Positions 1 through 64,000 of a stretch of DNA of 64,000 bases are shown piece after piece; within the stretch, counting starts at the first letter, position 1, and each line of letters begins with the position of its first letter. Below the pieces are notes generated by a model. The model was not told the origin of the DNA. It ran no database searches and saw nothing but the letters and a program-made list of their open reading frames with translations. The translations under genes and the position numbers were made by a program. The stretch is from the sequence record OP172790; one strand, given 5' to 3'. Source of the stretch: Escherichia phage ECO319P1.

Positions 1-301
1 AAAATCCCGCCTCTGTTACAAGGCATCCGCCACGTTGCATAAGTATTCACTTCTCCGCATAGTTGAGTATGAAATATTCCGTATGATTTAACATTCTTTT
101 GACCTTTTCTTTTCAGTGTAAGCAATTGATTTGTATGGGATAACATCTCACACGTTAATCATAGTGTTAATTCTATGTTAAATTCGTGTGGTTTATGTGG
201 GTTGATATGTTATTGAATTGTATAGAATCCTTATGAATCAATAGGTTAGCGATAGGGCAATCAAGCTCGCATCAATTAAAGTGAACGGGTATCATTATTC
301 C

Positions 302-490
302 TGTGGATAAGTTAAGGATTAATGAGAAGTTATCCACAATCTGAAGAAATCCACCTTCCCGAAATCCCTGTGGATAACTCACTAACTATCTGTTTTATAT
401 AATCTTTTATCACTGAAATAAGTTATACATTTAACGAAAAAGTTAAGCTAGACGTAGACCTGTGGATAACTAACGTTTCAATGTGGATAA
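302..490. promoter_or_regulatory. cluster of five perfect DnaA boxes with adjacent AT-rich tract; candidate origin or DnaA-binding control region
   Basis: TGTGGATAA at 302-310, 369-377, 461-469, 482-490 and TTATCCACA at 330-338; AT-rich stretch about 380-440; no ORF. Confidence 0.6.
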
Positions 491-683
491 GATGAAAGTT
501 ATACATGAGATAATGATTGACAAGTGATAGGAATGTATGTTAATCAAAGACTTATTCATATTATCAAGATAAGACAAGGTGATAAAAGTCTATATAAATC
601 AATAAGTTATAGAATGAATACACTTTATGACTAACTAAAATCCTTTATAAATCAGTGAGTTAGTAAATAGTTTAAAATACTTG

Positions 684-712
684 TTGCAATCCCTAAACGT
701 TATCCCTAATAT
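684..712 (+). promoter_or_regulatory. sigma70-like early promoter candidate
   Basis: TTGCAA (684-689), 17 bp spacer, TAATAT (707-712). Confidence 0.4.
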
Positions 713-928
713 AGCCAGCGTTGACACGGCAACGGGTTAACAAGAAAGATTAATCAGATAATGATTGACTTTCTCTGATAGGTTAGTAATACTATCAACG
801 CTCTTTAATAATCTGGCTTGTTACTGTTAAATCATTATGATTCTTTCAGTTACCTATAATGTGAGCTTAACTGTTTAAATGTACAGTGTACGGGTGAACT
901 AGGAATTGAAAAAGAATTTAAAAAGTGG

Positions 929-958
929 TTGACAGTGTGAAACAAGCTAGGTTAGAAT
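929..958 (+). promoter_or_regulatory. sigma70-like early promoter candidate
   Basis: TTGACA (929-934), 18 bp spacer, TAGAAT (953-958); upstream of the first plus-strand genes. Confidence 0.5.
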
Positions 959-1011
959 GAGCATCAAGTTAACAGAACAACGTTAACGAGTGAGAGACAA
1001 GAAATTATCTC

Positions 1012-1034
1012 TTATTATAATGTGCAATAATTAC
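1012..1034 (-). promoter_or_regulatory. phage promoter element TAATTATTGCACATTATAATAAG, inverted copy firing leftward
   Basis: reverse complement of 1012-1034 is identical to the element at 40331-40353. Confidence 0.5.
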
Positions 1035-1045
1035 GGGGTAACAGT

Positions 1046-1153
1046 ATGGTTACTTACAGCAATGAATTAACGTCTAAACAGATGTTAAAATCAGCCAACA
1101 AATTTTGGTTGATTGTAGGGTTGACAGTCGCCGCATTGATTGTTATCCTGTAA
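1046..1153 (+). CDS. small hydrophobic peptide (35 aa), hypothetical
   Basis: ATG 1046, stop 1151-1153, predicted TM segment FWLIVGLTVAALIVIL; not in ORF track (under 60 aa). Confidence 0.25.
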   Translation: MVTYSNELTSKQMLKSANKFWLIVGLTVAALIVIL

Positions 1154-1775
1154 GCACAAATTGAGGCGTAGTCACTGCCTCGCTGGTTACTAAGCTGCCA
1201 GTATAATTCGCGGGTCTTTAAACACTTGATTGTGTACCTGTGTATCTGGATTGGTGGAGTATAAAGGCAAATAGTACGCCGCAAATCATCGCGGTAAAGT
1301 CTGCTCAATAGTGTTAGCATGGCGGCTAGTATTGCGTCACTGGTGAAACTCCAGCTAGTGTTAACATATGACTATAAACAAAACAGTGCTGAGGCTGGCT
1401 GTGAGCAAATAGGGCAAAACATCGCCTAACATCCGAGCGTTTCCATTCTCACTTTGAGTTGTGAGACTGACAAGGCGTAGACCTGTCGGGGCGTTCCCAG
1501 CAATACGGGAAAATATGGGGCAAGAGTTTTACGCTTGCAGTTTAAGCGGTTCTCTTGTGTCAATGGTGAGAGGTTTTTGACTCACTAACGACAAACTAAA
1601 AACATGGCGATAAGTTAACAGGTTGATTGAGACTCCGTATACAATAAAGCTCCGCCATTGCCCTACTTGCTAGGGGTCAGAAATAACGGCAAGGATGTTT
1701 GAGTTATGCAATTAGTTAGGCGGCTGTTACATACTAACGATTGCATAGCCCGTCAAACATTAACGAGGAATAGTT

Positions 1776-2120
1776 ATGAGTAAGAAACGTGCAATCGGTC
1801 GCATGATTCATAACGGTGTACAAATTAACAAGATTGTTACGCCGAACATGGTTAAGGCAATCAAACGCCGTGAAAACCTTGTTAAAGAATTGAATACGGT
1901 TATTGACAATGTTGATAAACGTTTCACCTTTGAGCAAGTGATGCGAGCTAAAACGGCTCTGCGTAAATTGTATGCTCAAAGTCATGCGCTTGATGAAAAG
2001 CCACTGACTAACAATAAAGATAGTTGGTGTGCGAAAGGCAAGCGTTACGCAACTGGTAAACAAAAAGCTAAACGTTTACCGTCACAACCACGCGTTGAAT
2101 TTTCACGCAAATCTAAATAA
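1776..2120 (+). CDS. hypothetical basic early protein
   Basis: ORF with AGGAA RBS upstream; Lys/Arg-rich. Confidence 0.5.
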   Translation: MSKKRAIGRMIHNGVQINKIVTPNMVKAIKRRENLVKELNTVIDNVDKRFTFEQVMRAKTALRKLYAQSHALDEKPLTNNKDSWCAKGKRYATGKQKAKRLPSQPRVEFSRKSK

Positions 2121-2147
2121 CTTTTTCATACAATCGAGGATTATCAA

Positions 2148-2735
2148 ATGACTACTATCTCTACTTCTGCTCTGGTTCGCGGTCAGTCTAACATCAACAA
2201 CGCTTTTGCTGCACTGACTGGCAAACGCTCTGAAATCATCGCAGAAACTAACCTGCTGCTGGTATCTTCCATCGTTCACGCTCACGAACATGGTGATGTT
2301 ACTGTCCTGAATGCGTGGGCTACTGCTTTCCCTGCTAAATCCACAAGCAACGCGCAAGTAATGGCATTCATCAAGAAATTTGCGCCTGCAAAATGGGTGA
2401 AAGCTGATGGTGCGTTCAAGCTGGATAAAAACAACCGCGTAGCTGAGGGCTTCACTGAGTCCGAGTTAGGCCAACTGCTGCTGTCCTCCTCTTATCATGA
2501 CTTCATGAAAGAGAAGAAAGAGAAAACCGAAAAGGTTTACAACGCCGACCTGATGGCGTGGAATGCTGTTAAATCTCTGGAAGCGTCATTCGAAAAACAG
2601 GGCGTAGCTCTGAGTGCTGAGGCACTGGCACACCTGAACGCTTTCAAAGAAGCGGTTAAACGTGGTGCGGTTGACTTTACTCTGGCTGAGTCTGAGAAGG
2701 CTAACCGTGAGAAAGCTCTGAAGAAATTCGCTTAA
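2148..2735 (+). CDS. hypothetical early protein
   Basis: 195 aa ORF, GAGGA RBS, codon usage typical of expressed genes. Confidence 0.6.
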   Translation: MTTISTSALVRGQSNINNAFAALTGKRSEIIAETNLLLVSSIVHAHEHGDVTVLNAWATAFPAKSTSNAQVMAFIKKFAPAKWVKADGAFKLDKNNRVAEGFTESELGQLLLSSSYHDFMKEKKEKTEKVYNADLMAWNAVKSLEASFEKQGVALSAEALAHLNAFKEAVKRGAVDFTLAESEKANREKALKKFA

Positions 2736-2762
2736 TCTTACAGTGTAATCATCAAGCTCGTG

Positions 2763-2774
2763 ACTACGGTGACG
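2763..2774 (+). repeat. copy 1 of over-represented 12-mer ACTACGGTGACG (intergenic)
   Basis: exact match. Confidence 0.9.
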
Positions 2775-2802
2775 GGCTTTATTGGTAGCATTGGAGGATT
2801 CG

Positions 2803-3180
2803 ATGGCACGACTGACTAAGGCGCAACGTTCTGAACTGCGTCACGTTCGCAATGAAGCATTCAAACGTAACAATATCAAAGGCGCTCAATCTCGCCACCC
2901 TGATAAACCTGTCACTGAGTATAAGCGACGGGCTAATTGTGTACGTCTGGAAAGCGACAAGGCACGACGTCCAGATAAAAGTAACGTTGTCTTTGGTGAT
3001 GTTGAGCCGCCGTCTGAAAAGCCAGACACTAACATTGAATCATTCCGCAACGCTTTCAGTGATAAGCTGGCAGCATTGGGTTGGACTCGTGACGATTGGG
3101 CTTTGTGGAAGCAAGCACGTAACGATAATCCGTCTTTAACTTTGCACGACTATAGAGAATCATTAAAGGTATCAAAATGA
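2803..3180 (+). CDS. hypothetical protein
   Basis: start moved to ATG 2803 preceded by GGAGGA; track ORF began at an upstream TTG. Confidence 0.5.
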   Translation: MARLTKAQRSELRHVRNEAFKRNNIKGAQSRHPDKPVTEYKRRANCVRLESDKARRPDKSNVVFGDVEPPSEKPDTNIESFRNAFSDKLAALGWTRDDWALWKQARNDNPSLTLHDYRESLKVSK

Positions 3181-3359
3181 GTAAGGCCGCACACATTGGC
3201 ATGACTGAGAGCGCACTAGACCGCCGTGAACGTCTGCTTAACGCTTACACCAAACCTAAGCGCCCTGTGAGTGAGAACGTTCGCATCAACAACGAAAACC
3301 AATACACGACTCGTAAAGAGTACGCCACCAAAAATCAAGCGTTCGGTGCTGTATGGTAA
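3177..3359 (+). CDS. hypothetical small protein
   Basis: ATGA overlap with upstream gene. Confidence 0.4.
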   Translation: MSKAAHIGMTESALDRRERLLNAYTKPKRPVSENVRINNENQYTTRKEYATKNQAFGAVW

Positions 3360-3502
3360 ACTATAACGTTGGTCATTTTGATACAGAGAAAATGTCTCTG
3401 AAAGAATTTGTCGCCTATTGCAAGGCGCAAGACTCAATCCACACCTGCCCGACTCGTGAAGTTGCTGAGTTAGGCGCAATCATTGAGGCGTTAGGTTACT
3501 AA
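3353..3502 (+). CDS. hypothetical small protein (49 aa)
   Basis: ATG overlapping upstream stop; under 60 aa. Confidence 0.3.
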   Translation: MVNYNVGHFDTEKMSLKEFVAYCKAQDSIHTCPTREVAELGAIIEALGY

Positions 3503-3621
3503 TGGCTACTCGTAATTCAGAAGTTACTACGGTGACGGCTCGCGTGGTGTCTGGTGTGCTGTCGTTGTCTGCATTCGGTGCGTTCTTTGGTCTGCTGATT
3601 GGTGGATTCATTGGACTTTGA
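3502..3621 (+). CDS. small single-TM membrane peptide (39 aa)
   Basis: hydrophobic C-terminal half; contains 12-mer copy 2. Confidence 0.3.
   Translation: MATRNSEVTTVTARVVSGVLSLSAFGAFFGLLIGGFIGL
3526..3537 (+). repeat. copy 2 of 12-mer ACTACGGTGACG
   Basis: exact match, read as T-T-V-T. Confidence 0.9.
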
Positions 3622-3801
3622 CAAGCATATAAAGCTCGCTGATTTGATGCACGAATCGACGGGCTTTGCTCATTGTGTCGTGCAGCGTGGTGGCGAGTTG
3701 AAAGTGATTGAACATCGTCGTCATAAAAATAAACCTGTACACGGTGTTGTGTACTCGTCTAAACTTGGCAAGGAGAAGCGGGAATTTTTGAGAGGTAAAT
3801 A

Positions 3802-4062
3802 ATGGCGGCTGGTTATCTTGGTGGTGACTGTGTACAAGCGCAGATTGACGCGACTATTGACAGCGCGATTGATTTTGCACGTTCGCAGATTAGCAAAGGT
3901 GAGTCGTTAGAATTTTGTGCGGATTGTGATGAAGAAATTCCAGAGGCTAGACGTAAGATTATTACTGGCTGCCGTTACTGCGTTCTTTGTCAATCCAAAC
4001 ACGACCAAAAGGTTAGCTCTGGCTATAATCGTCGGGGTTCAAAGGATAGTCAAATAAGGTGA
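3802..4062 (+). CDS. TraR/DksA-type C4 zinc-finger protein (probable RNAP-binding regulator)
   Basis: CADC...(x17)...CRYC spacing typical of the DksA/TraR zinc finger. Confidence 0.55.
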   Translation: MAAGYLGGDCVQAQIDATIDSAIDFARSQISKGESLEFCADCDEEIPEARRKIITGCRYCVLCQSKHDQKVSSGYNRRGSKDSQIR

Positions 4063-4283
4063 ACGAAATGCGTATTCCATTACCGTATTATCTCGAAGAG
4101 AAAGAAATTACAGACATTGAGGACTTGAAAGGTACTCGTGTTCTGTACCGTTACCACCGTCAAAGCCGTAAAGTATACGGTAAAATTGACCAATTTTCTT
4201 TCAAAACGGGTAAGGCTTATGTGCTGTGGGAAGATGGTAAACAGCAATGGGTTTGTGCTGTATCTCTTGAGGTAATCGTATGA
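4059..4283 (+). CDS. hypothetical protein
   Basis: ORF overlapping upstream stop. Confidence 0.4.
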   Translation: MNEMRIPLPYYLEEKEITDIEDLKGTRVLYRYHRQSRKVYGKIDQFSFKTGKAYVLWEDGKQQWVCAVSLEVIV

Positions 4284-4687
4284 AGAAGCAATTTGTTAAG
4301 TCAATGTTAATCGCATTGACTATCGCCGGTTGTCACCCTGTACCAGCCAGTGCGTCCCCATTAAAGGGAGAGATGCGCGAGATGGCTCTTGAGTTGTGCG
4401 CTAAGTCTGTCGCTGCTAATGACCTGATGCTTGAGTGCATCGAAATGGTGAGCAGTGACTACTATGACGCCGCCATGCAGGGTGGTCAACGTGTGCTTGA
4501 CAAGCGCATTCCCTCTGACAACGAGATTGTGGCTATCACTCGCCAACATCTTGACTGTGATGTTGCTAGTCCAATCTGTCAGCAAACGCAATACAACTAC
4601 ATGACGTGGTTCAAGTATGGAGCCATGTCTATTATGGACAACGACAAAGAGTTTAAGAGCGAAGTTAAAGCTTATTACTCTGAATGA
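4280..4687 (+). CDS. putative lipoprotein (early)
   Basis: N-terminal signal with lipobox LTIAGC; Cys-rich mature part. Confidence 0.5.
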   Translation: MKKQFVKSMLIALTIAGCHPVPASASPLKGEMREMALELCAKSVAANDLMLECIEMVSSDYYDAAMQGGQRVLDKRIPSDNEIVAITRQHLDCDVASPICQQTQYNYMTWFKYGAMSIMDNDKEFKSEVKAYYSE

Positions 4688-4703
4688 TAGAAGGTAATAC
4701 AAG

Positions 4704-5138
4704 ATGAAGTTCTCGCCTGAAATGTATGAGGCTTACCAAACTATCAAACCAATGATGATGGATTTGTATCCGCTTGCTATGAAGCCGAACGACCCATTGC
4801 CATTGACGATTGAAGCTCAACAGAAAATGCAGACCGACCCATACATTCGTTTCAGTGATAACGAGTTGGCTTGGTTCTTTACTATCTGGCTGGCTCGCCG
4901 TGAGTACACTATGAACATCTGCCGCTTGCAAAAGCTGTATGATGAAAATGGTGTTGAAGTTTGTGATGTTCCTCATGAAGTTCTTGCTGACCGTGCGTAC
5001 CATCTAGCCAGATTCACCCGTACATTGGATATGTCCAATCGTACATGGAAAAGGTTAAAAGCAAAGGCACATGGCTACAGTAAACAGACAACAGGTAAAG
5101 ATGATTTCAACCCTTGGGGCAGACGAAGCGACGTGTGA
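4704..5138 (+). CDS. hypothetical protein
   Basis: 144 aa ORF. Confidence 0.45.
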   Translation: MKFSPEMYEAYQTIKPMMMDLYPLAMKPNDPLPLTIEAQQKMQTDPYIRFSDNELAWFFTIWLARREYTMNICRLQKLYDENGVEVCDVPHEVLADRAYHLARFTRTLDMSNRTWKRLKAKAHGYSKQTTGKDDFNPWGRRSDV

Positions 5139-5362
5139 CCGTTACGAACGTCTAAGCCAACGCCGCTATGAGCGTCGAATCTCTGAGAATTTGGAGAAGC
5201 GATTGCTTGAAGCGGCTAAAGATAGTGTTGATAAGTCGAAAGCCAATGTTATTAATGGGAGTCGTTGGTAATGATTGACCGTAAAGGTTTTGGTATTCGT
5301 ATGCCTGATGGTTCTATCTTCTGGTTCCACAATTCTAATCCACGAGCTAAAAAGGTGTAGTC

Positions 5363-5659
5363 ATGGATATCGTAATGCAAGAGTACGAGGACGCTCTAGT
5401 TACCATGCAGTTAGCGGTAACGGCTGAACAGATAAATGCACGTATGGACAAGCGTATGTCCAAACCTAATCGCGCATTAACAGCCTGCATTAATGAAGTG
5501 TTGAAGCGCATCACCTCTGACCAAGTTCGTCGTGTGATGATTGGTATATCTTTTCAGGGGCAGCCAGTAGCAGGTCTTACAAAGACTGTGCGTGAGTATC
5601 TGGAAGTCAAGGCTAAGATTGAACGCGATGGATATGTGATTTTAAAAATGAAGGATTAA
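5363..5659 (+). CDS. hypothetical protein
   Basis: 98 aa ORF. Confidence 0.45.
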   Translation: MDIVMQEYEDALVTMQLAVTAEQINARMDKRMSKPNRALTACINEVLKRITSDQVRRVMIGISFQGQPVAGLTKTVREYLEVKAKIERDGYVILKMKD

Positions 5660-5662
5660 CTT

Positions 5663-6163
5663 ATGTTAGCTTCTGATGTGCCATTCAACACTGTAATAAT
5701 TAAAATGGGTGAGAAGATTAAGAATGCGAACAATCGCCACCTTGTCTTTGATTTTACTGTCGCCCAATTTCAGCGTCTCTTTGTCCGTGGCACCTGTGCT
5801 TACAGTGATAAAGAGTTTCAGAGTACGTCTGATATGACTATTGAACGTCTCGACCCACTAATCGGTTACGTGCATGGTAACTGTGTACTCGTGTGTAACA
5901 GGCTGAATCAGTTACGCAAGCCAATTGATGAATTCCTCAAAGACGTTCGCGTTGACGACGAGGATAAGATTCGCATGTTAGAGCTTGCACTGAAGACTGT
6001 TAAACGTCGAGTCGTTGAAGCTGGTCGTGCTGAACAAGAAGCTATCATGGCTAAACAAATCCGAGCGTCTAACCTCGCTGCGATGGCGAATGATATGAAG
6101 CGTAAGCGCTTTACTACGGTGACGCCCGCCAATGGAGAGTCCCCAAATGAATCATCATGCTGA
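5663..6163 (+). CDS. hypothetical protein with degenerate HNH-like motif
   Basis: segment YVHGNCVLVCNRLNQLRK resembles the distal half of an HNH motif; first His not evident. Confidence 0.4.
   Translation: MLASDVPFNTVIIKMGEKIKNANNRHLVFDFTVAQFQRLFVRGTCAYSDKEFQSTSDMTIERLDPLIGYVHGNCVLVCNRLNQLRKPIDEFLKDVRVDDEDKIRMLELALKTVKRRVVEAGRAEQEAIMAKQIRASNLAAMANDMKRKRFTTVTPANGESPNESSC
6113..6124 (+). repeat. copy 3 of 12-mer ACTACGGTGACG
   Basis: exact match, read as T-T-V-T. Confidence 0.9.
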
Positions 6164-6383
6164 ACTGCATAACGCAACGCTGTATAAACATGACGGTGGT
6201 GCATGGCTTGAAGGTCGTATTTATAACGACACCCATACCCACGGCAATCATCCGTTCCGTGATGGTACTCCAGTCACCACAACTAATGTGAGTGATGAAG
6301 TTCTGGATGGTGGCAACACCTATATGATTACCCGCAACACGACTTATAAAATGGTCGGTGTGGTTCGTGAGGTGGAGTTATGA
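6132..6383 (+). CDS. hypothetical protein
   Basis: 83 aa ORF, start uncertain. Confidence 0.35.
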   Translation: MESPQMNHHAELHNATLYKHDGGAWLEGRIYNDTHTHGNHPFRDGTPVTTTNVSDEVLDGGNTYMITRNTTYKMVGVVREVEL

Positions 6384-7267
6384 TTAAGCTGCTGCTTAAC
6401 AATGTGGAAATGCACTTGAATCGTAAGCGTTTCCCTGATATGGCCACCGGTATTGAAATCGTTGGTCAAGTTCCTGCCCGTGTTGAAGTGGCAACTATTG
6501 ACGCCCGCTTTGATGGAGTTGCAAGCCCAAATGACATGCTCTTTGACATTGCGCAAGCGGTTGATGTGGTGCGCTCTATTAACAGTACTGCGGTTATTCG
6601 TCTGTTTATTCCGTATCTCCCATACGCAAGACAAGACCGCCGCATGACCAAGCATGACGCTTTCAGTTTGAAAGTGTTCGGTAACCTGTTGAATTCATTG
6701 AAGATTAACACAATCATGTGCTTCGATGCTCATTCAGATGTTGCCGCAGGTATCATTGATAACCTGACTGTGATTGGTCAAGACCGAATCATGGGCATCA
6801 GTGAAGTCAGTCACGCATTGACTGTCAACGACCCGCTGATTGTTGCGCCTGATATGGGTGCTGTGAAGAAGATTCACAAAGTCTGTGCGAGCCTTAACCG
6901 TGCTGATTCACCGATTGTCATGGACAAAGAGCGTGAGCCGTCAACTGGTAAGATTGGTAATCATAAGATTATCTTTGGTACTGAGCGTGTTGATGGTCGT
7001 AACTGCTTGATTGTAGACGACATTTGTGATGGTGGTCGTACATTCATTAGCGCAGCGACTGAGTTAAAAGCTGCTGGGGCTGCAACAGTTAGTCTGTATG
7101 TAACTCACGGCATCTTCTCTCAGGGCATTGACGCTCTGTTAGGTGGTGGTATTGATAAAGTATTCACCACTGACTCTTTAATCGACACTGGAACTCTGGC
7201 ATCTGAAAAGGTGCGTGTGTTTAAGTGTAACGATATTCTTTCTGCCTTTTCGATGGGACGTATCTAA
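6380..7267 (+). CDS. adps: PRPP-synthetase-family kinase; candidate ADP-ribose pyrophosphokinase (Adps-like)
   Basis: Prs motifs PYARQDRR, DAHS and PRPP-binding loop LIVDDICDGGRTF; GAGGTGGAG RBS. Confidence 0.75.
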   Translation: MIKLLLNNVEMHLNRKRFPDMATGIEIVGQVPARVEVATIDARFDGVASPNDMLFDIAQAVDVVRSINSTAVIRLFIPYLPYARQDRRMTKHDAFSLKVFGNLLNSLKINTIMCFDAHSDVAAGIIDNLTVIGQDRIMGISEVSHALTVNDPLIVAPDMGAVKKIHKVCASLNRADSPIVMDKEREPSTGKIGNHKIIFGTERVDGRNCLIVDDICDGGRTFISAATELKAAGAATVSLYVTHGIFSQGIDALLGGGIDKVFTTDSLIDTGTLASEKVRVFKCNDILSAFSMGRI

Positions 7268-8932
7268 ATGAAACTGAATCCTCTGTTTGCTGTTGATGGT
7301 TATAAGTTCTCTCATGGCCCGGCCTATCCGAAAGGCACTAACAAGCTGTATGATGTGTTCACACCTCGCAGCGATAAGTATTTCAACAGTCCGTTCTTTA
7401 AGAACTTGGACATTCGTAGCCCGCTGATTTGGGTTGGTATGCAAACCTTCATTCAGCATTGGTTAGTGGACGAGTTCAATGAGAGCTTCTTCAAAGCTGA
7501 TAAAGGTGCTGCTGTTGCCGAATTCAAGGAATTCCTTGATGCTTACTTCGGCGCAGATGCTGTATCTACAGATAACATCGCTGGTCTTCATGACCTTGGT
7601 TATCTGCCACTTGTAATCAAGACGATTCCTGAAGGTTGCAATGTGGATATGAAGGTTGCGACCTGCACCTTCGTCAACACCCATGACGACTTCGCATGGC
7701 TGGTTGGCTATCTCGAAACTTTGGTCAGTGCTGAACTGTGGCCTGCTGCAACTGCTGCCACTATCGCAATGAACTACAAGGCAATCGGCACCTATTGGGC
7801 TGAACTGACTTGTGAAACCAAAGACCACCTGCTGTGGCAATTCCACGACTTCAGTGCTCGTGGTGACATGGGCATGTGGGCTTGTAGCTTAGTTGGCCTC
7901 GGTCACTTAGCATCTTTCCGTGGTACTGACTCGGTGTTCGCACTGAAACGTACAATGACGCACTATGCTGTGCCTAATGTTCCTGCGACTGGCTACCTGT
8001 ACGGTGGTTCTGTTCCGGCAACTGAGCACTCAGTAATGTGCATGGGAGAAAAAGTAAGTGAACTCGAAACGTTCTCGCGGCTCATTCAAGAAGTATATCC
8101 AACGGGAATCGTCAGTATTGTCTCGGACACATGGGATTACTGGAAGGTTATCACCGAATTCCTCCCGACCCTTGCTGACACGATTAATGAACGTGACGGC
8201 AAAGTGGTCATTCGTCCAGATTCTGGTGACCCTATTGATATCATTTGTGGACGCCTATTTACTGACCTGAATGGTTGTGAACATCTGGGTCATGTACAGA
8301 CTGTGCTCATGTCAAAACCGGGTGCTGTTGGTCTGTACAAAGGAACCTATTATGAGTTCAAACGTGCAAGCGAAGAACTTGTAGTTGTGCCTGAGCATGT
8401 AGTTGCTGGCTCAATCGAAATGATGTGGCGTACCTTTGGTGGCACCATCAATAAGAAAGGCTTCAAGGTTCTGAATCCGAAGATTGGCCTGATTTATGGT
8501 GATTCAATCACTATGGAACGTGCCGAAGAAATCTTTGCTCGCCTCGCCGCGAAGGATTTCGCATCTTCAAACGTTGTGCTGGGCATCGGTTCATACACTT
8601 ATCAGTATGTGACCCGTGACACCTTCGGCTTCGCCATGAAAGCAACTTATGGTGAAGTAGACGGCGTTGGTCGTGAAATCTTTAAAGACCCTGCGACTGA
8701 CGATGGCACTAAGAAGTCCGCCAAAGGTCTGCTGAAACACGCATTCATTGATGGCGTATGGACTCAGACAGACATGGCATCTGCTCGTGAAGAACAAGAC
8801 ACTGAGCTGTTGACAGTGTTCCGCGACGGTGTTGCATATCCACATTGCGACATTGAAGTTGTTCGTCAGCGTGTAGACGCTCTGGTCGATGGTCTGGTTT
8901 ACTATCGCATGAAGAAGGAAGGACTGATTTAA
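7268..8932 (+). CDS. namat: Nampt-family phosphoribosyltransferase; candidate nicotinamide ADP-ribose transferase (Namat-like)
   Basis: N-terminus LFAVDGYKFSHG typical of nicotinamide phosphoribosyltransferases; 554 aa; immediately follows the Prs-like gene. Confidence 0.75.
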   Translation: MKLNPLFAVDGYKFSHGPAYPKGTNKLYDVFTPRSDKYFNSPFFKNLDIRSPLIWVGMQTFIQHWLVDEFNESFFKADKGAAVAEFKEFLDAYFGADAVSTDNIAGLHDLGYLPLVIKTIPEGCNVDMKVATCTFVNTHDDFAWLVGYLETLVSAELWPAATAATIAMNYKAIGTYWAELTCETKDHLLWQFHDFSARGDMGMWACSLVGLGHLASFRGTDSVFALKRTMTHYAVPNVPATGYLYGGSVPATEHSVMCMGEKVSELETFSRLIQEVYPTGIVSIVSDTWDYWKVITEFLPTLADTINERDGKVVIRPDSGDPIDIICGRLFTDLNGCEHLGHVQTVLMSKPGAVGLYKGTYYEFKRASEELVVVPEHVVAGSIEMMWRTFGGTINKKGFKVLNPKIGLIYGDSITMERAEEIFARLAAKDFASSNVVLGIGSYTYQYVTRDTFGFAMKATYGEVDGVGREIFKDPATDDGTKKSAKGLLKHAFIDGVWTQTDMASAREEQDTELLTVFRDGVAYPHCDIEVVRQRVDALVDGLVYYRMKKEGLI

Positions 8933-9126
8933 TGTTCGAAGCCTTAAAGAAATTCTTTAACTGGCTTGACACAAAGACAGCAGACCGTGTGTTTGCTGTT
9001 CTCTTTGCTGTCTTCGCTGTCCTTGACTTGAGCAAAGGTCATTATTGGTCTGCATTGTTCGATGTAGTCCTGATGTTACTGAGCATCTGGTCACTCAAAC
9101 GCAAACTCGCTAAAGGTAAAAACTAA
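8932..9126 (+). CDS. small two-TM membrane protein (holin-like topology)
   Basis: two hydrophobic segments and charged C-terminus KRKLAKGKN. Confidence 0.4.
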   Translation: MFEALKKFFNWLDTKTADRVFAVLFAVFAVLDLSKGHYWSALFDVVLMLLSIWSLKRKLAKGKN

Positions 9127-10053
9127 ATGGAACATATCGCACTGTTCGGTGTGCTCGCTGTTGTACTCGTTCTGAGTATCGGCATTGACTTCTTTGGTCA
9201 CAAAGATGGTCACGAAATGTCGTTCAAAGAGAGTGCCATGTGGTCTCTGTTCTGGATTGCAATGGGCATTGGTGTTGGCGGCTTCATCTGGTTTGACTAC
9301 GGTGACGTTGCCGCTAGTGAGTACTTCGCTGGCTACGCAATGGAAAAGGCTCTGTCAATCGACAACCTGATGGTGTTCATGGCAATCTTTACGTTCTTCG
9401 GAATTAAAGATAGCGCTCGTGAGCATAAGATTCTGTTGTGGGGTATCGCTGGTGCATTGGTATTCCGTGGCATCTTTGTTGCTGCTGGTTCTGCCTTGTT
9501 CCATCTGTGGTGGCCTATTCAGGTATTCTTCGGTCTGGTCGTAATCTGGTCGGCTCGTGGCATCCTTGGTGGTGGAGATGATGATGAAGAAGTGGACTTT
9601 AGCCAGAAATGGTTTGTACGTGCAATCAAGAAGTTCTATCCTGTTAGCACTGACAATACAACTTCTAAGTTTTTCACTCGCATCGGCGGTCGTCGCGCTG
9701 TTACTGTTATGTTCCTGTGCTTGGTCACTATTGAACTGTGTGACGTCATGTTCTCGTTCGATAGCGTACCGGCTGTTATCGGCGTAACCAAAGAGCCTGC
9801 ACTTATCTACGCAGCCATGATTATGGCAGTGCTGGGTTTACGTGCTCTGTTCTTCGTGTTAGGTTCACTGATGAAGCACCTGACCCGTCTCGACTTCTTT
9901 GTTGCGATTGTTCTGGTGTTTGTTGGTGTCAAACTTATCGCGGCTCCGTTCGGCTATGAGATGGACGCTATTAGTAGTCTGTGTGTAGTCCTCGGATTGC
10001 TGGGCGCTGGTGTGGTAACATCTCTGGCTTTCCCAAAGCGTGAAAGTTACTAA
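9127..10053 (+). CDS. terC: TerC-family integral membrane protein
   Basis: multi-TM with EKALSIDNLMVFMAIF signature; contains 12-mer copy 4. Confidence 0.7.
   Translation: MEHIALFGVLAVVLVLSIGIDFFGHKDGHEMSFKESAMWSLFWIAMGIGVGGFIWFDYGDVAASEYFAGYAMEKALSIDNLMVFMAIFTFFGIKDSAREHKILLWGIAGALVFRGIFVAAGSALFHLWWPIQVFFGLVVIWSARGILGGGDDDEEVDFSQKWFVRAIKKFYPVSTDNTTSKFFTRIGGRRAVTVMFLCLVTIELCDVMFSFDSVPAVIGVTKEPALIYAAMIMAVLGLRALFFVLGSLMKHLTRLDFFVAIVLVFVGVKLIAAPFGYEMDAISSLCVVLGLLGAGVVTSLAFPKRESY
9296..9307 (+). repeat. copy 4 of 12-mer ACTACGGTGACG
   Basis: exact match, read as D-Y-G-D. Confidence 0.9.
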
Positions 10054-10110
10054 GTAATATCTTCGGAGTCGCTCAATGAGCGGCTTCTATAGGTGTTTCT
10101 TGGAGGTCAT

Positions 10111-10317
10111 ATGAAATATATGTTATTGATTCTTATAGCTTTTAATTGTTATGGGTATCAAACTGACGAAACTGATATGCTGTTCAGTGCTGAGGATTAT
10201 GCACAAGAGCGTCATGTTCAGCGAGTTAAGCCTCACAAAGAAGACAAGAAAGTTATTGTTGTAACTCAAGAGGAACTCGACCGAGTCCTCAAATCAACCA
10301 AAGAAGGAAGTAAATAA
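10111..10317 (+). CDS. small secreted or membrane protein
   Basis: start at ATG 10111 after GGAGGT RBS; N-terminal hydrophobic segment. Confidence 0.45.
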   Translation: MKYMLLILIAFNCYGYQTDETDMLFSAEDYAQERHVQRVKPHKEDKKVIVVTQEELDRVLKSTKEGSK

Positions 10318-10892
10318 TGGCTGTTGTTCTCCGTAAAAACGCATCCCTGAACCTGTCCAAATCTGTAGCGGCTCTGACCACTTACCGTTTCGGCCTGTCT
10401 TGGGACGAAAGCGCTGACCTCGATGCTGTTGCAATGGTTGTTGATGAAAACGGTAAGCTGTTCCCGCCTGTTGAAAACAACATGGCATACTACGGCAACT
10501 GCACCGCTAACAAATTCGGCAATGCTGAAAACCCTGTTCCAGGTCTGACTCACTCCGGTGATGCTCGTGACGGCTCTGCTGCTGGCGACGACGAAACCAT
10601 CGTTATCGACACCACTAAGCTTCAGAAAGACCGCATCATCATTGCTGTAACCTCTTACAGTGAAAATGGCCCGGTTCCGTTCGCTGCTTCCGTTAATCCG
10701 GTTGCTAAACTGTACGACGACAAAGGCAATGTACTGGTCGAAGTTAAGCTGGACGAAAACGTTGCATTCAGCACCGCTGTTGAGTTCGTAGAGATTGCGA
10801 AAGTTAATGGCGACTGGACTGTAACCAACCTGACCAACCCGGCTGGTAACTCCGAAAACGGCCTGACCGACCTGCTGGCTGCACGTAGCTAA
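10317..10892 (+). CDS. terD: TerD-family protein
   Basis: GLSWDESADLDA and HSGDARDG...GDDE motifs align with E. coli TerD as recalled; length 191 aa. Confidence 0.75.
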   Translation: MAVVLRKNASLNLSKSVAALTTYRFGLSWDESADLDAVAMVVDENGKLFPPVENNMAYYGNCTANKFGNAENPVPGLTHSGDARDGSAAGDDETIVIDTTKLQKDRIIIAVTSYSENGPVPFAASVNPVAKLYDDKGNVLVEVKLDENVAFSTAVEFVEIAKVNGDWTVTNLTNPAGNSENGLTDLLAARS

Positions 10893-11154
10893 TGTGGGGC
10901 AGCGGTCGCAGGGCTAACAGCATGTCCAAAGGGCGTGTTGGGCATACTTCGATTCGCAGACCCTCAACTGGTACTGAAACCCCGTTCGGACAACTCCGGG
11001 CGGGTGACTTCTTTACCCACAACGGGCGTCTGTTCTTAAAGACCAACCTGATTGATGCTGTTGAAGTCCCTGACGGGTCTGACGCAATGATAGGGACTAA
11101 TCAGTTCTCTGAAGAGTTCTTAGTTCAGGTTGAAAATGTGGTAATCCACATCCA

Positions 11155-11180
11155 ATAATTATTGCACATTATTATAAGGA
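11155..11180 (+). promoter_or_regulatory. phage promoter element (TAATTATTGCACATTATTATAAGGAG)
   Basis: one of five copies of the conserved element; directly upstream of a gene. Confidence 0.5.
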
Positions 11181-11187
11181 GTATCTC

Positions 11188-11283
11188 ATGCAACTTCCTA
11201 CTGGATTCATAGTGCTCCTTGTTATCTTGTATACACTGAATGCACTGCAACAAGAAGGATATCTTTCATGGCTCTCATTCTGA
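11188..11283 (+). CDS. small hydrophobic leader peptide (31 aa)
   Basis: strong AAGGAG RBS straight after the promoter element; overlaps the start of the following TerD-family gene. Confidence 0.3.
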   Translation: MQLPTGFIVLLVILYTLNALQQEGYLSWLSF

Positions 11284-11927
11284 AGAAGAACCAATCCACT
11301 GACCTCGTATCTGATAAAGGTACTCCGGTTCTGAACCTCACTGTTGGTGCTAATTGGGGTATGATTAGCAAAACTGGTGATAGCAAAGCGGCTGGCTTCT
11401 TCAACCGTATGGCATCTGCTCTGGGTGCTGGAGATACAGTGAAAACCGCTGTTGACCTTGACCTGTCAATGGTCTTCGCTAACGCCAAAGGCGAACTGGT
11501 AGACATGTGCTACTACGGCAATAAGCGTCTGTTCAGTGGTGCAGTTCTGCACTCTGGTGACGACCTCGTTGGTGACGACGAGCAGAACGAAGATGATAAC
11601 GAACTGATTAAGTTCGAAGGCATGAAGGTTCCGTTCGATGTTACCACTGTGTACGTTGTACTGAACTCCTTCCGCCATCAGATGTTCGATGAAATCCCAT
11701 ACATCGGCATCTCTTTCTACGAAGGTCTGGTGAACAAGGGCTCCAAAGGTCTGCGATTCGCTGAGGCTCGTGTTGAGAAAGAGAAAGAAGCTGCTGGCAA
11801 AGAGTGCTGCATCCTCGCTAAGATTGTCCGTACTGGCAAAGGCTGGAACGTGACTCCGCTGTTCGACTACACCTCGGACACCAATCTGCGCGACCTTGCT
11901 CGCACTGCAATTCGTAAGCACGGCTAA
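11268..11927 (+). CDS. TerD-family paralog
   Basis: VDLDLS and HSGDDLVGDDE motifs. Confidence 0.65.
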   Translation: MALILKKNQSTDLVSDKGTPVLNLTVGANWGMISKTGDSKAAGFFNRMASALGAGDTVKTAVDLDLSMVFANAKGELVDMCYYGNKRLFSGAVLHSGDDLVGDDEQNEDDNELIKFEGMKVPFDVTTVYVVLNSFRHQMFDEIPYIGISFYEGLVNKGSKGLRFAEARVEKEKEAAGKECCILAKIVRTGKGWNVTPLFDYTSDTNLRDLARTAIRKHG

Positions 11928-11986
11928 TCGTGCCAAGCCCACTTTAGGATAGAGGTGGGCAACAACTATAAGGAGAGTAATCCCCG

Positions 11987-12412
11987 ATGAGTTGGTTTAT
12001 GTGCTGGTTAGCACTAACTCTTAACATTTACACGGAGGCAGGTGGAGAGGGTGAGCAAGGTATGAGGATGATTGCTGATGTAGCGGTCACTCGTACTACG
12101 CACAAAGATTACCCAGATAACATTAGCAAAGTTATTCTTCAACCGGGTCAATTTTCTTGGACTTATAACTTAAAGTCGAGGTCTGAGAAAGGATTAGTTG
12201 CTTATAATAAGCGTCTCTTAAAGTCTAAGAGAATGACTAATCCAAAAGAAAGAGAAGCATATGCCATAGCGATGAAAGTCGCGTACAGAGCTTTACAGCC
12301 GGGGTATAAACCCAAGTACAGGTATACTCACTTCTACAGTGGGACAGACAAGCCCAAGTGGGCTAAAAACAAACGTGCCGTCAAACACGGCAACCATTAC
12401 TTTATCAAATAA
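11987..12412 (+). CDS. SleB-like cell wall hydrolase
   Basis: NIYTEAGGEGEQG...VAVTRTTH...QPGQFSW pattern of the Hydrolase_2 family; no signal peptide. Confidence 0.55.
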   Translation: MSWFMCWLALTLNIYTEAGGEGEQGMRMIADVAVTRTTHKDYPDNISKVILQPGQFSWTYNLKSRSEKGLVAYNKRLLKSKRMTNPKEREAYAIAMKVAYRALQPGYKPKYRYTHFYSGTDKPKWAKNKRAVKHGNHYFIK

Positions 12413-12421
12413 GGATTCACA

Positions 12422-12634
12422 ATGTTCTCCTCCAACAAACCAACCTTCTCCTCGGCAATGAAGATGTTCACCAAAGCTCAGGAAGAACTGAAAGCTGCTG
12501 GTGAAGTGAATGCTGCCGAACTGGCAGAAGCCGAAGCCGCTGTAGCTGCTGCGAAAGAAGAACGTGATAACATCAATCGCGTTACCTCTTTCTTCGACAA
12601 CCTGCTGGGTAAAGGCCCGGAGTTGACTAAGTAA
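12422..12634 (+). CDS. hypothetical Ala-rich small protein
   Basis: 70 aa ORF. Confidence 0.4.
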   Translation: MFSSNKPTFSSAMKMFTKAQEELKAAGEVNAAELAEAEAAVAAAKEERDNINRVTSFFDNLLGKGPELTK

Positions 12635-13182
12635 TGCGTAAAGTTGCAATCATTGGAGCCTGTATCGGCTCCTTGTTCCTTCTGAGTGGTTGTGATGATA
12701 ACACTTCCAAGCTGACCGCTGACCAACAGTTCCAACTGAAACAGATGGAAATGCAGCAAGCTGAGAAGATGCGCAACCAACGTCATGAGTTGGAAATGGC
12801 TCGTGCCATGAATCCTGCTCCTGTTATTCAATCTGAGACTCGCTATGTTGAGTCAGAGCCACAGGTGATTTACCGCGATGTTCCAGCACAACCTGCACCT
12901 CAACCCCATTCTGTCAGCCCTGATAGCTATGGGTACAGTAGCAGCAATAGTGATTCTGGGAGCGGTATTGGCTCACACGTCGCAACGGCAGCCGTAGGTG
13001 CTGCTGCTGGCTATTATGCTGGCAAGTACACCTCAACGCCGAAAGGCCAGCAACAAGTACAGACGATGAAGTCTAAGACTAAATCAATGTACGACACTGG
13101 TAAGAAGAAAGCCTACACAGGCTATCGCTTTACCAAAAGCAAAACAACCTCAGCGTATCGCTCATTCAAGAAACGAAAGTAA
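12634..13182 (+). CDS. lipoprotein with Gly/Ala-zipper segment
   Basis: lipobox LLSGC; Pro-rich linker; basic C-terminus. Confidence 0.5.
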   Translation: MRKVAIIGACIGSLFLLSGCDDNTSKLTADQQFQLKQMEMQQAEKMRNQRHELEMARAMNPAPVIQSETRYVESEPQVIYRDVPAQPAPQPHSVSPDSYGYSSSNSDSGSGIGSHVATAAVGAAAGYYAGKYTSTPKGQQQVQTMKSKTKSMYDTGKKKAYTGYRFTKSKTTSAYRSFKKRK

Positions 13183-13194
13183 CGGAGATTCAAC

Positions 13195-13563
13195 ATGAAC
13201 CTGATTGAAGTACTGAAAGACCAACTGGATAAAGAAGGCGCGATTCTGGACAACGCAAAGCGTGACGATAAAAACGTTCGTGCTGCGATTCAAGTCTCGA
13301 AAGAGATTCGTAAAGTGCTGGCTGAAAACATTCGCGGCATCAAAGCGCAGATTAAAGAGTCTGACCGTGCATCGAATGGTGCTAAGTCAAGCCTGCTGCG
13401 TCGCTCTCTGGCGTTCTTCCGTGAACAGTACAACGACCTGTTCGAAGAAATCTACATGCTTCGTGCTCAGAAGGGCATGATTACTTCCTATCTGAAAACT
13501 CAGACGGAACTGGTTGTGTCGCTGGATGCCGAATGGGAGAAAGCGAAACGTGAAGCTCAGTAA
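13195..13563 (+). CDS. hypothetical coiled-coil protein
   Basis: 122 aa charged helical ORF. Confidence 0.45.
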   Translation: MNLIEVLKDQLDKEGAILDNAKRDDKNVRAAIQVSKEIRKVLAENIRGIKAQIKESDRASNGAKSSLLRRSLAFFREQYNDLFEEIYMLRAQKGMITSYLKTQTELVVSLDAEWEKAKREAQ

Positions 13564-13798
13564 GTTCAACATCTTTAAGTTGTGCTTTGTAGCTGTGTTG
13601 GCGGCCTTAATGGCTGCCTTCTTCTACTTCCGTGGCATCGACTTCAAAGACTGTCTCATGGCGAAGTATGACCTTCAGCGTGAAACAACCTTCCGCATCC
13701 TGACTGGTGCTTGCACTACGAAGGGCAAAGACGGAAGTCTGATTTATGTTAAGCAACTTCGTGGCTTCGGCGATGATGTTGTTGACGACCATCAATAA
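13526..13798 (+). CDS. small membrane protein
   Basis: TM segment LCFVAVLAALMAAFFYF; start uncertain (TTG 13514, ATG 13526 or GTG 13550). Confidence 0.3.
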   Translation: MPNGRKRNVKLSKFNIFKLCFVAVLAALMAAFFYFRGIDFKDCLMAKYDLQRETTFRILTGACTTKGKDGSLIYVKQLRGFGDDVVDDHQ

Positions 13799-13808
13799 GA
13801 GGTGACAA

Positions 13809-14681
13809 ATGGTTTGGGCAGTTATTGAAAACCACAAAGGCCAACGGGAAGATTTCCGTAAGCCGTGCTTTGGTTTCATGTCCTACATTCATCAGTGGTA
13901 CGAAACTGACGAGTGGGACGACGAAGAGGACGATTGGGAATACGAATACCTTGAAGGTTTCGAACCCGCCGAACTCAACCTCATGCACTACTTCCCTGAT
14001 TTCCGCAACCATATGCCGAGTCAGGATTTGCCTGAGTTCCGTGAGAAGTATCTGCCTGTGCTGTTGGAAGCTGTGAAGCTTCTGCCTCAGTATTACTCGA
14101 ACGTTGAGTACACTGCTCCAACTGATAGCACTCAGGAGACGTTTACGTTCGCCCTGCAAGATGCGAACATGCAAACGACAATCATCGGTGCTATGATGCT
14201 GCGTAACATTGCTCAGTATTCTGGTATGCGTCGCGTGTTCCGTCTTTGCGTTGACGCTGGCCTTGACCCTGTAACCTGCTTCGTTATGGGTAACATGTAC
14301 AGCAGCAACTACTGCTCGTTTGGTGCTGATGCTGGTAAGTATCTGGCAAACCCTGTTCACTACGGTGACGAGTCAATCTTCCCAGATGAAACTCGCGCTT
14401 GTGATATCCAGGCGTTCATTGACGGTAAGCTCGGTCACATCTACCAAGGTGTGTGGGGCGATACTGAAAATGGTTATGGTCGTTATGGTGAGTATGACGG
14501 TGATACCGCACCTCGCTTTGAACGTACCGGTAATCGTTCAACCATCACTGACACTCTGCTGTTGGCTGATGATTACGTTGACTCACCATTGCTGATGGAT
14601 ATCGAAATCGGTGTTTGTTCATCGGCTCGCTTCAGTGATGAAGAGTTGATTGTTCTTGCTGGTAAAATTACTGGTAAATAA
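13809..14681 (+). CDS. hypothetical protein with acidic N-terminal tract (part of ligase cluster)
   Basis: 290 aa ORF; contains 12-mer copy 5. Confidence 0.5.
   Translation: MVWAVIENHKGQREDFRKPCFGFMSYIHQWYETDEWDDEEDDWEYEYLEGFEPAELNLMHYFPDFRNHMPSQDLPEFREKYLPVLLEAVKLLPQYYSNVEYTAPTDSTQETFTFALQDANMQTTIIGAMMLRNIAQYSGMRRVFRLCVDAGLDPVTCFVMGNMYSSNYCSFGADAGKYLANPVHYGDESIFPDETRACDIQAFIDGKLGHIYQGVWGDTENGYGRYGEYDGDTAPRFERTGNRSTITDTLLLADDYVDSPLLMDIEIGVCSSARFSDEELIVLAGKITGK
14359..14370 (+). repeat. copy 5 of 12-mer ACTACGGTGACG
   Basis: exact match, read as H-Y-G-D. Confidence 0.9.
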
Positions 14682-14692
14682 AGGATAAAACA

Positions 14693-15637
14693 ATGTCAGT
14701 AAAATTCGACGTAGTTTACAAGGATGGATTCAAATTGAAAATGACCTCAATTTGTTTCGGTGTAATGGAGAAGGGGCGCTGGAATGAAATCAACGGGTAT
14801 CGCAATATGCCCGCTGAGAATCATCAGGATGCAGACCAGCGCTTCATTCAGTTCTACACCAACGCTTACATTCACCCGATGTGGGCGTATGAAGAAGGTA
14901 TTAAGCGCGATTGGCCTCGTGGTGAAGATAACCAAGAAGGTCGAAACAAAGCTTCGAAGAACTTCATCAATGAGATGAAAGAACTTCAGAAAGACATGCC
15001 GTTCCTGCAAGGGCTTGTCACCTTCCATCCATTGTTACACGTTGCCCGTGTGCATATCAAAAATCACACGGTTGACCAGATTATGCTGGCATTGTTTTTG
15101 GTACGTAACATGTGCCATTACAGCAACAACTGTTTCACTTACCGCTGGTTACGTGAGACATACAACATGCGTCCAATGCTGGCGGCAGTAATGTGCCATC
15201 AGTTCTCAATGGACTTAGGCTCGTTCGGGCGTCATTCGTTCTCTCCAGCATGTCTGGGTGAGTACAACTGGATTAACCCCCAGACGTTCGGTAAAGAGTC
15301 GTTGCTTCGTTTCATGACCCATACGAAAGAAACAGAATTCGAATATCGTCAGGGCATGTGGAAGGACAGTAAAGGTTATCGTCGTGACGACCACTTTGCT
15401 CGTAACGATGTTATCTTCGACAGCGAAATCGGCGGCTCGAACAAATACTGGAAGATGGTAGCACCATTCAGTATTCCGGGCGACGAAGCGATTAATGCCA
15501 ATCAATGTAAAGACCGTTATAGCGGTATGGTGATTGGTCGCAGTTGGAACCACGAACTGAGCCAAGGTGAAGTAGAGAACTACATCAGTGGTGTTCTCGA
15601 ACTTCTGGCAGAAAACAATATCCCAGCAACTCTCTAA
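14693..15637 (+). CDS. hypothetical protein (part of ligase cluster)
   Basis: 314 aa ORF with RBS; no recognisable motif. Confidence 0.5.
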   Translation: MSVKFDVVYKDGFKLKMTSICFGVMEKGRWNEINGYRNMPAENHQDADQRFIQFYTNAYIHPMWAYEEGIKRDWPRGEDNQEGRNKASKNFINEMKELQKDMPFLQGLVTFHPLLHVARVHIKNHTVDQIMLALFLVRNMCHYSNNCFTYRWLRETYNMRPMLAAVMCHQFSMDLGSFGRHSFSPACLGEYNWINPQTFGKESLLRFMTHTKETEFEYRQGMWKDSKGYRRDDHFARNDVIFDSEIGGSNKYWKMVAPFSIPGDEAINANQCKDRYSGMVIGRSWNHELSQGEVENYISGVLELLAENNIPATL

Positions 15638-15649
15638 GGTAATAAAGAC

Positions 15650-16447
15650 ATGCGTAAGATTTACTTAGGTTCAGACCCAGAGCTGTTTACTCGTGATGCA
15701 AACGGCCTCGTATCATCTGTAGCTGGTAAGCTCGGTGCTGATAAGTATCACAAACGCCATGTCACGGACGACATTCGCATTCAGGAAGATAACGTGCTGG
15801 TTGAATTTGATATCAACCCGCATGGCACATTTGCAGGGTTCAACGATAACATGATGCGTGGTATCGCTGCCTGTAATGACGCTGCGAAATCTGTCGGTCA
15901 CGAAGTTGACCTGACTATCTGCTCTCACGTTTTCAGCGATGCAGAGCTTCGTACTTTCCACAAAGACGCATTCGTGTTTGGCTGTGAGCCAGACTTCAAT
16001 GCCCTGACTGGTTCTCGTAATGCGAAACCGGCTGCTGCGGATGTAGGTCTGCGTACTGCCGGTGGTCATATTCATATCGGTTATAACGAAGACCGCAACG
16101 TTGACTCTGAATCTCAGAAGATTCTGGGTGTAATGTGTGATTACTTCCTCGGTATGCCAGCTATCCTTCTGGATGGTGACGACCGTCGTAAAGAACTGTA
16201 TGGTAAAGCTGGAGCTTGCCGCTTCAAAACCTACGGTATCGAGTATCGTGTTCTGTCCAACTTCTGGACTCTGGACGATAAGATGCGTCTGTGGGCTTGG
16301 GAACAGGCTCATAAAGCATACGACTTCACTGTTGGTGATGCAATGGTGTTGGCGTCAATTGTTGACCCGGAAGAAATTCAGCGTGTCATTAATAACAATG
16401 ACAAGGCAATGGCTGAACATTACATCAAGCTGCTGGAGATTATGTAA
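15650..16447 (+). CDS. predicted COOH-NH2 ligase (GCS2-like, phage type)
   Basis: N-terminal GSDPELF and central GGHIHIGY resemble the phage COOH-NH2 ligase type 2 family as I recall it; not verified by search. Confidence 0.5.
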   Translation: MRKIYLGSDPELFTRDANGLVSSVAGKLGADKYHKRHVTDDIRIQEDNVLVEFDINPHGTFAGFNDNMMRGIAACNDAAKSVGHEVDLTICSHVFSDAELRTFHKDAFVFGCEPDFNALTGSRNAKPAAADVGLRTAGGHIHIGYNEDRNVDSESQKILGVMCDYFLGMPAILLDGDDRRKELYGKAGACRFKTYGIEYRVLSNFWTLDDKMRLWAWEQAHKAYDFTVGDAMVLASIVDPEEIQRVINNNDKAMAEHYIKLLEIM

Positions 16448-17025
16448 TGGCTTTACACGATGATTTTGCAATGTACTATAATGGTACATATGTTGGTTAT
16501 CGTAAAGATGGGGATGTAGTCCCCTTCTACATCGAAGCGGTTGATACTGACCGCTCAATCTTTGATTACTCAGAAGCGTCTGAGTCAGAGATGTTCGGTG
16601 ACCAAGCGCTGAGTGCGTTGACCTTCTACGGAAGTATCGACGGCAACCGTGCAACGATTAACCACGACGACCCGAATCTGGTTCTTGAAATGCCAGATAG
16701 TAAGTACATCCAGTTCCGTGGACGTTACTATTGGGTTCAATGGCGAGCGAACCGTTCCACTAAGAAGGGAATGGGTCAGCGTCGTCTCTCAGGCATTCCG
16801 CAATTCAACCATGAAGTCGCTCGTGCGATGTTCTCGGAGCGGTCTGCACCAAACGTAATCGCAGGATGCTTGTTACGTCAGAATAATGAACTTCACTACA
16901 AGGGTGTGGTGGTCGGTTCAATCAATGGCAACGAAGTTGTGTTGGTTTCCGAAGCTGCTCACCTGTTACGTTTTGTATCACGGGAGATGCAGGAATGCCA
17001 AGTTTCGGTAGCACAAGCGGGCTAA
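16447..17025 (+). CDS. hypothetical protein (part of ligase cluster)
   Basis: 192 aa ORF; overlaps the next gene by 31 nt. Confidence 0.4.
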   Translation: MALHDDFAMYYNGTYVGYRKDGDVVPFYIEAVDTDRSIFDYSEASESEMFGDQALSALTFYGSIDGNRATINHDDPNLVLEMPDSKYIQFRGRYYWVQWRANRSTKKGMGQRRLSGIPQFNHEVARAMFSERSAPNVIAGCLLRQNNELHYKGVVVGSINGNEVVLVSEAAHLLRFVSREMQECQVSVAQAG

Positions 17026-18506
17026 GTGAGTCGTCATTAGCAACCCTCCGCGAAGCGGGGGTGATTGACTCAGAAGGTAACTGGTTAACTGGTAACATGC
17101 CTTCACCTTTTGGTGGAGGTTTGGTTGGTTATAACACTGCTGATGTTATTCCTGACACACCACCACCAAGACCAGCACGGACAAGACACGATGGGCGACC
17201 ATTGCGTTCAAGTTCGTATGCCGACATGTTCGGTGGTCTTCGTGCTCAGCCGGTTGCTATGGATGAAATGCCTGAGACTTCAGGTGATTATTATATTTCT
17301 GGTAATGTAGAGGCCGATTCAGAAATGCAAACTATTGCGCAAATTGTTGGGCACCGTGCAACTTATCCAACTCTTGAGAAGCATCCGCTGATTGTAGGTA
17401 CAAATTTGGCAGGTGTTGAGATTGAGTTGGAGGGCATCACTGCTCGTGCTCCACGTTTCAACTACTGGACAGCAAAAGGTGATGGCTCTCTCCGTAACCG
17501 TGGGATGGAATTTGTTTGTTCATCTCCGTGGGGTGGTCGTGACCTGTACAATGCAGCCATTGAAATTGATGGTTGGTTGTTCACTGCTCAGCCAGAAGAT
17601 ACTTGGCGTTGTTCTACTCACGTACACATTGATGTTCGTGATATGACTGTGCCGCAGTTGAAGCGAATGATTCTGGCATATGCAGTTTACGAACGTATTC
17701 TGTTCAAATGCTCAGGCTTCCATCGTTACAAGAATAACTTCTGTGTAGCGTTGGGCTTCGCTCAGGAGTTGGTAACAACTCTGTCTAATGCGTGGGCACT
17801 TCCTGATAACCAGTTCATCAGTCGTTTGACTGGAAATTGGGATAAGTATTCCAGCATCAACATGCTTCCGATTCAGCAGTTCGGCTCTGTCGAATTCCGT
17901 ATCAGTGAAGCGAAGTGGCGCAAAGGTCGTCTGATTCGTTTGGTTAACCGCTTCCTGTCTCTGAAAGAGATTGCGATGCAGCCATTCGAGGGTTCAGAGT
18001 CTGAATTCATTCAGATGCTGGTCAATACCCCGATTAGCAAAATCATTCGTAAAGGTCTGCCGAAGGTTCTTCCAGATGCAGAGATGGATATCGAGATTGG
18101 TTATAAACTGGCTCACGATATCATTAGCATGGCGGCCTTGCGTCGCCTGTCTATCCGCCCTCTGGTTCCGAATCTGTCAGATGATTCACGACAGTTTAAC
18201 GTTGAAATCTTCGAGCCGGGTTATGAGCATATTATGACTCGTATCAACCGCTCAGATAATAACGTTGAGTTGCCTCGTGAAGCCCCTGCAACTATCAACT
18301 TTAGTTGGTGGTATGAAGTTGAGAATCTGATGCTTCAGATGGGTCATACCTACGAGCGCAGTTGGTTCACAGCATCAAGCAACAACCGTCAGATTCACTC
18401 ACTGTTCGAAGAGTATTGTCGTGAACGTCGTGCTGAGCGTCGTCGTCAGGATGAAATCGTTGAACGTGAAGATGATGAAGACGATACCTCTCCAGAGTTC
18501 TGGTAA
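16995..18506 (+). CDS. predicted amidoligase (glutamine-synthetase-like)
   Basis: GVEIELEG...RNRGMEFV...STHVHIDV pattern; 503 aa. Confidence 0.6.
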   Translation: MPSFGSTSGLSESSLATLREAGVIDSEGNWLTGNMPSPFGGGLVGYNTADVIPDTPPPRPARTRHDGRPLRSSSYADMFGGLRAQPVAMDEMPETSGDYYISGNVEADSEMQTIAQIVGHRATYPTLEKHPLIVGTNLAGVEIELEGITARAPRFNYWTAKGDGSLRNRGMEFVCSSPWGGRDLYNAAIEIDGWLFTAQPEDTWRCSTHVHIDVRDMTVPQLKRMILAYAVYERILFKCSGFHRYKNNFCVALGFAQELVTTLSNAWALPDNQFISRLTGNWDKYSSINMLPIQQFGSVEFRISEAKWRKGRLIRLVNRFLSLKEIAMQPFEGSESEFIQMLVNTPISKIIRKGLPKVLPDAEMDIEIGYKLAHDIISMAALRRLSIRPLVPNLSDDSRQFNVEIFEPGYEHIMTRINRSDNNVELPREAPATINFSWWYEVENLMLQMGHTYERSWFTASSNNRQIHSLFEEYCRERRAERRRQDEIVEREDDEDDTSPEFW

Positions 18507-18565
18507 GAATAAATGTGGGGTGTAAAAGCCCCAACTTCAATGTAAATAGATGAAAGGATTTTTGT

Positions 18566-20536
18566 ATGTGTGGGATTGTTCTCGCTGGTGGTAACTTAAT
18601 CGCTCGTGATGTTGAACTGTTCGGTCGTCTACTGTATGCAGATATCGTTCGTGGTGAGCATTCAACGGGTGTGTTCGCAGGGTTTCGTCCTTTTGGTCAT
18701 GACCCAATCCTGAAACTTCGTAAAGCCGCTGTTCCGGCAGATATCTTCTTACGCCGCAAAGAGTTATGGGGTGAAGTGCGTGAACACGCAGTTCCTTCAA
18801 AGACTGTTGCAAATTCTTTCACAACTGCCTATCCGAAATTTATGGTAGGCCACAACCGTTATGCAACTCAGGGTGCAATTAACGATACGAACGCTCACCC
18901 GTTCAACCACGGTAAAATCACTCTGGTTCACAATGGTACATTGACTGACCAGTCTCTGCTCCCAGACCATAAGAACTTCGCTGTTGACAGTGAAAACGTC
19001 GCATGGTCAATCAACAAAATCGGTATTGATGAAACTATTCAGAAATTGAATGGTGCATTCACTCTGGTTTGGCATAACGCCGAAGACAGCACGGTGAACA
19101 TCATCCGTAACGAAGAACGTCCATTCCATCTGGTTGAAACAACTGGTGGTGATTGGTTCGGTGCTTCGGAAGAAGACATGCTTCTGTGGTTAATTAACCG
19201 CAAGAAGTTTGCTCCAACAATCAAACGTCACTTTGAATGTGAAGTAGGTGTTCAGTACGTCTTTGACGTATCCGAAGGCTTCAAGTTCAAGGAGGAACGG
19301 AAGCATACGCTTCCAACCTTTCGCTCATATTCCTACACTGGAAGAACTGGTGGTTATTGGTATGACCAGTGGGATGATGACTATGGGTACGGAAACGGAC
19401 GAGGAACTTCAACAACTTCTCGCAACCAATCCAATAGCCAGAGCTTTAGCTCAAGCTCTTCTAGCGTAACACCGGACAGCCGTTACAAGCAGTTCAATGA
19501 TATGCTGGAAAGCCACGGCATCAACGTCAAAATGGGTGAGCAACTCCGCTTCGAGAGCTTCCAGTTTGACCAGTATCCTAAGTCTCTGGGCAAGGGTAAA
19601 ATGACCGGGTATACTGGCACTGGCGAGTATATTGAGGTTCAGGCTCACGGCACTGATATGGGCATCTTTGTTGAAGGTGCTGAGTACGATGGTAAGATTA
19701 TCTCGTGCTATGAGCAGAATTACATTCTGACAATTATCGTTCAAGACCCAAAACCTGCTCATGTTAATCAGACACTGACCCTCGGTGATTTGGTTAACTC
19801 GGCGGCAAAGGAAACTCCAATTCCTGATACAGGGATTAGTCAGGAAGAGTTGAACGAAGAGTACTACGGTGACGAGGAAGAAGACGACGGCAACGAAGTC
19901 GAAGTAACCTTGAACGGTGAGGTGTACTCAAAAAAGGAATGGGAGGGAAACGACTCATTAAATACTTGCGCAAACTGTTCCTCTCCAATCCCCTTCGACG
20001 ACGTGATTGATACGGTTGTCGATAATGGCGCTGCATTCTGCCATGATTGCGCAAAGCATTACAACCTGTTACCCCCTGAGACGGAGGAGCCAATTGCTCC
20101 TAACCGTTTCGTCTGCCAAAGCTGTGCCAACGAATTGCCGGAAGATTTAGAATCGGCAAAGCCGGGTGTCTGCATTCCTTGTCTTTGCGCTGTAACTAAA
20201 GACAACAATACGGAAATGGCACGTCAACAGTTAATCGAAAAGTACGACCGTTGGGAATCCAATTTGATGCCAGAGGAAGTGGTCACTCCACTGCTTCCGA
20301 AACCAACTGAAGTCTCTCTCGGTGAAATTTCACTGATTCGCAAGAAGTTGAAAAACAACTTGCTGGTTACTGTTAAGCAGTGGATGAAGATGAACAACTG
20401 TGGTTGGTGTCAAAAGCCAATCCAGTGGGTTGATGCTGAAGCCACTGAATTTGTTGGTCAGCAGCCATGCTGTCCGGGATGCTCCAAGAAATTAGAGATG
20501 GGCATCCTTCCAAAACCTATCAATAAGGATAAATGA
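18566..20536 (+). CDS. class II glutamine amidotransferase (Ntn) domain fused to Ser-rich linker and three C-terminal zinc ribbons
   Basis: MCGI N-terminal nucleophile, GHNRYATQG, VHNGTL; CxxC pairs in the C-terminal 200 aa; contains 12-mer copy 6. Confidence 0.7.
   Translation: MCGIVLAGGNLIARDVELFGRLLYADIVRGEHSTGVFAGFRPFGHDPILKLRKAAVPADIFLRRKELWGEVREHAVPSKTVANSFTTAYPKFMVGHNRYATQGAINDTNAHPFNHGKITLVHNGTLTDQSLLPDHKNFAVDSENVAWSINKIGIDETIQKLNGAFTLVWHNAEDSTVNIIRNEERPFHLVETTGGDWFGASEEDMLLWLINRKKFAPTIKRHFECEVGVQYVFDVSEGFKFKEERKHTLPTFRSYSYTGRTGGYWYDQWDDDYGYGNGRGTSTTSRNQSNSQSFSSSSSSVTPDSRYKQFNDMLESHGINVKMGEQLRFESFQFDQYPKSLGKGKMTGYTGTGEYIEVQAHGTDMGIFVEGAEYDGKIISCYEQNYILTIIVQDPKPAHVNQTLTLGDLVNSAAKETPIPDTGISQEELNEEYYGDEEEDDGNEVEVTLNGEVYSKKEWEGNDSLNTCANCSSPIPFDDVIDTVVDNGAAFCHDCAKHYNLLPPETEEPIAPNRFVCQSCANELPEDLESAKPGVCIPCLCAVTKDNNTEMARQQLIEKYDRWESNLMPEEVVTPLLPKPTEVSLGEISLIRKKLKNNLLVTVKQWMKMNNCGWCQKPIQWVDAEATEFVGQQPCCPGCSKKLEMGILPKPINKDK
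19863..19874 (+). repeat. copy 6 of 12-mer ACTACGGTGACG
   Basis: exact match, read as Y-Y-G-D. Confidence 0.9.
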
Positions 20537-20537
20537 T

Positions 20538-20771
20538 ATGGATAATTCAATGAGTGAAGTGAAGGTTTTGCGTCTGGATTCACCTGTGGTGGTTCGAAAA
20601 GTTCCAATGACTGACTTCGGTAGTGATATGCTCCGAGCCATTCGTCGCTTCCAAACTGAGGCGTATGAACGTGCAAAAGGTCAGAAGGTGGAAATCCCTT
20701 ATCCTGTGTGTATTCACATGATGATGTCGGATTACTGCAAGCTGAAAGGCATCCAAGTAACCAATGGCTGA
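20538..20771 (+). CDS. hypothetical protein
   Basis: 77 aa ORF. Confidence 0.4.
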   Translation: MDNSMSEVKVLRLDSPVVVRKVPMTDFGSDMLRAIRRFQTEAYERAKGQKVEIPYPVCIHMMMSDYCKLKGIQVTNG

Positions 20772-20976
20772 TAAAGATGTCGAAAAGGCTCGCAAGGAAA
20801 GCGAGTCTTGGCACAACCGTCAGATTGGAAACTTGTTAGAAGAAGAGTGGGAGTACGCAAAACAAATGGGTACTCAGGAGGGCCAAGAGGCCATCTGGTA
20901 TCTCACTCTTTCTTATGAAACACTGGAAGCAGAAATCATGGAACACAAACGTGATATCCGTGAACTTCATCTTTGA
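20764..20976 (+). CDS. hypothetical protein
   Basis: 70 aa ORF. Confidence 0.4.
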   Translation: MADKDVEKARKESESWHNRQIGNLLEEEWEYAKQMGTQEGQEAIWYLTLSYETLEAEIMEHKRDIRELHL

Positions 20977-21046
20977 GTGAGTTATTTATAGGGTGTCGGT
21001 GAAGCGCCCTATGTGAAATTCATTCTCAACTAAAAGGTACTTATCA

Positions 21047-22246
21047 ATGGCACGTTTAGCAATCTACTCCCACGCTCCTTCTGATTCTGTTAATGCACTT
21101 AAAGCGCACTTATCAGTGGAAGGCGTTGACCTGATTAAAATCAAGCGTCAGAACAGCCGCTTCGCTGGTCGTGAAGGCGATGTAATCATTAACTATGGTT
21201 CATCCTCTTTCCCAATGGAACGTGTTGGTCGTGGTCGTCTGCTGAACAATCCGGGAGCAATCTCTCTGGCTTCTAACAAACTTCGTGCATTCGAGGTGTT
21301 CCAGAACGCTGGGGTTAAGACTGTAGAGTGGACTAATCAACACTCAATCGCTCAAGGTTGGGTAGAACAAGGTGGTATGGTTTATGCAAGAACAACGCTT
21401 CAAGGACATTCTGGTGCCGGTATCGTTATTGGCTACGGAAATCCTGCCGGAGTGGGAGATGCGGGCGACGTACAGGTTACTAGCACCCTTCCTCGCGCAC
21501 AACTGTACACCAAAGCAATCCTGCAAGAACGTCGAGAGTTCCGAATCCATGTAATGGATGGTAAGATTACTTACGTTCAGCAGAAACGTCGTCGTGATGG
21601 TTTCCGTGAGAATGAAACCTACAGCAATCTGGTTCGTAACCACCACACTGGTTGGATTTATGCAACTCAGAACGCTGATGTGTGTGACGAAGCGAAGCGC
21701 GAAGCAATCAAAGCAATCGAAGCTTTAGGTCTGGACTTCGGTGCAGTAGATGTAATCACACGCCGTGGTGAAGCATGGGTTCTCGAAGTCAACACTGCTC
21801 CGGGCATGTCTGGCACTAACCTCGAAACTTATGCAAACAACTTCACTCGCCTGATGAACGGTGAACCCGTTGAAGGTGTAGTGGTTGATATGTCTATCCC
21901 TGTGGAGACGAACAATGATAACCGCAACACCCGTAATGAACGCCAGTCTGGCAATCGCAATACACAACCTCAACCAGAACAACCTCAACCAGAACAACCG
22001 ACGCCAACCCCTGTCGCTACCCCAGCGCCAACAGCACCAGCCGAAGCGCCGGTTTCCTCAGCGACAACCCGCAACACCAATGGTACTGCATTAATTGATA
22101 ACGGTGTTTACAAACTGTTGGTTGATGGTAATGCCACTGTTGGTAAATTCGTTCAAGATTGTGCCCACTTCGAAATTCTTGGCTGGGAGGTTCCGGTCGA
22201 GCATGAAGATGCAACTATTGGGGAACTCCTGTGCACTTTGAACTAA
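21047..22246 (+). CDS. ATP-grasp ligase (RimK/glutathione-synthetase-like) with Pro/Glu-rich linker and extra C-terminal domain
   Basis: GAVDVITRRGEAWVLEVNTAPGMSG ATP-grasp core; QPQPEQPQPEQPTPTP linker. Confidence 0.65.
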   Translation: MARLAIYSHAPSDSVNALKAHLSVEGVDLIKIKRQNSRFAGREGDVIINYGSSSFPMERVGRGRLLNNPGAISLASNKLRAFEVFQNAGVKTVEWTNQHSIAQGWVEQGGMVYARTTLQGHSGAGIVIGYGNPAGVGDAGDVQVTSTLPRAQLYTKAILQERREFRIHVMDGKITYVQQKRRRDGFRENETYSNLVRNHHTGWIYATQNADVCDEAKREAIKAIEALGLDFGAVDVITRRGEAWVLEVNTAPGMSGTNLETYANNFTRLMNGEPVEGVVVDMSIPVETNNDNRNTRNERQSGNRNTQPQPEQPQPEQPTPTPVATPAPTAPAEAPVSSATTRNTNGTALIDNGVYKLLVDGNATVGKFVQDCAHFEILGWEVPVEHEDATIGELLCTLN

Positions 22247-22476
22247 GTAATGGTGACAGTGTAGAACTGCGGGGAAACTCACAGGCTGCACGTTTCATCT
22301 ACTTGGCTATGCCCTTCCAAGGACTCCAGTTTGCGGAGGGGCAAGAGAAGCCAAGAATTACAATGACCCCAGAGGTCAAGGCAATCATCCGGTTGTCTGA
22401 AAAGTTTCGTGCTCGCTTAATTGAGCGGGCTTTGAAAGTCGAGGACTTGTTCCAAGACGAAGACATTCCCTTTTAA
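22231..22476 (+). CDS. hypothetical protein
   Basis: 81 aa ORF. Confidence 0.35.
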   Translation: MHFELSNGDSVELRGNSQAARFIYLAMPFQGLQFAEGQEKPRITMTPEVKAIIRLSEKFRARLIERALKVEDLFQDEDIPF

Positions 22477-22484
22477 GGTGTGAA

Positions 22485-23018
22485 ATGGAAACTGCACATA
22501 GTTTAATTCATAATGGATTCTTAAAAGTACATTCAACAACTGTTGATGGTAAAACTTATGAGTATCTGGAAAGCAAGCCGACTGTCTCTACGCTTCTTGT
22601 GGAACAACAAGGGAACCCTCTGGATGATATCCTCACCATTGGTGTTCAACATCGTATTGGTGCATCTGCTGGGGAGTTGAAAGAAAATGCTATCTACACA
22701 CTCGCCTCTGGTTACGTTGATGGTAATGAGACCACAACTGATGCTGCGCATCGTGAAGCCGAGGAAGAATTTGGGGCACGGGGTCATGTTTTTAAATTGG
22801 GAGCAGGATATAACTCGCCTGGAATCTCAACTCAAATTACGGAAATGTTCTGGATGAATGTCCAAGAATGGCATGAGCCGATTGACCCCGGCGAAGGTGT
22901 GAAGCCTATCAAGTTAACTCTTGGTCAGGTTCTGCACATGGTTAAATCCCCGTTCACAGTGCTCAGTATGCCACTGACGAACACAATCCTGCTTTATGCT
23001 GCAATGCGTGGTGTCTAA
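22485..23018 (+). CDS. Nudix hydrolase (ADP-ribose pyrophosphatase-like)
   Basis: Nudix box GYVDGNETTTDAAHREAEEEFGA. Confidence 0.7.
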   Translation: METAHSLIHNGFLKVHSTTVDGKTYEYLESKPTVSTLLVEQQGNPLDDILTIGVQHRIGASAGELKENAIYTLASGYVDGNETTTDAAHREAEEEFGARGHVFKLGAGYNSPGISTQITEMFWMNVQEWHEPIDPGEGVKPIKLTLGQVLHMVKSPFTVLSMPLTNTILLYAAMRGV

Positions 23019-23245
23019 TGTCTGAACAATACCGCCCGAAACTGATGGTAATGGGTGTTCCACACCGTGTTACCTATACCAACTACAAAGGTGAAACTCG
23101 GGAACGAACCATAATCCCGATTAACATGTGGTTTGGTCACACTGACTTCCATAAAGAAGACCAGTGGTTACTCCGCGCACTTGACAAAGAGAAAGGTCAA
23201 GTACGTGATTTCGCCCTTAACGATATGACTCCCAACTGGAAATAA
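23018..23245 (+). CDS. hypothetical protein
   Basis: 75 aa ORF. Confidence 0.35.
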   Translation: MSEQYRPKLMVMGVPHRVTYTNYKGETRERTIIPINMWFGHTDFHKEDQWLLRALDKEKGQVRDFALNDMTPNWK

Positions 23246-23249
23246 TCAA

Positions 23250-23435
23250 ATGAAAATTCAAGTTACGCTGTGCTCTGGTATTAAACATGAAGCTGATGCT
23301 GATAATATTACTACTGACCCTTCTTGGGTTGTTCTTTCCAAGAAGATTGAAAAGCGTGATACGATTGTTGCCGTATTCCCGGCACACACTGTTGTTGAAG
23401 TTGTTAATAAAACTCATGTTAAGGAAGTGAAATAA
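23250..23435 (+). CDS. hypothetical protein
   Basis: 61 aa ORF. Confidence 0.3.
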   Translation: MKIQVTLCSGIKHEADADNITTDPSWVVLSKKIEKRDTIVAVFPAHTVVEVVNKTHVKEVK

Positions 23436-23947
23436 TGTTGAAACTGATTCCTGCTCGTGGTGGTGTTCGTCATACTTTTGCAAACGGTAGCATCATTAAA
23501 ATTAAACGTGGTGCTGCTCTGACTGGTGAAATCCGAATCGAGTCAGCGCCTCGTGGTAATCGTGCTGTCCTGTACAGCCCAACTGGCGATATCATTCGCT
23601 CTCGTGAGAACACCTTCGCTCTGACCTCTCACAACATCCGTAGCCAGTTCTGGAGCGAGACTTATGGTTGTGCTCTGCATCTGGTTGTACCGGAGCCAAC
23701 TGTTGCTCCTGCTGTCTCTCAGGAACCTGTTGATGATAAGACCAAAGTCATTGACGAGTTCGATGTTGATGGTAAATACATCGTCTGGTGTCCGGGTTCT
23801 GAACTGCCACCTCGCGTAGTTCTGGAAGGTCGTAAACAAGCGAAAGCTGTTGCGATTAGCATGGCTCAACGCCACGGAAAAGAATTCCATTGGTGTCGCC
23901 TGATGGGTTCCGCTAAACCAGTGACCACTATTACTGTAACGGAGTAA
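23435..23947 (+). CDS. hypothetical protein
   Basis: 170 aa ORF. Confidence 0.45.
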   Translation: MLKLIPARGGVRHTFANGSIIKIKRGAALTGEIRIESAPRGNRAVLYSPTGDIIRSRENTFALTSHNIRSQFWSETYGCALHLVVPEPTVAPAVSQEPVDDKTKVIDEFDVDGKYIVWCPGSELPPRVVLEGRKQAKAVAISMAQRHGKEFHWCRLMGSAKPVTTITVTE

Positions 23948-23952
23948 CAGAC

Positions 23953-24918
23953 TTGAAATTCGAGAAATTCCAATCTCTCGTAAATGAGTCTATGAAGAAC
24001 GTTGGAGGTTTCCTTCGGGATTCCTCCTTCGGGAAACGTAAGGCCATTGTTACCGAGAAAATCCACGGTGCTAACTTCTCTGTCTACTTCGGTTGTAAAG
24101 ACAATGTGGTTGGTATCAACTTCGCTTCTCGTTCTCAGATGCTGTGCCCTGAAACTAACTTCATGAATTGCCAACGCTACTTCACTGAAGAAAAGATTCA
24201 GGAATTGCTGGAACATGCTTCCACAATCATGGCTCTGGACAAATGTGAACTTCGTATCATCGGTGAAATTTACGGTGGCATGGATATCGCTGGAATCAAA
24301 CCCGTTCAGCGAGAAGTCCACTACTCCGGTGATATTGGCTTCCGTGTGTTCCATGCACAAATTGCCAACAACGAAACTGGTGAAGTCTTTGACTACAACT
24401 GGAAGAATGTGAAAGCTCTTGCCAAAGATTTTGGCTTTGAGGTCGCACCAATTGTGGCTGAAGGTCTGACCTTTGAACAGGCTTATGCACTTGACCAGAA
24501 GGTTAAGTCTGCTCTGTCTGACAAAGACCAGATTTGTGAAGGTTACTGTATCCGCGTTGATGCAGATGAAGAAGGTCAAGCACCTTTAATCTTCAAGAAG
24601 CGTAATACTGAGTTCCTTGAAACCAAGGGCACTGTGAAGGCTCCTCAGAATACTGTAGAGCAGACGCAACTCGGTATGGAAGCAATGGCACGTATTGGTG
24701 CATTCATCACACCACAGCGTGTTTCTAACGTCAATAGCCACCACGGTTTCGATAGTCCAAAAGACTTCCAGAAACTGATGGAAGCTGTACTTGATGATGT
24801 GCTCAATGAGTACAAAGCCGAGTATGACGTAGACCTTCGCAATGAGTTGGTCTGGAAAGAAATTAAGCGTTCAGTTGGAGCACAGGTAGTGCCGCTGGTA
24901 CGTGAAGTTCTGCTGTAA
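23953..24918 (+). CDS. RNA ligase-like nucleotidyltransferase (Rnl2-type)
   Basis: motif I lysine in TEKIHGANF; TTG start after GGAG RBS. Confidence 0.6.
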   Translation: MKFEKFQSLVNESMKNVGGFLRDSSFGKRKAIVTEKIHGANFSVYFGCKDNVVGINFASRSQMLCPETNFMNCQRYFTEEKIQELLEHASTIMALDKCELRIIGEIYGGMDIAGIKPVQREVHYSGDIGFRVFHAQIANNETGEVFDYNWKNVKALAKDFGFEVAPIVAEGLTFEQAYALDQKVKSALSDKDQICEGYCIRVDADEEGQAPLIFKKRNTEFLETKGTVKAPQNTVEQTQLGMEAMARIGAFITPQRVSNVNSHHGFDSPKDFQKLMEAVLDDVLNEYKAEYDVDLRNELVWKEIKRSVGAQVVPLVREVLL

Positions 24919-24944
24919 TTATTGCACATTAATATAGGTTAAGG
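24916..24944 (+). promoter_or_regulatory. phage promoter element (TAATTATTGCACATTAATATAGG)
   Basis: conserved element copy. Confidence 0.5.
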
Positions 24945-24952
24945 ATAATCTT

Positions 24953-25561
24953 ATGTTTTTACTTCTGAATGGCTCCAACATCACTGGTATTTCTTCAAAC
25001 GTTGCTGACTTGGTTGCTCATATTAAGAACCTTCATGATTCGGAAAAGTTGAAGTTTGAAACTCCGAATGCTATTCCAGCTTATACAGTGAATAGCTACA
25101 ACAACGCTACGAATTATGCAGCACAGATGATTCGTAACTTGAAGATTATGAAAGTTGTGGGTGACAACCTGTTGCCAATCAACAACAATCCATATCTCCA
25201 ACTGATGAACTGGCAAGGTCATATTCTGGTTGATGGTGTTACTGATATTACAAGTCAGTACTTCACTGTTGAGCAGACAACTTATGACGGCCCACAGAAA
25301 GTGTTTGCAACGGTTGCTAAGAAGGGCTTGAAGTCTTCAGGTATGGATGTTATTGTTGACCCTAATCAGGTCGGTCGTGGCGTTCGTACACCAGAGCAGT
25401 ATGAAGAGTTGTGTGGAACCTTTGCGAAAGTTAAGGTGTCACTGAATATCAATGCAAATGGTTGGTATGGTGCTACACTGTTCATGAGTGCTGACTCTCT
25501 GACAAACTATCGAGTTGAAACTCAGCAGGTCACTGGCTTCAAAGCAGTGTTCGCAGAGTAA
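24953..25561 (+). CDS. hypothetical protein
   Basis: 202 aa ORF bracketed by promoter element and hairpin. Confidence 0.5.
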   Translation: MFLLLNGSNITGISSNVADLVAHIKNLHDSEKLKFETPNAIPAYTVNSYNNATNYAAQMIRNLKIMKVVGDNLLPINNNPYLQLMNWQGHILVDGVTDITSQYFTVEQTTYDGPQKVFATVAKKGLKSSGMDVIVDPNQVGRGVRTPEQYEELCGTFAKVKVSLNINANGWYGATLFMSADSLTNYRVETQQVTGFKAVFAE

Positions 25562-25569
25562 TTTGCAAG

Positions 25570-25600
25570 AAGGCTTCTACGGGAGCCTTGTTTCGAATTT
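25570..25600 (+). terminator. candidate intrinsic terminator
   Basis: stem AAGGCT/AGCCTT with 8-nt loop followed by GTTTCGAATTT. Confidence 0.4.
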
Positions 25601-25616
25601 GTAAAAGGAAAACAGA

Positions 25617-25973
25617 ATGTTAGTAAAAGATGAAAGAGGTAGTATCAATTTTATCGACGAAGAAGATAACTTCGTTGGTTTCAGAAGCTACCAGTGCTGC
25701 TGTGAAAACTTCGGTTGGCATATTACTGACTCGAACGACGAGCACATAAACATTGTGGAAAATGACCCAGAGTTTCTCCGTGGATTCCTCTTCAACACTG
25801 ACAAAGAGCCGACTGAATCTGCTGACTCTGATTATGGTGATGGTGGTAGCGTTAGCTTCCAACTGATAAACAGTATGACAGGTGAAACACTTTGCCTGAC
25901 CCTGTATAACCACCACAACGGTTATTATAGTCACGGATGGCAATCATCCTTTGGTGGAAGTGGCTCCCTCTAA
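25617..25973 (+). CDS. hypothetical protein
   Basis: 118 aa ORF. Confidence 0.4.
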   Translation: MLVKDERGSINFIDEEDNFVGFRSYQCCCENFGWHITDSNDEHINIVENDPEFLRGFLFNTDKEPTESADSDYGDGGSVSFQLINSMTGETLCLTLYNHHNGYYSHGWQSSFGGSGSL

Positions 25974-25982
25974 AAATTTACT

Positions 25983-26015
25983 AAAGGGTTCTTTTTAAGA
26001 ATCCTTTGTTGAATT
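25983..26015 (+). terminator. candidate hairpin terminator
   Basis: 9-bp stem AAAGGGTTC/GAATCCTTT then TTGTTGAATT. Confidence 0.35.
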
Positions 26016-26039
26016 AACCCAAACTGAATAGGATTTAAA

Positions 26040-26474
26040 ATGAAAGAGTTTATGAACCCAAAAGCTGACCACGTATTCATTGCAACTTATGGCTCACTGC
26101 GTCGTAACATGCAGAACTTCCGAGTCAATGCAAGTGGTGGCGGTGAGTTCATCGGTATGGGTAAGACTGATGATAAATACAATCTGTATCGTTATTCAGG
26201 TTGTTATTTCCCAAGCGTCTCACTGAAACACAGCAGCAATGATAAGCAAGTTGTTGTGGATGTATTTGAAGCTCCGGTGGATGGCATGGAAGGGGCATAT
26301 GATATGCTCGAAGGTTATCCGAGCTTCTACAATCGCACTCAGATTCCGGTGACTCTGGAAGATGGTCGTAGCGTTATGGCGTGGATTTATCACATCGACA
26401 CAGAACAATCTGAACTGATTGAATCTGGTGACTGGTGTGAACATAATGTCGAAGACTACTACAAATCACTGTAA
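26040..26474 (+). CDS. gamma-glutamyl cyclotransferase-like (AIG2/GGCT fold) protein
   Basis: N-terminal YGSL motif and YDMLEGYPSFYNR segment. Confidence 0.55.
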   Translation: MKEFMNPKADHVFIATYGSLRRNMQNFRVNASGGGEFIGMGKTDDKYNLYRYSGCYFPSVSLKHSSNDKQVVVDVFEAPVDGMEGAYDMLEGYPSFYNRTQIPVTLEDGRSVMAWIYHIDTEQSELIESGDWCEHNVEDYYKSL

Positions 26475-26495
26475 GTTTTGATATAGAGGTATCCG

Positions 26496-27005
26496 ATGAA
26501 GAAGATTATTGCTGTTGATATCGAACAGGCTGAAGGTGTAGGCTTTGTTGTCTACAACGAAGGAAGTGAGGTTCCCGTGAAAGCGGGAGTCTTTAAGATT
26601 GGTGATGGTGTTAAGATTAAGAATAATGATATTCTTTCTAATACCACAGCAGGCACCCTACAGGGTTTTAGCTACAGTTCAGCGAAAAACTTACTGGCTC
26701 ATATTCATTGGCTGGCTGGTGCTCCTCCGATTAAAACCCTTTTGTCAAACATTGTCCTCGACCGACCTCAGAAGTTTTGGTTAGTTGCGGGTGATATGGA
26801 GAGTACAGGGCAGCCAGCCCATGCTCACTATACAACTGGCGGTCTTCGTGACGTCCGAGCGGGGACTCATGCTCCTCGTGTTCGCTACTGGTCTGAGCAA
26901 GAAGCCATCCAGCAAGCGACTCAAATGACTAATACCTACGGAATCAGGCACTTAGTCTTTGAGGCCACATTTGGTTGTAATTCTGACAACCACTTTGCAC
27001 TATAA
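26496..27005 (+). CDS. hypothetical protein
   Basis: 169 aa ORF. Confidence 0.45.
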   Translation: MKKIIAVDIEQAEGVGFVVYNEGSEVPVKAGVFKIGDGVKIKNNDILSNTTAGTLQGFSYSSAKNLLAHIHWLAGAPPIKTLLSNIVLDRPQKFWLVAGDMESTGQPAHAHYTTGGLRDVRAGTHAPRVRYWSEQEAIQQATQMTNTYGIRHLVFEATFGCNSDNHFAL

Positions 27006-27054
27006 TCGGATACGGTGCAACTAGGAATAATTTTCTGACACGGAATAATGGAAT

Positions 27055-28854
27055 ATGTCAAAAGTATACGGAGCTAAACGGATTATCGGTGACTCACCTT
27101 GCCCAACTTGTACAGCGGCAGGTCGTGACAGAACCGGTAATCACTTGCAACACTGGATTAACGATGATACAGGCGAAGAGTGGGTTTATTGCGGACGTGA
27201 TGGTTACTATGAAAAGGTAACTGATGCAAACCGTGCTGACCTTGAATCTGTTCGTCATGTTCATCGTGAATTAACTGATGAAGAACGTGCAGCGGTTCTC
27301 GCTGAGGTTGACGAGTTGCCAATTCAGGAACTCACATCTCGTGGTATCCGAAAGGAAATCGCTGAACGTTATGGTGTTCGTGTTGGCCTGTCCAGCACTA
27401 ACCGTGAACAAATCTCTCACTTCTATCCGAAAGAGAAAGATGGTGAGGTGGTCGCTTATAAAGTTCGTAGTCTTGAGCCGAAGTATTTCTATGCGGTTGG
27501 TTCAGGTAGCGGATGTGATTTCTTTGGCATGTCTCAGGCTCGTCTGGGTGATGTGTACAGTGGCAAACTGTTCGTATTCGAAGATGAACTGAGTGCAATG
27601 TCAGGTTTCCAAGCTCTCATTGACGCATCCAAGTCAACTTACAAACCAGCATGTGTGGCTTTGCCAGATGGTGCAGGTTCGGCAGCAAGTGCATTTGCAC
27701 GTTGTCGTCAGTTTGTTGAGTCATTCCAAGATATCGTGGTCTGTATGGATAACGATGAAGCGGGTGATGATGCAGTTAACAAGCTGAGAGCGATGTATCC
27801 AAACATCAAGATTGCTCGTATTCCGAAGGGTATCTACGGTGACGGTAAGCATATCAAAGACGCCAATGACATGATTATGGCTAAGCGTTCTTTGGAGTTA
27901 AACAACTGCTTACGCTTCAATGCTGCAAAAGAATCTCCAGCAGGTTCAACAACTGTAGCGGAATGTATTGAAGATGCGCTGAAGAAACCTGAATGGGGTC
28001 TGAGTTATCCGTGGAAAGGTCTTACTGACTTAACCTTTGGTTTACGTTATGGTGAGGTGATTGCAATTGGTGGTGGTGTAGGTGGTGGTAAAACATTACT
28101 GGCACACGAACTGAGTGCTCACTTAATCAACGTTCACAAAGAGAAAGTTGGTGCATTCATGTTGGAAGAAACTGTAGGTAATACCATCAAGAACATTGCT
28201 GGTAAATCTGCAAATATTCCATTCCATCGTCCAGATGCTGAGTTCGACCCAGAACTGCTGAAAAGCGAAGCACTGAAATACGATGGTCACTTGTTCCTGT
28301 ATCGTAACTTCGGTCAAAACGATTGGGAAGATATCAAACGTTGTATGCGTTTCTGGGTTGTTGAACATGGTGTCAAGTTCATCTTCCTCGATAACATCAC
28401 AGCATTGGTATCACACTTGACAGCAACTGAGATTAACACTGAAGTTGCGAAGATTGCTGTTGAGTTGGCAGGTATGTGTAACGAGTTGGACTTCACTTGT
28501 TTTGTATTTAGCCACTTGAACCCACCGAAAGGTGGTGCTCCTCACGAGGAAGGTGGTCAAGTACAAGAGGTGCAGTTCACGGGTTCCCGTGCTCTGATGC
28601 GTTTCTCTCAGTTAATTCTGGGCTTTGAACGCAACAAGCAGGCAGATGGTGATGCTCGTAACCTTTCTCAGATTCGTCTGTTGAAAGACCGTAACTTCGG
28701 GCAGACAGGTCTTGTACCAACATCTTATAATCCAGTGACAGGCCGCTTAACACAGCGTCGTGATGAAGATTATGACCCGAAAAATCCGTTCCGCTTACCG
28801 GGTGAGCATGAGGACGACATGCAGGAAGATAATGGAAAGGATAAACCATTTTGA
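27055..28854 (+). CDS. bifunctional primase-helicase (T7 gp4-like)
   Basis: N-terminal Zn-binding Cys cluster, Toprim acidic motifs (FEDE, MDNDEAGDD), Walker A GGGVGGGKT. Confidence 0.85.
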   Translation: MSKVYGAKRIIGDSPCPTCTAAGRDRTGNHLQHWINDDTGEEWVYCGRDGYYEKVTDANRADLESVRHVHRELTDEERAAVLAEVDELPIQELTSRGIRKEIAERYGVRVGLSSTNREQISHFYPKEKDGEVVAYKVRSLEPKYFYAVGSGSGCDFFGMSQARLGDVYSGKLFVFEDELSAMSGFQALIDASKSTYKPACVALPDGAGSAASAFARCRQFVESFQDIVVCMDNDEAGDDAVNKLRAMYPNIKIARIPKGIYGDGKHIKDANDMIMAKRSLELNNCLRFNAAKESPAGSTTVAECIEDALKKPEWGLSYPWKGLTDLTFGLRYGEVIAIGGGVGGGKTLLAHELSAHLINVHKEKVGAFMLEETVGNTIKNIAGKSANIPFHRPDAEFDPELLKSEALKYDGHLFLYRNFGQNDWEDIKRCMRFWVVEHGVKFIFLDNITALVSHLTATEINTEVAKIAVELAGMCNELDFTCFVFSHLNPPKGGAPHEEGGQVQEVQFTGSRALMRFSQLILGFERNKQADGDARNLSQIRLLKDRNFGQTGLVPTSYNPVTGRLTQRRDEDYDPKNPFRLPGEHEDDMQEDNGKDKPF

Positions 28855-29345
28855 TTAAACTTGCAGCCACGGATATTGAAACGAATGGATTGTACTTTGA
28901 TGTAAATCTATTTCACTGTGCATGGATTGTGGAGCCATTAACCGGAAAACGGTTTGGCTTCCGTCCAGACCAACTTAAAGAATACGTTGAGAAGTTAATG
29001 ACTTATGACATTCTCATTGGTCACAACGTAATCGACTATGACTTCCCAACTATTAAGAAACTTTGTCCGGGATTTGAATGTCCGGCTGTTTTTGATACGT
29101 TGGTTCTTAGTCGTATGTTGGAACCAGACAGACCACAAGGTCACTCGTTGAAATCTTGGGGTGTAGCTCTTGGTTTGCTGAAAGGTGATTATGGTGAACA
29201 GGAAGATGCGTGGGACGTATTCACAGAGGACATGTATGTTTACTGTGAACGAGACGTTGACGTAACGGTTCTGCTCTATAAACACCTGTGTGAAAAGGCC
29301 GGTTTTGACTGGCAAAATCCACCATCAAATACTTTCAAATTCTGA
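28851..29345 (+). CDS. 3'-5' exonuclease domain of T7-type DNA polymerase, encoded as a separate gene
   Basis: Exo I DIETNGL, Exo II HNVIDYDF, Exo III YCERDVD; close to my recollection of T7 gp5 N-terminus; TTG start overlapping upstream stop. Confidence 0.75.
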   Translation: MIKLAATDIETNGLYFDVNLFHCAWIVEPLTGKRFGFRPDQLKEYVEKLMTYDILIGHNVIDYDFPTIKKLCPGFECPAVFDTLVLSRMLEPDRPQGHSLKSWGVALGLLKGDYGEQEDAWDVFTEDMYVYCERDVDVTVLLYKHLCEKAGFDWQNPPSNTFKF

Positions 29346-29361
29346 GTAAGGATACTCTGCG

Positions 29362-29383
29362 TTGGGTACTATAATATGTACCC
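29362..29383 (+). promoter_or_regulatory. variant promoter-like element inside a short palindrome
   Basis: TTGGGTACTATAATAT resembles the TTGCACATTATAATA core; GGGTAC/GTACCC inverted repeat around TATAAT. Confidence 0.3.
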
Positions 29384-29488
29384 TCGCTATTTTATTATGG
29401 ATAGCCTAATGGAAATCGCTGGAATCATGTTCCAGTATGATAGCGACCTTGATATTATTTTCGTAACTGATGAAATGGAGATTCTATA

Positions 29489-30043
29489 ATGTTACTTTCT
29501 GCACCCCAACTGCATAACTTAATCGACGATGGTGTTATTGATGCGTTACATGAAAACGTTAACTCAGCAAGTATCGACGTTCGTATTGGCTCTGAAATTC
29601 TGGTGGAAGCTAAGGTCAGCGAACTCACCGCTCCCGTGGACATCGCAGCTAAGGAATCTCCTCAGTTCGACAAAGTGACAATCCCCGAAGAAGGCGTTGT
29701 TATTAAGCCGGGTCAGTGCTTCTTGGCTCACACCGTTGAGACATTTAACCTGCCCGACACTATCAGTGGTCAATTCATTGAACGTTCCACTGTTGCTCGT
29801 TGTTTCCTTGAACACATGCAGGCTGGTTGGGCTGATGCTGGTTGGCATGGCGCTCAGCTCACTCTTGAGTTCAAGAACATGAACGAACACCACTCCCTGT
29901 TAATCAAGCCGGGTATGCGTATCGGTCAGATGGTATTCTTCCAGCACGAAACTGTTGGTGAGGATTCCTATGCTGTAAAAGGCAACTACAACAACCAACG
30001 TGGTGCAACTCAAGCTTACTCAGGAGAAGGTCATAATGTATAA
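29489..30043 (+). CDS. dcd: dCTP deaminase
   Basis: dUTPase-fold Dcd-like N-terminus; 184 aa. Confidence 0.7.
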   Translation: MLLSAPQLHNLIDDGVIDALHENVNSASIDVRIGSEILVEAKVSELTAPVDIAAKESPQFDKVTIPEEGVVIKPGQCFLAHTVETFNLPDTISGQFIERSTVARCFLEHMQAGWADAGWHGAQLTLEFKNMNEHHSLLIKPGMRIGQMVFFQHETVGEDSYAVKGNYNNQRGATQAYSGEGHNV

Positions 30044-30320
30044 GATTATTAAGTTCTACAGCGACACTTGTGCGCCTTGTAAAGCAATGGCTCCAATCTT
30101 TGACGACATTGCAGAAGAACTGTCCACAGATACTGTGGTATTCGGTTCAACCAACATCGGTGAAAGTGACAACCGCGCTGTTGCTCAGTCATTCGGTGTT
30201 CGTGGTCTTCCGACTGTTGTGATTCTGAAAGATGATGAAGCAGTTGGCATCAAAACTGGTGCTCAGACTAAAGATTCACTGAAGAAATTCATTACCGACA
30301 CAATTGGGGAGGCCAGCTAA
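30036..30320 (+). CDS. thioredoxin
   Basis: CAPC active site; start at ATG 30036 after GGAGAAGG RBS. Confidence 0.7.
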   Translation: MYKIIKFYSDTCAPCKAMAPIFDDIAEELSTDTVVFGSTNIGESDNRAVAQSFGVRGLPTVVILKDDEAVGIKTGAQTKDSLKKFITDTIGEAS

Positions 30321-30589
30321 TGGCCTTACTTAATCACATCCACCGCGACATGCTTAATCGTGTTATCAAACATGAAGATATTGTCGTCTGGTCAAATGGT
30401 AAGTACAACCAAAAGATGCGCTTAGCGCGTGTGGTTGATACTACACCTCAGAAGGTTCGCATCCAGTTGATTGACTCCCAGACAACCACACTGGCTCGCC
30501 CTCGGAATTTAATCGTTATCAGTGCTCAGATTGCTGCTAATCTGGAAGGTAACGTTGGTGCTAACATGGATATGGAGGCCACCCGATGA
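30320..30589 (+). CDS. hypothetical protein
   Basis: 89 aa ORF. Confidence 0.4.
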   Translation: MALLNHIHRDMLNRVIKHEDIVVWSNGKYNQKMRLARVVDTTPQKVRIQLIDSQTTTLARPRNLIVISAQIAANLEGNVGANMDMEATR

Positions 30590-31038
30590 TTCCTACGAAA
30601 CCTAAATCTTCAAGCAAGTCAAGTACAGACACTCTGCAAAGTTTGACTGGCAACCTGACTCTGCTTTACATCAAAGCAAAGAACTATCACTGGAATACAA
30701 CCGGCCCGAACTTCTACGGAGACCATCACACCTTTGATGGGATTCAGGATGGAGCATTGGACTGGATTGATACAGTTGGTGAACGTATTCGTGCACTGCA
30801 ACAGGGCATCTGTGCTTGTGCTGCTGCGTATCTTGAAGATGCGTGGTTCCCAGAAGGTGACTTTGAGTTAGACGCCGAGGGAATGAAAGCGGATATGGTT
30901 AAAACTCTTGACTGTATCAGTGCTCATATCATGGACATGATTAAGAGCGGCGAATTCGATGAAGTAACCTCTAACATCCTTCAGGATTTATGTGCATTCA
31001 TTGATAAGCAGAATTACTTTGTACGTAGTTCTCTGTAA
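30586..31038 (+). CDS. Dps-like ferritin-fold protein
   Basis: LYIKAKNYHWNTTGPNFYGDHHTFDGIQDG...VGERIRAL pattern of Dps. Confidence 0.55.
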   Translation: MIPTKPKSSSKSSTDTLQSLTGNLTLLYIKAKNYHWNTTGPNFYGDHHTFDGIQDGALDWIDTVGERIRALQQGICACAAAYLEDAWFPEGDFELDAEGMKADMVKTLDCISAHIMDMIKSGEFDEVTSNILQDLCAFIDKQNYFVRSSL

Positions 31039-31044
31039 GTAATA

Positions 31045-31070
31045 GGCTGGCGGATGCTGGCCTTTTCTGT
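31045..31070 (+). terminator. intrinsic terminator
   Basis: 7-bp stem (two G-U pairs), GGAT loop, TTTT tail. Confidence 0.5.
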
Positions 31071-31088
31071 CTATACAAGGAGTGTATA

Positions 31089-33212
31089 ATGGTTCGTGTA
31101 ACTAAACGTGATGGTAAGAACGTCGAGTTTGATATTAACCGTGTGATTAATGCCATTATGGCTGCTCAAAGCAATTTGGGTAAATCAAACTTTGATGAAG
31201 CACTGTCGATTGCAATGGCTGTGCAAGACCGATACATCAACGAAGAAAGTGTAACGATTGCTGATATTCAGAGTATGGTTGAAGACCTGCTGATGGTGAA
31301 AGACCCAGAGGTGGCTCGTAAGTATATCGAATATCGTGCAAAGCGTGACCGTGCTCGTGAGGAACAGTCCCCATTGGCGGTTGCCATTCGTGGATTAGTG
31401 GAGCAGACGGATGAATCAATCCTCAAAGAAAACGCTAACAAGGACGCAAAAGTCTTCCCTGTACAGCGAGATTTACTGGCAGGCGTGGTGTCTAAGCACT
31501 TCGCTCGCAATTACCTTCTTCCTCGTGATATTGTTGATGCTCACGAGAGAGGCGAAATTCATTACCACGATTTGGACTACTCTCCATTCCTACCTATGAC
31601 CAACTGTTGTTTGGTTGACCTCAAGGGTATGTTGAAGAATGGTTTCAAGTTAGGTAACGCTCAGATTGAGTCACCGAAATCTATTGGTGTGGCATGTGCA
31701 GTAATGGCTCAGATTACCGCTCAAGTTGCTTCTCACCAGTACGGTGGGACGACGTTCGCTAATATTGACCAAGTACTCGCACCGTATGCAGAGACAACCT
31801 TTAATAAGCACATGCAACGTGGTTATGATTGGGGGGTTTCAGATACGGAAGCCTATGCCAAAGAACTCACTGTTAAAGAAATTTATGATGGGATTCAAGC
31901 ATATGAATACGAAATTAATACCCTCTTCACCACAAATGGACAGCAACCATTCGTTACTGTTACATTCGGTATGGGAACTAGCTGGTTCGAACGAGAAATC
32001 CAGAAAGCAATCCTCAAGGTTCGTATTAAGGGTCTCGGCGCGGAAGGTCTCACTGCGGTTTTCCCGAAACTCGTAATGTTCATGGACGAGGGTATCAACC
32101 TTAAACCGGAAGACCCGAATTATGATATTAAGCAGCTTGCACTTGAATGCTCCTCCAAGCGTCTGTATCCAGATATTATCAGCGCGAAAGCTAACAGAGC
32201 TATCACTGGCTCAAACGTACCTGTTAGTCCTATGGGGTGTCGTTCTTTCCTCAGTGTGTGGAAGGACGGAGATGGAAATGAGGTGCTCGACGGACGCAAC
32301 AACCTCGGCGTTGTTAGTCTCAACCTTCCTCGTATTGCCATCGAATCAGGGAAGGATTTCAACAAATTCCTCACTATCCTTGACGAACGCCTTACACTTG
32401 CTAAAAGAGCACTTGATACCCGCATTGAACGCTTACGTGGTGTTAAAGCTGCTGTTGCCCCAATTCTCTACACCGAGGGAGCGTTTGGAGTTCGTCTCCA
32501 ACCCGATGATGATATCATCAATATCTTCAAGCACGGTCGAAGCTCTATTAGCTTGGGATACATCGGACTCCATGAAGTCGGACTTCTGATGTGGGATAAG
32601 TCCCCTTCGGATGATGAAGAAGTTGCACGTTCTTGTCGAGCAATTATTCGTCATTTAGCTAATGCTACTGAGAGGTGGAAGGAAGAGTCTGAAGAGGGCT
32701 GGGGTTATAGCTTATACGCTACACCTTCAGAGTCTCTGTGTGACCGATTCTGTCGTTTGGATAAAGAACAATTTGGGGAGATTGCTGGTGTCACTGACAA
32801 AGATTATTACACTAATAGTTTCCATCAGGATGTTTATAAGCATTCTAACCCTTTCGACAAGATTGACCATGAAGCGCCTTATCACTTTATTTCAAGTGCG
32901 GGTCATATTAGCTATGCTGAGTTTCCGAATGTTCGTAACAACCTCCAAGGTTTGGAAACAGTTTGGGACTACGCAATGAGCCATCTGGACTACTTCGGGA
33001 CAAACACTCCGAGCGATAAATGCTTGAAGTGCCACTTCGAAGGTGAGTTCAAGATTAACAGTGAAGGTTTCCACTGTCCGAATTGCGGCAATCATGACAG
33101 CAAATCAATGTCAGTGATTCGTCGTGTATGTGGGTATTTGGGTTCTCCAAATGCTCGTGGATTTAACCACGGAAAGAACGAGGAGGTCATTCGTCGTGTC
33201 AAACATGTCTGA
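31089..33212 (+). CDS. nrdD: anaerobic ribonucleoside-triphosphate reductase
   Basis: ATP-cone N-terminus, C-terminal glycyl-radical motif RRVCGYLGS and Zn ribbon CLKC...CPNC. Confidence 0.9.
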   Translation: MVRVTKRDGKNVEFDINRVINAIMAAQSNLGKSNFDEALSIAMAVQDRYINEESVTIADIQSMVEDLLMVKDPEVARKYIEYRAKRDRAREEQSPLAVAIRGLVEQTDESILKENANKDAKVFPVQRDLLAGVVSKHFARNYLLPRDIVDAHERGEIHYHDLDYSPFLPMTNCCLVDLKGMLKNGFKLGNAQIESPKSIGVACAVMAQITAQVASHQYGGTTFANIDQVLAPYAETTFNKHMQRGYDWGVSDTEAYAKELTVKEIYDGIQAYEYEINTLFTTNGQQPFVTVTFGMGTSWFEREIQKAILKVRIKGLGAEGLTAVFPKLVMFMDEGINLKPEDPNYDIKQLALECSSKRLYPDIISAKANRAITGSNVPVSPMGCRSFLSVWKDGDGNEVLDGRNNLGVVSLNLPRIAIESGKDFNKFLTILDERLTLAKRALDTRIERLRGVKAAVAPILYTEGAFGVRLQPDDDIINIFKHGRSSISLGYIGLHEVGLLMWDKSPSDDEEVARSCRAIIRHLANATERWKEESEEGWGYSLYATPSESLCDRFCRLDKEQFGEIAGVTDKDYYTNSFHQDVYKHSNPFDKIDHEAPYHFISSAGHISYAEFPNVRNNLQGLETVWDYAMSHLDYFGTNTPSDKCLKCHFEGEFKINSEGFHCPNCGNHDSKSMSVIRRVCGYLGSPNARGFNHGKNEEVIRRVKHV

Positions 33213-33237
33213 TGAACATCCGGATTTTTAGTATCGA

Positions 33238-33266
33238 GGGGCTCCTGCGGGAGCCTTTTCTTTTTG
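33238..33266 (+). terminator. intrinsic terminator after nrdD
   Basis: GGCTCC-TGCG-GGAGCC hairpin followed by TTTTCTTTTT. Confidence 0.7.
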
Positions 33267-33276
33267 GAGGTTTAAA

Positions 33277-33429
33277 TGATTGTTCGTAACCGATTGACTG
33301 GTCAATTCGAAAATGCCACTTTCAAAGATGGCTGTTGGGGTTTCCATGAAACTGACGTACAAGAAGGGCTGCCTGATTGCAGCACTGAAGAACAAAGAAG
33401 TGGAAGCGATAGCTCACCAAGCTAATTGC
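33277..33429 (+). CDS. small upstream ORF (50 aa) overlapping the macro gene start
   Basis: strong GGAGG RBS 5 nt upstream of ATG 33277; different frame from macro gene. Confidence 0.3.
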
Positions 33430-33816
33430 TTTTGCACCATGAAGTCTGGCATAGCACCACAGATTGCTAATGCTTGGCCTCAAGTCCGTGAAGTCGATAA
33501 GTTGACTAACTACGGTGACAAGGATAAGATGGGTTCATACTCACTTGCCACTGTTCCCGAAGGTTTTGTGTTCAACATCTATGGTCAATACCATTGGAAT
33601 CGGAGAAACGCTGGTTATGGCACTTCTTATGAGCATCTTGGGATGGGGCTGTCTAGCGTCGCTGACTTTATGGTTAATCATAAGGTTCAAACTTTGGGTC
33701 TGCCTCGAATTGGTTGTGGACTTGCTGGAGGCGATTGGGGGATTGTAGAACACCTAATCAAACACCACTTTGCACACACCGACATTGAAGTAATTGTCTA
33801 CGAACTGGAGAAGTAA
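33346..33816 (+). CDS. macro domain protein
   Basis: KLTYKKGCLIAALKNKEVEAIAHQAN aligns with the macro N-terminal G...AN motif; start placed at ATG 33346. Confidence 0.65.
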   Translation: MKLTYKKGCLIAALKNKEVEAIAHQANCFCTMKSGIAPQIANAWPQVREVDKLTNYGDKDKMGSYSLATVPEGFVFNIYGQYHWNRRNAGYGTSYEHLGMGLSSVADFMVNHKVQTLGLPRIGCGLAGGDWGIVEHLIKHHFAHTDIEVIVYELEK

Positions 33817-34943
33817 TGTTAAAGTTAAAAGTACTGGAAGAACTCGGTAAGCCATACAAAATCTTCACAGACCATGTGGAGAGCAGTGCTATTGAGCAGT
33901 TTGTTGCAGTGATGCAGCAGCCTGATGTGAAACAAGGTGCATTAATGCCTGATGTTCATGCAGGTTATGTTCTGCCAATTGGTGGTGTAGTTGCTACTGA
34001 GTGGACAATCTACCCATCGTTTGTCGGTTACGACATTGGTTGTGGTGTCTGCACCATGCCAACGGATATCAGTGCTCTCGACTTACTGGAAAACCCAGCT
34101 AAGTATAAAGCAGCAGTTGAAAAGGTTGTACCTGTGGGCTTCACTGTCCATCAGCAACCATTCGACTTAGCTGAACTGGAACGCCACATTGGTCGTGCTC
34201 CAGAAAGTATTCGTGACATTGCTGAGAGCCATCTGACTCAGGTTGGTACTCTTGGTGGTGGTAATCACTTTGTTGAAATCGGTATCGCTGAGAAAGATGG
34301 TCGTGTTCACATCAGCATTCACTCAGGCTCTCGTGGCATGGGTGCTCGTGTTGCTGAGAAATACATGCAGCTTTCAGGTGGTGAAGGTATCAACCCAATT
34401 GACACTCGTGAACCACTTGGTCGTGAGTATCTGGCTGCTATGAATTACTGCTTACGTTGGGCATTGTTCAACCGTAAGATGATGGTTAAGAATATTATGG
34501 AAGAGTTAGGTCTGGAGTTTAACACCTATCGTACACCTGATATCTTCATCAACCGTAATCATAACCACGCAGAATTCAAGGATGGTTTGTGGATTCATCG
34601 TAAGGGAGCTACACATGCTGAAGATGGAATGTTCGGCGTTATCCCAGCTAACATGCGTGATGGAGTTTACATTGTACGTGGGCGCGGTAACCCTGACTCT
34701 CTTTGCTCTTCTTCTCACGGCGCTGGTCGTGTCATGTCTCGGTCAAAAGCCAAAAAGACTTTCTCTCTGGAAGACTTCCAGTATCAGATGGGTAATGTCG
34801 ATGCTGATGGGTTTACTATTGATGAAAAGCGTATTGACGAAGCACCGGGTGCATATAAAGACATTCACGAAGTGATGAAAAATCAGACTGACTTGATTGA
34901 CATCATTGACCATGTTAAACCAGTTGTAAACGTTAAGGGTTAA
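33816..34943 (+). CDS. rtcB: RtcB-type RNA ligase
   Basis: GGNHF, HNHAEF and SSSHGAGR motifs. Confidence 0.8.
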   Translation: MLKLKVLEELGKPYKIFTDHVESSAIEQFVAVMQQPDVKQGALMPDVHAGYVLPIGGVVATEWTIYPSFVGYDIGCGVCTMPTDISALDLLENPAKYKAAVEKVVPVGFTVHQQPFDLAELERHIGRAPESIRDIAESHLTQVGTLGGGNHFVEIGIAEKDGRVHISIHSGSRGMGARVAEKYMQLSGGEGINPIDTREPLGREYLAAMNYCLRWALFNRKMMVKNIMEELGLEFNTYRTPDIFINRNHNHAEFKDGLWIHRKGATHAEDGMFGVIPANMRDGVYIVRGRGNPDSLCSSSHGAGRVMSRSKAKKTFSLEDFQYQMGNVDADGFTIDEKRIDEAPGAYKDIHEVMKNQTDLIDIIDHVKPVVNVKG

Positions 34944-34945
34944 TT

Positions 34946-35194
34946 ATGAGCTTCACAACAATGCCAACTTGTCCACGCTGTAGCTTCAAGATGCACATCA
35001 GTGCTCGCGGTCAGTATAGTTGTTCCAATTGTGGACACCGTAAGGATATTCCGGGAAGTTCTTCTAACAGTGGAACTCCGGCATATGACCCTTGGGTTAT
35101 GAGTCAGTACGACTCTACTCCGAGCTATGACCCAACACCATCTTACTCAAGTGACTGCTCAAGCTCTGACTTTGGCAGTTGCTCTTTCGACTAA
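34946..35194 (+). CDS. small zinc-ribbon protein with Ser/Pro-rich tail
   Basis: CPRC...CSNC. Confidence 0.4.
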   Translation: MSFTTMPTCPRCSFKMHISARGQYSCSNCGHRKDIPGSSSNSGTPAYDPWVMSQYDSTPSYDPTPSYSSDCSSSDFGSCSFD

Positions 35195-35203
35195 GGCGGA
35201 ATA

Positions 35204-35704
35204 ATGAATTACCATCAATATTACCCAACGGATATGCTAAATGGGCCGGGAATCAGGAACGTACTCTTCGTCAGTGGTTGCACACACGGATGCAAAGGTT
35301 GTTACAATGAGTCTACTTGGAATCCAAAATCGGGTATGGCCTTCACAAAAGAGTTGGAAGACCAGATTATCCGAGACCTCCAAGATACGCGAATCAAGCG
35401 TGATGGACTCACCCTCTCCGGAGGTGACCCGCTTCATGAAAGAAATATTCTACCCCTCATTCAGTTAGTACAGCGAGTGAGAAAAGAGTGCCCCGATAAG
35501 ACAATCTGGATGTGGACTGGATATACGCTTCCTGAACTGGAGGCTATGCGTGACCACACTCAGGTTCACAGTGACCGGTATTATCTGGCAACACTTGTTG
35601 ATGTTCTTGTTGATGGTAAGTTTGTTCAAGAGTTGCATGACCCTACGCTGAAGTTTGTTGGGTCGTCCAATCAAAACATTATCGAAATTAAAAATGTATC
35701 GTAA
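35204..35704 (+). CDS. nrdG: anaerobic RNR activating enzyme (radical SAM)
   Basis: C-x3-C-x2-C cluster in GCTHGCKGC near N-terminus; 166 aa. Confidence 0.75.
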   Translation: MNYHQYYPTDMLNGPGIRNVLFVSGCTHGCKGCYNESTWNPKSGMAFTKELEDQIIRDLQDTRIKRDGLTLSGGDPLHERNILPLIQLVQRVRKECPDKTIWMWTGYTLPELEAMRDHTQVHSDRYYLATLVDVLVDGKFVQELHDPTLKFVGSSNQNIIEIKNVS

Positions 35705-35867
35705 CCTGCAACGTCGAAATCCAGAATGTGACTGGTGTTTTTGTCTCTTACAAGTTGTAAGGGGTGAAGATTATAATGACTATTATAAATGTCCGCAATG
35801 TGGTGAGACTACTCCAATGCCTCAACCCAACTTCGACGATTACGACGATTTAGATTACTTAAATTAA
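35694..35867 (+). CDS. small zinc-ribbon protein
   Basis: CDWCFC...CPQC; start uncertain. Confidence 0.3.
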   Translation: MYRNLQRRNPECDWCFCLLQVVRGEDYNDYYKCPQCGETTPMPQPNFDDYDDLDYLN

Positions 35868-35881
35868 GGGAGAAGAGATTC

Positions 35882-36027
35882 ATGGAAGATAAACAATCAA
35901 TTGCGGAATGGTGCTATACTCAGCGTGACTTGGCTTTTGCAGAAGGTCGTGTTGATGATGGCAATAATTATCAACGCCTCGGCGCAATGTGGCAAGAGCG
36001 CGAGGAGAAGAAAGCTAAGGAGGCATA
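35882..36027 (+). CDS. hypothetical small protein (48 aa)
   Basis: GGGAGAAGAG RBS; under 60 aa. Confidence 0.3.
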
Positions 36028-36369
36028 ATGCCTAGCTCTCCGGGATACGTCCGCAATTATAAACAAGAACGCTTGACAGCCATTAAACGCGGTGAAACAA
36101 GCGTAGGTGCCAAGTCTAAGGATGCAATGCGACACAAAGCTCGTCGTCTTGTTGAGAAACGACTTGGTAAGAAGTTGCCAACATCAGTTCAGGTTGACCA
36201 TAAGAAAACACTGAAATCTGGTGGTGGTAATACGAGTTCAAACTTACGAGTCCGTGATGCACATAGCAATATGTCGGCGGGTGGTAAGTCAGGTTCTCGT
36301 GCTGGTAAGGCTGCTGGTGGTCGCAAAGGTGCTAGCAAACGTTTACCGGTAAAGAAACCTAGCAAATAA
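36028..36369 (+). CDS. basic protein with HNH-like segment
   Basis: VDHKKTLKSGGGNTSSNLRVRDAHSN; Lys/Arg-rich. Confidence 0.4.
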   Translation: MPSSPGYVRNYKQERLTAIKRGETSVGAKSKDAMRHKARRLVEKRLGKKLPTSVQVDHKKTLKSGGGNTSSNLRVRDAHSNMSAGGKSGSRAGKAAGGRKGASKRLPVKKPSK

Positions 36370-36372
36370 GGA

Positions 36373-36397
36373 AGCTGCCTTCGGGCGGCTTTTGTTG
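36373..36397 (+). terminator. intrinsic terminator (UUCG tetraloop)
   Basis: AGCTGCC-TTCG-GGCGGCT then TTTTGTTG. Confidence 0.65.
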
Positions 36398-36539
36398 TCT
36401 ATGAGATTCAAGTTCTGTAAATGTTGTAACAAGTGGCTTATGCCATTTGATTTTAAACTCTCTGAGAATTCGGATGATGGACGCTTTCCGATTTGCAAAG
36501 AGTGTGTTGAAGATTTATACTTAACTCAGGTAGAAAACT

Positions 36540-36815
36540 ATGAAAGATATTATGCGTGATATGGAAATCCGTACTTACTCCACTAAAGGTCATTTTGTTG
36601 AAGCGGAAGCTCTGACAATTCTGTACCCGAGTGAAGTTGACCTGTTCGTTGAGGCATTTGTTGATGCCACTGAAAGTGAGTTAAGCTTTGCAGCTAAGCT
36701 GTATCGCTCGCAAGGTAAGCTGGACACCAACGACCATGTAGCACGTACACTCCGCACTAACATCGCAATCCGTGACCCTAAGACTGGTCGCTTTCTGCCG
36801 TGGAGCAAGAAATAA
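36540..36815 (+). CDS. hypothetical protein
   Basis: 91 aa ORF. Confidence 0.35.
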   Translation: MKDIMRDMEIRTYSTKGHFVEAEALTILYPSEVDLFVEAFVDATESELSFAAKLYRSQGKLDTNDHVARTLRTNIAIRDPKTGRFLPWSKK

Positions 36816-37123
36816 TGATTGGCGAAATCATCACTACAGCACGAGTAATGAATCAGAGCCGCGACACAAGAAGTGTTGCGCTCAAAGTTGCTGAAGAAAC
36901 TGGTGAGTTGGCTCAAGCAGTCAACAAGAATCAGGGATATGATGAAATCGTTAGTGAAGTTGCTGACGTTATCATCGCAGTGACAGATGTGGGCTGGCAA
37001 GCTTTCCTCGATAAGTGGGGTAAATATGCACTTGACAATGATGTTAAAGAAAAATACGAAGCCGACTTAATGACCGCTATTGGTGAGAAACTGAACAAAT
37101 GGGTTCAGGTGTACGGCGAGTAA
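36815..37123 (+). CDS. MazG-like nucleotide pyrophosphohydrolase
   Basis: EETGELAQAV...VSEVADVIIAV helix pair; ATG overlaps upstream stop. Confidence 0.55.
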   Translation: MIGEIITTARVMNQSRDTRSVALKVAEETGELAQAVNKNQGYDEIVSEVADVIIAVTDVGWQAFLDKWGKYALDNDVKEKYEADLMTAIGEKLNKWVQVYGE

Positions 37124-37137
37124 ACTAAGGAGAAGAT

Positions 37138-38973
37138 ATGGAAATCACATCAAGCTGGGACAAACCGTTCCAACTCGAACAGAAAGTGGCTCACATTATT
37201 AGCCAACAAGCAAAGCATGGATGCGACTTCAATAGTCGTAATGCTCATTGGTATGTTCATCTGTTAACTGAACGTATCATCAACATTGATTTGCAGTTGG
37301 TTCCAACTCTGCCACCTATGATGCACAAAGGCACTGAATACAAGGCTCCGTTCAAGATGAATGGTAAGCCGAAGGTGTTTGTCCAGAAGTATATGGACGC
37401 TCAAGGTCTGACAGAGGATATGGTAGGTGGCCCGTTTACAGCGGTGTGGTTTACCCCGTTCGACCCAAGTAAAACTTCACGTCTAAAAGATGTGATGTTG
37501 GACATGGGGTGGATGCCTACTGAATGGAACCAGAAGAAGATGCCGTTTCAACTTTGGACGTATAAAAAGCGTCTGGAGAAGACGACCTTCCGCAAGTTCA
37601 TGGAAGAGCAGACAAGTACCGACGAACGTGAACTATTTCTTCCCTTAGTTAATGGTTTTGTTGCTCAACATTTTGTTGGGAAATCAAAAGGTTACATGAA
37701 AGCAATCCTCAGTGCTCTGGGGTTTGATTTAAAGCGTGTACCGAATTTTGACCAGATTAAGAAGCGTCTTTTGTTGAGTCAGTTCTGGCCGACTTCTCCA
37801 AAAATCACTGAAGATTCATTTGAGTCAGTAAGTGAGGAAGAAGGTCATTCACTGAAACTCCTGAAAGAGCGTATGGTGTGGTCGCACCGTCGTTCACTGA
37901 TTCAGGGTTTGATTGAACTGACTCGTCAGGATGGTAAAATCTCTGGTGAAGCTAACCCATGTGCAACTCCGACAGCACGTATGAGACACAAGGGTATTGT
38001 AAACATTCCAGCCGCAGGTGCTCCTTTCGGTGAAGAGTGTCGCTCATTGTTCCGTGGTAATAAACGTACTGGAACAAAAGCAAAGATTATTCATAAACTT
38101 ACTGCACAGATGGTTGAATCTGGTAAGTTTCGTCGTAAACCGTTCACTAATATCATGCAGGTTTCAAATGGTAAAGGTGGATGGGAAGACGAAGGTCATG
38201 TATCATTCCTGATTCCAGCGGGGCAAGATGCTTTCGTTGGTGGTGATGGTGCAGGTCTTGAACTTCGAATGTTGACTCACTACCTGATTGCAGTATCCAA
38301 AATGCTTCTGAAAGACGCTGAGGAAGCGGGTAATGATAAGTTAATCCGTTACTACGGTGCCGCTTTACAGTCAGCATATGAGTATCGTGAGGTTCTTCTG
38401 AATGGTGATATTCACAGTCACAACCAGAAGCTCGCAGGTCTGCCAACTCGTAAGTCAGCTAAGACGTTTATCTACGCATTCTTATATGGTGCTGGTGATG
38501 CGAACTTGGGTGGTCAACTTGGTGCAGGCCGTGAAGAGGGTGCAGCTTTACGTGCTCGATTCTTGAAAGAATGTCCTTGTATTCCAGTTCTGATTGAGTG
38601 GGTTCAGGATTTTGCCAAGAAGAATGGTTGGGTTCCGGCAATTGATGGTCGTAAACTTATCATGCGTCGTGACCCTTTCAGTGGCGAAGTTATGGCTCAC
38701 AAAGCACTGAATACAATGTTACAAGCAGCAGGTTCAATCGTGATGAAATATGCAGGTTGTTATCTGACTTCTTGGAATGCTCGTGATTGCTTAGATGCAC
38801 ATCAGGTTATCATGATGCACGATGAATATCAGTTCACTTGCAAATGGGAAGATGTTGAAGCTTTACGTCGTAACATTGACTCGTGTGTTAAGAAAGCTGG
38901 TGAATATTTGAAAATGGAATGTCCATTAGCGTCTGACTCAATGTTAGGTGCAAACTGGCTTCATACCCACTAA
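37138..38973 (+). CDS. family A DNA polymerase, polymerase domain only (T7 gp5-like)
   Basis: motif A DGAGLELRM, motif B KTFIYAFLYGAG, motif C HDEYQF. Confidence 0.85.
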   Translation: MEITSSWDKPFQLEQKVAHIISQQAKHGCDFNSRNAHWYVHLLTERIINIDLQLVPTLPPMMHKGTEYKAPFKMNGKPKVFVQKYMDAQGLTEDMVGGPFTAVWFTPFDPSKTSRLKDVMLDMGWMPTEWNQKKMPFQLWTYKKRLEKTTFRKFMEEQTSTDERELFLPLVNGFVAQHFVGKSKGYMKAILSALGFDLKRVPNFDQIKKRLLLSQFWPTSPKITEDSFESVSEEEGHSLKLLKERMVWSHRRSLIQGLIELTRQDGKISGEANPCATPTARMRHKGIVNIPAAGAPFGEECRSLFRGNKRTGTKAKIIHKLTAQMVESGKFRRKPFTNIMQVSNGKGGWEDEGHVSFLIPAGQDAFVGGDGAGLELRMLTHYLIAVSKMLLKDAEEAGNDKLIRYYGAALQSAYEYREVLLNGDIHSHNQKLAGLPTRKSAKTFIYAFLYGAGDANLGGQLGAGREEGAALRARFLKECPCIPVLIEWVQDFAKKNGWVPAIDGRKLIMRRDPFSGEVMAHKALNTMLQAAGSIVMKYAGCYLTSWNARDCLDAHQVIMMHDEYQFTCKWEDVEALRRNIDSCVKKAGEYLKMECPLASDSMLGANWLHTH

Positions 38974-38982
38974 GGTGATAAC

Positions 38983-39156
38983 ATGCACGGATATGGTGAC
39001 AACAGAAAGGTAGACTGGATGTGGTGCTCTTGTAAGAAGTGCATGAAGTCCAGTAGCTACAAACTTTCAAACGACTACAAGGCTGAGAAGAAGCTCGGTC
39101 GTAGTAAAGCTCGTCAAATTGCTAAACAAGAATGTCAGGAGTTAAGTTATGAGTAA
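38983..39156 (+). CDS. small Cys-rich protein (57 aa)
   Basis: CSCKKC motif; under 60 aa. Confidence 0.3.
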   Translation: MHGYGDNRKVDWMWCSCKKCMKSSSYKLSNDYKAEKKLGRSKARQIAKQECQELSYE

Positions 39157-39391
39157 GACACTCACTAAAACCACTTGGGAAGTCGTCACAACGTTTTCTT
39201 GGGGTAACCAAGTCAAATCCTCATACCCAACAAGAAGTCAAGCCAGAAGTGGTCTGAAGAGCGCTAAAGCTACTTATGTGAATGGTAAACCACCTTCATA
39301 TATTGAATCAGTTGATTTATTCCGAGTTAAGACTCTCACTGATGTTGTTGGTACTGGCGAAGCAGTTGCATTTTATAAGAAGGCGCGTTAA
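39149..39391 (+). CDS. hypothetical protein
   Basis: 80 aa ORF. Confidence 0.35.
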   Translation: MSKTLTKTTWEVVTTFSWGNQVKSSYPTRSQARSGLKSAKATYVNGKPPSYIESVDLFRVKTLTDVVGTGEAVAFYKKAR

Positions 39392-39541
39392 TATGGAAAA
39401 GAAATTTTATTGGTTACACAGTTTCCTCGTTTCCTCTGGCAAAGAGCGTAAGCTGATTCAAAAGATTTACGACGATGAAAAGGTTGCTAATGAAAACCTA
39501 GTGCTGATGGGTGGCGCTTTAAATAAACTTGTGGAGGTATA

Positions 39542-39751
39542 ATGCAGTACATTGATAAATATAGTGGTGAGAAGGGTGAAGAAACCCTGTTTATCTTTAA
39601 AACAGATTGTCTGGAGCAAGGTCAGTTGATTAACTTCACTGAACTGGCTAACCTGAAAGAAGAGATTGACCGCTTGTATGGTGATGAACAGTCTCGTATC
39701 CTGAACGAATCACTTCTTGGTGATTACACTTGTGATGGTTGCACAATATGA
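39542..39751 (+). CDS. hypothetical protein
   Basis: 69 aa ORF. Confidence 0.3.
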   Translation: MQYIDKYSGEKGEETLFIFKTDCLEQGQLINFTELANLKEEIDRLYGDEQSRILNESLLGDYTCDGCTI

Positions 39752-39951
39752 GTCTTGCAAAAGAGTTCATGGACTTTATCGTTGACAATGAAATACCACT
39801 ATCAGACAGGGCTGCTGCCCTGATTGGTAAGCTTGGTGTTGCTGACGAAGAACTTGAGTGGCTTTCCTGTCTCAATGCTGCTGGTGTTGATAATTGGGAA
39901 GGCTGTGACTATGCTGCTGACTTGCTGAGGGAGAGAACAGATGAATGTTAA
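39739..39951 (+). CDS. hypothetical protein
   Basis: 70 aa ORF. Confidence 0.3.
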   Translation: MHNMSLAKEFMDFIVDNEIPLSDRAAALIGKLGVADEELEWLSCLNAAGVDNWEGCDYAADLLRERTDEC

Positions 39952-40333
39952 ACTAAGTAAGAAAGGTCAGGCTCTTCTGGCTACTCGTAAACAGGCACTT
40001 CAAGATGTGATTAATAAGTCCTTTGAGAAGATGCCGTTCGATATCACAATTCTCGCAAGTACAGTGCGTACTGAAGAGGAGCAACGAGCTAACATAGCCA
40101 AAGGTGTGTCTTGGACAATGAAGTCTAAGCACCTCACTGGAGAGGCCGTGGACATGGCTCCTTATCCGGTTGACTGGAACAACCTTGAACGGTTTGTACA
40201 GATGGCTGAAGTGGTTCTGACTACTGCCAAAGAAATGGGTATTCCCATTGTCTGGGGTGGTACTTGGAAAGAAACCACTGAAGGTTGGAAACAGAATAAA
40301 CGGTTCGATGGGCCTCATTTCGAACTGAAATAA
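39941..40333 (+). CDS. peptidase M15 (VanY-like) endolysin
   Basis: SKHLTGEAVD and DGPHFE zinc-binding motifs. Confidence 0.7.
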   Translation: MNVKLSKKGQALLATRKQALQDVINKSFEKMPFDITILASTVRTEEEQRANIAKGVSWTMKSKHLTGEAVDMAPYPVDWNNLERFVQMAEVVLTTAKEMGIPIVWGGTWKETTEGWKQNKRFDGPHFELK

Positions 40334-40355
40334 TTATTGCACATTATAATAAGAG
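40331..40355 (+). promoter_or_regulatory. phage promoter element (TAATTATTGCACATTATAATAAGAG)
   Basis: conserved element copy. Confidence 0.55.
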
Positions 40356-40360
40356 TCACT

Positions 40361-40816
40361 ATGGCAAGAAAACCCACTGTAATTGATAACTCATTCCTTG
40401 TTGATATGTTCAATTCTATTGACGGTATCGGAGATTTGGGAAGTTGGATGCAAGATGTAATTTATGGAAGTGCTCGTCTTGGTCATTCTAACCCATCAGC
40501 AGCAGTGGCAATTTTCAAGGCTTTAGCGACTCTTCCAGTTATTAGCTTTGACACTGTAAAGCACTTCGTAAACAACAGGTCAGAGGTAATTGACCAACGT
40601 ACATTCAGTGACAGACATGTTTATGCCTTCATGAACAGAGTCTTATCAGCACGGAAAGGTATTGAGTTTTACTATGAACGTAAGACTGGTCAGAAATTTC
40701 ATAGCATTGAACCAGTGGAAGATGTTGATTCTACTGATTTTGTCTATGCTGATGGTGTAAAAGCCAGTGAATTAGTTTACGAAAATGTTGTAAGAAATCA
40801 TGGAACCGAACACTAA
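40361..40816 (+). CDS. hypothetical protein
   Basis: start at ATG 40361 downstream of promoter element. Confidence 0.5.
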   Translation: MARKPTVIDNSFLVDMFNSIDGIGDLGSWMQDVIYGSARLGHSNPSAAVAIFKALATLPVISFDTVKHFVNNRSEVIDQRTFSDRHVYAFMNRVLSARKGIEFYYERKTGQKFHSIEPVEDVDSTDFVYADGVKASELVYENVVRNHGTEH

Positions 40817-40891
40817 TGTATAGTGTCTAATGAGCGAAGGACGTTTTAACTGAGCCTTCACAATTGAGTTTTATATAAGGAAATATATCAT

Positions 40892-41659
40892 ATGTCTACT
40901 GCAATCCCTTCTACCTCCTCTTCTAAAAAATCTCGCACTGTTTATGATGCAATTGAAAACGATGTTTACGACGCACGTATCGTCCGCTTCATTGGTCTGG
41001 GTGTTCAGGAACAACCTGAATGGCAGGGTGAGAAGAAATCTCCAGCCTTTAAATGCTCCATCTCTTTTGAACTGATTGATATCGACGCAACTGGTCGCAC
41101 TTTCGAAGGTGATGAAGATAAAGTCGGTAAGCCGATTGACCCTCGTCCTTCTTGCATGTTCAAAGATTACTACCTGTTCCCAGGCGCTAAACGTGGCGGT
41201 GTGTTCGACCTGTGTAAAGCAATCGACCCATCAATCACTGAAGTTCCTCGTAATCTGGAATGGTTCATGGATAAGCTGGGTGAAGTTGTGAGTGTTGGTG
41301 TTGGTTCTTATACTACCAAAGCTGGTGTAACTCGTAACAAAGTTACTTCTGTTGGTGCTGTAAGTTCTCGTAACAAGCCTAAAGTTGGTGAAGCACGTTC
41401 TGAACTGGTTGGTTTCAACCCGTATGTAGATTCTCCGGAAATGGTTCAGGCCTACGGTAAAGTTTACAAATTCCAGCGTGACATGCTGACTGAAGCACAC
41501 GATAAAGCGAATATCCCGTTTGCTGGTAAAGAGCCAGTTAACGACAGCGGTGATGGTGAGCGTCCAAGCAACACTGAAACTCGTGAAGAGCAGAAGTACT
41601 CCAAGACTTCTAATCAAACTCCTAACGATGTTCCTTTCGACGACGATATCCCGTTCTAA
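40892..41659 (+). CDS. ssb: single-stranded DNA-binding protein with host-type acidic tail
   Basis: C-terminus ends DDDIPF as in E. coli SSB; followed by terminator. Confidence 0.6.
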   Translation: MSTAIPSTSSSKKSRTVYDAIENDVYDARIVRFIGLGVQEQPEWQGEKKSPAFKCSISFELIDIDATGRTFEGDEDKVGKPIDPRPSCMFKDYYLFPGAKRGGVFDLCKAIDPSITEVPRNLEWFMDKLGEVVSVGVGSYTTKAGVTRNKVTSVGAVSSRNKPKVGEARSELVGFNPYVDSPEMVQAYGKVYKFQRDMLTEAHDKANIPFAGKEPVNDSGDGERPSNTETREEQKYSKTSNQTPNDVPFDDDIPF

Positions 41660-41684
41660 TTTAACGCGTTGCACCGTTAAGACT

Positions 41685-41707
41685 GAGGCCTTCGGGCCTC
41701 TTTATTT
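41685..41707 (+). terminator. intrinsic terminator (UUCG tetraloop)
   Basis: GAGGCC-TTCG-GGCCTC then TTTATTT. Confidence 0.7.
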
Positions 41708-41731
41708 GGATTGTAATAACAAGGATGTGTT

Positions 41732-42289
41732 ATGGCAAAGCGACTAAGTGCTCCAGTTCCAAAGAAGGAACATTATAAAGACTTCGATGAATTATATCGT
41801 GAGTATTGGGCACCACTTCAGAAACAATTCTTCTACATGGAAAAGGATTATCAGCTTGCTGAGGATTTAGCTCAGGAAACGATGCTCCGAGTGTGGCAGT
41901 ATTGGGACAGAATCCAGTGGGATAAACTTGGTGGTGTGATTGGTACAATTGCCAACAACGTCCGGTACGGTTATGTTCGAAAAGAATTTGACCGAGTTGA
42001 TACAGAGATGTACGACAACATTCTGGATTTTGAATGTCATGATGATGGCTTAACTGACCCAATTCGTGATGTATTAAATAATGAGGCAAGCACTTTTGTT
42101 CAGTATGCTTTTGAGAAGCTTAAACCACAGGAACGTGAGTTGTTCTCGGATGTTTATCTGAAGAACCTGAAAACAAAAGATGTTGCAAAGAAACATGGTA
42201 TGACTACTGGCCATATCTATGTTCAATTGTTCCGTATTCGAACTCAACTGGTTACTAACCTTGAGCGTCACGATATTGGAACAAACTAA
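41732..42289 (+). CDS. phage sigma factor (sigma70 family, ECF-like size)
   Basis: region 2-like AEDLAQETMLRVWQYW and region 4 HTH-like LKTKDVAKKHGMTTGHIYVQLFRIR. Confidence 0.6.
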   Translation: MAKRLSAPVPKKEHYKDFDELYREYWAPLQKQFFYMEKDYQLAEDLAQETMLRVWQYWDRIQWDKLGGVIGTIANNVRYGYVRKEFDRVDTEMYDNILDFECHDDGLTDPIRDVLNNEASTFVQYAFEKLKPQERELFSDVYLKNLKTKDVAKKHGMTTGHIYVQLFRIRTQLVTNLERHDIGTN

Positions 42290-42301
42290 GGAGAATATAA
42301 C

Positions 42302-42502
42302 ATGGAAGTTGTATACCAGAACGGCATGTATGAAGTAAAAGTTAATCGGTACGATAATGAGTACCTAGTTGTTAACGTGAAGACTGATGTGGTTGAGGCT
42401 CGTGAATCGGCATTGCCCACAGCAGAATACAAAGCTGATGCTCTTCGTGAAGTTACGCTGAAACGTAATGAAGTTAAGGGTAAAGCGGAGGCAGCACAAT
42501 AA
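42302..42502 (+). CDS. hypothetical protein
   Basis: 66 aa ORF. Confidence 0.35.
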   Translation: MEVVYQNGMYEVKVNRYDNEYLVVNVKTDVVEARESALPTAEYKADALREVTLKRNEVKGKAEAAQ

Positions 42503-43398
42503 TGCGAGTCCTCCTTGATTGCGACATTCTAAGATATCAAATCGGTTCAGTGAAAGCTGCTCACCCATTCTTAAAGGGAGAGTTTGTTCCTGCTCCTGAG
42601 TCGGAGATTTGTCGGTTGGTCGAGGATTTGATTCAGCATGTGATTAAGATTAATAAGGCAGACAGTTATGTCTGTCCTTTATCCGGTAAAGGTAATTTCC
42701 GATTGGACATTGCCAAACAGGAACCCTATAAGGGTAATCGAGACCCAAACGTAACACGACCTTTTCACTATGACACTGTTGGTGACTACATCATTAAGAA
42801 CCACCCTCACGTAATTGTTGATGGGATGGAAGCAGATGATTGGCTAGGCATCGAGCAGCGTAAAGACCCAGAGAATACTTGTATTGCGTCAAGGGATAAA
42901 GACCTTGGAACCGTATTTGGTTATCACTACCGTTGGGCTTGTGGCGAATATCAGCCAGAAAGAACAATTCACTGGATAACTCCATACGAAGCAACTGAGT
43001 TCTTCTTCCACCAAATGCTCACAGGCGACAACACAGATAATATTCTTGGGTGTGGTAAGCGTGAGATGGTTAAGTGGGGAGGCAAAATGATGCTTCGCCG
43101 CAAGGGTGTTGGTAAGGGTGCTGCTGATAAGATTTTAGCAACTTGCTCAACCGTACAAGAAATGTATGATGCTGTTAAGGCTGAATACGAAAAAATTTTT
43201 AGTGACGAGCACGAGGATGTGATGCTCGAAAATGCCAGATTGCTCTACATTGGGCAAACACCAGACAAACTGTTTGAGTGGGACTGGCTTGACTACCAAC
43301 TAAGTAAGGATACTAACGATGAACTTTTACCAACTGAACAGCCTGAATGCACCGGACACCCTACTGATGGTGAATCTGAGCCTTATCACGAAGATTGA
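42502..43398 (+). CDS. 5'-3' exonuclease / flap endonuclease
   Basis: N-terminal VLLDCDILRY and SRDKDLGTV motifs. Confidence 0.65.
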   Translation: MRVLLDCDILRYQIGSVKAAHPFLKGEFVPAPESEICRLVEDLIQHVIKINKADSYVCPLSGKGNFRLDIAKQEPYKGNRDPNVTRPFHYDTVGDYIIKNHPHVIVDGMEADDWLGIEQRKDPENTCIASRDKDLGTVFGYHYRWACGEYQPERTIHWITPYEATEFFFHQMLTGDNTDNILGCGKREMVKWGGKMMLRRKGVGKGAADKILATCSTVQEMYDAVKAEYEKIFSDEHEDVMLENARLLYIGQTPDKLFEWDWLDYQLSKDTNDELLPTEQPECTGHPTDGESEPYHED

Positions 43399-43738
43399 AG
43401 AGTTTGATGAATTCTTCCGAATCTATCTGGTAAGCGGTGATGTGGAAGAGATTGAGCATGATTCATTTATGAGTGCATTGAATGCTTCCGAGACTGGCTA
43501 CTTCAAGTATCAGGTTCAAGCAAAAGAAGTAAACACAGCGATGATGGGCGTCTCCGATGATGATATTGAAGACATGACCAATCTGAGTACTGTAGAAGTT
43601 GTTCCAGAGAGTGCTCTTTCTGATGGTAACACAGGTAATGCATATGCAGAAGGTAGTAGCGCAGTAGATGTTCGTGATGTGATTAATAACATGTCCAAAG
43701 ATGAACTTATTGCACTTCTGTCCAAATTGCAGAAGTAA
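43319..43738 (+). CDS. hypothetical acidic protein
   Basis: 139 aa ORF, overlaps upstream gene by 80 nt. Confidence 0.4.
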   Translation: MNFYQLNSLNAPDTLLMVNLSLITKIEEFDEFFRIYLVSGDVEEIEHDSFMSALNASETGYFKYQVQAKEVNTAMMGVSDDDIEDMTNLSTVEVVPESALSDGNTGNAYAEGSSAVDVRDVINNMSKDELIALLSKLQK

Positions 43739-43746
43739 TCAAATAA

Positions 43747-43772
43747 GGCTGTCTTCGGACGGCCTTTCTTTT
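43747..43772 (+). terminator. intrinsic terminator (UUCG tetraloop)
   Basis: GGCTGTC-TTCG-GACGGCC then TTTCTTTT. Confidence 0.7.
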
Positions 43773-43792
43773 ACCCAAAATTTGAGTGTATT

Positions 43793-44881
43793 ATGAAAAA
43801 AGAGCTATTTGCTGTTGATAAGAACGACAACATTAAACATTGGACTGTCGAAACTAATGGTGCTGAGATTATTGTCTGTCATGGACGATACCAAGGCAAG
43901 ATGCAGAAGAAAGTGACAGTCTGTAAAGCTAAGAATATTGGGAGGGCGAATGAAACAACACCCGAAGACCAAGCGATTCTGGAAGCAGAAGCTAAGTACA
44001 CCAAGCAAATCGACAAGTGCTATCGGGCGACTATTGAAGAGGCAAGACGAGTCGGTCAAGTCCTTCCTATGCTCGCTCATAATTTCCTTGACCACGGGCA
44101 TCGTATTAGCTTTCCTTGCTATGTCAGTGCTAAGCTGGATGGTGTACGATGCGTTGCAACTGTGGAAGATGGTGCTGTCACACTAACAAGTCGTGGTGGT
44201 AAGGAATATCCTTGCCCAGAGGCAATTCATGATGAACTGGTTCACCTTAGTTATCTCACTGGAATTACTAAGTTTGATGGCGAGCTTTATATTCATGGTA
44301 CGAAGCTTCAACACATTGTGTCGGCTGTTAAAAAACCTAACGACTTGACTCCGAAGTTGAAGTATTGTATCTTTGACTTACCGAACACTGATAAGTGGGA
44401 AGACCGTTGGTTAAAGCTCAAAGACATTAAGAATAAATATCGTCTTGACCACATGGAAATCGTTGATTGTATCAAAGTTGAGAACAAACTCTCAGCGGAA
44501 ATGATGCTTCACAAATACATGGGTCAAGGTTACGAGGGTCTGATGCTTCGTAATCTGGATGGGAAGTATGAATACAACCATCGTTCAGCAGATTTACAGA
44601 AGTGGAAAATCATGCAAGACCTCGAAGCCAAGGTAATTAGTGTTGCAGAAGATAAGAATGGTGAGGGTGTCCTGACTTGCCATATAGCGGGTGAACCCGA
44701 TAAAATCTTCGATGTTAAAATGCGTGGGACACATGAGGAACGTCTGGTTGACAATCAGAAGAAGTTGATTGGCAAGTGGATTGTTGTTATTTATCAGGCA
44801 TTTACAGAAGCAGGGTTGCCTCAGTTCCCGGTAGGCAGCCATGTCCGTGAATGTGATGAAGAGGGGAACCCAATTGAATAA
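43793..44881 (+). CDS. ATP-dependent DNA ligase
   Basis: motif I KLDGVR; 362 aa. Confidence 0.8.
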   Translation: MKKELFAVDKNDNIKHWTVETNGAEIIVCHGRYQGKMQKKVTVCKAKNIGRANETTPEDQAILEAEAKYTKQIDKCYRATIEEARRVGQVLPMLAHNFLDHGHRISFPCYVSAKLDGVRCVATVEDGAVTLTSRGGKEYPCPEAIHDELVHLSYLTGITKFDGELYIHGTKLQHIVSAVKKPNDLTPKLKYCIFDLPNTDKWEDRWLKLKDIKNKYRLDHMEIVDCIKVENKLSAEMMLHKYMGQGYEGLMLRNLDGKYEYNHRSADLQKWKIMQDLEAKVISVAEDKNGEGVLTCHIAGEPDKIFDVKMRGTHEERLVDNQKKLIGKWIVVIYQAFTEAGLPQFPVGSHVRECDEEGNPIE

Positions 44882-45197
44882 TGTAGCCGAAGGTGTTCTG
44901 AGAGAATTAGAACGTGCTGTAGCAATCGCAGAAGTTGATGGTGTTCATGAGAAAGTTGCTCTGATTACACTGTTAACTTCAGTGAAACGTGTTGTTCGTG
45001 AAATGCGGACTCACTCTACAACGTGTCCTTCCTGTGGTCAACCTAATATGGGTGCTCACTATTGTGTCGGTTCAATGCAAACTGCAAAGACTGGACTGAG
45101 GGATTTGCTCGGTAAAGAAGGTTATTATCGAGACAGTTCTGAGATACTCAAGGACGTTTGGCCCGGTTGTGATACGAGTAAGATTGGAGCTTGGTAA
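44841..45197 (+). CDS. hypothetical Cys-containing protein
   Basis: 118 aa ORF; start uncertain. Confidence 0.35.
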   Translation: MSVNVMKRGTQLNNVAEGVLRELERAVAIAEVDGVHEKVALITLLTSVKRVVREMRTHSTTCPSCGQPNMGAHYCVGSMQTAKTGLRDLLGKEGYYRDSSEILKDVWPGCDTSKIGAW

Positions 45198-45409
45198 TGG
45201 CTCGAAAACCACGTAAACCAAAAGTTAAACCGATTATCAATGTTTGGGACATGGATGAAGAAACGATTCAGAAGGTTATTACGCATCTGGAGAAGGATTT
45301 CCCGCTCTCAGGAATGTTAATCCGTTACAAAGCAGAGATTGGTCGTCGTAATGACGGCCTTTCCGTTGAAGATTTCTATAAAGTTAAGGAAGACGATGAA
45401 GATTTATAA
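45191..45409 (+). CDS. hypothetical protein
   Basis: 72 aa ORF. Confidence 0.35.
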   Translation: MVMARKPRKPKVKPIINVWDMDEETIQKVITHLEKDFPLSGMLIRYKAEIGRRNDGLSVEDFYKVKEDDEDL

Positions 45410-45953
45410 TGCCGGTCATATGCTTACCCGTGGTGCTCAGTTCCAACGTCAAGTTGAAAAAGATGAACTGAATAGTGTTGCTGATGATTTACAGTGGTAC
45501 GACCCGAAGGAAAATAAAGAAATCAACGATAAGGCTAATCTGGATAATAACGATGGACTCGCTGAGAAGATTGTTCGCCAAGACACAAATGCTCTGTTTT
45601 GGGCTGATACTGTGGTCATTGAGCCCCTACCTGAAGCTCTTGGAACTCATGTCGAACTCGGACAGCTCAAAGGCATGCGGGATATGGCGATTGCGATTGT
45701 TAATCTTATCAATAACGCTACCTCCGTCGATGATGCTTTTATGCAAATCGGTGCTCTCTGTGACAAACAAATAACTCGTTCTGTATACCCACACTATGAG
45801 GATATCCGCAGATTCAAAGGGGCGAATGAGTCCGAAGACCGTCGTTCTTGGGGTATCAATCAATATGTGTATGGTGTATGCCTTGACTTAACAGACGGTA
45901 AGGGTTTATACGACTGGAGCGAGGTTCTGAGGGAACTTAGCAATGAAGATTGA
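45396..45953 (+). CDS. nucleoside 2-deoxyribosyltransferase-like protein
   Basis: N-terminus MKIYNAGHM resembles the NDT-family start; AAGGA RBS 6 nt upstream of ATG 45396. Confidence 0.45.
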   Translation: MKIYNAGHMLTRGAQFQRQVEKDELNSVADDLQWYDPKENKEINDKANLDNNDGLAEKIVRQDTNALFWADTVVIEPLPEALGTHVELGQLKGMRDMAIAIVNLINNATSVDDAFMQIGALCDKQITRSVYPHYEDIRRFKGANESEDRRSWGINQYVYGVCLDLTDGKGLYDWSEVLRELSNED

Positions 45954-46347
45954 TATCTACCGCAAGAGAGAGGGGGAAAACGTCGTAGGCTTTCCTATGG
46001 CGTTTGCCAGAAAGGTTTATGAGGGTTGCCCCATTTTCCAACACCGGGATTTCTCCGAGTTTTTCTTTTCAACATCAATGACAATTCGTAATACCCTTCG
46101 TTGGGAGTACGTTGTTACAGATGATGATGGCAATGTGACGGCCTCTATGGCTGTCTACAAAGACTTTGATATGCATGTAGGCGAATGCCTTAGTGTATTG
46201 GTAGCGTTCAGCACAGACGACCACAGCTTGTTTAAAGCGTACCGTTGGTTGATGAAGCTGGCAAAAGAAGAGATGTGCCCTTTCGTAGCTTATACACGGA
46301 AGACTGGTGATTTTACAATGGATTTAGTTTACAGGAAGGTTTCATGA
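45943..46347 (+). CDS. hypothetical protein
   Basis: 134 aa ORF. Confidence 0.4.
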   Translation: MKIDIYRKREGENVVGFPMAFARKVYEGCPIFQHRDFSEFFFSTSMTIRNTLRWEYVVTDDDGNVTASMAVYKDFDMHVGECLSVLVAFSTDDHSLFKAYRWLMKLAKEEMCPFVAYTRKTGDFTMDLVYRKVS

Positions 46348-46613
46348 GCGCATTAGATACTATGGTAGGTGGTTCACATTATCAAGCTGAAGGTGGTATT
46401 CAGCCAATTCAGTTCTATCATGCAAATCCACAGCTTGACTTTCAACAGTGTAATATGATTAAATACGCATATCGACACAAAGATAAGAACGGTTTGCAGG
46501 ACTTACTGAAGGTTATTCACTATGCGCTGCTCGAAGCTGAGTTTGACTACGGTGACGACAAAGATAAGTTCGAAGCGTTTAAGGAGCAAGTACGTGGCCT
46601 CGTCAAAATCTAA
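46344..46613 (+). CDS. hypothetical phage protein
   Basis: 89 aa ORF; contains 12-mer copy 7. Confidence 0.4.
   Translation: MSALDTMVGGSHYQAEGGIQPIQFYHANPQLDFQQCNMIKYAYRHKDKNGLQDLLKVIHYALLEAEFDYGDDKDKFEAFKEQVRGLVKI
46546..46557 (+). repeat. copy 7 of 12-mer ACTACGGTGACG
   Basis: exact match, read as D-Y-G-D. Confidence 0.9.
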
Positions 46614-46706
46614 AAAGAAAGAAAAGAAAGAGGAGGCTCCGAAGGAGTTCTCCCCTGAAGTGATAGAAGCTGTACGAAAAGAACTCGAATCGCTTCCATT
46701 TTAATC

Positions 46707-46732
46707 AAATAATTATTGCACATTATAATAGA
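46707..46732 (+). promoter_or_regulatory. phage promoter element (AATAATTATTGCACATTATAATAGAG)
   Basis: conserved element copy. Confidence 0.55.
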
Positions 46733-46772
46733 GTTCTTTCTTAACACAATTCAAAAGGATTTGTCAATACTT

Positions 46773-47393
46773 ATGTTAAAATTTATTTGGTCTATTATAG
46801 CCACTGTAGGTGTACTTGCTTCCTGTTACATATCTGATGCTTCTCCTATCATCACAACAGCTTCTGTCATTGGTGTCTTATTTGTTCTTGGTGTAGCTTT
46901 CAAGAATGCTTGGACAAACCTGTTAGGTGCTGCATTAACGCTGATATATGGATACCTTTCTTACAGTGCAGGTTATTATGCTAACGCACTGATAAATGTG
47001 ACAGTGCTATTCCCACTACAGTTAATAGCTTTCTGGTTCTGGAAGAAGACAGAAGGTAAGACGTTTACATTAACTGAAGATTGGAAGAAAGCAATCATAG
47101 TGTTATCTGGTATAGGTATCCTCATTTCCTGCACACTGACTAAATCCTATGGTTCACATCTTTGGCTTCATGATGGAATCTCAGCGGTATTAGTTATTGT
47201 TGCTACTTTCCTCCTGATGTTAAAAGTGAAAGAACAGTGGTATGCTTGGATTCCTTATAATGCACTTGAAGTGTTTATGTGGTTCATGGCTGCTTCTTTA
47301 AATCCTGATATGTTGGCTATCTTTGTGATGCGTAGCATCTTCTTTGCTAACTCTCTGATTGGTGCTTACGAGTGGTTCGGTAAGAAATCTTAA
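46773..47393 (+). CDS. pnuC: PnuC-like nicotinamide riboside transporter candidate
   Basis: multi-TM protein of about 206 aa with W...N..G and LINVT segments; start at ATG 46773, not the TTG inside the promoter element. Confidence 0.5.
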   Translation: MLKFIWSIIATVGVLASCYISDASPIITTASVIGVLFVLGVAFKNAWTNLLGAALTLIYGYLSYSAGYYANALINVTVLFPLQLIAFWFWKKTEGKTFTLTEDWKKAIIVLSGIGILISCTLTKSYGSHLWLHDGISAVLVIVATFLLMLKVKEQWYAWIPYNALEVFMWFMAASLNPDMLAIFVMRSIFFANSLIGAYEWFGKKS

Positions 47394-47450
47394 TAACATT
47401 CACTATTATATAATGTCATGGTTTTAATCCTCATATGTAATGGTGAATTT

Positions 47451-47579
47451 ATGAAAGTCAAAGATTATAATGAAGAACGTTGGGAACGCAACTCTGAATC
47501 AAACAAAGAGCGTAAGATTGCTAAGAAACGTTTTAAAGAGAAACATAATCCTTGGGCTAGTTTGAGTAATAAAAAATAA
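47451..47579 (+). CDS. small basic protein (42 aa)
   Basis: ORF followed directly by a terminator. Confidence 0.3.
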   Translation: MKVKDYNEERWERNSESNKERKIAKKRFKEKHNPWASLSNKK

Positions 47580-47583
47580 GTTA

Positions 47584-47609
47584 GGGCTGCCTTCGGGCGG
47601 CCTTTTTTC
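47584..47609 (+). terminator. intrinsic terminator (UUCG tetraloop)
   Basis: GGCTGCC-TTCG-GGCGGCC then TTTTTT. Confidence 0.75.
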
Positions 47610-47626
47610 GTTTATGGAGGCCAAGG

Positions 47627-48064
47627 ATGGCAAGAAAGTTTAAGAAGCGCTATGCACCAAAGAAGCAGAATCTAATCAAGGGAACACCTTATGATTCACT
47701 GTTCGAGAAGGAAATTCACGAGAGGCTCCTTCAAGACGCACGTTTTCACGATAAATCGGATAGAGTTGACTATAAAGTTCCCCATTATTACGAACCCGAC
47801 TTCGTGCTTGAAAAGGACGGTAAGACCTTTTATATTGAGACGAAAGGGAGATTTCGTGATTCGAGCGAGGCTAGGAAATATCTATTTGTTCGGGAGAATT
47901 TGCCGGAAGATGCAGAGCTAGTCTTCATTTGGGAGAAAGCCAACACTGTATTCCCGTTCGCTAAGAAGCGCAAAGACGGAACTAAGGCGACTCACGGAGA
48001 GTGGGCAGACAAGAATGGTTTTCGTAATTGGGTACAGACGGAGTTTACAGTGGAGAAATTATGA
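47627..48064 (+). CDS. endonuclease I-like Holliday junction resolvase (T7 gp3-like)
   Basis: YYEPDFVLEKDGKTFYIETKG PD-(D/E)xK core. Confidence 0.65.
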   Translation: MARKFKKRYAPKKQNLIKGTPYDSLFEKEIHERLLQDARFHDKSDRVDYKVPHYYEPDFVLEKDGKTFYIETKGRFRDSSEARKYLFVRENLPEDAELVFIWEKANTVFPFAKKRKDGTKATHGEWADKNGFRNWVQTEFTVEKL

Positions 48065-48504
48065 TTAAATATATTGTCGCTGTTCTTGCAATAGTGGCAT
48101 CATACACAGGGACATTCTATCTGGGAGTAAGTCACGGTGTGATTGAAACTCAGAATGGGATGTTAAAGAAGAATACTGAACAGTTAGAAGATTTGATTTC
48201 TAATGTTCAAACAGTTGACACGAAACTGAATAACAATGCTATGGTTCAAGAAGAAATCAAAGCGAAGCTCAGTTTGAGACAGAATGAAGTAACGAAGGAG
48301 GTTATTAAATATGCTCAAAGGCCTGATGCTAACGATGTTGTGCTTGATGATGATTGGGTGCGGGTCTACAACGATTCCAACGCCTCAGCAGGAACCGGAG
48401 ATACCAGTTCCAGCCAAGTACAAGGTCAAACCGGAAGAGCCAGTAGCGATGCCTCTAAGCCCCTCAAAATTGAAGTCTCTGGAAGTAGTAAAGGACAACA
48501 ATGA
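48061..48504 (+). CDS. i-spanin (Rz-like)
   Basis: N-terminal TM anchor, coiled-coil periplasmic region; embedded o-spanin ORF. Confidence 0.55.
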   Translation: MIKYIVAVLAIVASYTGTFYLGVSHGVIETQNGMLKKNTEQLEDLISNVQTVDTKLNNNAMVQEEIKAKLSLRQNEVTKEVIKYAQRPDANDVVLDDDWVRVYNDSNASAGTGDTSSSQVQGQTGRASSDASKPLKIEVSGSSKGQQ

Positions 48505-48580
48505 TGCTTGGGCACGGCTGAGACAGCGATATCTTGATTTGCTCGAATGGACTGAATCTGTTAAGCATACCAGAAAATAA
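48311..48580 (+). CDS. o-spanin (Rz1-like lipoprotein), overlapping the i-spanin
   Basis: signal with MMIGC lipobox-like site, Pro-rich mature region. Confidence 0.5.
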   Translation: MLKGLMLTMLCLMMIGCGSTTIPTPQQEPEIPVPAKYKVKPEEPVAMPLSPSKLKSLEVVKDNNDAWARLRQRYLDLLEWTESVKHTRK

Positions 48581-48583
48581 GAA

Positions 48584-48608
48584 AGGGGCGCAATGCCCCT
48601 ATTCTTTT
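48584..48608. terminator. bidirectional intrinsic terminator between convergent gene blocks
   Basis: AGGGGC-GCAAT-GCCCCT hairpin with U-rich tract on both strands. Confidence 0.7.
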
Positions 48609-51600
48609 ATTTAATGTCTGGTGCATCAATACCAAACTCACCAATTGCCCCTTCCCCAATCGTAGCGGCTTTCTGACGTTTACGCTCCTCAGCCATCAAT
48701 TCTTTCAACTTCTTAGTTGTGTGAACAACCATATCAGAAGTATTACTCGAACCAAACACTGCAAGACGAGCACGAACACCCAAATCACCCATATACGTTG
48801 AAGTCTGGTCAGGACGACGTTTCAATGCATCATTAACTGCTCGCATATCAGACTGAGACAACCACAGGTCTGGATTGTTAGGGAACTCTTCTTTACGTTT
48901 TAGTGCATCACGAATCGCATCACGGGTCAGGCGAATTGCTTTCGCATCATCACGAAGACCTACACGGTTCAGACTACCTGCCAACGTATTAACAGAGGTA
49001 TCAAACATCTGATAACCAATGTCAGAAGTAGAACTCAGGTTTTCAGGAATATTGTTAACCAGAGCCTCAGAGATAGCACCCACTTCATCTGGATTCTTAC
49101 CCTTCATCTCAGCTTCAATAGCTTTCTTCATACTCTCTTCCACATTCCCACCTTTCACCTCAGCCTTGTCGATAGCTTCATTGAGTTTAGCTTCATCAGC
49201 TTTCTTCTTCGCAGCTTCCATACGTTCAGCTTTGGCTTTAGCTTTTTCCTGAGCAAGTTCAACACGACGAGTCTGAGCATCATTTGCTTTCTTAACATTA
49301 TCACGGAACAACTCAAGGTTATTCACCTGACGACGCCAGTTAGCAACTTCAGTAGGCTGTGCCGTATTTGGCTTAGCAAGAGCAGCTTGTAAGGCTTCCA
49401 GTTCATTATCAATGTAGCTGTGCATTTTATTCATGACACTCTTCATGCCAGAATCACTCAGGCCTACACCTTTGTTACCACGATTACGAGTACGTGTAGC
49501 TTTCTCGATTTCCTGACGGATTTCACGAGGAATTGAAACATTACCTTCACCATCTACAAACAGGTCACGAGCATATTCATTCAACTCATTGTAACTGTCT
49601 TGAGCAGTTGGTTTTGGTTTAGCCTCTGGCTTAGCAGCTTTTGACTTAGTTTCAGTCTTAGCTGGAGCTTCCTCAGCGAGCAAACGCTTAACAAAGTTAC
49701 CAACCTGACGAGCAGTATACATCTGACCTTCTGGTGCATTATCCTCAGCCATACGTACAGCACGGGAGAACAATTCATCAGTAACCATGTCAGAAGCAGA
49801 ACGCATATCAGTTTTAAGCTGTGCTACAGCCTCATCACGCTGTTTAATTGTCTTGGCCTGAGTAGACTCTTCAACATTATCAACAACACGTTGAGCGGCT
49901 GCTTTCGCATCTTCTGCCAGCTTAACCTTATACTCAGCAACAACAGAAGGCAGAGCCTCTTTAACACTGGAGTAACCACGCTCTTCCATTGTACGAGTCA
50001 GAGCATCCATACCACCGTGATAGTCGATAGCAGCATAAATACCTTGTTCAGAGATACCTGAGTTTGGCTGTGCAGCATAACGTTTGATGTTCTGCTCAGT
50101 GCTTTCACGGAACTCTTTAGCTTTACGCCATTCTGGAGTACGTGGCATTGCAGAAGAAACATCTTTGTTACGAACTTTTGAGAACTCAGCTTCACGTTGT
50201 TTCAGTGGTAGCATTACCTTCTCTTTATAGTCCACAGGTTCGCTAGGAGCCTCTGTACGGGCTTCTGGAGCTTCGGTAGTAGAAGTGCCTTCTGTAGCGG
50301 CTGGAGCTTCTTGTGGAGCCTCTGGTGCAGTCTCAACAGGTTCTTCTGCTGGAGCACGACGCTGAGAATCAACACGAGCATCCTGAGCCATCTGTTCTTG
50401 ACGAGCAGCACGTTCAGCAGCTACCACTTCTGGGTCAACTACAGGCTCATTCACAGGCGCTTCACGGCTTGGAGTACGTGCCATAGTATCATCCATAGGT
50501 GCACGAGGTGTTGGCTCTACAGGAGCTTCTACAGGCGTTTCTACAGGTGCTACAGGTTCTACTGGAGCAGTTTCCATTGGAGCAGTCGTATCTGCTGGGT
50601 TGATACCCATATCACGCAGGTTATTAGCTGCTTCATCAGCGGCTGCTGCTGTGTTACCTTGTTCCAAATGTTCCTGCATACGTGCTTGAGAAGTATTCTG
50701 TGCATTTTCGATGAATTCATCAGCCTCAGAACGTGCTTGGTCAAACGCCTTACGATTACGCATAGGGCGGAGTGCACCACGAGCCAGACGGGTTACTGTA
50801 CGTACTGGAGGAAGGCCAAACTTCATCAGGAGAGCATCAGAAGCTAAATCACCAGCAACAGCACCTTTACTATTCTCTTTACCTTCCTGTTTCAGAGTAT
50901 TTGGATTATACTCATGAATACTTGGATTCTGCGCATGGAATACATCAGAGTAAGTATAAGCTGCTTTTGCAGTCTTAACAGGGTTGAATGCAGTACCATC
51001 AAAGTTTTTCAGGTCTTTCAGCATACCAACTTCATTCAAAGCTCGCATTAGGGTGATAGAGTTGTTACGAAGTGAACCATCATCTAGTTTATGCAAAGAT
51101 TTACCAGAAGAGTATTTACTAATACCATCATCCAAGGCTTTAGCAGCATTCAGTGCAACGTTATAGTTAGGGTCAATACGACCATCAGAATATAGAGAAC
51201 TGTTTTTATCCTGAATTAAGTTAGTCAGGTTGTTACGAAGAGAACGAATAGGAGACAGAATCTCAGCATAACCTTCATCGAAAGAGTTACGGAGGTTTTT
51301 CATCTGAATTTCAGAGTTATAACCTTGTTCTTTAGCTTTCTCTTTACCGAACATCAATGGAGACATATCAGCGTACAGAGTACCACCTGCCTGTTCCAAT
51401 TCACGCTCTGATTTACCCATAATATCACGGGCTAAGTTACGACCACCAACTTCCACATCCATTGCTTTAGCAGTTAATGGAGCACCTTTACGCTGAGCAA
51501 GAGCCAAAGCTGAGAGGGCTGCATCATCTGCACCTGCCGCACTCATAGACACATCAACCATATCATTGATTTTTGCACTAGAGTCTGCTGTGATTGGCAT

Positions 51601-52521
51601 ATCCATCAATTCATTGAACTGGTTACCATATTCGTTAGCATGCTCTGCTGCGTTGTTACCAAAGTCTGAATGAACACCACCAGTTTCCTGATTGATTACA
51701 TTCACATCACTCTGAACACGACGACCATCATCATTGATTGGTCGCTGGAAACGCTGAGCAAAACCACCCATATTACGGGCTGCCATATTAGCACCATGTA
51801 AACCAGCACCTGCAACAGCACCAATACCAAATGCTTCACCTACGTTTTCGTCCCAAGGACGACCCATAGCGATGTTCTGATAAGCTGTCATAGCTGCGTT
51901 ACTTGAACCAGCCTGTGCTGCCTGAGCACCTAATTCACCTGCCACACGAGCAGTAGGACGGGTCAGACCACGAGCAATATTAACACCTTTACTTGCCAGA
52001 CCTGCTGTAGCATAGTCTGTAACACCAGATGCAATACCAGTCGTTAATGCGTTACCCATGTCGTAATTCTGACCAGCTTCCTGCTGTTGAGCAAGAGTAT
52101 CTGCTGTTGCCAGACCACCAAGAGCCACAGCACCTGCTTCTGGAGCCGCAATACCCGCTGCAACTACTGGAGCATAAGTACCAACATCAGCCGCAAAACC
52201 TGAAATAGTACCTAATTTACTACGCTCTTGCTGGTACTCTTTACTTGCAATTTTAGCTTTAGCCAGTTCATAGTCAGACGCATCTTGGTCTGTTACAGTG
52301 GCTGCTAGTACGTTACGACCCATACGTGACCAACCAGACGTCATAGTGTCCCAGATGGAACCATCATCTGCTGGCTGTGCTTGAGGAGCTTCTTGAGGGG
52401 CTTGCTGAGGGGCTGGAGTATCACTATAACCGTTTTGGTTGTTAATGTACTCAATCATCTGGTCTTGAGACGTTCCTTCCGGGAAGTTGTAAGTCTGACC
52501 ATTAAAAGTAGCACTAGGCAT
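48607..52521 (-). CDS. large virion protein (1304 aa), internal/ejection-protein-like
   Basis: GGAG RBS; long Gly/Ala-rich and coiled-coil regions; last gene of minus-strand block. Confidence 0.55.
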   Translation of the reverse strand: MPSATFNGQTYNFPEGTSQDQMIEYINNQNGYSDTPAPQQAPQEAPQAQPADDGSIWDTMTSGWSRMGRNVLAATVTDQDASDYELAKAKIASKEYQQERSKLGTISGFAADVGTYAPVVAAGIAAPEAGAVALGGLATADTLAQQQEAGQNYDMGNALTTGIASGVTDYATAGLASKGVNIARGLTRPTARVAGELGAQAAQAGSSNAAMTAYQNIAMGRPWDENVGEAFGIGAVAGAGLHGANMAARNMGGFAQRFQRPINDDGRRVQSDVNVINQETGGVHSDFGNNAAEHANEYGNQFNELMDMPITADSSAKINDMVDVSMSAAGADDAALSALALAQRKGAPLTAKAMDVEVGGRNLARDIMGKSERELEQAGGTLYADMSPLMFGKEKAKEQGYNSEIQMKNLRNSFDEGYAEILSPIRSLRNNLTNLIQDKNSSLYSDGRIDPNYNVALNAAKALDDGISKYSSGKSLHKLDDGSLRNNSITLMRALNEVGMLKDLKNFDGTAFNPVKTAKAAYTYSDVFHAQNPSIHEYNPNTLKQEGKENSKGAVAGDLASDALLMKFGLPPVRTVTRLARGALRPMRNRKAFDQARSEADEFIENAQNTSQARMQEHLEQGNTAAAADEAANNLRDMGINPADTTAPMETAPVEPVAPVETPVEAPVEPTPRAPMDDTMARTPSREAPVNEPVVDPEVVAAERAARQEQMAQDARVDSQRRAPAEEPVETAPEAPQEAPAATEGTSTTEAPEARTEAPSEPVDYKEKVMLPLKQREAEFSKVRNKDVSSAMPRTPEWRKAKEFRESTEQNIKRYAAQPNSGISEQGIYAAIDYHGGMDALTRTMEERGYSSVKEALPSVVAEYKVKLAEDAKAAAQRVVDNVEESTQAKTIKQRDEAVAQLKTDMRSASDMVTDELFSRAVRMAEDNAPEGQMYTARQVGNFVKRLLAEEAPAKTETKSKAAKPEAKPKPTAQDSYNELNEYARDLFVDGEGNVSIPREIRQEIEKATRTRNRGNKGVGLSDSGMKSVMNKMHSYIDNELEALQAALAKPNTAQPTEVANWRRQVNNLELFRDNVKKANDAQTRRVELAQEKAKAKAERMEAAKKKADEAKLNEAIDKAEVKGGNVEESMKKAIEAEMKGKNPDEVGAISEALVNNIPENLSSTSDIGYQMFDTSVNTLAGSLNRVGLRDDAKAIRLTRDAIRDALKRKEEFPNNPDLWLSQSDMRAVNDALKRRPDQTSTYMGDLGVRARLAVFGSSNTSDMVVHTTKKLKELMAEERKRQKAATIGEGAIGEFGIDAPDIK

Positions 52522-52567
52522 GTTAATCTCCTTTGGAAGGGGCTGTTACACCCCTTTAGATTTTAGA

Positions 52568-54217
52568 TTAATGAAACGTCACGTTGTTACGAGACGCTTT
52601 TGGTTCCCAATTCCCGATACCAGAGCCATTAGCTTGGAACTTAACTGCTGCACGAGCACGGTCGGCACCAATCTTAGGAATAAGGTTTTCGTACATTGAC
52701 TGAAGGTTGTCAACAACAACTTGGTGTTCAGTGTTGATACCACGGTTAGAAGATGCAATAGCACGTTCAATCTCACCAGAGGTAGGAGCACCACGTACAC
52801 CACGAACAACTGCGTTAGAAGCCTGACCCCACCAAGTACGTGGGCCTGCAATATCAGACGCATCATGACGGTCGATTTTACCCAAACCACCCTGCATTGC
52901 TTTACCATATGATTCCTCATACTGGTCATAAGCTGCTGCTGCACCTGCGGTATCACCTGCTTCAAGTAACTGTTTCGCTTTCTGGGCTGCTTCTTGAGCA
53001 ACTGCCATACGAGAACGTTTAAGGTTACTATCATCGGTAAATTTCTTACCTTGCTGGAGAACCATACGTGCTTCTGGGTTTGTAATACCCCACTCTGGGT
53101 CTTCACCTGCTGCTGCCTGTTTAGCTGCATACTTCGATTTCTCAAAGTTGAGACGCTCACGAGACAGACCAAGCTGAGCATTAGAGTTCGCAATTGAGTT
53201 ACGAATCTGCGCTTCAGTGAGAGCATCTTTACGCTGTTCACGACCAAGCTGATACTGACGCATTTCAGGAGAACCTTCGTACAGTGCATTATCAAGCTGC
53301 TGCATCTGGAGTCTCTGCTGAATCATCTTCATCTGTTTCTCTTGTGGAGAAGTCAGAACTTTAGAATCACCAGTACGTTTCCACTCTTCGATTTCAACAG
53401 GGTCATAGCCTTGCTTAGCCAAATCTTCAGCCCAATAGCTTCGACGTTCTTCACCATACATCTGGTTGAACGCTTCACCTGCTGCACCAAAAGATGTTGC
53501 CAAATCATTACCGCTTAACAGGTTCAGACCAAAAGAGATAAGACCCATGTTAAAAGAGTTAGATTTGTACCAAGCAGGAATCTTGTTCTGGTCAAAAGCA
53601 GCCTGTTTACCTTGAGCATTCAAATTCATATCCTGAACTTGAGTCTGAGTAGGAGGAGTTGGTAATGGTGTATTTACATTACCTGAGAAGCCACCAACAC
53701 CTTTTGATTTATTTTCATTCAGTGCTGAGATGTGACCAACGGGGTCTTGACCTGCATCTGGGACTTGTTTATATCCCTGAGCCTGTAAATCAGCCTGTTT
53801 CTGCTGACTCTCTTGGATACCCGCTTGAATCTCATTCTGCTTATCCTGTGCCTGAGTTGCTGGAGTACTTAAAGCACCTTGCATATCCTTTGCTTTATAG
53901 CTTTTATAAGCTGCAAGCTCCTCTGGAGAGGCTGGATACTGACCACCATGTTCTGCTGCATAATCACGTTCAGCCATAGAATCTGATACATAGTTTGCTG
54001 TTGGGCCGACTACATAATCAGACAATGGTTGAGCAACATACCTGTTTGTCAAATCATTTGCATATAAATACGCATCTTTAGGTACATTAAGAACAGCCTT
54101 ACCAGCATCAATCAAGCTGTTAAGTGTAGACTTACTATTAGAAGTCTGAGGGTTATAGTTACCAGAAATGGTATCAATCATACCACTTGCGGAAACACCA
54201 TCATACATGCCAGCCAT
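52568..54217 (-). CDS. virion protein (549 aa)
   Basis: AAGGAGG RBS; Gln-rich coiled-coil. Confidence 0.5.
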   Translation of the reverse strand: MAGMYDGVSASGMIDTISGNYNPQTSNSKSTLNSLIDAGKAVLNVPKDAYLYANDLTNRYVAQPLSDYVVGPTANYVSDSMAERDYAAEHGGQYPASPEELAAYKSYKAKDMQGALSTPATQAQDKQNEIQAGIQESQQKQADLQAQGYKQVPDAGQDPVGHISALNENKSKGVGGFSGNVNTPLPTPPTQTQVQDMNLNAQGKQAAFDQNKIPAWYKSNSFNMGLISFGLNLLSGNDLATSFGAAGEAFNQMYGEERRSYWAEDLAKQGYDPVEIEEWKRTGDSKVLTSPQEKQMKMIQQRLQMQQLDNALYEGSPEMRQYQLGREQRKDALTEAQIRNSIANSNAQLGLSRERLNFEKSKYAAKQAAAGEDPEWGITNPEARMVLQQGKKFTDDSNLKRSRMAVAQEAAQKAKQLLEAGDTAGAAAAYDQYEESYGKAMQGGLGKIDRHDASDIAGPRTWWGQASNAVVRGVRGAPTSGEIERAIASSNRGINTEHQVVVDNLQSMYENLIPKIGADRARAAVKFQANGSGIGNWEPKASRNNVTFH

Positions 54218-54750
54218 TACTGACCTCCTTGCATCTGAGCAGCCTGTTCAGGGGTAACACCCTCTGGAGGAACACCTTGAGGCTCCTGCTGCTGAGGTTG
54301 CTGACCTGAGAATTGGTTGATAATACCCATAATCTGCTGCTGTTCTTGTTCTGCTTTTGCTTTTTCCATGAGAGGTTTCTCATTACGCTGGAAATGGGCA
54401 GCAGAGTCTTGTACAAACTGACGAAGACGTTGTTCAGCGATTGGCTGTGGCATATAACCCTGTTTAACCTGTTCACGAAGACCAGTGGCAAGCTGTGTTA
54501 ATTCATCCATGACACCACCAAAATACGGGTCATTCTGTTTGAAGTGGTCAAAGTTTTGATAGAAAGTAGATTCTTTATAGGAATTATCTTCTTCTGGCTT
54601 TGGTGACTGTCCCGTAGGAACACCACTTGGGGGTTGATTGGTTTGGGGACGATTGATAGGAAGGCCAGAAGCCTGAGCAATTTCGTCAGCACGTTGACGA
54701 CGCTGAGCCTCTAGTTCTCCCATTCGTTCCAAATAAGCATTAGTGGCCAT
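54217..54750 (-). CDS. Gln-rich structural or assembly protein
   Basis: 177 aa ORF. Confidence 0.45.
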   Translation of the reverse strand: MATNAYLERMGELEAQRRQRADEIAQASGLPINRPQTNQPPSGVPTGQSPKPEEDNSYKESTFYQNFDHFKQNDPYFGGVMDELTQLATGLREQVKQGYMPQPIAEQRLRQFVQDSAAHFQRNEKPLMEKAKAEQEQQQIMGIINQFSGQQPQQQEPQGVPPEGVTPEQAAQMQGGQ

Positions 54751-54760
54751 CTAATTCTCC

Positions 54761-55609
54761 TTATTTGATTCTTAACGGGGAATACATTGGTTGACTATAA
54801 ATATCATTCATAGTTCTAGTTAGTAGCTGATTTTCCATTTTATTACCACGGAAGTTGGCCCTGTACGCTGGAGCAAGTTGTGGGGCACTAACACGCTGCT
54901 GTTCTTGCTCATTTGGTTTCACACTATTAATAACACGAGAAACCTGACTCCAAGTATTTGGGTCACTTAGTGCAGAACCACTAGAAGCACCAGTTGATGT
55001 AGGAACAGTGCCAAGAGCGCTTGCGGATGCTGGAGCACTTGCTGCACCATAAGTACCACCTGATGCTGCTGCACCTTGAGTTGTTAACATAGCAGGCGTG
55101 AAAGAAGATGCACCAGCAGTAGAACCAGCAGCACCGACACCAGCATGACCCATGCTAAGCAAAGACGAGGTTGCTGGCGCTGAGCTTGCCAATGCACCAC
55201 CTGTGGTAGAAACACCACCGGCTGCTGTAGGAGCCATATAAGCACCTGCACCCACACCGCCAACTGCACTAGCACCTGTACCTGCTGCTCCAGCACCACC
55301 CGCCCCTGCTGCACCTGCCGTACCAGCAGCACCCGCACCATAAGCACCAGCCGCAGCCCAACCACCAAAGATTGTACCAACAACTGCTGCTGCTGTTTCT
55401 TGTGGGTGTTTACCTACCCAACCACCAATCCCACCCTTACCAAGCATCTGACTATCATTTCGCTCGTTCTGACCCGGAATCTTCTTCAGCGTATCAAAAC
55501 CATGCTTTGGGTCTTTGATAATATCACGAGTTACTTGAAAAGGTTGTTCAATAAGTTCACCTGCACGATGAATACCACCTTTAAACAGACCACCTAAATC
55601 GAATCCCAT
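54761..55609 (-). CDS. Gly/Ala-rich virion protein
   Basis: start at ATG 55609 after GGAGG; track start was a TTG inside the RBS. Confidence 0.5.
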   Translation of the reverse strand: MGFDLGGLFKGGIHRAGELIEQPFQVTRDIIKDPKHGFDTLKKIPGQNERNDSQMLGKGGIGGWVGKHPQETAAAVVGTIFGGWAAAGAYGAGAAGTAGAAGAGGAGAAGTGASAVGGVGAGAYMAPTAAGGVSTTGGALASSAPATSSLLSMGHAGVGAAGSTAGASSFTPAMLTTQGAAASGGTYGAASAPASASALGTVPTSTGASSGSALSDPNTWSQVSRVINSVKPNEQEQQRVSAPQLAPAYRANFRGNKMENQLLTRTMNDIYSQPMYSPLRIK

Positions 55610-55621
55610 TATAACCTCCAA

Positions 55622-55645
55622 AAGAGGGCCGAAGCCCCCTTATTA
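55622..55645 (-). terminator. intergenic hairpin (UUCG loop), partial terminator or processing site
   Basis: GGGGGC-TTCG-GCCCTC then TTTTGG on the minus strand. Confidence 0.45.
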
Positions 55646-56881
55646 TTTGCGTTTACGTTTACTGTTCTTAGGTTTGACACCGACTTTATCGTAGTCAACT
55701 GCGAGAGCACCAGTTTTCTTGTCTTTAACAACAGCTTCAGGTTTGTCCTTCATGACCTGCTGAGCAAGTACGCCAGAACCCTTACCTTTCATGCCTTGTT
55801 TCTTACCAGATTCGTTCCACTCCCAATCATACGTTGAAGTACCATCAGCAGTTTCACCAGTTTTCTTCACATTCTTCTTCATAGAAGCATCTGACCACCA
55901 ACCAGCTTGAGCACCAGCACCGATAACACCAGCACCAGTAGAAGCAGCGCCAAGAATGTTACCAAACATACCACCACCGCCACCAGAAGCTGTAGTCTTA
56001 CCAGTGGAGTTGGAAGTACCACCCATCCCACCAATAGAACCAACCATATTCAGGTAGTTCTGTAGGTTCTGCCAACCAGCCTGAGATTGACCGTACTGGT
56101 TGAAGTAATCATTCAGTGCCTTGTTCTGCTCTTGAGTCTGACCAATGTTAGCTGCACCAAACTGGTTTTCAAGCATCTGTTGATAGATACTCTGGCTCCC
56201 CGCTGCAAGTTGGCCCTGATTCATACCTAACTGACCAAGAGAGTTGGCAGCATTCAAATTAGTCTGCTGATTACCCTGCAAAGTGCCAAGAGCTTGGTTA
56301 TAAGCATTAGTACGAGCAGTATTCTGAATATCAGCAGTACCTTTCGCTAATGCCTCGTTAGCTTTACCAGACATTACACCCTGAGCAACACCGGCACGAG
56401 AAGAACCCATATTACCAGATGCTGTAGCCTGCTGGTTGAGCTGATTAACCTGACCCTCGTATGCCTGATTTACATCTTGAGCAAGTTGTGCAGTCTGTGA
56501 TTTTACAGTGTCACTGTCATACAACTGACCTGCAAGTTCATTAACCTGCTGACCTGTAATACCACCTGAAGTCATACCACCAAGTGCATTTGATGCATTA
56601 TTGACGTTAGAAGCACCACTAGAAGTGATATTATTAATCTGGTTTGCAACATTCTGCAAGTTACCAGAGCTAGCCATATTCTGTAGGGCACTTTTCATAT
56701 CGTCTGTCAAATCTGGATAGTTTTTATCAATCCAGTTACCATCAAGACCACCAGTTTTCTCATACTCTTTTTGAGCTTCTGAAAGAATATCTTTTAGCTG
56801 GTCTTGGGCAGGTGCCCACGGATTATTCTCGGTCTTGGACTCGGTTTTCTGAGTCTGGGATTTTTTCTTACCCATTTTCAA
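55643..56881 (-). CDS. Gly/Asn/Gln-rich virion protein
   Basis: 412 aa ORF. Confidence 0.5.
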   Translation of the reverse strand: MKMGKKKSQTQKTESKTENNPWAPAQDQLKDILSEAQKEYEKTGGLDGNWIDKNYPDLTDDMKSALQNMASSGNLQNVANQINNITSSGASNVNNASNALGGMTSGGITGQQVNELAGQLYDSDTVKSQTAQLAQDVNQAYEGQVNQLNQQATASGNMGSSRAGVAQGVMSGKANEALAKGTADIQNTARTNAYNQALGTLQGNQQTNLNAANSLGQLGMNQGQLAAGSQSIYQQMLENQFGAANIGQTQEQNKALNDYFNQYGQSQAGWQNLQNYLNMVGSIGGMGGTSNSTGKTTASGGGGGMFGNILGAASTGAGVIGAGAQAGWWSDASMKKNVKKTGETADGTSTYDWEWNESGKKQGMKGKGSGVLAQQVMKDKPEAVVKDKKTGALAVDYDKVGVKPKNSKRKRK

Positions 56882-56887
56882 TTCTCC

Positions 56888-57154
56888 TTATTTCTGGTCT
56901 GGATATGGAAGTACAATCGGTGGCTTACCAGATGCAACCAGAAGTACGTTAACGTTATCCACGATGATATTAATCGAGTTAGTAACCCAAATGAGAGCCT
57001 GAGAAATACTCTCAAACTCCCTGTCAAGGTCACGTTTAAAATGATTTTCATCAAGGAACAGTGGTTTATAGATACGATAGGGTTGCTTTGTACGGTCAAC
57101 CGCTGTAGTATCTGCATAGGCATATAAAGCTGCCCTTGAGTTTGTAGGTGTCAT
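56888..57154 (-). CDS. hypothetical structural protein
   Basis: 88 aa ORF. Confidence 0.35.
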   Translation of the reverse strand: MTPTNSRAALYAYADTTAVDRTKQPYRIYKPLFLDENHFKRDLDREFESISQALIWVTNSINIIVDNVNVLLVASGKPPIVLPYPDQK

Positions 57155-58890
57155 TAACGATTCCCCTCTCTGAAGTAATCCACATCATAACCAATCATAT
57201 TCCACTCACCTTCCGCTGTATCAAGAATACGGATTGCAGGGTAACGATAGTTGCTGAAGCAGTCTACCTTGTGGTCAGTTTCAATGTCGAAGTCCTGCCA
57301 AGAATCCCATACAGGTGAACCATTCGGGCTATTAGAACCACCAATGAAGAATCGTACAGTACCTTTACCACCCATCTGGGGGTAAATCGTTCTCCACCAT
57401 TTGTGGTACGAGATATCTGGCTCTTGTTCATCGAAATCCAGTGCATCACGTCGTACTTCACAATAAACAGGTCGAGAAGTTACTGTAGTCTTAGCAGGGT
57501 CTAATGGGTTCCAACCCGGCCCACCAATCTTGGTGTAATCATAATAATCTTGCTTATAACCTGTATCAAGCATGTAGAAACATCTGTCCATCGAAGCACC
57601 AAACATCTGGTGTCGGGTAAATGTTTGTGCATACTGGTTCCAAACATCCTCTTTGATATCTTCTGAGTTCCATGCATAGTCATTAACACCGGAAGGGTCA
57701 TAATGCTCCCATGTACGGGAATCAGTCTCTGGACTAATACCAAGTGCGATATCATAGATGTTAGGTAGGTCTGCAAAAGTCCAAGTGTTATACTCCCAAG
57801 ACCAGATGGCTGCTTTGTCACAAGCATATTTATCTTCTGGAGCACTACCTGCTACTGCTGCTGGAGCATTCGTGGATACATAGGTAATCCAAATCTCTTT
57901 TCGAGTAGGGTAGGAATAAACACGAGTTGCATTAAAGTTCGTACTTGAAATCTGATTCATGAGGTAGTCTTTAATACGACCGGTTGCAACAGATTGACGA
58001 GTAGAACCGTTGTGTACGAAAATATCCTCTTCACTGATAACGAAGTGTTGACCTTCAAATTCTACACAACAGTTAGCTGCCAGAATACCAGAGTCAGAGA
58101 AGATTTTACGGAAGTTGAATACCATTGTACCACCTACATAGTCCATGATAAATGTATCACGGTTAGTGTAGATAACGAAGGAGTCACGAAGTGGACGTCC
58201 ATCAATGATGTGAGATTGTGAGTCAGTCAGGTCGTTAAAGCCGCCATCCTTGGTTTCATCATCTTCAATCCAGTCTGGTGGTAAAGTACCAACATATGCT
58301 GTATTCGACCAACGAACACGCTGAGGATAATTAACACCAGCTTCAGTGATGCCCATGCAAAGCAAGTAGGTTTTATAAGCACGAATACGATTTGTCTTCC
58401 AGTCAATTTTTGCCCCACCAGCTTTCTTAGGTTGTCCCCAACCCGGTAGGTCATGAAAGTTCTTTTCGCTTGGTGCAATACCCTGTGGGTCACTTTTGTT
58501 AGTGTTGAAGATAACTGTGTTGGACAGAGTTGTATACTCCCAAGGCTCACCCGGTTCAACTTCATAACGAACTGGATTATTATCTGAACCTAATTTGGAG
58601 ATATTCTTATGTGATACACCCTCTGCACGGTAAATAGAACCTTTGTTATCCGCAGGATTCCAAGTACCGTAAACAAGAGACTCCGTAATTGGCTGTTGTA
58701 CAACCCCTAGAGGAATCTCTTGTGGCATATCACGAAGAAGAGCAGCTTTAGCGCCTCCGATTTTCTGAACTCGATTAGCTTCAAACCGGACGTTATTAGC
58801 CCAAGACCAATCTGAAGGTGTCAAGTCATATGGTGGGATATCAGTTGTTACACCAGTTTTCCCAACATTACGTAAGCGCATAATTGTCAT
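57154..58890 (-). CDS. tail or baseplate protein
   Basis: 578 aa ORF in structural block. Confidence 0.5.
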   Translation of the reverse strand: MTIMRLRNVGKTGVTTDIPPYDLTPSDWSWANNVRFEANRVQKIGGAKAALLRDMPQEIPLGVVQQPITESLVYGTWNPADNKGSIYRAEGVSHKNISKLGSDNNPVRYEVEPGEPWEYTTLSNTVIFNTNKSDPQGIAPSEKNFHDLPGWGQPKKAGGAKIDWKTNRIRAYKTYLLCMGITEAGVNYPQRVRWSNTAYVGTLPPDWIEDDETKDGGFNDLTDSQSHIIDGRPLRDSFVIYTNRDTFIMDYVGGTMVFNFRKIFSDSGILAANCCVEFEGQHFVISEEDIFVHNGSTRQSVATGRIKDYLMNQISSTNFNATRVYSYPTRKEIWITYVSTNAPAAVAGSAPEDKYACDKAAIWSWEYNTWTFADLPNIYDIALGISPETDSRTWEHYDPSGVNDYAWNSEDIKEDVWNQYAQTFTRHQMFGASMDRCFYMLDTGYKQDYYDYTKIGGPGWNPLDPAKTTVTSRPVYCEVRRDALDFDEQEPDISYHKWWRTIYPQMGGKGTVRFFIGGSNSPNGSPVWDSWQDFDIETDHKVDCFSNYRYPAIRILDTAEGEWNMIGYDVDYFREGNR

Positions 58891-58900
58891 TCTTTACTCC

Positions 58901-59779
58901 TTATGCAGTACGACGGAACATGTAAACCACAATATATGGTTGGATGTTGTTGTGTTTTTGGTTACCACCCGTGGTCTGTACACCACCAGTAATCTGGAGT
59001 GAGTGTTCATGAGCACCATCAGTTGTAGTACGATAAATACCACCATTACCACCGTGAGAACGAGCATCATAGTTAATGTAACGTTCTTTATAGTTAAATG
59101 CTTCCAAACCATCATCACCCATGAACAAGTGATAGTGAGCACCGTTAGAAAGTGCACGACCACCAATATCATGTGGGTGTGAGTGAGCAGGCATTTCACC
59201 AGTAGTTAGTGTGTGATAATATTTACCACCTTGTGCCAGAACAGTGTTGTAGTTAATAGAATCAGTACCATCGTTACCAACACCATAACCAACAAGAACA
59301 CGACCCGGAGCAAACTGCTGCCAAGTACCGAAACCAAACAGGTCGGCTGGGTTTGTTGCAGTCGCTGAAATGTAGATAGAACCTACAGGCCATGATGCCA
59401 CCATACCACCATTACGTTCCAGATAACGACGAGATACCGCATCATCAAGACCAGCATCACCAGCACGAGGCAGTGGGACACCAGTTACAACGTTTTTATT
59501 GGTATTGATACCATCTTTGTTGAAGTTAATGGTCTTAGAAGTACCAGTCATTAAGAAAGTTTTGTTACAGCTAACGGAGTCAGCATCGAACTTCAAGTTT
59601 GCGTCTAACAAGTTCATAGTATCAGAACTGATAGTAAGCTTCTTATTAAAGCTTGAGAAAGTGTTAGTCAGAGTGGTTTTGATAAGACGAATGTGGTCGT
59701 CACCCTCTTTGATTAAGTCACCGCTCAGAGGCCAAGAAGTATTAAGTTCGCTGACAAATCCAGCCTTCTCTACCGTCAT
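58901..59779 (-). CDS. tail fiber protein
   Basis: Gly-rich; HSHPH motif near C-terminus. Confidence 0.5.
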   Translation of the reverse strand: MTVEKAGFVSELNTSWPLSGDLIKEGDDHIRLIKTTLTNTFSSFNKKLTISSDTMNLLDANLKFDADSVSCNKTFLMTGTSKTINFNKDGINTNKNVVTGVPLPRAGDAGLDDAVSRRYLERNGGMVASWPVGSIYISATATNPADLFGFGTWQQFAPGRVLVGYGVGNDGTDSINYNTVLAQGGKYYHTLTTGEMPAHSHPHDIGGRALSNGAHYHLFMGDDGLEAFNYKERYINYDARSHGGNGGIYRTTTDGAHEHSLQITGGVQTTGGNQKHNNIQPYIVVYMFRRTA

Positions 59780-60027
59780 TTATGTTTCTCCCGTTGGTTC
59801 AAATTATTTACTAAATCAGAGAGTGTTTTAATAGTTTCTGATTGAACTGCCTGAGTCTTATCAATCCTATTCAGAATCTCCCTCGTTGTGTTAACGATGC
59901 TCCCCTGTTCAGCCTGTGTGCTTTTGAGAATCTGTACATCCACATATGTGTTTATACCGACACCAATCGAAGCGACAGATAACGAGGTGGCTACACCGAT
60001 AAGAATATTTCTTAGTGCGTCTTCCAT
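59776..60027 (-). CDS. small single-TM protein
   Basis: TM segment ILIGVATSLSVASIGVGI. Confidence 0.4.
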   Translation of the reverse strand: MEDALRNILIGVATSLSVASIGVGINTYVDVQILKSTQAEQGSIVNTTREILNRIDKTQAVQSETIKTLSDLVNNLNQREKHK

Positions 60028-60088
60028 TTCATTTTTTCCTTAATTAACCGCCAATAACATTTCTATTAGTGACGGTTAAGGGAAAAGA

Positions 60089-60565
60089 TTACTTATTACT
60101 CTCTGGGTCAGGGTCTTCTGGGAATTCAGAACGTTTCCACTCTGCATACTTATCAATGAAGTCTTTATACTTAATTAAGAAGTCTGCATACTTAACACCA
60201 AAATCTGTATACTGAGTTGTGAACCCATCAATCATCTTCTGAGTGTTGGTAATCATACCGCTCAATGTGGTAATCTGAGTGTTAGTTTCAGTGACCTGTT
60301 TATCAATCACAGCAACCTGAGCCTGAATGTATTTCAGAGATTCAGCAGCAAAGTCTGCCTGTTCTTGTGCAGATTCAGCAGCCTCCTGAGCCTCTGATAC
60401 CCAAACAGCCAAATCTTTTACACCAGAAAGGTCACGAGAAGTCCAACCAAATTGACCTGCGTTTGGAAGAGAAGCTTCTGTAATCATGACTGCTGAGTTT
60501 GGGTCAGTTGCCATTGGGTTAACACGGAGTACACGACGTACCCCGTTAGAACTATACAAAGCCAT
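60089..60565 (-). CDS. structural protein
   Basis: 158 aa ORF. Confidence 0.45.
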   Translation of the reverse strand: MALYSSNGVRRVLRVNPMATDPNSAVMITEASLPNAGQFGWTSRDLSGVKDLAVWVSEAQEAAESAQEQADFAAESLKYIQAQVAVIDKQVTETNTQITTLSGMITNTQKMIDGFTTQYTDFGVKYADFLIKYKDFIDKYAEWKRSEFPEDPDPESNK

Positions 60566-63483
60566 TATAAGCCTCCTTGTTCGTACATATCATCTCCCGG
60601 TTTGAGATGCTTGTACATCATATATAAGCTAAGTCCGCGGTAAATCTCACCAGACCAGAAACCAAAGAACATGCCATTGTTTTCAGGGCCATTACCAGTG
60701 TTCAAGCGCAAACCCGGACTCCAAGAGCCATTCATTACATGGTTTGGAATACCAGTAATGTGATAGTTTGAAGTCAGTTCATTAACCAACATCTCAATCA
60801 ACCTATCATCGTGTTCAACTTTAGAACCAGCTAAGTGGGCAATACAAGCGCCAGCTAACCACAAACCACACATATGTCCAGTAAAGTCAGTTGGGTCACA
60901 AACAACCTTACCATCTGTAGTGAAATCTGTTGGAGAGACGCCACCATTGGCTTTCATTGTTTTGTACAGGAACTTAGTCCAGTTCTCAACATATGTAACC
61001 AGTTTTGGTGGTACAGGATACTTCTTGATTACCAATTCATACCAAGCACGAGCAGCACTGAAATAAGCACGAGGTTGATAACCAGCCCAAGCATGACCAT
61101 CACCCCAATGGTACATAGTCCAAGTGTTTGGAGTACCATATTTGTAGTTATCCCATCTATCCCAAATATATGCTGATGCACCCGGCCCAAGTTGACCATA
61201 TTTGTTATAGAACCACTGTTGTGATTGATATAAGAACTCAACCATGTTATTCAATTTACGACCATCAACATCACCCGGATTGTCAATCCAAATCATTGGG
61301 TGTTGGTAACCCGGATAAGGCATACCATGCCAACCATCAAACTGACCAGATGCTGATTCATTGTTGTAAATGTTTGAGAATGGAATTGTACCCGGAGTAC
61401 AGAACAGACCACCATCCACAGCGTTAGTAACACGACAATCACCAAGTTTGAAAGTGAAAGCATCACTACCCGCAACAGTTAGGGTGTACATCATGAGAAC
61501 ACGAGTGTTTCCATAGTTGTAAGTGCCCGGTAAGCTGTTTACACAATACCAAGTGGCATAAGCGAGTGGTGCATTATCAAGTTTCTTAGACAAGTTCATC
61601 TGAGTAACTTTCTCCTCACCATTCCACTTTGTAGGTCGAGTAGGCGGAACCCAAGGCTGACCCGGATGTTCAATATCCCAATTAGGTGGCTTCTGCTCAT
61701 TTTCCTGATAATTATTCAAAGTAATCTTTGTCCAATCAAGAGGCGCCTGAGTCCACTGTTCATTAGTGTTTGCAATATCCCAACCCCAAGTCCAATTCTG
61801 AGAATCAGTTACAGAAACTCGCATCGGAGAGTTACACTTGATTGCAATGCTTTCAGGTTTAATCTTCTCCTCTTCAGTCAGCCAGAAGCCAATAACAGTA
61901 CCATCATTGTCAGTTGGCATATTACAGTGGGATACGATAGAGCTACGACCATCCACGACACCAGTTTCATATTGCAGAATTGATTGAGCGTCACCGTAGT
62001 CAACAATGATTCGCTTGTCAGCCATGATGAAGTCTTTACCATTGGCATCAACCAGTTGGTAGAAGTCAGTCATTTTGGTTTCGATTGATACGGGAACAAA
62101 GCCCGGAGAGTACGGAAGTTTTGCCTGCCATGTTTCCCACTGAGATTCTGGGGTTTGGCGAGAGTTTGCAACTTTGATTTTAACAGAAGCTTCAAGGTAA
62201 GTACCAGTTCTGTCTTGACCAGACATTGTGGTTAGTACACTTGATTTATTGTTAACATCAAACCAAACCGATTGCTGTTCAAGGGTGTGTTGTGCAGCCC
62301 TGTCAGCAGCAACATCAATGTAACCTTGAGAATCTCGACCATAAGTAATGTTCACACCATCCGGATAAGTATAATCGTAAGAGATACCGTCAGTGTAAGG
62401 TGAGAGTGCACCAACTTCTTTACGGAAGAAATAGTCATTACTATCAATTCGAGAATACTCGTCAACAGTAACCATTGCACATTTCCAAACCATCTCATAC
62501 TTAGATTTATCTGGGTCACTATCATCAGCAATCTTCCACATCACATACGCAGCATCAAGGAACCACTGTTCTGCATCCGAAGCATTACCAAAGTTCAAAG
62601 TACCTTCAACTGGAACGTTCATTGGGCGGTTATGCCAAGGTTTGTTACGACCCATCAAATAGCCACCATGTTCAACAGGTTGACGGTTACACCAGTTAGC
62701 TTTGTGCTGACCGTTAACAGAAGTGTTCTTCAGTTTGACTGTACCAATCTCCGACAGTGGGTGACCCTCTGAAAGAACATTACCATCCCAATCAATCTTC
62801 TGACCAGTATAAGCAATTACCCAATCAACGTCATATTGAACACCCTTCTTGTTCCAGTCAGTTGTTACACCATCATCTTTCAAACCATAAACAGTAGCAA
62901 CAATTGATTTCCAACCTAAAGCACCATCAAATGCAAAGGTAAACTTATCAAGGTATTCACCCCAAAGAGGAGCACCATGAGGAATCTTAGTCTGTCCATT
63001 TGTCCAGTTAAGCATCTCACCTTGGAAGCCACCATGAGTTGGGTATCCATCTTCAGCCAGAGGCCAGTTAGCCAGAACAGGCTCTTTACCGTTTATAATC
63101 CAGTTACAGATATAACGTTTAGGAGTGTCAGGAATAGGGTTATCACCTGCACTGTTATAGAAATGGTCAATATACGCATCAAAACACTCCTTAGCTGCTG
63201 TACGATACTCCTCTAAGCCTGTGGCCATGTAAGCATACGCAAAACCAAGAATCTGTAGGGATTGACCTTCAGTAGTTGCGTCACCATTAGGTTGAGCTTC
63301 CATCTGAGCACGGGCAATGAAGTGTCGGTTATTGGAGAGGATTTTCTCCGGGTTGAAAACATAATGCTCTTTACTTGCATCATTAGTGAGGCCAGTATTA
63401 ACATCAAGGAATTTTTTGTGCCCACGCATCATCGAGAGCACATCACTCTGCTCAAAATTGCTATTGAAAAAGCTATTAAGCAT
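60565..63483 (-). CDS. tailspike / receptor-binding protein (972 aa)
   Basis: start at ATG 63483 after GGAGG, two nt past upstream stop; Trp/Tyr/Asn-rich. Confidence 0.55.
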   Translation of the reverse strand: MLNSFFNSNFEQSDVLSMMRGHKKFLDVNTGLTNDASKEHYVFNPEKILSNNRHFIARAQMEAQPNGDATTEGQSLQILGFAYAYMATGLEEYRTAAKECFDAYIDHFYNSAGDNPIPDTPKRYICNWIINGKEPVLANWPLAEDGYPTHGGFQGEMLNWTNGQTKIPHGAPLWGEYLDKFTFAFDGALGWKSIVATVYGLKDDGVTTDWNKKGVQYDVDWVIAYTGQKIDWDGNVLSEGHPLSEIGTVKLKNTSVNGQHKANWCNRQPVEHGGYLMGRNKPWHNRPMNVPVEGTLNFGNASDAEQWFLDAAYVMWKIADDSDPDKSKYEMVWKCAMVTVDEYSRIDSNDYFFRKEVGALSPYTDGISYDYTYPDGVNITYGRDSQGYIDVAADRAAQHTLEQQSVWFDVNNKSSVLTTMSGQDRTGTYLEASVKIKVANSRQTPESQWETWQAKLPYSPGFVPVSIETKMTDFYQLVDANGKDFIMADKRIIVDYGDAQSILQYETGVVDGRSSIVSHCNMPTDNDGTVIGFWLTEEEKIKPESIAIKCNSPMRVSVTDSQNWTWGWDIANTNEQWTQAPLDWTKITLNNYQENEQKPPNWDIEHPGQPWVPPTRPTKWNGEEKVTQMNLSKKLDNAPLAYATWYCVNSLPGTYNYGNTRVLMMYTLTVAGSDAFTFKLGDCRVTNAVDGGLFCTPGTIPFSNIYNNESASGQFDGWHGMPYPGYQHPMIWIDNPGDVDGRKLNNMVEFLYQSQQWFYNKYGQLGPGASAYIWDRWDNYKYGTPNTWTMYHWGDGHAWAGYQPRAYFSAARAWYELVIKKYPVPPKLVTYVENWTKFLYKTMKANGGVSPTDFTTDGKVVCDPTDFTGHMCGLWLAGACIAHLAGSKVEHDDRLIEMLVNELTSNYHITGIPNHVMNGSWSPGLRLNTGNGPENNGMFFGFWSGEIYRGLSLYMMYKHLKPGDDMYEQGGL

Positions 63484-64000
63484 CGAACCAACCTCCATTA
63501 TAGAAGCCGAACCACTTAGCACCAGAATCTTTCGTTAACAGTGTGATAACATCAATCTTGCCATTATCATATGACAGGACAGGTTCACGACCATTGTTCC
63601 AGCGAACTGTGGTAGGCCATTTAATTTTGTTAGCACCAGTACCCTGTTGAACCATGAGTGTAATCTGACGACACAGGTCAGGTTCATTGGTTGGTGAGTC
63701 AATTGTCAAAGTCGTAGTTGAAGCTGTCAGTTTCAGAAGTTGTACTGTAGCATCTGTTACGTGAACAGTATGTGATGTACCTTCTGCTTTATCTTCATAA
63801 TACTTATACACTGAAAGCATCTGATATTTCATAATCTCTGCTCGCCAAGCATCAATCTGATTATACTGATTGTTTACTGCAACTTGGATATTTCTTGCTT
63901 CATCAACATACTTATGAATTTCGTTAACATCAACGTTGATTGTGTCAGCGAGTTTCTTCATATCTTCGTACTGTTGGTCAATCTTAACAACAATAGCTTC
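63476..64000 (-). CDS. tail fiber/adaptor protein, 5' end probably beyond window
   Basis: ORF open to the window edge. Confidence 0.4.
   Translation of the reverse strand, partial: EAIVVKIDQQYEDMKKLADTINVDVNEIHKYVDEARNIQVAVNNQYNQIDAWRAEIMKYQMLSVYKYYEDKAEGTSHTVHVTDATVQLLKLTASTTTLTIDSPTNEPDLCRQITLMVQQGTGANKIKWPTTVRWNNGREPVLSYDNGKIDVITLLTKDSGAKWFGFYNGGWFDA

Follow-up and report, generated by a model that had tools for sequence, protein, structure and literature searches.

A conserved small open reading frame overlapping the start of a SCO6735-type macro domain gene in a Crifsvirus-like phage

The macro fold is an alpha/beta sandwich with a central six-stranded sheet. Among macro domain proteins, SCO6735 of Streptomyces coelicolor strips ADP-ribose both from thymidine in DNA and from Glu/Asp in protein, and it rescues cells from DarT; its N27 and Q85 are required for removal of the thymidine-linked adduct, and the Gln at the catalytic-Lys position is held by a conserved Asn (PMC9411070). 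In phages, the stand-alone macro protein AdfM (PhiKZ gp104 and its relatives) counters DarTG2 and provides a precedent for the removal of DarT2 ADP-ribose from DNA (PMC13309987), and the DarTG2 resistance of T-even phages is still unexplained (PMC11825919). Aravind and colleagues have argued that most phage macro domains act on soluble ADP-ribose derivatives, not on macromolecular adducts (PMC9503650).

The window, i.e., the whole 64,000-nucleotide stretch of Escherichia phage ECO319P1 (OP172790) that was analyzed, belongs to a Crifsvirus-like phage of the Grimontviridae. It carries a macro domain gene of 156 amino acids (33346..33816, plus strand), assigned to the TARG1/DarG/SCO6735 class by sequence and structure searches. 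The order along the window was nrdD, a terminator-like hairpin, a GGAGG element, a small upstream ORF (uORF), the macro gene, RtcB, a Zn-ribbon ORF, and nrdG, all on the plus strand. The nrdD gene (31089..33212) encodes an anaerobic ribonucleotide reductase of 707 amino acids (Pfam NRDD, 589 bits, with Gly_radical and ATP-cone). Downstream, the start of the RtcB RNA ligase gene (33816..34943; Pfam RtcB, 269.7 bits) overlaps the macro stop codon (TAATG) and is followed by an 82-amino-acid Zn-ribbon ORF with a Ser/Pro/Tyr-rich tail (34946..35194) and by nrdG (35204..35704; Pfam Fer4_12, 174 bits, and Radical_SAM), which encodes the activating enzyme of the anaerobic reductase. By gene order the macro gene lies inside the nrd operon, as a preliminary description had stated, but a terminator-like G+C hairpin followed by a T-run (33236..33259, plus strand), found by sequence scan, parts nrdD from the uORF/macro pair. 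This hairpin was specific to the window, being absent from the upstream sequences of GAP52 and A24 with which it was compared. No DarT-like gene was found among the ORFs neighboring the macro gene (nrdD, RtcB, the Zn-ribbon ORF, and nrdG).

The identity of the macro domain, proposed earlier from the DNA letters, was borne out by a sequence match to PDB 5E3B and by AF2 and Foldseek. SCO6735 (5E3B) was the best solved-structure sequence match, with E = 1.6e-13 and an identity of only about 30%, and BT1257 (2AFC/2FG1), of the Gln-type branch of the ALC1-like/TARG1-like class, was the next (E = 3e-12); TARG1 and DarG were matched by sequence as well. The Pfam Macro model PF01661 scored 20.3 bits, below its gathering score of 22, and was carried by many macro homologues at 36–50% identity. 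The AF2 model (pLDDT 96.1, pTM 0.91) had the macro fold, and Foldseek matched it to TARG1, BT1257, DarG, and Poa1p at prob 1.00 with TM values of 0.77–0.91. The ADP-ribose-binding motifs aligned with those of 5e3b, 2afc, and 4j5r. The macro protein and SCO6735 had in common H-x-x-N27, a G-Q at the catalytic position, and a GCGLAGG-x-W phosphate loop. In 52 homologues, N27 and Q81 were invariant, and G35, G123-C-G-L-A-G-G129, and W131 were invariant or nearly so. Gln thus occupied the position of the TARG1/DarG catalytic Lys, which defines the SCO6735-type (Gln) branch, with Q81 corresponding to Q85 and N27 to N27 of SCO6735. The two proteins differed at position 25, which is Gln in the macro protein and Val in SCO6735, a residue deemed SCO6735-specific by its authors; K34 and K89 of SCO6735 were not kept in place, with K33 and R86/R87 of the macro protein nearby. 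Unlike SCO6735, the macro protein is phage-encoded and adjoins RtcB, and its activity is a predicted one.

Human TARG1/OARD1 was the best structural match (TM 0.81–0.91), and the DarG macro domains of T. aquaticus and M. tuberculosis matched at 0.79. The K84/D125 dyad of TARG1 was missing from the macro protein: in the alignment Arg86 stood opposite K84 and Ala127 opposite D125, GCGLD(125)RLQW of TARG1 aligning with GCGLA(127)GGDW, and the Lys84 region read NRR/GQ with no conserved Lys. The published structure-based alignment has Gln at the catalytic-Lys position (Q81 here). DarG K80 was missing as well, as was the C-terminal DarT-binding domain of DarG, the macro protein having 156 amino acids in all. 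Only positions 10–148 of the 338 in the NCBIfam DarG model were covered, with 46.7 bits against a cutoff of 250 bits, and both the NCBIfam and PADLOC DarG models matched the macro part only. The macro protein is not a DarG antitoxin, as it has neither the C-terminal domain nor an adjacent darT. AdfM, which was set beside the macro protein by description, also belongs to the DarG/TARG1 class and stands alone as a phage macro protein; it keeps the DarG-type N23/K78, whereas the macro protein has N27/Q81, and unlike the latter it comes from nucleus-forming jumbo phages. Since the macro protein has neither the catalytic Lys of DarG and AdfM nor the Lys/Asp dyad of TARG1, those enzymes do not reveal what its substrate is.

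There was also a strong match (1.5e-52) to PHROG 335, named 'phosphatase' (Macro_Poa1p-like; the T-even tk.4 or vs-adjacent gene). This macro family, present in thousands of phages, comprised 2,922 phage records, T6 and further T-even phages among them, with identities of 26–49%. Its name was inherited from yeast Poa1p, an ADP-ribose-1''-phosphate phosphatase, and for the phage proteins the label is putative; the present analysis assigns this 'phosphatase' to the macro hydrolases of the SCO6735-type branch. We assign the macro protein with high confidence to the TARG1/DarG/SCO6735 class, with the SCO6735-type Asn27/Gln81 pair. Because this pair is present, the protein is plausibly, by analogy, a hydrolase of ADP-ribosylated DNA or protein and possibly an anti-DarT2 protein. 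The preliminary description had suggested that a macro enzyme could reverse ADP-ribosylation of DNA or protein, which was reasonable as a prediction since members of this class take ADP-ribose off DarT-modified thymidine in DNA and off proteins (PMC9411070). The macro protein is therefore a candidate Gln-type stand-alone factor against DarT2, or against ADP-ribosylation of RNA or protein, in podoviruses of Enterobacteriaceae.

Nine relatives had the same gene arrangement, giving ten sequences with the window. Their macro proteins were 61–91% identical, the macro-RtcB neighborhood was kept, and nrdD lay upstream wherever the contig reached. In the macro frame of the window, three ATGs precede the stop codon at 33814–33816, namely those at 33313, 33328, and 33346. 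The last of these ATGs was preceded, with a 5-nt spacer, by the SD-like element GGGG (33337..33340, plus strand), and its predicted pairing energy (UGGGG, −5.4 kcal/mol) compared with −2.2 and +0.1 kcal/mol at the other two. ATG 33346 was kept in all ten sequences, even behind a 3-nt insertion, and the macro homologues from other phages all began at the residue encoded there (MKLTYKKG...), with no N-terminal extension in any of them. The +1 frame upstream of this ATG was not conserved. A start at 33313 was rejected, this ATG being window-specific and without an SD in a preceding frame that was unconstrained; 33328, the choice made by RefSeq in relatives, was rejected also, as the equivalent ATG was missing in L004 and L008 and had no SD. 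This comparison indicated that the macro gene starts at ATG 33346 and probably initiates independently. The strength of its SD was in the middle of the range for 18 neighboring starts, close to that of RtcB and of the Zn-ribbon ORF; the value of −5.4 kcal/mol recurred in seven of the nine relatives, within a range of −4.7 to −9.1 kcal/mol.

The uORF (33276..33425, plus strand) consists of 49 codons and TAA, MIVRNRLTGQFENATFKDGCWGFHETDVQEGLPDCSTEEQRSGSDSSPS, and its SD is GGAGG (33266..33270, plus strand; duplex dG −10.0 kcal/mol). A small ORF with a perfect GGAGG, overlapping the macro gene in another frame, had been described before; the element is real, with a 5-nt spacer, and so is the overlap, but the ATG lies at 33276 rather than 33277, the ORF has 49 codons rather than 50 amino acids, and the overlap is 80 nt rather than 84, because the macro gene starts at ATG 33346. 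The macro frame is +1 relative to the uORF, and the GGGG of the macro gene is made by Trp-Gly codons of the uORF. The uORF SD was among the strongest of the 18 neighboring starts. The window had 17 occurrences of GGAGG-N3-9-ATG where 9.1 were expected, and at all 12 of the plus-strand sites in the plus-strand gene block an ORF of at least 49 amino acids began. In this window the combination marks the beginning of a real ORF almost without exception. Two parts were distinguished in the uORF: a core of 23 codons (33276..33344, plus strand) with the motif M-x-VRN-xx-TG-x-FE-xxx-F-xxx-CWGF, and a tail of 26 codons (33345..33425, plus strand), which overlaps the macro gene and is net acidic and predicted to be disordered. 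The uORF was unannotated in RefSeq relatives, including the GAP52 and A24 records. The discovery is modest and at the level of annotation, with no new kind of system involved. The RefSeq records of GAP52 and A24 lack the 49-codon gene, and its addition, together with a macro start placed six codons downstream, amends the annotation of a phage genus.

The uORF was open, with ATG or TTG as the start codon, in all nine relatives sharing the locus, and no stop, frameshift, or lost start was found in it among the ten sequences of clade members compared. The pN/pS of the core was 0.25 in its own frame; four other frames gave 1.13–1.33, and the antisense frame with common third positions gave 0.45. 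The uORF frame was the sole stop-free one of six across the core. Variable columns were distributed over codon positions 1, 2, and 3 as 12, 7, and 20 of 23 (chi-square p = 5e-4). Ten residues were invariant, each with two to four different codons across the sequences, and with a pS of 0.65 the synonymous sites of the core were near saturation. In all ten sequences the core ended 1–4 nt before the macro AUG, and there conservation stopped. For the tail, pN/pS was 1.38 when read in the uORF frame and 0.23 when read in the macro frame, and the tail of L008 was 21 nt shorter. These results indicated, from patterns of substitution, that the uORF core is protein-coding and under purifying selection in the uORF frame only. 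No selection of its own was seen in the tail; the lowered synonymous variation of macro codons 2–26 (0.34, against 0.54 over the remaining codons of the gene; 10 of 104 control blocks were equally low) may leave room for some constraint. The preliminary description had named lack of conservation of the uORF in relatives as an argument against it, and this argument fails because the uORF was conserved with its coding signature in all nine relatives. We regard the uORF as a candidate gene, whose translation we infer from its conservation.

An AF2 model of the uORF product, built on a very shallow alignment of three sequences, had the core as a beta-meander whose turns are TG and D/N-G (residues 1–20 at a pLDDT of about 85), and pLDDT in the tail was 52–64. 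The searches found no homologue beyond the clade, no paralogue, and no structural match for the uORF protein, and the peptide matched no curated protein family. By tblastn it matched no other phage record, including non-Crifsvirus members of the PHROG 335 macro family, and in three more distant macro homologues (L007, L013, and L014) the upstream genes were unrelated to the uORF. Scans of IMG/VR returned one distant macro locus and nothing matching the junction sequence. As an orphan whose selection signature is clear, the uORF offers a clean test case for the effect of a long out-of-frame overlap on downstream expression.

Like coupled pairs and leader peptides, the uORF has its own SD and would be translated across the initiation region of the next gene. 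The contrast between a strong uORF RBS and a weak macro RBS, from which coupling had been proposed, proved to be window-specific: in the relatives the uORF SD ranged from −2.2 to −7.9 kcal/mol, and in L001, L004, and L005 it was weaker than the macro SD. Classical translational coupling did not fit either, as the upstream stop was not beside the downstream start; the uORF stop lay 59–80 nt inside the macro gene (77–80 nt downstream of the macro ATG, and 56–59 nt in L008). Termination-reinitiation is unlikely because the overlap is 80 nt and out of frame, and not 1–4 nt as in the stop-start overlaps (ATGA/TAATG) of bacteria and phages. A weak small hairpin, GGUUUC-CAU-GAAACU, holds the macro AUG (33339..33353, plus strand); it had 6 bp and about −4 to −6 kcal/mol in seven close sequences, with no compensatory change, and was not kept in L006, L008, and L010, the relatives that diverge most. 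RNAalifold gave a covariation term of −0.27 at the junction, the start-site hairpin showed no compensatory pairs, and Rfam gave only a 19-bit chance match there. On these grounds it is unlikely that the junction holds an RNA structure that is conserved or belongs to a known family. A hairpin of this kind may couple the two genes by masking the macro RBS until upstream translation opens it.

We consider it somewhat probable that the locus holds two separate overlapping protein-coding genes, the uORF and an independently initiated macro hydrolase of the SCO6735 type. The uORF would encode a 49-residue protein with its functional part in the first 23 residues, a small beta-meander with the invariant CWGF, and the acidic 26-residue tail would be an unselected run-on into the macro gene. 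The macro gene would initiate on its own at ATG 33346 via UGGGG, a chance product of the uORF Trp-Gly codons. For the substrate of the enzyme and for any regulatory interplay of the two genes, we infer the following. The enzyme would most likely hydrolyze ADP-ribose from a macromolecule. Precedent is best for the ADP-ribosyl-thymidine that DarT2-type toxins make in ssDNA; given the conserved RtcB neighbor, proteins or RNA ends carrying ADP-ribose would be alternatives. Since ribosomes on the uORF must cross the macro start site, uORF translation would affect macro initiation to some degree, by occlusion or by melting of weak local structure; this effect would be a by-product of the overlap, and not stop-start coupling or frameshifting.

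It is less probable, and to us rather doubtful, that the uORF is a cis-acting leader whose conserved nascent peptide, ending in CWGF, causes the ribosome to slow down or stall over the SD and AUG of the macro gene; this would set or modulate how far the macro gene and RtcB, which is translationally linked to it, are translated, and a metabolite may be the signal. The 23-residue core would fit inside the exit tunnel, and its end 1–4 nt before the macro AUG in the ten sequences, the unselected tail, and the lack of any homologue or paralogue elsewhere, as expected of a locus-bound element, are all consistent with such a leader. The uORF also stayed tied to the macro start while the upstream context varied (terminator, homing endonuclease, nrdD overlap, or mini-ORF). 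However, the core resembles a folded beta-meander with alternating hydrophobic residues, TG and D/N-G turns, and the AF2 pLDDT of about 85; the peptide matches no curated family, there is no conserved RNA structure to transmit a stall, and the strength of uORF initiation is not conserved. The core is not known to resemble the arrest peptides SecM, TnaC, and MifM.

That the core is the leftover N-terminus of an older, longer gene, neutral or decaying, we regard as quite unlikely. The 3' part would have been lost by deletion or by a rearrangement associated with a homing endonuclease, so that the frame now reads into the macro gene. The 80-nt out-of-frame overlap is unusual beside the 1–14 nt of other tightly packed genes, a rearrangement hotspot with an HNH-AP2 endonuclease present or absent lies directly upstream, nrdD of L005 runs straight into the uORF start with no intergenic gap, and the tail is unselected. 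Against such a remnant, the core has stayed under purifying selection (pN/pS 0.25) while pS, at 0.65, nears saturation, and the clade members retain the intact frame and its start.

The C-terminal domain of DarG and the 77-amino-acid phage protein AdfB bind and block the ADP-ribosyltransferase toxin. By analogy, the uORF and the macro gene may form a split DarG-like counter-defense in which the macro protein erases ADP-ribose from phage DNA and the 49-residue protein binds and blocks the toxin, or else the nascent peptide would be a new arrest-type sensor gating macro-RtcB. We hold this pair of proposals to be very improbable; both are suggested by no more than position, conservation, and charge (for the split system, a beta-meander and an acidic tail that may be DNA-mimic-like).

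Still lower stands the view that the uORF is a chance ORF, conserved through nucleotide-level constraints such as a promoter, an RBS, or an RNA element for the macro gene, which we consider very unlikely. The region does hold the macro RBS, and for random sequence we estimate the probability that an alternative frame stays open over the 26 codons of the tail at about 0.3. The substitutions were nonetheless codon-periodic and frame-specific, with synonymous change at the ten invariant residues, and there was neither an Rfam match nor a covarying structure.

A programmed frameshift (+1 or −2 near UGGGGUUUC) fusing a 23-residue leader to the macro domain was rejected as hardly credible because there is no conserved slippery site into the macro frame and no N-terminal extension: selection does move from frame 0 to +1 within a few nucleotides of 33345 and the window has the formally slippery heptamer G GGU UUC, but this heptamer leads to the −1 frame with a stop after one codon (CCA UGA) and not to the macro frame, and is not conserved (GGC UUC in L006 and GGA UUU in L010), and no +1 site is kept. 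Phe23 and the ATG are separated by 1–4 nt of differing sequence (C, G, A, AAGG, GAAG); in frame 0 the changes at Gly22 and Phe23 are synonymous, the +1 frame ahead of the ATG lacks conservation, and the macro ATG is itself conserved with its SD-like element.

Two further contigs, P0079 and P0080, carried the uORF called as a 49-amino-acid protein.

The window was 84–89% identical, around the small ORF and the macro domain gene, to the Cronobacter phages vB_CsaP_GAP52 and A24 (Grimontviridae, Crifsvirus). In the window, nrdD (31089–33212, + strand) was followed by a terminator-like hairpin (33236–33259), the GGAGG (33266–33270) that serves as Shine-Dalgarno (SD) sequence of the small ORF, the small ORF itself (33276–33425, + strand, 49 codons), and the macro ORF, which lies in the +1 frame relative to it and ends at 33816. 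RtcB (33816–34943), starting in a TAATG shared with the macro stop, an ORF for an 82-aa Zn-ribbon protein (34946–35194), and nrdG (35204–35704) came next. The preliminary description had reported a GGAGG-led ORF of 50 aa starting at 33277; such an ORF was present, with its start at 33276 and a length of 49 codons. In the annotation of GAP52 and A24, the macro gene was given as a 162-aa "phosphatase" and the upstream ORF was left unannotated. The SD of the small ORF (−10.0 kcal/mol) was among the strongest of 18 neighbouring starts. GGAGG-N3-9-ATG occurred 17 times in the window (9.1 expected), and all 12 of the + strand sites in the + strand gene block opened ORFs of at least 49 aa, so that in this genome the pattern predicts real starts well.

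Relatives were gathered by protein search and contig look-up, which gave nine loci with the small ORF (GAP52, A24, and seven metagenomic contigs). At these loci the macro protein was 61–91% identical to that of the window, the macro-RtcB neighbourhood was kept, and nrdD lay upstream wherever the contig extended that far. The small ORF was open over 43–50 codons with a start codon (ATG or TTG) in 9/9; it was also called as a 49-aa protein on two more contigs (P0079 and P0080), and its core was found on one truncated contig. The first 23 codons, referred to as the core, had the consensus M-x-VRN-xx-TG-x-FE-xxx-F-xxx-CWGF. Variable columns in the core numbered 12, 7, and 20 at codon positions 1, 2, and 3, respectively (chi-square p = 5e-4), and ten invariant residues were each written with two to four codons. 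The pooled pN/pS of the core was 0.25 in the small-ORF frame, the only stop-free one of six. The antisense frame sharing third positions gave 0.45, and the four remaining frames 1.13–1.33. On these sequence comparisons, the pattern is a coding signature and not nucleotide-level conservation, so that the upstream ORF pointed out in the preliminary description gained in strength as a real, conserved, unannotated small gene. Macro homologues at 57–62% identity (loci L007, L009, L013, and L014) had a different context, upstream of nrdD, and were preceded by an unrelated 61–69-aa gene with an ordinary 1–14-nt overlap. No homologue of the small protein outside the clade was found in phage genomes or among 5.8 billion proteins, and a search of 1.84 billion cluster representatives added only repetitive low-complexity proteins and no homologue. 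There was likewise no match in four profile libraries or among solved structures, and no paralogue in the window and the fetched loci.

The macro frame contained three ATGs, at 33313, 33328, and 33346, and the alignments and SD energies identify the last as the true start. Homologues from many other phages all start at the equivalent residue, with none N-terminally extended; the 33313 ATG was unique to the window, and the equivalent of 33328 was lost in two relatives (L004 and L008). Only 33346 had an SD-like element (UGGGG, dG −5.4 kcal/mol, vs −2.2 and +0.1 at the other two ATGs), and the +1 frame ahead of it lacked coding constraint (pN/pS 1.19). The overlap of the two ORFs is thus 80 nt, not the 84 nt reported before. 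The RefSeq "phosphatase" of GAP52 (L001 5054–5542) and A24 (L002 5056–5544), which begins MDVGVSMKL..., probably starts six codons too far upstream. That ATG, which L004 and L008 lack, is a side effect of the D/N-G codons in the small ORF. The macro SD was mid-range among the 18 neighbouring starts and not unusually weak, and the contrast drawn before with a strong upstream SD was peculiar to the window, the latter ranging from −2.2 to −7.9 kcal/mol elsewhere.

Within the overlap, pN/pS was 0.23 in the macro frame, where substitutions were synonymous, and 1.38 in the small-ORF frame, where they were non-synonymous. The synonymous rate of macro codons 2–26 was somewhat low (0.34, vs 0.54 in the rest of the gene), but 10 of 104 control blocks were equally low. 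The tail was 21 nt shorter in L008. AF2, which is weak evidence here with only three sequences, predicted a disordered tail and a beta-meander core (pLDDT about 85). A single nucleotide separated the core from the macro ATG (four in L008 and L010), and this spacer varied (C, G, A, AAGG, GAAG). The start of the small ORF overlapped the end of a homing-endonuclease gene in L001 and L004 and the end of nrdD in L005; what stayed constant across relatives was the core peptide and where it lies relative to the macro start.

The locus is best explained by two overlapping genes, one encoding an orphan mini-protein whose functional part is the 23-residue core, the other an SCO6735-type ADP-ribosyl hydrolase. 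The novelty lies at the level of annotation, as small genes of the overlapping kind and orphan macro hydrolases of phages are both already known. The main rival, a cis-acting leader peptide encoded by the small ORF, is suggested by the exact meeting of the core end with the macro AUG, and we regard it as improbable. A 6-bp hairpin (GGUUUC-CAU-GAAACU) holding the macro AUG in seven close sequences was a weak structure of about −4 to −6 kcal/mol; the three most divergent relatives lacked it, no compensatory change was seen among the sequences, and an Rfam search of the junction matched no family. Termination-reinitiation coupling is unlikely because the stop of the small ORF lies 59–80 nt inside the macro gene. 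The coupling or regulation suggested in the preliminary description found partial support only: the macro gene has an initiation site of its own, the stop-near-start arrangement of classical coupling is lacking, and the difference in RBS strength is not conserved among relatives. Some effect of small-ORF translation on macro initiation is predicted as physically unavoidable. A frameshift fusion protein was ruled out, since a −1 shift at the formally slippery heptamer of the window (G GGU UUC) would stop after one codon (CCA UGA), neither that heptamer nor any +1 site was conserved in relatives, synonymous variation at Gly22 and Phe23 persists in frame 0, and a conserved ATG of its own opens the macro gene.

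The macro protein matched Pfam Macro just under threshold and PHROG 335 at 1.5e-52, and the DarG models of NCBIfam and PADLOC matched in their macro part only. The closest solved structures were SCO6735 (5e3b, 1.6e-13), BT1257, TARG1, and DarG macro domains, and the AF2 model (pLDDT 96) matched TARG1 (TM 0.81–0.91), BT1257, DarG, and Poa1p in Foldseek. The Lys84/Asp125 dyad of TARG1 and Lys80 of DarG were missing from the phage protein. Its Asn27 and Gln81, invariant in 52 homologues, aligned with Asn27 and Gln85 of SCO6735. These SCO6735 residues are needed to remove thymidine-linked ADP-ribose from DNA; SCO6735 has activity on Glu/Asp-ADP-ribosylated protein as well, and it can rescue cells from DarT (PMC9411070). 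AdfM, a DarG-type phage macro protein, was recently shown to counter DarTG2 (PMC13309987), and T4 without its known anti-DarT factors is still DarTG2-resistant (PMC11825919); the family of the phage macro protein also occurs in T-even phages at about 33% identity. The predicted SCO6735-type hydrolase probably serves counter-defence. From comparative genomics, soluble ADP-ribose derivatives have been argued to be the targets of most phage macro domains (PMC9503650), and a role at RNA ends would suit the conserved RtcB neighbour too; for both reasons, we only infer a substrate. In the Vibrio phages Pontus, VPMCC14, and P018-4, the homologous macro gene adjoins a gene annotated as ribose-phosphate pyrophosphokinase, pointing, in other lineages, to a possible connection with ADP-ribose/NAD salvage and not with DNA de-ADP-ribosylation.

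Terminator-like hairpins flanked nrdD on both sides (31044–31063 and 33236–33259). The second leaves no space for a sigma-70 promoter ahead of the small ORF, so that macro-RtcB-nrdG would need read-through, or the hairpin would be an RNA processing or stability element. In GAP52 (L001 4527–5015), L004 (2444–2944), and L008 (2322–2846), nrdD and the small ORF were separated by an HNH-AP2 homing endonuclease, which was absent from the window (33213–33275), A24, L005, and L011. As homology between the window and GAP52 starts exactly at the small-ORF ATG, the window has the "empty" site, occupied by the hairpin. In L005 (about 1173–1210) the intergenic region was gone and the end of nrdD (...KHVGS*) ran 17 nt into the small ORF; the endonuclease frame of GAP52 stopped at the same TCGTAA within small-ORF codons 4–5, so that both loci form a series of successively overlapping ORFs (upstream gene, small ORF, macro, RtcB). 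Directly upstream of the small ORF and overlapping its start, L006 (about 2228–2310), L010 (about 510–590), and L012 (90–170) had an extra mini-ORF of ~26 codons, not in the window, for a hydrophobic peptide (e.g. MATGLFELFMTVVICFCLKGNSDASA), preceded in L010 and L012 by a terminator-like hairpin. Two divergent relatives had an additional 99-aa ORF between macro and RtcB (L008 3471–3770, L010 1135–1434). The 82-aa protein between RtcB and nrdG (PHROG 29294, unknown function), kept in relatives with varying length, combined a CxxC...CxxC zinc ribbon at its N-terminus with a low-complexity tail rich in Ser, Pro, Tyr, and Asp. DNA polymerase I was split in the window into separate 3'-5' exonuclease and polymerase subunits (28851–29345 and 37138–38973), ~8 kb apart, with a nucleotide-metabolism block between them (dCTP deaminase, thioredoxin, Dps/ferritin-like, nrdD/G, MazG). 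GAP52 (L016 29540–30163) also encoded a PnuC-like nicotinamide mononucleotide/riboside transporter and a nucleoside 2-deoxyribosyltransferase, so that further NAD- and nucleoside-related functions occur in the genus.

Follow-up and report, generated by a model that had tools for sequence, protein, structure and literature searches.

The locus examined here raises a double question: does a phage-encoded sigma factor redirect the RNA polymerase (RNAP) of the host, and if so, did it take the place of an RNAP that the phage lineage once carried? A reading made from the sequence only had proposed both, for what we call the window, i. e. the whole stretch of 64,000 nucleotides from Escherichia phage ECO319P1 (record OP172790). 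The first proposal held up in our analysis, and the second did not. We are highly confident that the product of this gene is a Crifsvirus late sigma factor, the ortholog of gp47 of Salmonella phage 7-11, which redirects the host RNAP to late promoters with no phage RNAP taking part. The gene is the following:

41732..42289, + strand: putative gene of a late sigma factor, of the ECF type within the sigma-70 family (open reading frame; Pfam, NCBIfam and PHROG matches)

The open reading frame occupies exactly these coordinates from ATG to stop, encodes 185 aa and is preceded by an AAGGA Shine-Dalgarno / ribosome-binding site, 7 nt 5′ of the ATG. Both of the regions that had led to its being called a sigma70-family protein, regions 2 and 4, passed the curated Pfam cut-offs in an HMM search: residues 22-82 match Sigma70_r2 (PF04542, 27.5 bits for a cut-off of 24) and residues 124-173 match Sigma70_r4_2 (PF08281, 27.9 bits for a cut-off of 25.7), so this part of the sequence-only reading was confirmed. 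The NCBIfam model TIGR02937, sigma70-ECF, spans residues 17-175 with 63.5 bits (cut-off 42.9), and PHROG 1740, 'RNA polymerase sigma factor', matches the protein with E = 6.6e-42. No Sigma70_r1 or Sigma70_r3 domain was found in it by Pfam at E <= 1, and with each of the specific ECF subfamily models its score stayed far under the cut-off. The protein is a two-domain (sigma2 + sigma4 only) factor of the ECF type of the sigma-70 family.

Bacterial group-4 (ECF) sigmas share with it the sigma2/sigma4 architecture, the length of ~185 aa and a TIGR02937 score above the cut-off. They also share a DLAQET-type core-binding motif, found at residues 45-50 of the window sigma. Two features set the phage protein apart from its bacterial counterparts. 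The usual ECF promoters are of the GGAAC/CGT type, whereas the phage promoter consensus is GTAA/ACTA (see below). In addition, the window sigma has no recognisable cognate anti-sigma next door, a partner that is typical of ECF sigmas though not a defining trait of them: Pfam and PHROG searches detected no anti-sigma domain in either of its two neighbours, whose PHROGs have no assigned function:

40892..41659, + strand: 255-aa gene next to the sigma gene on its 5′ side, homologous to 7-11 gp48 and phiEco32 gp40 (phrog_6599; no Pfam match)
42302..42502, + strand: 66-aa open reading frame directly 3′ of the sigma gene, homolog of 7-11 gp46 and GAP52 gp74 (phrog_26830, E = 1.8e-36; no Pfam match)

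The homolog of the first of these in Salmonella phage SeKF_80 is annotated as a single-strand DNA-binding protein, and the second is conserved in Crifsvirus phages and 7-11.

The phage is a Crifsvirus (Grimontviridae) podophage, belonging to the 7-11 subgroup of the phiEco32-like podophages of C3 morphotype. With the segment 40000-46000 as query, megablast retrieved Cronobacter phages A24, with 92.6% identity, and GAP52, with 90.9%; Salmonella phage 7-11 and relatives of it were more distant matches. The whole window is collinear with A24, at ~87% nucleotide identity over the shared 63 kb, and covers A24 coordinates 540, across the genome ends, to 12164. About 11.6 kb of the genome thus lie outside the window, and their A24 equivalent holds tRNAs and the terminase, portal, scaffold, capsid and tail-tubular genes. 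The genome, ~75 kb in A24, is organised in two divergent arms, one early/middle and one structural. Nucleotide identities of ~87-93% to A24 and GAP52 suggest that the window phage is a separate species; the three have collinear genomes and the same promoter set. One gene sets GAP52 apart: the HNH endonuclease gp71 (L009 2897-3262), inserted between the homologs of 40337..40816 and 40892..41659, is found neither in the window nor in A24.

At the protein level, the window sigma is 97.8% identical to its A24 counterpart (QQG33663), 95.6% to GAP52 gp73 and 78% to 7-11 gp47. These genes and most of the other matches carry the annotation 'RNA polymerase (ECF) sigma factor', and homologs were found in 36 phage records across Grimontviridae, the hosts being Aeromonas, Proteus, Salmonella, Cronobacter and Vibrio. 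The order gp48 homolog, hairpin, sigma, gp46 homolog and 5′-3′ exonuclease is common to the window, A24, GAP52 and 7-11.

The search for a phage RNAP was negative. Pfam detected no RNA_pol domain in the 10 largest open reading frames of the window. T7 RNAP and the N4 RNAPII subunits gp15/gp16 were run by tblastn and phmmer against the six reading frames of the window, and likewise against A24 and 7-11, with a best E value of ~0.02. Positive controls behaved as they should: T7 RNAP recovered itself, and N4 gp16 recovered T7 RNAP at 7e-7. The complete genomes of A24 and 7-11 stand in here for the ~11.6 kb outside the window, and neither contains an annotated RNA polymerase. Nor was an RNAP remnant detectable with tblastn and phmmer in the window, A24 or 7-11. 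The statement that the window has no single-subunit RNAP was therefore upheld by Pfam, tblastn and phmmer alike, and no T7-type RNAP turned up elsewhere in the genome, as represented by its two complete stand-ins. These searches support the view that the phage lacks an RNA polymerase of its own. The phiEco32-like / Grimontviridae podophages of C3 morphotype have been described as using the host RNAP throughout.

The idea of a replacement would require more, namely that a T7-like ancestor lost its single-subunit RNAP, the role of which was taken over by an acquired sigma. In its favour, the phage is a podovirus and has homologs of T7 gp4 (the primase-helicase) and of T7 gp5 (the family-A DNA polymerase). 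T7 gp4 matches the window primase-helicase with 28% identity (E = 4e-32), while the Pfam domain Helic-prim_T7_N, at 26.7 bits, falls just under its cut-off of 27. T7 gp5 matches two window genes, at 27-30% identity:

28851..29345, + strand: 3′-5′ exonuclease subunit of the family-A DNA polymerase, 164 aa (T7 gp5 match)
37138..38973, + strand: polymerase subunit of the family-A DNA polymerase, 611 aa (T7 gp5 match)

These two genes lie ~8 kb apart, and the same split is annotated in the 7-11 record. T7 ligase, SSB, exonuclease and gp2 gave no BLAST match in the window at E <= 0.01. The replication module had been described as T7-like; this is right for the gp4 and gp5 homologs, at ~28% identity, but does not extend to the ligase, SSB and exonuclease, nor to an intact gp5. 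To judge from the annotation notes of the 7-11 record, the distant replisome homology is shared with phiEco32. Such homology to T7 does not imply Autographiviridae ancestry or a lost RNAP. Other observations also speak against a loss: the genome of ~75 kb has a different architecture, with its divergent early/middle and structural arms; A24, 7-11 and the phiEco32 group are without RNAP and described as host-RNAP dependent; and no remnant of the enzyme is detectable. The lineage is not known to have had an RNAP, and the only T7 likeness is that of the distant gp4 and gp5 homologs. We therefore abandoned the idea that the sigma replaced a phage RNAP, as we consider this scenario very unlikely.

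A redirection of the host RNAP is another matter, for which the ortholog in 7-11 is informative. The window sigma and 7-11 gp47 align over their full length (78% over 182 aa, E = 9e-94). Residues 42-92, which make up most of the Pfam region-2 match, are the same in both proteins except for position 51; region 2 of sigma factors recognises the −10 element. Region 4.2 carries a few substitutions, and the GTAA element is still kept.

Purified 7-11 gp47 (SaPh711_gp47) binds stably to E. coli core RNAP, and sigma-70 is unable to displace it once the complex is formed (Lavysh et al. 2022, Viruses 14:555, PMC8948821). The gp47 holoenzyme forms open complexes and initiates in vitro at 8 promoters with the consensus GTAAtg-N16-aCTA, located upstream of genes 1, 8, 12, 16, 22, 28, 48 and 69. 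In vitro, the late promoters are transcribed only when gp47 is added to the host core; 7 of the 8 gp47 promoters were seen in vivo as well, with transcripts that build up late in infection (PMC8948821). Early transcription in 7-11 starts at the end of the genome, from two promoters of the host sigma-70 type that were validated in vivo; infection does not shut off host transcription, and the phage has no homolog of phiEco32 gp79 (PMC8948821). By analogy with this 78%-identical ortholog, the window sigma would bind the host core, have the same promoter specificity and act late.

The two phages are alike in the neighbourhood of the sigma gene, in the presence of GTAAnn-N16-ACTA promoters at syntenic sites and of a UUCG hairpin, and in the lack of a gp79 homolog. 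They differ in classification, as the window phage is a Crifsvirus with Cronobacter-type relatives whereas 7-11 is a Moazamivirus, and in genome size, that of 7-11 being 90 kb compared to the smaller 75 kb of A24.

Cognate promoters were looked for with the regular expression GTAA-N18-ACTA, which recovers all 8 of the published 7-11 promoters. It yielded 8 matches in the window for 1.84 expected, and none of 100 shuffles reached 8. All eight are on the locally coding strand. Seven of them are kept in A24, each upstream of genes, and five of these seven are syntenic with mapped 7-11 promoters:

26977..27002, + strand: predicted sigma-dependent promoter before the primase/helicase gene 27055..28854 (GAP52 P46 by position)
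29346..29371, + strand: predicted sigma-dependent promoter before the dCTP deaminase gene 29489..30043 (GAP52 P48 by position)
35757..35782, + strand: predicted late promoter before the small open reading frame 35882..36028 (7-11 P69; GAP52 P59 by position)
40790..40815, + strand: predicted late promoter GTAAGA-N16-ACTA before 40892..41659 and the sigma gene (7-11 P48, mapped; GAP52 P71 by position)
47380..47405, + strand: predicted late promoter before 47418..47579 and the endonuclease/spanin-like cassette (7-11 P28; GAP52 P86 by position)
54821..54846, − strand: predicted late promoter before the structural gene 54217..54750 (−) (7-11 P22; GAP52 P92 by position)
60067..60092, − strand: predicted late promoter before the structural gene 59776..60027 (−) (7-11 P16; GAP52 P98 by position)

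The eighth match, at 52271-52296, lies within a gene and has no counterpart in A24, and was discarded as probably due to chance. A24 has two further motif sites, in the part outside the window, which brings its total to nine, the number of gp47-type promoters predicted in GAP52 (Table S4 of PMC8948821). The hexamers given there for GAP52 are consistent with those in A24 and the window. Furthermore, 7-11 has a matching motif site before its own dCTP deaminase gene, gp81.

At two of these sites, the alignments separate the promoter elements from what lies between them. Comparison of the P48 equivalent with 7-11 P48 shows GTAAG and CACTAA kept and the spacer diverged; at the primase/helicase site, GTAAT and ACTA are kept between the window and A24 with a different spacer. 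Conserved GTAA and ACTA flanking a diverging spacer argue for selection on both elements. The spacing itself differs at the primase/helicase promoter between the window (16) and the corresponding P84 of 7-11 (17).

The biochemistry of 7-11 gp47 (PMC8948821), together with the enrichment of the cognate motif in this genome, bears out the redirection of host RNAP that had been proposed from the sequence. The domain scores of the window protein, only modestly above the cut-offs, could leave room for a sigma-like decoy or repressor, which would sequester core RNAP or bind DNA rather than act as an initiation factor. We find this extremely improbable: the 7-11 ortholog gives promoter-specific initiation and open complexes in vitro (PMC8948821), region 2 hardly differs between it and the window protein, and the cognate promoters are kept at syntenic sites while their spacers diverge.

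As an initiation factor, the window sigma may not be strictly 'late', given the promoters found before two replication genes. The predicted promoter at 40790-40815 would allow positive feedback on the sigma gene itself, as was proposed for sigma expression in 7-11 (PMC8948821).

Two further observations were made on the promoter set. Most of the GTAA-N16-ACTA promoters of the window, A24 and 7-11 have a conserved (A/T)ATGT ∼6-10 nt 3′ of ACTA, approximately where transcription was placed to start in PMC8948821. The small-gene/endonuclease/spanin-like cassette at 47380-48504 (+), with its own late promoter, runs against the direction of the structural genes, in contrast to gp28-30 of 7-11, which are co-directional with theirs. 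This means that the cassette and its promoter have undergone a joint inversion with respect to the structural module.

What is left of the RNAP question concerns one virion protein:

48607..52521, − strand: 1304-aa virion/ejection-module protein (no Pfam or PDB sequence match; PHROG family of unknown function)

That this protein, or another one, is a cryptic RNAP not recognisable by its sequence, with the sigma then being only part of the programme, deserves almost no credence: besides the lack of Pfam and PDB matches, it has in its favour a similarity to N4 gp15 over 66 aa, with 32% identity and a tblastn E value of 0.017 in A24 and 0.043 in the window, which we treated as spurious since phmmer did not support it (E > 1) and the PDB sequence search was empty, and against it the position of the gene among ejection/tail genes, like those of T7 gp16-type internal proteins, and the fact that sigma-70 early and gp47 late promoters leave no unexplained transcript class in 7-11 (PMC8948821).

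Another phage sigma factor to compare with is gp36 of phiEco32 (structure 9M7Y, PMC12276001), which comes from a related podophage of C3 morphotype, is encoded at a similar genome position, and has a similar role, since it redirects the host core RNAP to non-early promoters. The resemblance in sequence is limited: only 49 N-terminal residues, in region 2, align with the window sigma (37% identity, pairwise E = 1e-8), and the PDB match of the window sigma to 9M7Y has an E value of 4.9e-5. We found no significant Pfam region-4 match in gp36, which has been reported to be without region-4 homology and to use a single-element promoter, tAATGTAtA; the authors argue that the gp36 and gp47 sigma genes were acquired independently (PMC8948821). 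Moreover, gp36 works with gp79, which displaces sigma-70, whereas the window has no gp79 homolog: the best E value in the window, A24 and 7-11 was ∼2.8 (tblastn, phmmer). The gp36 promoter consensus, TAATGTATA, has 2 exact copies in the window for 0.37 expected, which is not significant, as 7 of 100 shuffles reach two:

30034-30042, + strand: copy of TAATGTATA, made of a TAATG stop/start overlap and then TATAAG where the next gene begins (in A24, not in 7-11)
40814-40822, + strand: copy of TAATGTATA, overlapping the −10 ACTA of the P48-equivalent promoter (in A24 and GAP52, not in 7-11)

The second copy precedes the homolog of phiEco32 gp40, and in phiEco32 itself a P40 occupies the equivalent position. 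We nevertheless regard both copies as coincidental, and do not count TAATGTATA as a promoter class in the window. With an alignment restricted to 49 residues, no gp79 and no TAATGTATA promoter set, a system of the phiEco32 type was rejected.

The remaining element of the locus is a hairpin in the interval between the gp48 homolog, 40892..41659, and the sigma gene:

41685..41707, + strand: hairpin GAGGCC-UUCG-GGCCUC followed by TTTATTT, stem-loop at 41685-41700 (sequence, fold and terminator scan)

The hairpin and its T-tract lie 25 nt upstream of the sigma ATG, and a terminator scan flags 41685-41707 as terminator-like. At the same place, 7-11 has GCCCUC-UUCG-GAGGGC followed by TTCTTTT, so that the two stems are wholly different and yet complementary, i. 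e. they covary in full. Such compensatory changes between genera argue that the hairpin structure is under selection, whatever its function, which they do not tell apart. The hairpin had already been noted in 7-11 and GAP52, with a suggested role in RNA stability or processing (PMC8948821). The loop is printed there as GTTCGG, while it is CTTCGG in the sequences of the window, A24, GAP52 and 7-11.

By its sequence, the element resembles an intrinsic terminator, or else a hairpin that stabilises RNA, and the role of a leaky terminator would be as compatible with it as the published one in stability or processing. The promoter scan found no sigma-70-like promoter on the + strand between 41659 and the sigma start codon, in agreement with 7-11, where no sigma-70 promoter was found directly before the sigma gene (PMC8948821). 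A tentative idea, to which we give rather less than an even chance, is that the cUUCGg hairpin acts as a leaky terminator gating the sigma-70 read-through and, together with the sigma-dependent promoter upstream, makes up an early-to-late switch that would first delay and then latch.

Candidates for the early promoters are found at the left end of the window. Positions 1-1775 are AT-rich (GC 0.37), with no open reading frame of at least 100 aa before 1734, and the early sigma-70 promoters of 7-11 sit at the equivalent genome end (PMC8948821). Two sites, directed into the early genes, are listed:

929-958, + strand: candidate host sigma-70 early promoter TTGACA-18-TAGAAT (consensus match only)
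1121-1149, + strand: candidate host sigma-70 early promoter TTGACA-17-TATCCT with TG (consensus match only)

The count of sigma-70 consensus matches is not enriched over shuffles. In the same region, the segment 404-528 aligns with the two termini of the A24 record, as a short terminal repeat might do.

The programme that we propose would run as follows. Host sigma-70 holoenzyme would initiate at the early promoters of the left end, which is non-coding, and read rightward through the early and replication genes, until read-through arrives at the sigma gene. The cUUCGg hairpin and U-tract in front of this gene would probably modulate the read-through or the stability of the mRNA. Once made, the phage sigma would take the place of sigma-70 on the host core RNAP and direct the latter to the bipartite GTAAnn-N16-ACTA promoters, i. 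e. those of the minus-strand structural genes, of the endonuclease/lysis cassette, of some replication genes, and of its own operon, hence a positive feedback. No phage RNA polymerase would be involved at any step.

All that is substantial here is already published or deposited: the annotation of the gene, the mechanism of the ortholog, the promoter consensus, the promoter set of GAP52 (∼91% identical in the segment aligned) and the hairpin. With the window, there is a further Crifsvirus-like genome whose transcription programme can be read from that of 7-11, sigma-70 being used early and then an ECF-type sigma acting on GTAA-N16-ACTA. Our additions are modest and comparative, namely the promoter elements kept with diverged spacers and the compensatory changes in the hairpin. 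Both support the published model, and they could guide experiments on the timing of sigma expression.

Two other features of the window were recorded. The first is an early open reading frame of 166 aa at 5663-6163 (+), with no Pfam match. Its PHROG matches are to 'decoy of host sigma70', with E = 1.3e-22, to 'Srd anti-sigma factor', with E = 9.7e-16, and also to HNH/endonuclease families. It is the homolog of the 'putative anti-sigma factor Srd' of A24 and of 7-11 gp129. Its product could modulate host sigma-70, although there is no host shut-off in 7-11 (PMC8948821). The second is a series of auxiliary metabolic genes typical of phiEco32-like phages, at 7268-8932, 16995-22246 and 31089-34943 (+). 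They comprise NAMPT, a glutamine amidotransferase/amidoligase cluster, the anaerobic ribonucleotide reductase NrdD and the RNA ligase RtcB, to which the A24 annotation adds a PRPP synthetase, an ATP-grasp enzyme and RNA ligase 2.

Follow-up and report, generated by a model that had tools for sequence, protein, structure and literature searches.

A divergent nucleoside 2-deoxyribosyltransferase-like protein of Escherichia phage ECO319P1, encoded near a Pnu-type transporter and possibly acting in DNA-precursor supply

Which reaction is catalysed, and on which substrate, by the 185-aa protein encoded at positions 45396-45953 (+ strand) of the 64,000-nucleotide stretch of Escherichia phage ECO319P1 analysed here (the window)? 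The original prediction described a nucleoside 2-deoxyribosyltransferase (NDT)-like protein that exchanges or removes bases from deoxynucleosides or nucleotides; the reaction class agrees with our results, the sequence being compatible with more than one substrate and outcome. In the reading that we prefer and hold to be moderately probable, the protein would be an enzyme of 2'-deoxyribosyl transfer or hydrolysis serving DNA-precursor supply, within a salvage module that includes a Pnu-family importer.

The boundaries first drawn for the gene were exact, with an ATG at 45396 and a TGA at 45951-45953. A Shine-Dalgarno-like AAGGAAG was read from the sequence 5' of the ATG (45386-45392, + strand), and a longer frame with a TTG start at 45339 was rejected because homologues start with MKIY or MNIY. 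The gene overlaps the stop of the preceding ORF by 14 nt and the start of the next one (45943) by 11 nt, such overlaps being the usual packing of phage genes. Cronobacter phage GAP52 shares 88% DNA identity with ECO319P1; the two NDT-like genes differ at 48 nt, 36 of them in third codon positions, and the differing codons comprise 33 synonymous and 11 non-synonymous ones. The gene is intact and under purifying selection. It is a real phage gene, already named in related phages, the RefSeq label of its homologues in GAP52, A24 and BUCT695 being nucleoside 2-deoxyribosyltransferase. As the nearest reference genomes already use this name, identification alone changes nothing. The subfamily occurs in about 500 phage genomes, including 391 Staphylococcus phage records (those sampled were mostly Kayvirus-type genomes of ~140 kb), all of them bearing it under a name that presumes an enzymatic activity.

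Profile comparisons upheld the family assignment. The protein matched phrog_1817, 'nucleoside 2-deoxyribosyltransferase', over residues 1-183 (E = 1.8e-60), and a profile of its family matched PDB 7M5H over residues 1-122 (E = 1.5e-6), the purine deoxyribosyltransferase of E. faecalis (EfPDT). An hhalign comparison with the EfPDT family gave 96.3% probability over columns 1-75. Scored directly against Pfam PF05014, the ECO319P1 protein reached 17.8 bits, under the 28.8-bit gathering cut-off, which is exceeded by homologues 50-60% identical to it; single-protein scans of PDB sequences, NCBIfam and PADLOC gave zero matches. The N-terminus, proposed from the outset as the NDT-resembling part, is indeed where the likeness lies. 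The flavodoxin-like alpha/beta fold of NDT type is present, and the match to it is confined to the first ~95 residues (~90-95 of 185 superpose), the Foldseek E-values against PDB being weak (0.08-1). The C-terminal half is family-specific, and its last 61 aa alone found no match among PDB sequences. Judged from these comparisons, the NDT resemblance is real and far above chance, and the protein is best described as a divergent member of the NDT superfamily, not as a textbook NDT.

The predicted active site was assessed by counting residue conservation over 221 full-length relatives. The catalytic triad, i.e. a Tyr in beta1, a mid-chain Asp (or Asn) and a Glu within G-x-x-x-E-[LI]-G, is present as Tyr4 (221/221), Asp63 (220/221) and the predicted nucleophile Glu87 (221/221), the latter located in GTHVELG, with Gly83 also found in all 221. 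These residues align with Tyr5, Asp60 and Glu86 of EfPDT, whose roles were taken from PMC12372993. Pro37, a transferase-type proline kept in 205 of the relatives, aligns with EfPDT Pro38; this water-excluding proline is said to be kept by every known transferase of the family, and the beta1 Tyr has been tied to 2'-deoxy specificity and to the exclusion of ribo-substrates, e.g. signals derived from ADPR (PMC12884076). Six residues N-terminal of the nucleophile, Ala81 occupies the site of the 5'-OH-binding Asp, a position held by Ala in 155, Asp in 19, Ser in 17 and Gly in 15 of the 221 proteins. Classical enzymes have an Asp here (LlNDT Asp92, EfPDT Asp80). The protein lacks it and deviates from the textbook enzyme at the residue that separates nucleoside from nucleotide substrates.

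Two motifs stand out in the C-terminal half, D136-I-R138 and D148-R-R-S...N155-Q-Y157-x-x-G160. Arg138 is kept in 220/221 relatives, and Arg149 and Arg150 lie in a C-terminal loop that precedes N-Q-Y-x-x-G, whose N155 and G160 are found in 211/221 and 219/221. This last motif resembles N130-L-Y132-x-x-G of EfPDT, at motif level only, since the hhalign (columns 1-75) and HMMER alignments end earlier. In NDTs, the 5'-OH is bound by the Asn of the NLM/NLY motif, which enters the pocket from the adjacent subunit.

The NDT-like gene belongs to a unit of + strand genes bounded by two nearly identical terminator-like hairpins. The upstream hairpin (43745-43766) has a GC-rich 9 bp stem and a T tail, and is followed by a first gene for an ATP-dependent DNA ligase (43793-44881, assigned by Pfam on homologous loci). 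Directly 3' of the NDT-like gene lies a CDS of 134 aa (45943-46347) matching phrog_3986, a family with no assigned function that holds the same place in GAP52, BUCT695 and locus L028, then a CDS of 89 aa (46344-46613) with a DUF3310 domain (PF11753, E = 2.1e-10), in the same order as in L028. Next comes a Pnu-family (PnuC-like) membrane transporter gene (46773-47393; PF04973, E = 3.4e-25; phrog_1880) with ~6 predicted TM segments, whose product matches the PnuC structure 4QTN (E = 1.6e-14); its start was set at the ATG that agrees with the GAP52 annotation, the alternative being a TTG at 46716. The downstream hairpin (47583-47604) lies just 3' of it, so that NDT-like and transporter genes both fall between the two hairpins. 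No riboswitch, whether NAD+-II (pnuC-motif) or any other, was detected 5' of the transporter gene.

The recurrent linkage to a Pnu- or SWEET-type transporter, the most informative feature of the locus, had been overlooked by the original prediction; it is seen in several phage groups that are unrelated to one another. A PF04973 gene lies at most 1.5 kb downstream of the NDT-like gene in every Grimontviridae-type locus examined and directly adjoins it in Vibrio T5-like phages and in Pantoea phage TacPo2, while Clostridium phages have a semiSWEET instead. The nearest relatives of the ECO319P1 transporter are exactly those of phages bearing the NDT-like gene, and its identity with Pnu proteins from the majority of other phages is only ~27-30%. 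The linkage is absent from Bacillus SPbeta-like loci and from LAh_9, and an IMG/VR scan yielded 13 loci, mostly SPbeta-like without transporter; within Grimontviridae, it could be simple inherited synteny. A 192-aa membrane protein neighbouring the gene in Staphylococcus phages was considered as a Pnu or SWEET relative and rejected, its PQ-loop match (E = 4.4e-4) being under the cut-off, its semiSWEET match in PDB reaching E = 0.32 and hhalign finding no similarity to the Pnu profile. Among 185,579 bacterial and archaeal species genomes, the phage Pnu subfamily was found on only three tiny scaffolds of one assembly, which are probably phage contamination. The recurrent pairing suggests that some phages have their own route of precursor uptake. 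PnuN, a Pnu subfamily, is a predicted deoxynucleoside carrier (PMC7749635, citing Rodionov and Gelfand 2005).

Neighbours in related phages also belong to nucleotide metabolism, which fits the nucleotide pool remodelling initially proposed. A T4 gp1-like dNMP kinase gene lies directly downstream of the NDT-like gene in LAh_9 and locus L022, a guanylate kinase is fused with an NDT-like domain in P0183, thymidine kinase genes are found nearby in L022 and L031, and genes for RNR, dUTPase and ThyA/DHFR are further neighbours in relatives.

Under the preferred DNA-precursor reading, Glu87 of the enzyme would attack a 2'-deoxyribosyl compound, breaking its N-glycosidic bond and taking up the deoxyribosyl group covalently; Tyr4 would hold the glutamate in place and Asp63 would help the base to leave. 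The sugar would next go to a different base, in a base swap, or to water. The enzyme would thereby supply and rebalance DNA precursors during infection, within a small salvage module to which the importer of the same transcription unit would be coupled. The donor is possibly a 5'-phosphorylated deoxynucleotide (dNMP), and not a free deoxynucleoside, which would make the protein a mechanistic relative of phage DmtZ and of Rcl/DNPH1. Pointers to a phosphorylated substrate are Ala81, the GTHVE(L/I)G motif common with MilB and the family-specific Arg138, Arg149 and Arg150. In MilB, Ser97 (at the site equivalent to Ala81) and Gly99 bind phosphate (PMC4081090), and DmtZ has small uncharged residues at the 5'-OH Asp site (PMC12884076). 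The apparent retention of N155, as placed by the motif-level alignment, argues against an Rcl-type phosphate pocket. The substrates of Pnu transporters are uncharged nucleosides and not nucleotides, which makes an enzyme acting on dNMPs no obvious direct partner of the importer, and no nucleoside kinase able to trap an imported deoxynucleoside was found in the window. Moreover, the NDT label is no guarantee of activity, because some phage Pfam-NDT proteins, from unmodified contigs, gave no nucleoside transglycosylation in a preprint (10.1101/2025.10.22.683976).

A bolder version of the preferred reading, which we consider unlikely in full, would see in the NDT-like and Pnu/SWEET-type genes a previously undescribed 'import-and-convert' cassette for DNA precursors, comparable to NARP3. 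The enzyme would then be a natural (phospho)deoxyribosyltransferase whose C-terminal module, rich in Arg, would be new, swapping bases on deoxyribose (5-phosphate), e.g. turning guanine into adenine deoxynucleotides, and letting a phage of 44.5% GC use the precursors of a higher-GC host or medium. Our literature search found no paper naming both 'PnuC' and 'deoxyribosyltransferase'.

Several alternatives were weighed against the DNA-precursor reading. A classical NDT would exchange bases among free deoxynucleosides (purine-purine, as in EfPDT) imported by the Pnu protein or derived from host DNA, host or phage kinases then phosphorylating the products. We find this doubtful, even though the nearest relative of known structure, a type I purine deoxyribosyltransferase, has the PQ(E/D)N..INDK and DT motifs in common with the ECO319P1 protein, and the transferase proline, the EfPDT-like N-x-Y-x-x-G motif, the linkage to a nucleoside-type importer and thymidine kinase, and the Asp of 19 relatives at the 5'-OH site all speak for it. 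Against these stand the replacement of this Asp by Ala in ECO319P1 and in 70% of the family, the extra invariant arginines of the C-terminal half and the fact that the adjoining or fused kinases use monophosphates. A pure N-glycosidase of dNMP or modified dNMP (Rcl/DNPH1 or MilB type), sanitising the pool or depleting host nucleotides with no sugar transfer, would agree with the small residue at the phosphate-pocket site and with the motif identical to that of MilB. It is quite improbable, as Pro37 is kept despite being reported missing from hydrolases (PMC12884076), Asn155 appears to be kept where Rcl has Ser, a hydrolase adjoining a kinase of the same nucleotide class, or joined to it in one protein, would be futile, and the GAP52 annotation holds no base-modification pathway (PurZ, hydroxymethylase).

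The transporter also raises an NAD-linked alternative, in which Pnu would import nicotinamide riboside as in NARP3, a system demonstrated experimentally with PnuC and NadR (PMC13464706), and the NDT-like enzyme would take the place of NadR, cleaving or exchanging the ribosyl-nicotinamide bond, e.g. to release nicotinamide for NARP1-like Adps/Namat. The match of the ECO319P1 transporter to PnuC, a solved nicotinamide riboside transporter, agrees with it. Moreover, among T5-like phages, Yersinia phage phiR2-01 has a NadR-like gene just 5' of pnuC where Vibrio phage Ceto has an NDT-like one, as if a single cassette had exchanged its partner. The window has no NadR-like gene (tblastn with a phage NadR-like protein gave no E below 2.3, and the sole Walker-A ORF is a primase/helicase), yet it has an adjacent Prs-like/Nampt-like pair, and homologues of Nampt/Namat are found in the majority of lineages with the NDT-like gene (GAP52-like, V. 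harveyi T5-like, LAh_9, Kayvirus and SPbetaL1). We nevertheless judge this alternative improbable and rank it below the DNA-precursor reading, primarily because the beta1 aromatic is always Tyr, tied to the exclusion of ribo-substrates (PMC12884076), and because Clostridium phage CS28 has the NDT-like and semiSWEET genes with no annotated NAD gene. The closest solved relatives are, besides, deoxyribosyltransferases, fusions and neighbours include (d)NMP kinases and no NAD enzymes, the transporter has no NAD-type riboswitch, and nicotinamide requires no dedicated riboside route; Namat is widespread in large lytic phages (2044 records) and lies 37 kb away in ECO319P1. Highly improbable, finally, is a protein that counters host defence by binding or degrading nucleotide immune signals or, in view of the neighbouring ligase, exonuclease and endonuclease genes, an enzyme working on nucleic acid. 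BUCT695 and Proteus phages have a YAcAr/SLOG gene adjoining the pair, and Grimontviridae and Kayvirus have a DNA or RNA ligase gene upstream, whereas no defence-related neighbour is kept across lineages, PADLOC gave no match, and the protein has the complete NDT triad and not TIR residues, together with the ribose-disfavouring tyrosine. The processing of signalling nucleotides, an initial suggestion, was rejected on these same grounds (no PADLOC hit, no defence or anti-defence neighbour and an invariant beta1 Tyr that disfavours ribo-signals; PMC12884076), having found no support of any kind.

The NDT-like identity is ordinary; the transporter pairing and the substrate question are mildly interesting. 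A natural enzyme for base exchange on deoxynucleotides would be of use in the synthesis of nucleotide analogues, DmtZ being the only such enzyme reported so far.

Compared with known systems, the protein is longer than EfPDT (185 aa vs 159 aa), and outside the ~95 superposed residues its residues ~95-155 form a longer and different helical/loop segment, rich in invariant Asp and Arg, in addition to having Ala81 where EfPDT has Asp80. With Rcl/DNPH1 and MilB/BlsM it shares the fold, the catalytic Glu and the lack of an Asp six residues N-terminal of the nucleophile. These enzymes have Ser at both the 5'-OH Asp site and the C-terminal Asn site and no transferase Pro, whereas in the ECO319P1 protein only the Asp is replaced, Pro37 and, as placed by motif, Asn155 being kept; MilB moreover has a different beta1 aromatic and is ribo-specific, as stated in PMC12884076 where it cites Sikowitz 2013. 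At the level of gene organization, the pairing of NDT-like and transporter genes follows the two-gene plan of NARP3, with the gene of a cytoplasmic enzyme immediately 5' of a Pnu-family transporter gene, and has the same neighbourhood in Demerecviridae, but the NARP3 enzyme is a NadR-like bifunctional NR kinase/NMN adenylyltransferase and the one here is NDT-like, with no NadR homologue in the window. It likewise recalls, by description, the Lactobacillus-type salvage of an NDT-family enzyme, a deoxynucleoside Pnu transporter and kinases, in which the role of PnuN is a prediction (PMC7749635, citing Rodionov and Gelfand 2005). DmtZ, known from the Z-genomes of Gordonia phage Ghobes and Arthrobacter phage Wayne, acts on a dNMP both as a hydrolase and by passing deoxyribose 5-phosphate on to a base (PMC12884076). 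It is smaller (~145 aa vs 185 aa), has Asn in the triad where the ECO319P1 protein has Asp63, and is accompanied by DutZ/PurZ0 in phages with Z in place of A, whereas no PurZ- or adenylosuccinate-synthetase-like gene is listed in the complete GAP52 annotation and no PurZ pathway was seen in the window. The likeness follows its published description, with no significant direct sequence match and a different C-terminal half. Pro37 and Ala81 fit the DmtZ-type 5' pocket, i.e. a transferase Pro plus residues that are small and uncharged at the 5'-OH Asp site, but Asn155 appears to be kept. DmtZ is the closest functional analogy for what these features of the ECO319P1 protein suggest.

The gene, on the plus strand, runs from an ATG at 45396 to a TGA ending at 45953 (185 aa), and the coordinates of the original prediction match this ORF exactly. 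It is preceded by a Shine-Dalgarno-like AAGGAAG and is overlapped by neighbouring ORFs at both ends; the GC content of the window is 44.5 %. Comparison with Cronobacter phage vB_CsaP_GAP52 revealed 48 nucleotide differences within the gene, 36 of them at third codon positions, with 33 synonymous and 11 non-synonymous codons. Because third-position and synonymous differences dominate, the gene is considered expressed and constrained. Over a 1.6-kb stretch around it, DNA identity reached 87.9 % with GAP52 and 87.4 % with phage A24 (Grimontviridae, Crifsvirus); judging from this 87-88 % nucleotide identity in the tested region, the phage probably represents a new Crifsvirus species.

The protein alone scored 17.8 bits against PF05014 (residues 35-104), i.e. 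below the Pfam cut-off of 28.8 bits. It was matched end to end by phrog_1817, annotated as nucleoside 2-deoxyribosyltransferase (NDT) (E=1.8e-60), and 503 homologues were retrieved from a large protein collection, many with precomputed PF05014 matches; several relatives passed the gathering score when scanned. With a family profile built from 45 sequences, one solved structure reached significance, 7M5H (E=1.5e-6, residues 1-122); this is EfPDT, a tetrameric purine deoxyribosyltransferase of type I from E. faecalis (PMC12372993). Profile-profile comparison with an EfPDT-family alignment gave 96.3 % probability. NDT and DNPH1 chains occupied the top Foldseek ranks, but with weak E-values, and known structures superposed over the first ~95 residues only. 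Since these family matches agree with the RefSeq name of the GAP52, A24 and BUCT695 homologues ('nucleoside 2-deoxyribosyltransferase'), the NDT-like identification made in the original prediction is correct and not new, and the protein is a divergent enzyme of the NDT superfamily.

Two long helices and a loop make up residues ~95-155, a segment that bears the motifs P-H-Y-E-D-I-R-R and D-R-R-S-x-G-I-N-Q-Y-x-Y-G, and no relatives of this segment were detectable outside the NDT-like family. This family proved small and compact, with only 228 clusters at E<=0.001 when 1.84 billion representatives were searched exhaustively by HMM; among phage genomes it occurred in 509 records (391 Staphylococcus, 51 Vibrio, 32 Clostridium, and a few each for Aeromonas, Proteus and Cronobacter). 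The domain was found in many fusions (among relatives P0121-P0205 and others), i.e. one with an N-terminal guanylate kinase (P0183, 380 aa), those of Clostridium phages with an additional ~65-aa N-terminal domain (L006 4782-5534), and many with N- or C-terminal extensions of 60-200 aa without family match above the cut-off. Partial NDT-like proteins were retrieved from Herbiconiux daphne (P0059) and Kocuria (P0054, flagged UNVERIFIED_CONTAM), and in bacterial genomes the phage Pnu transporter subfamily matched only tiny scaffolds (0.6-2 kb; L034-L036) of one Herbiconiux daphne assembly; the matches in these two genera are most likely phage DNA contaminating assemblies.

Functional residues derived from the literature were placed on 221 full-length relatives. 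The predicted catalytic triad, Tyr4 (221/221), Asp63 (220/221) and Glu87 within G83-x-x-x-E87 (221/221), corresponds to Tyr5, Asp60 and Glu86 of EfPDT. Conserved residues specific to this family are Asp136 and Arg138 (220/221 each), Arg149 (183/221) and Arg150 (184/221), and position 12 is consistently basic. Most likely, Glu87 would act as covalent catalyst on a 2'-deoxyribosyl donor, and this chemistry would serve DNA-precursor salvage or rebalancing; the donor may be a nucleoside or a dNMP, and the outcome may be transfer or hydrolysis. Nothing supports the processing of signalling nucleotides, also proposed originally, and a PADLOC scan returned no match. A preprint reports that nucleoside transferase activity is missing from some phage Pfam-NDT proteins (10.1101/2025.10.22.683976), so the 'NDT' annotation of this subfamily is best taken as the name of a family and not as a demonstrated function.

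In the window, a DNA ligase gene (43793-44881, plus strand) is followed by two small ORFs, the NDT-like gene, a 134-aa ORF (45943-46347, plus strand; phrog_3986, function not annotated), a DUF3310 gene (46344-46613, plus strand, 89 aa; PF11753, E=2.1e-10), a Pnu-family transporter gene (46773-47393, plus strand; PF04973, E=3.4e-25; PnuC 4QTN, E=1.6e-14) and the endonuclease I gene. Two near-identical GC-rich terminator-like hairpins with T-rich tails, AAGGCTGTCTTCGGACGGCCTT (43745-43766) and AGGGCTGCCTTCGGGCGGCCTT (47583-47604), both on the plus strand, enclose the ligase-to-transporter stretch; one terminator element seems to have been reused at the two borders of this unit. The phrog_3986 ORF, without match in a Pfam scan, directly follows the NDT-like gene in GAP52, BUCT695 and metagenomic locus L028 as well, and its product could belong to the module as a third component. 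DUF3310 homologues of GAP52, A24 and BUCT695 are labelled 'deoxynucleoside monophosphate kinase' or 'nucleotide kinase' in RefSeq; the window protein has no P-loop, and this label is probably a propagated misannotation.

The transporter gene lies within 1.5 kb downstream of the NDT-like gene in every Grimontviridae-type locus examined (GAP52, Aeromonas phage BUCT695, Proteus phage 3H10_20 and metagenomic L022 and L028-L031), directly adjoining it in 3H10_20, L029 and L030. Both genes also adjoin in Vibrio T5-like Demerecviridae (e.g. Ceto, Cilsick) and in Pantoea phage TacPo2, and Clostridium phages encode a three-helix PQ-loop semiSWEET (PF04193, E=8e-10) two genes 3' of the NDT-like gene. 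Full-length relatives of the window transporter (38-94 % identity) were found in exactly the phages with an NDT-like gene, other phage Pnu proteins sharing ~27-30 % identity with it. There are exceptions to this association. In Bacillus SPbeta-like loci, the NDT-like gene is preceded by PolIII-alpha and followed by a phrog_8902 protein, dUTPase or ThyA/DHFR, and no transporter is encoded within 6 kb; in LAh_9, a dNMP kinase takes the transporter's place. The gene order, shared by several phage lineages that are unrelated, leads us to infer that the transporter is a functional partner of the enzyme. The next gene in Staphylococcus Kayvirus (5-6 TM protein) resembled PQ-loop/semiSWEET proteins weakly and was not counted. 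In 3H10_20, PF04973 (E=1.4e-24) identifies the protein annotated 'nicotinate ribosyltransferase' (L004 5569-6192) as a membrane transporter of the Pnu family. In BUCT695 (L002 8949-9311) and 3H10_20 (L004 6192-6596), a gene for a small protein of the YAcAr/SLOG family (PF10686; labelled 'DNA recombination-mediator protein A') lies beside both genes; the window lacks this gene. SLOG domains are nucleotide-binding.

NAD+ metabolism was considered as an alternative. In T5-like phages, NAD+ is rebuilt by the two-gene NARP3 pathway, i.e. a PnuC-like NR importer and a NadR-like enzyme (PMC13464706), an arrangement confirmed in Yersinia phage phiR2-01, whereas in Vibrio T5-like phages the NDT-like gene holds NadR's place upstream of the transporter. 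The window contains neither a NadR-like gene nor a P-loop kinase, but its adjacent Prs-like (6380-7267, plus strand; PF13793/PF00156/PF14572) and Nampt-like (7268-8932, plus strand; PF04095, PF18127) genes, annotated in GAP52 as ribose-phosphate pyrophosphokinase and nicotinamide phosphoribosyltransferase, reproduce the NARP1 arrangement (10.1101/2024.02.11.579819), and the phage probably counters NAD-depleting defences. Because of this gene order and this pair, processing of NR by the NDT-like enzyme is conceivable. However, Nampt-like genes occur widely among large phages as a whole (2044 records), Clostridium phage CS28 combines the enzyme with a semiSWEET and no annotated NAD gene, and the beta1 tyrosine, tied to ribo-substrate exclusion (PMC12884076, citing Sikowitz 2013), is invariant. 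Neighbours and fusion partners also argue against NR, being deoxynucleotide enzymes: a T4 gp1-like dNMP kinase lies directly 3' of the NDT-like gene in LAh_9 and L022, thymidine kinase accompanies it in L022 and L031, and RNR genes recur nearby. The Pnu subfamily PnuN is a predicted deoxynucleoside carrier (PMC7749635), which would fit DNA-precursor salvage.

Regarding the substrate of such a salvage enzyme, the sequence evidence is mixed between nucleoside and nucleotide, because Ala81 and likeness to MilB and DmtZ stand against an apparently retained Asn155; we lean towards a 2'-deoxy, possibly 5'-phosphorylated, substrate. In NDT/PDT enzymes, an Asp six positions before the nucleophile (EfPDT Asp80) and an Asn, which enters the neighbouring subunit's 5' pocket from an NLM/NLY-x-x-G motif, hold the sugar 5'-OH. 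N155-Q-Y157-x-x-G160 resembles this motif and, if equivalent, would retain the Asn. The Asp position is occupied by Ala81, and among the 221 relatives by Ala (155), Asp (19), Ser (17) or Gly (15). At the equivalent position, Ser97 of MilB binds, together with Gly99, the 5'-phosphate of hmCMP (PMC4081090), and MilB GTHVEIG is nearly identical to GTHVELG of the window protein. Pro37, kept in 205/221 relatives, is the counterpart of a proline that, according to PMC12884076, all known transferases share and that excludes water. The combination of Ala81 and Pro37 recalls the phage enzyme DmtZ, a member of the NDT family with small uncharged residues at the 5'-OH-Asp position and the transferase proline kept; DmtZ hydrolyses dAMP and uses 2-aminoadenine as the acceptor of deoxyribose 5-phosphate (PMC12884076).
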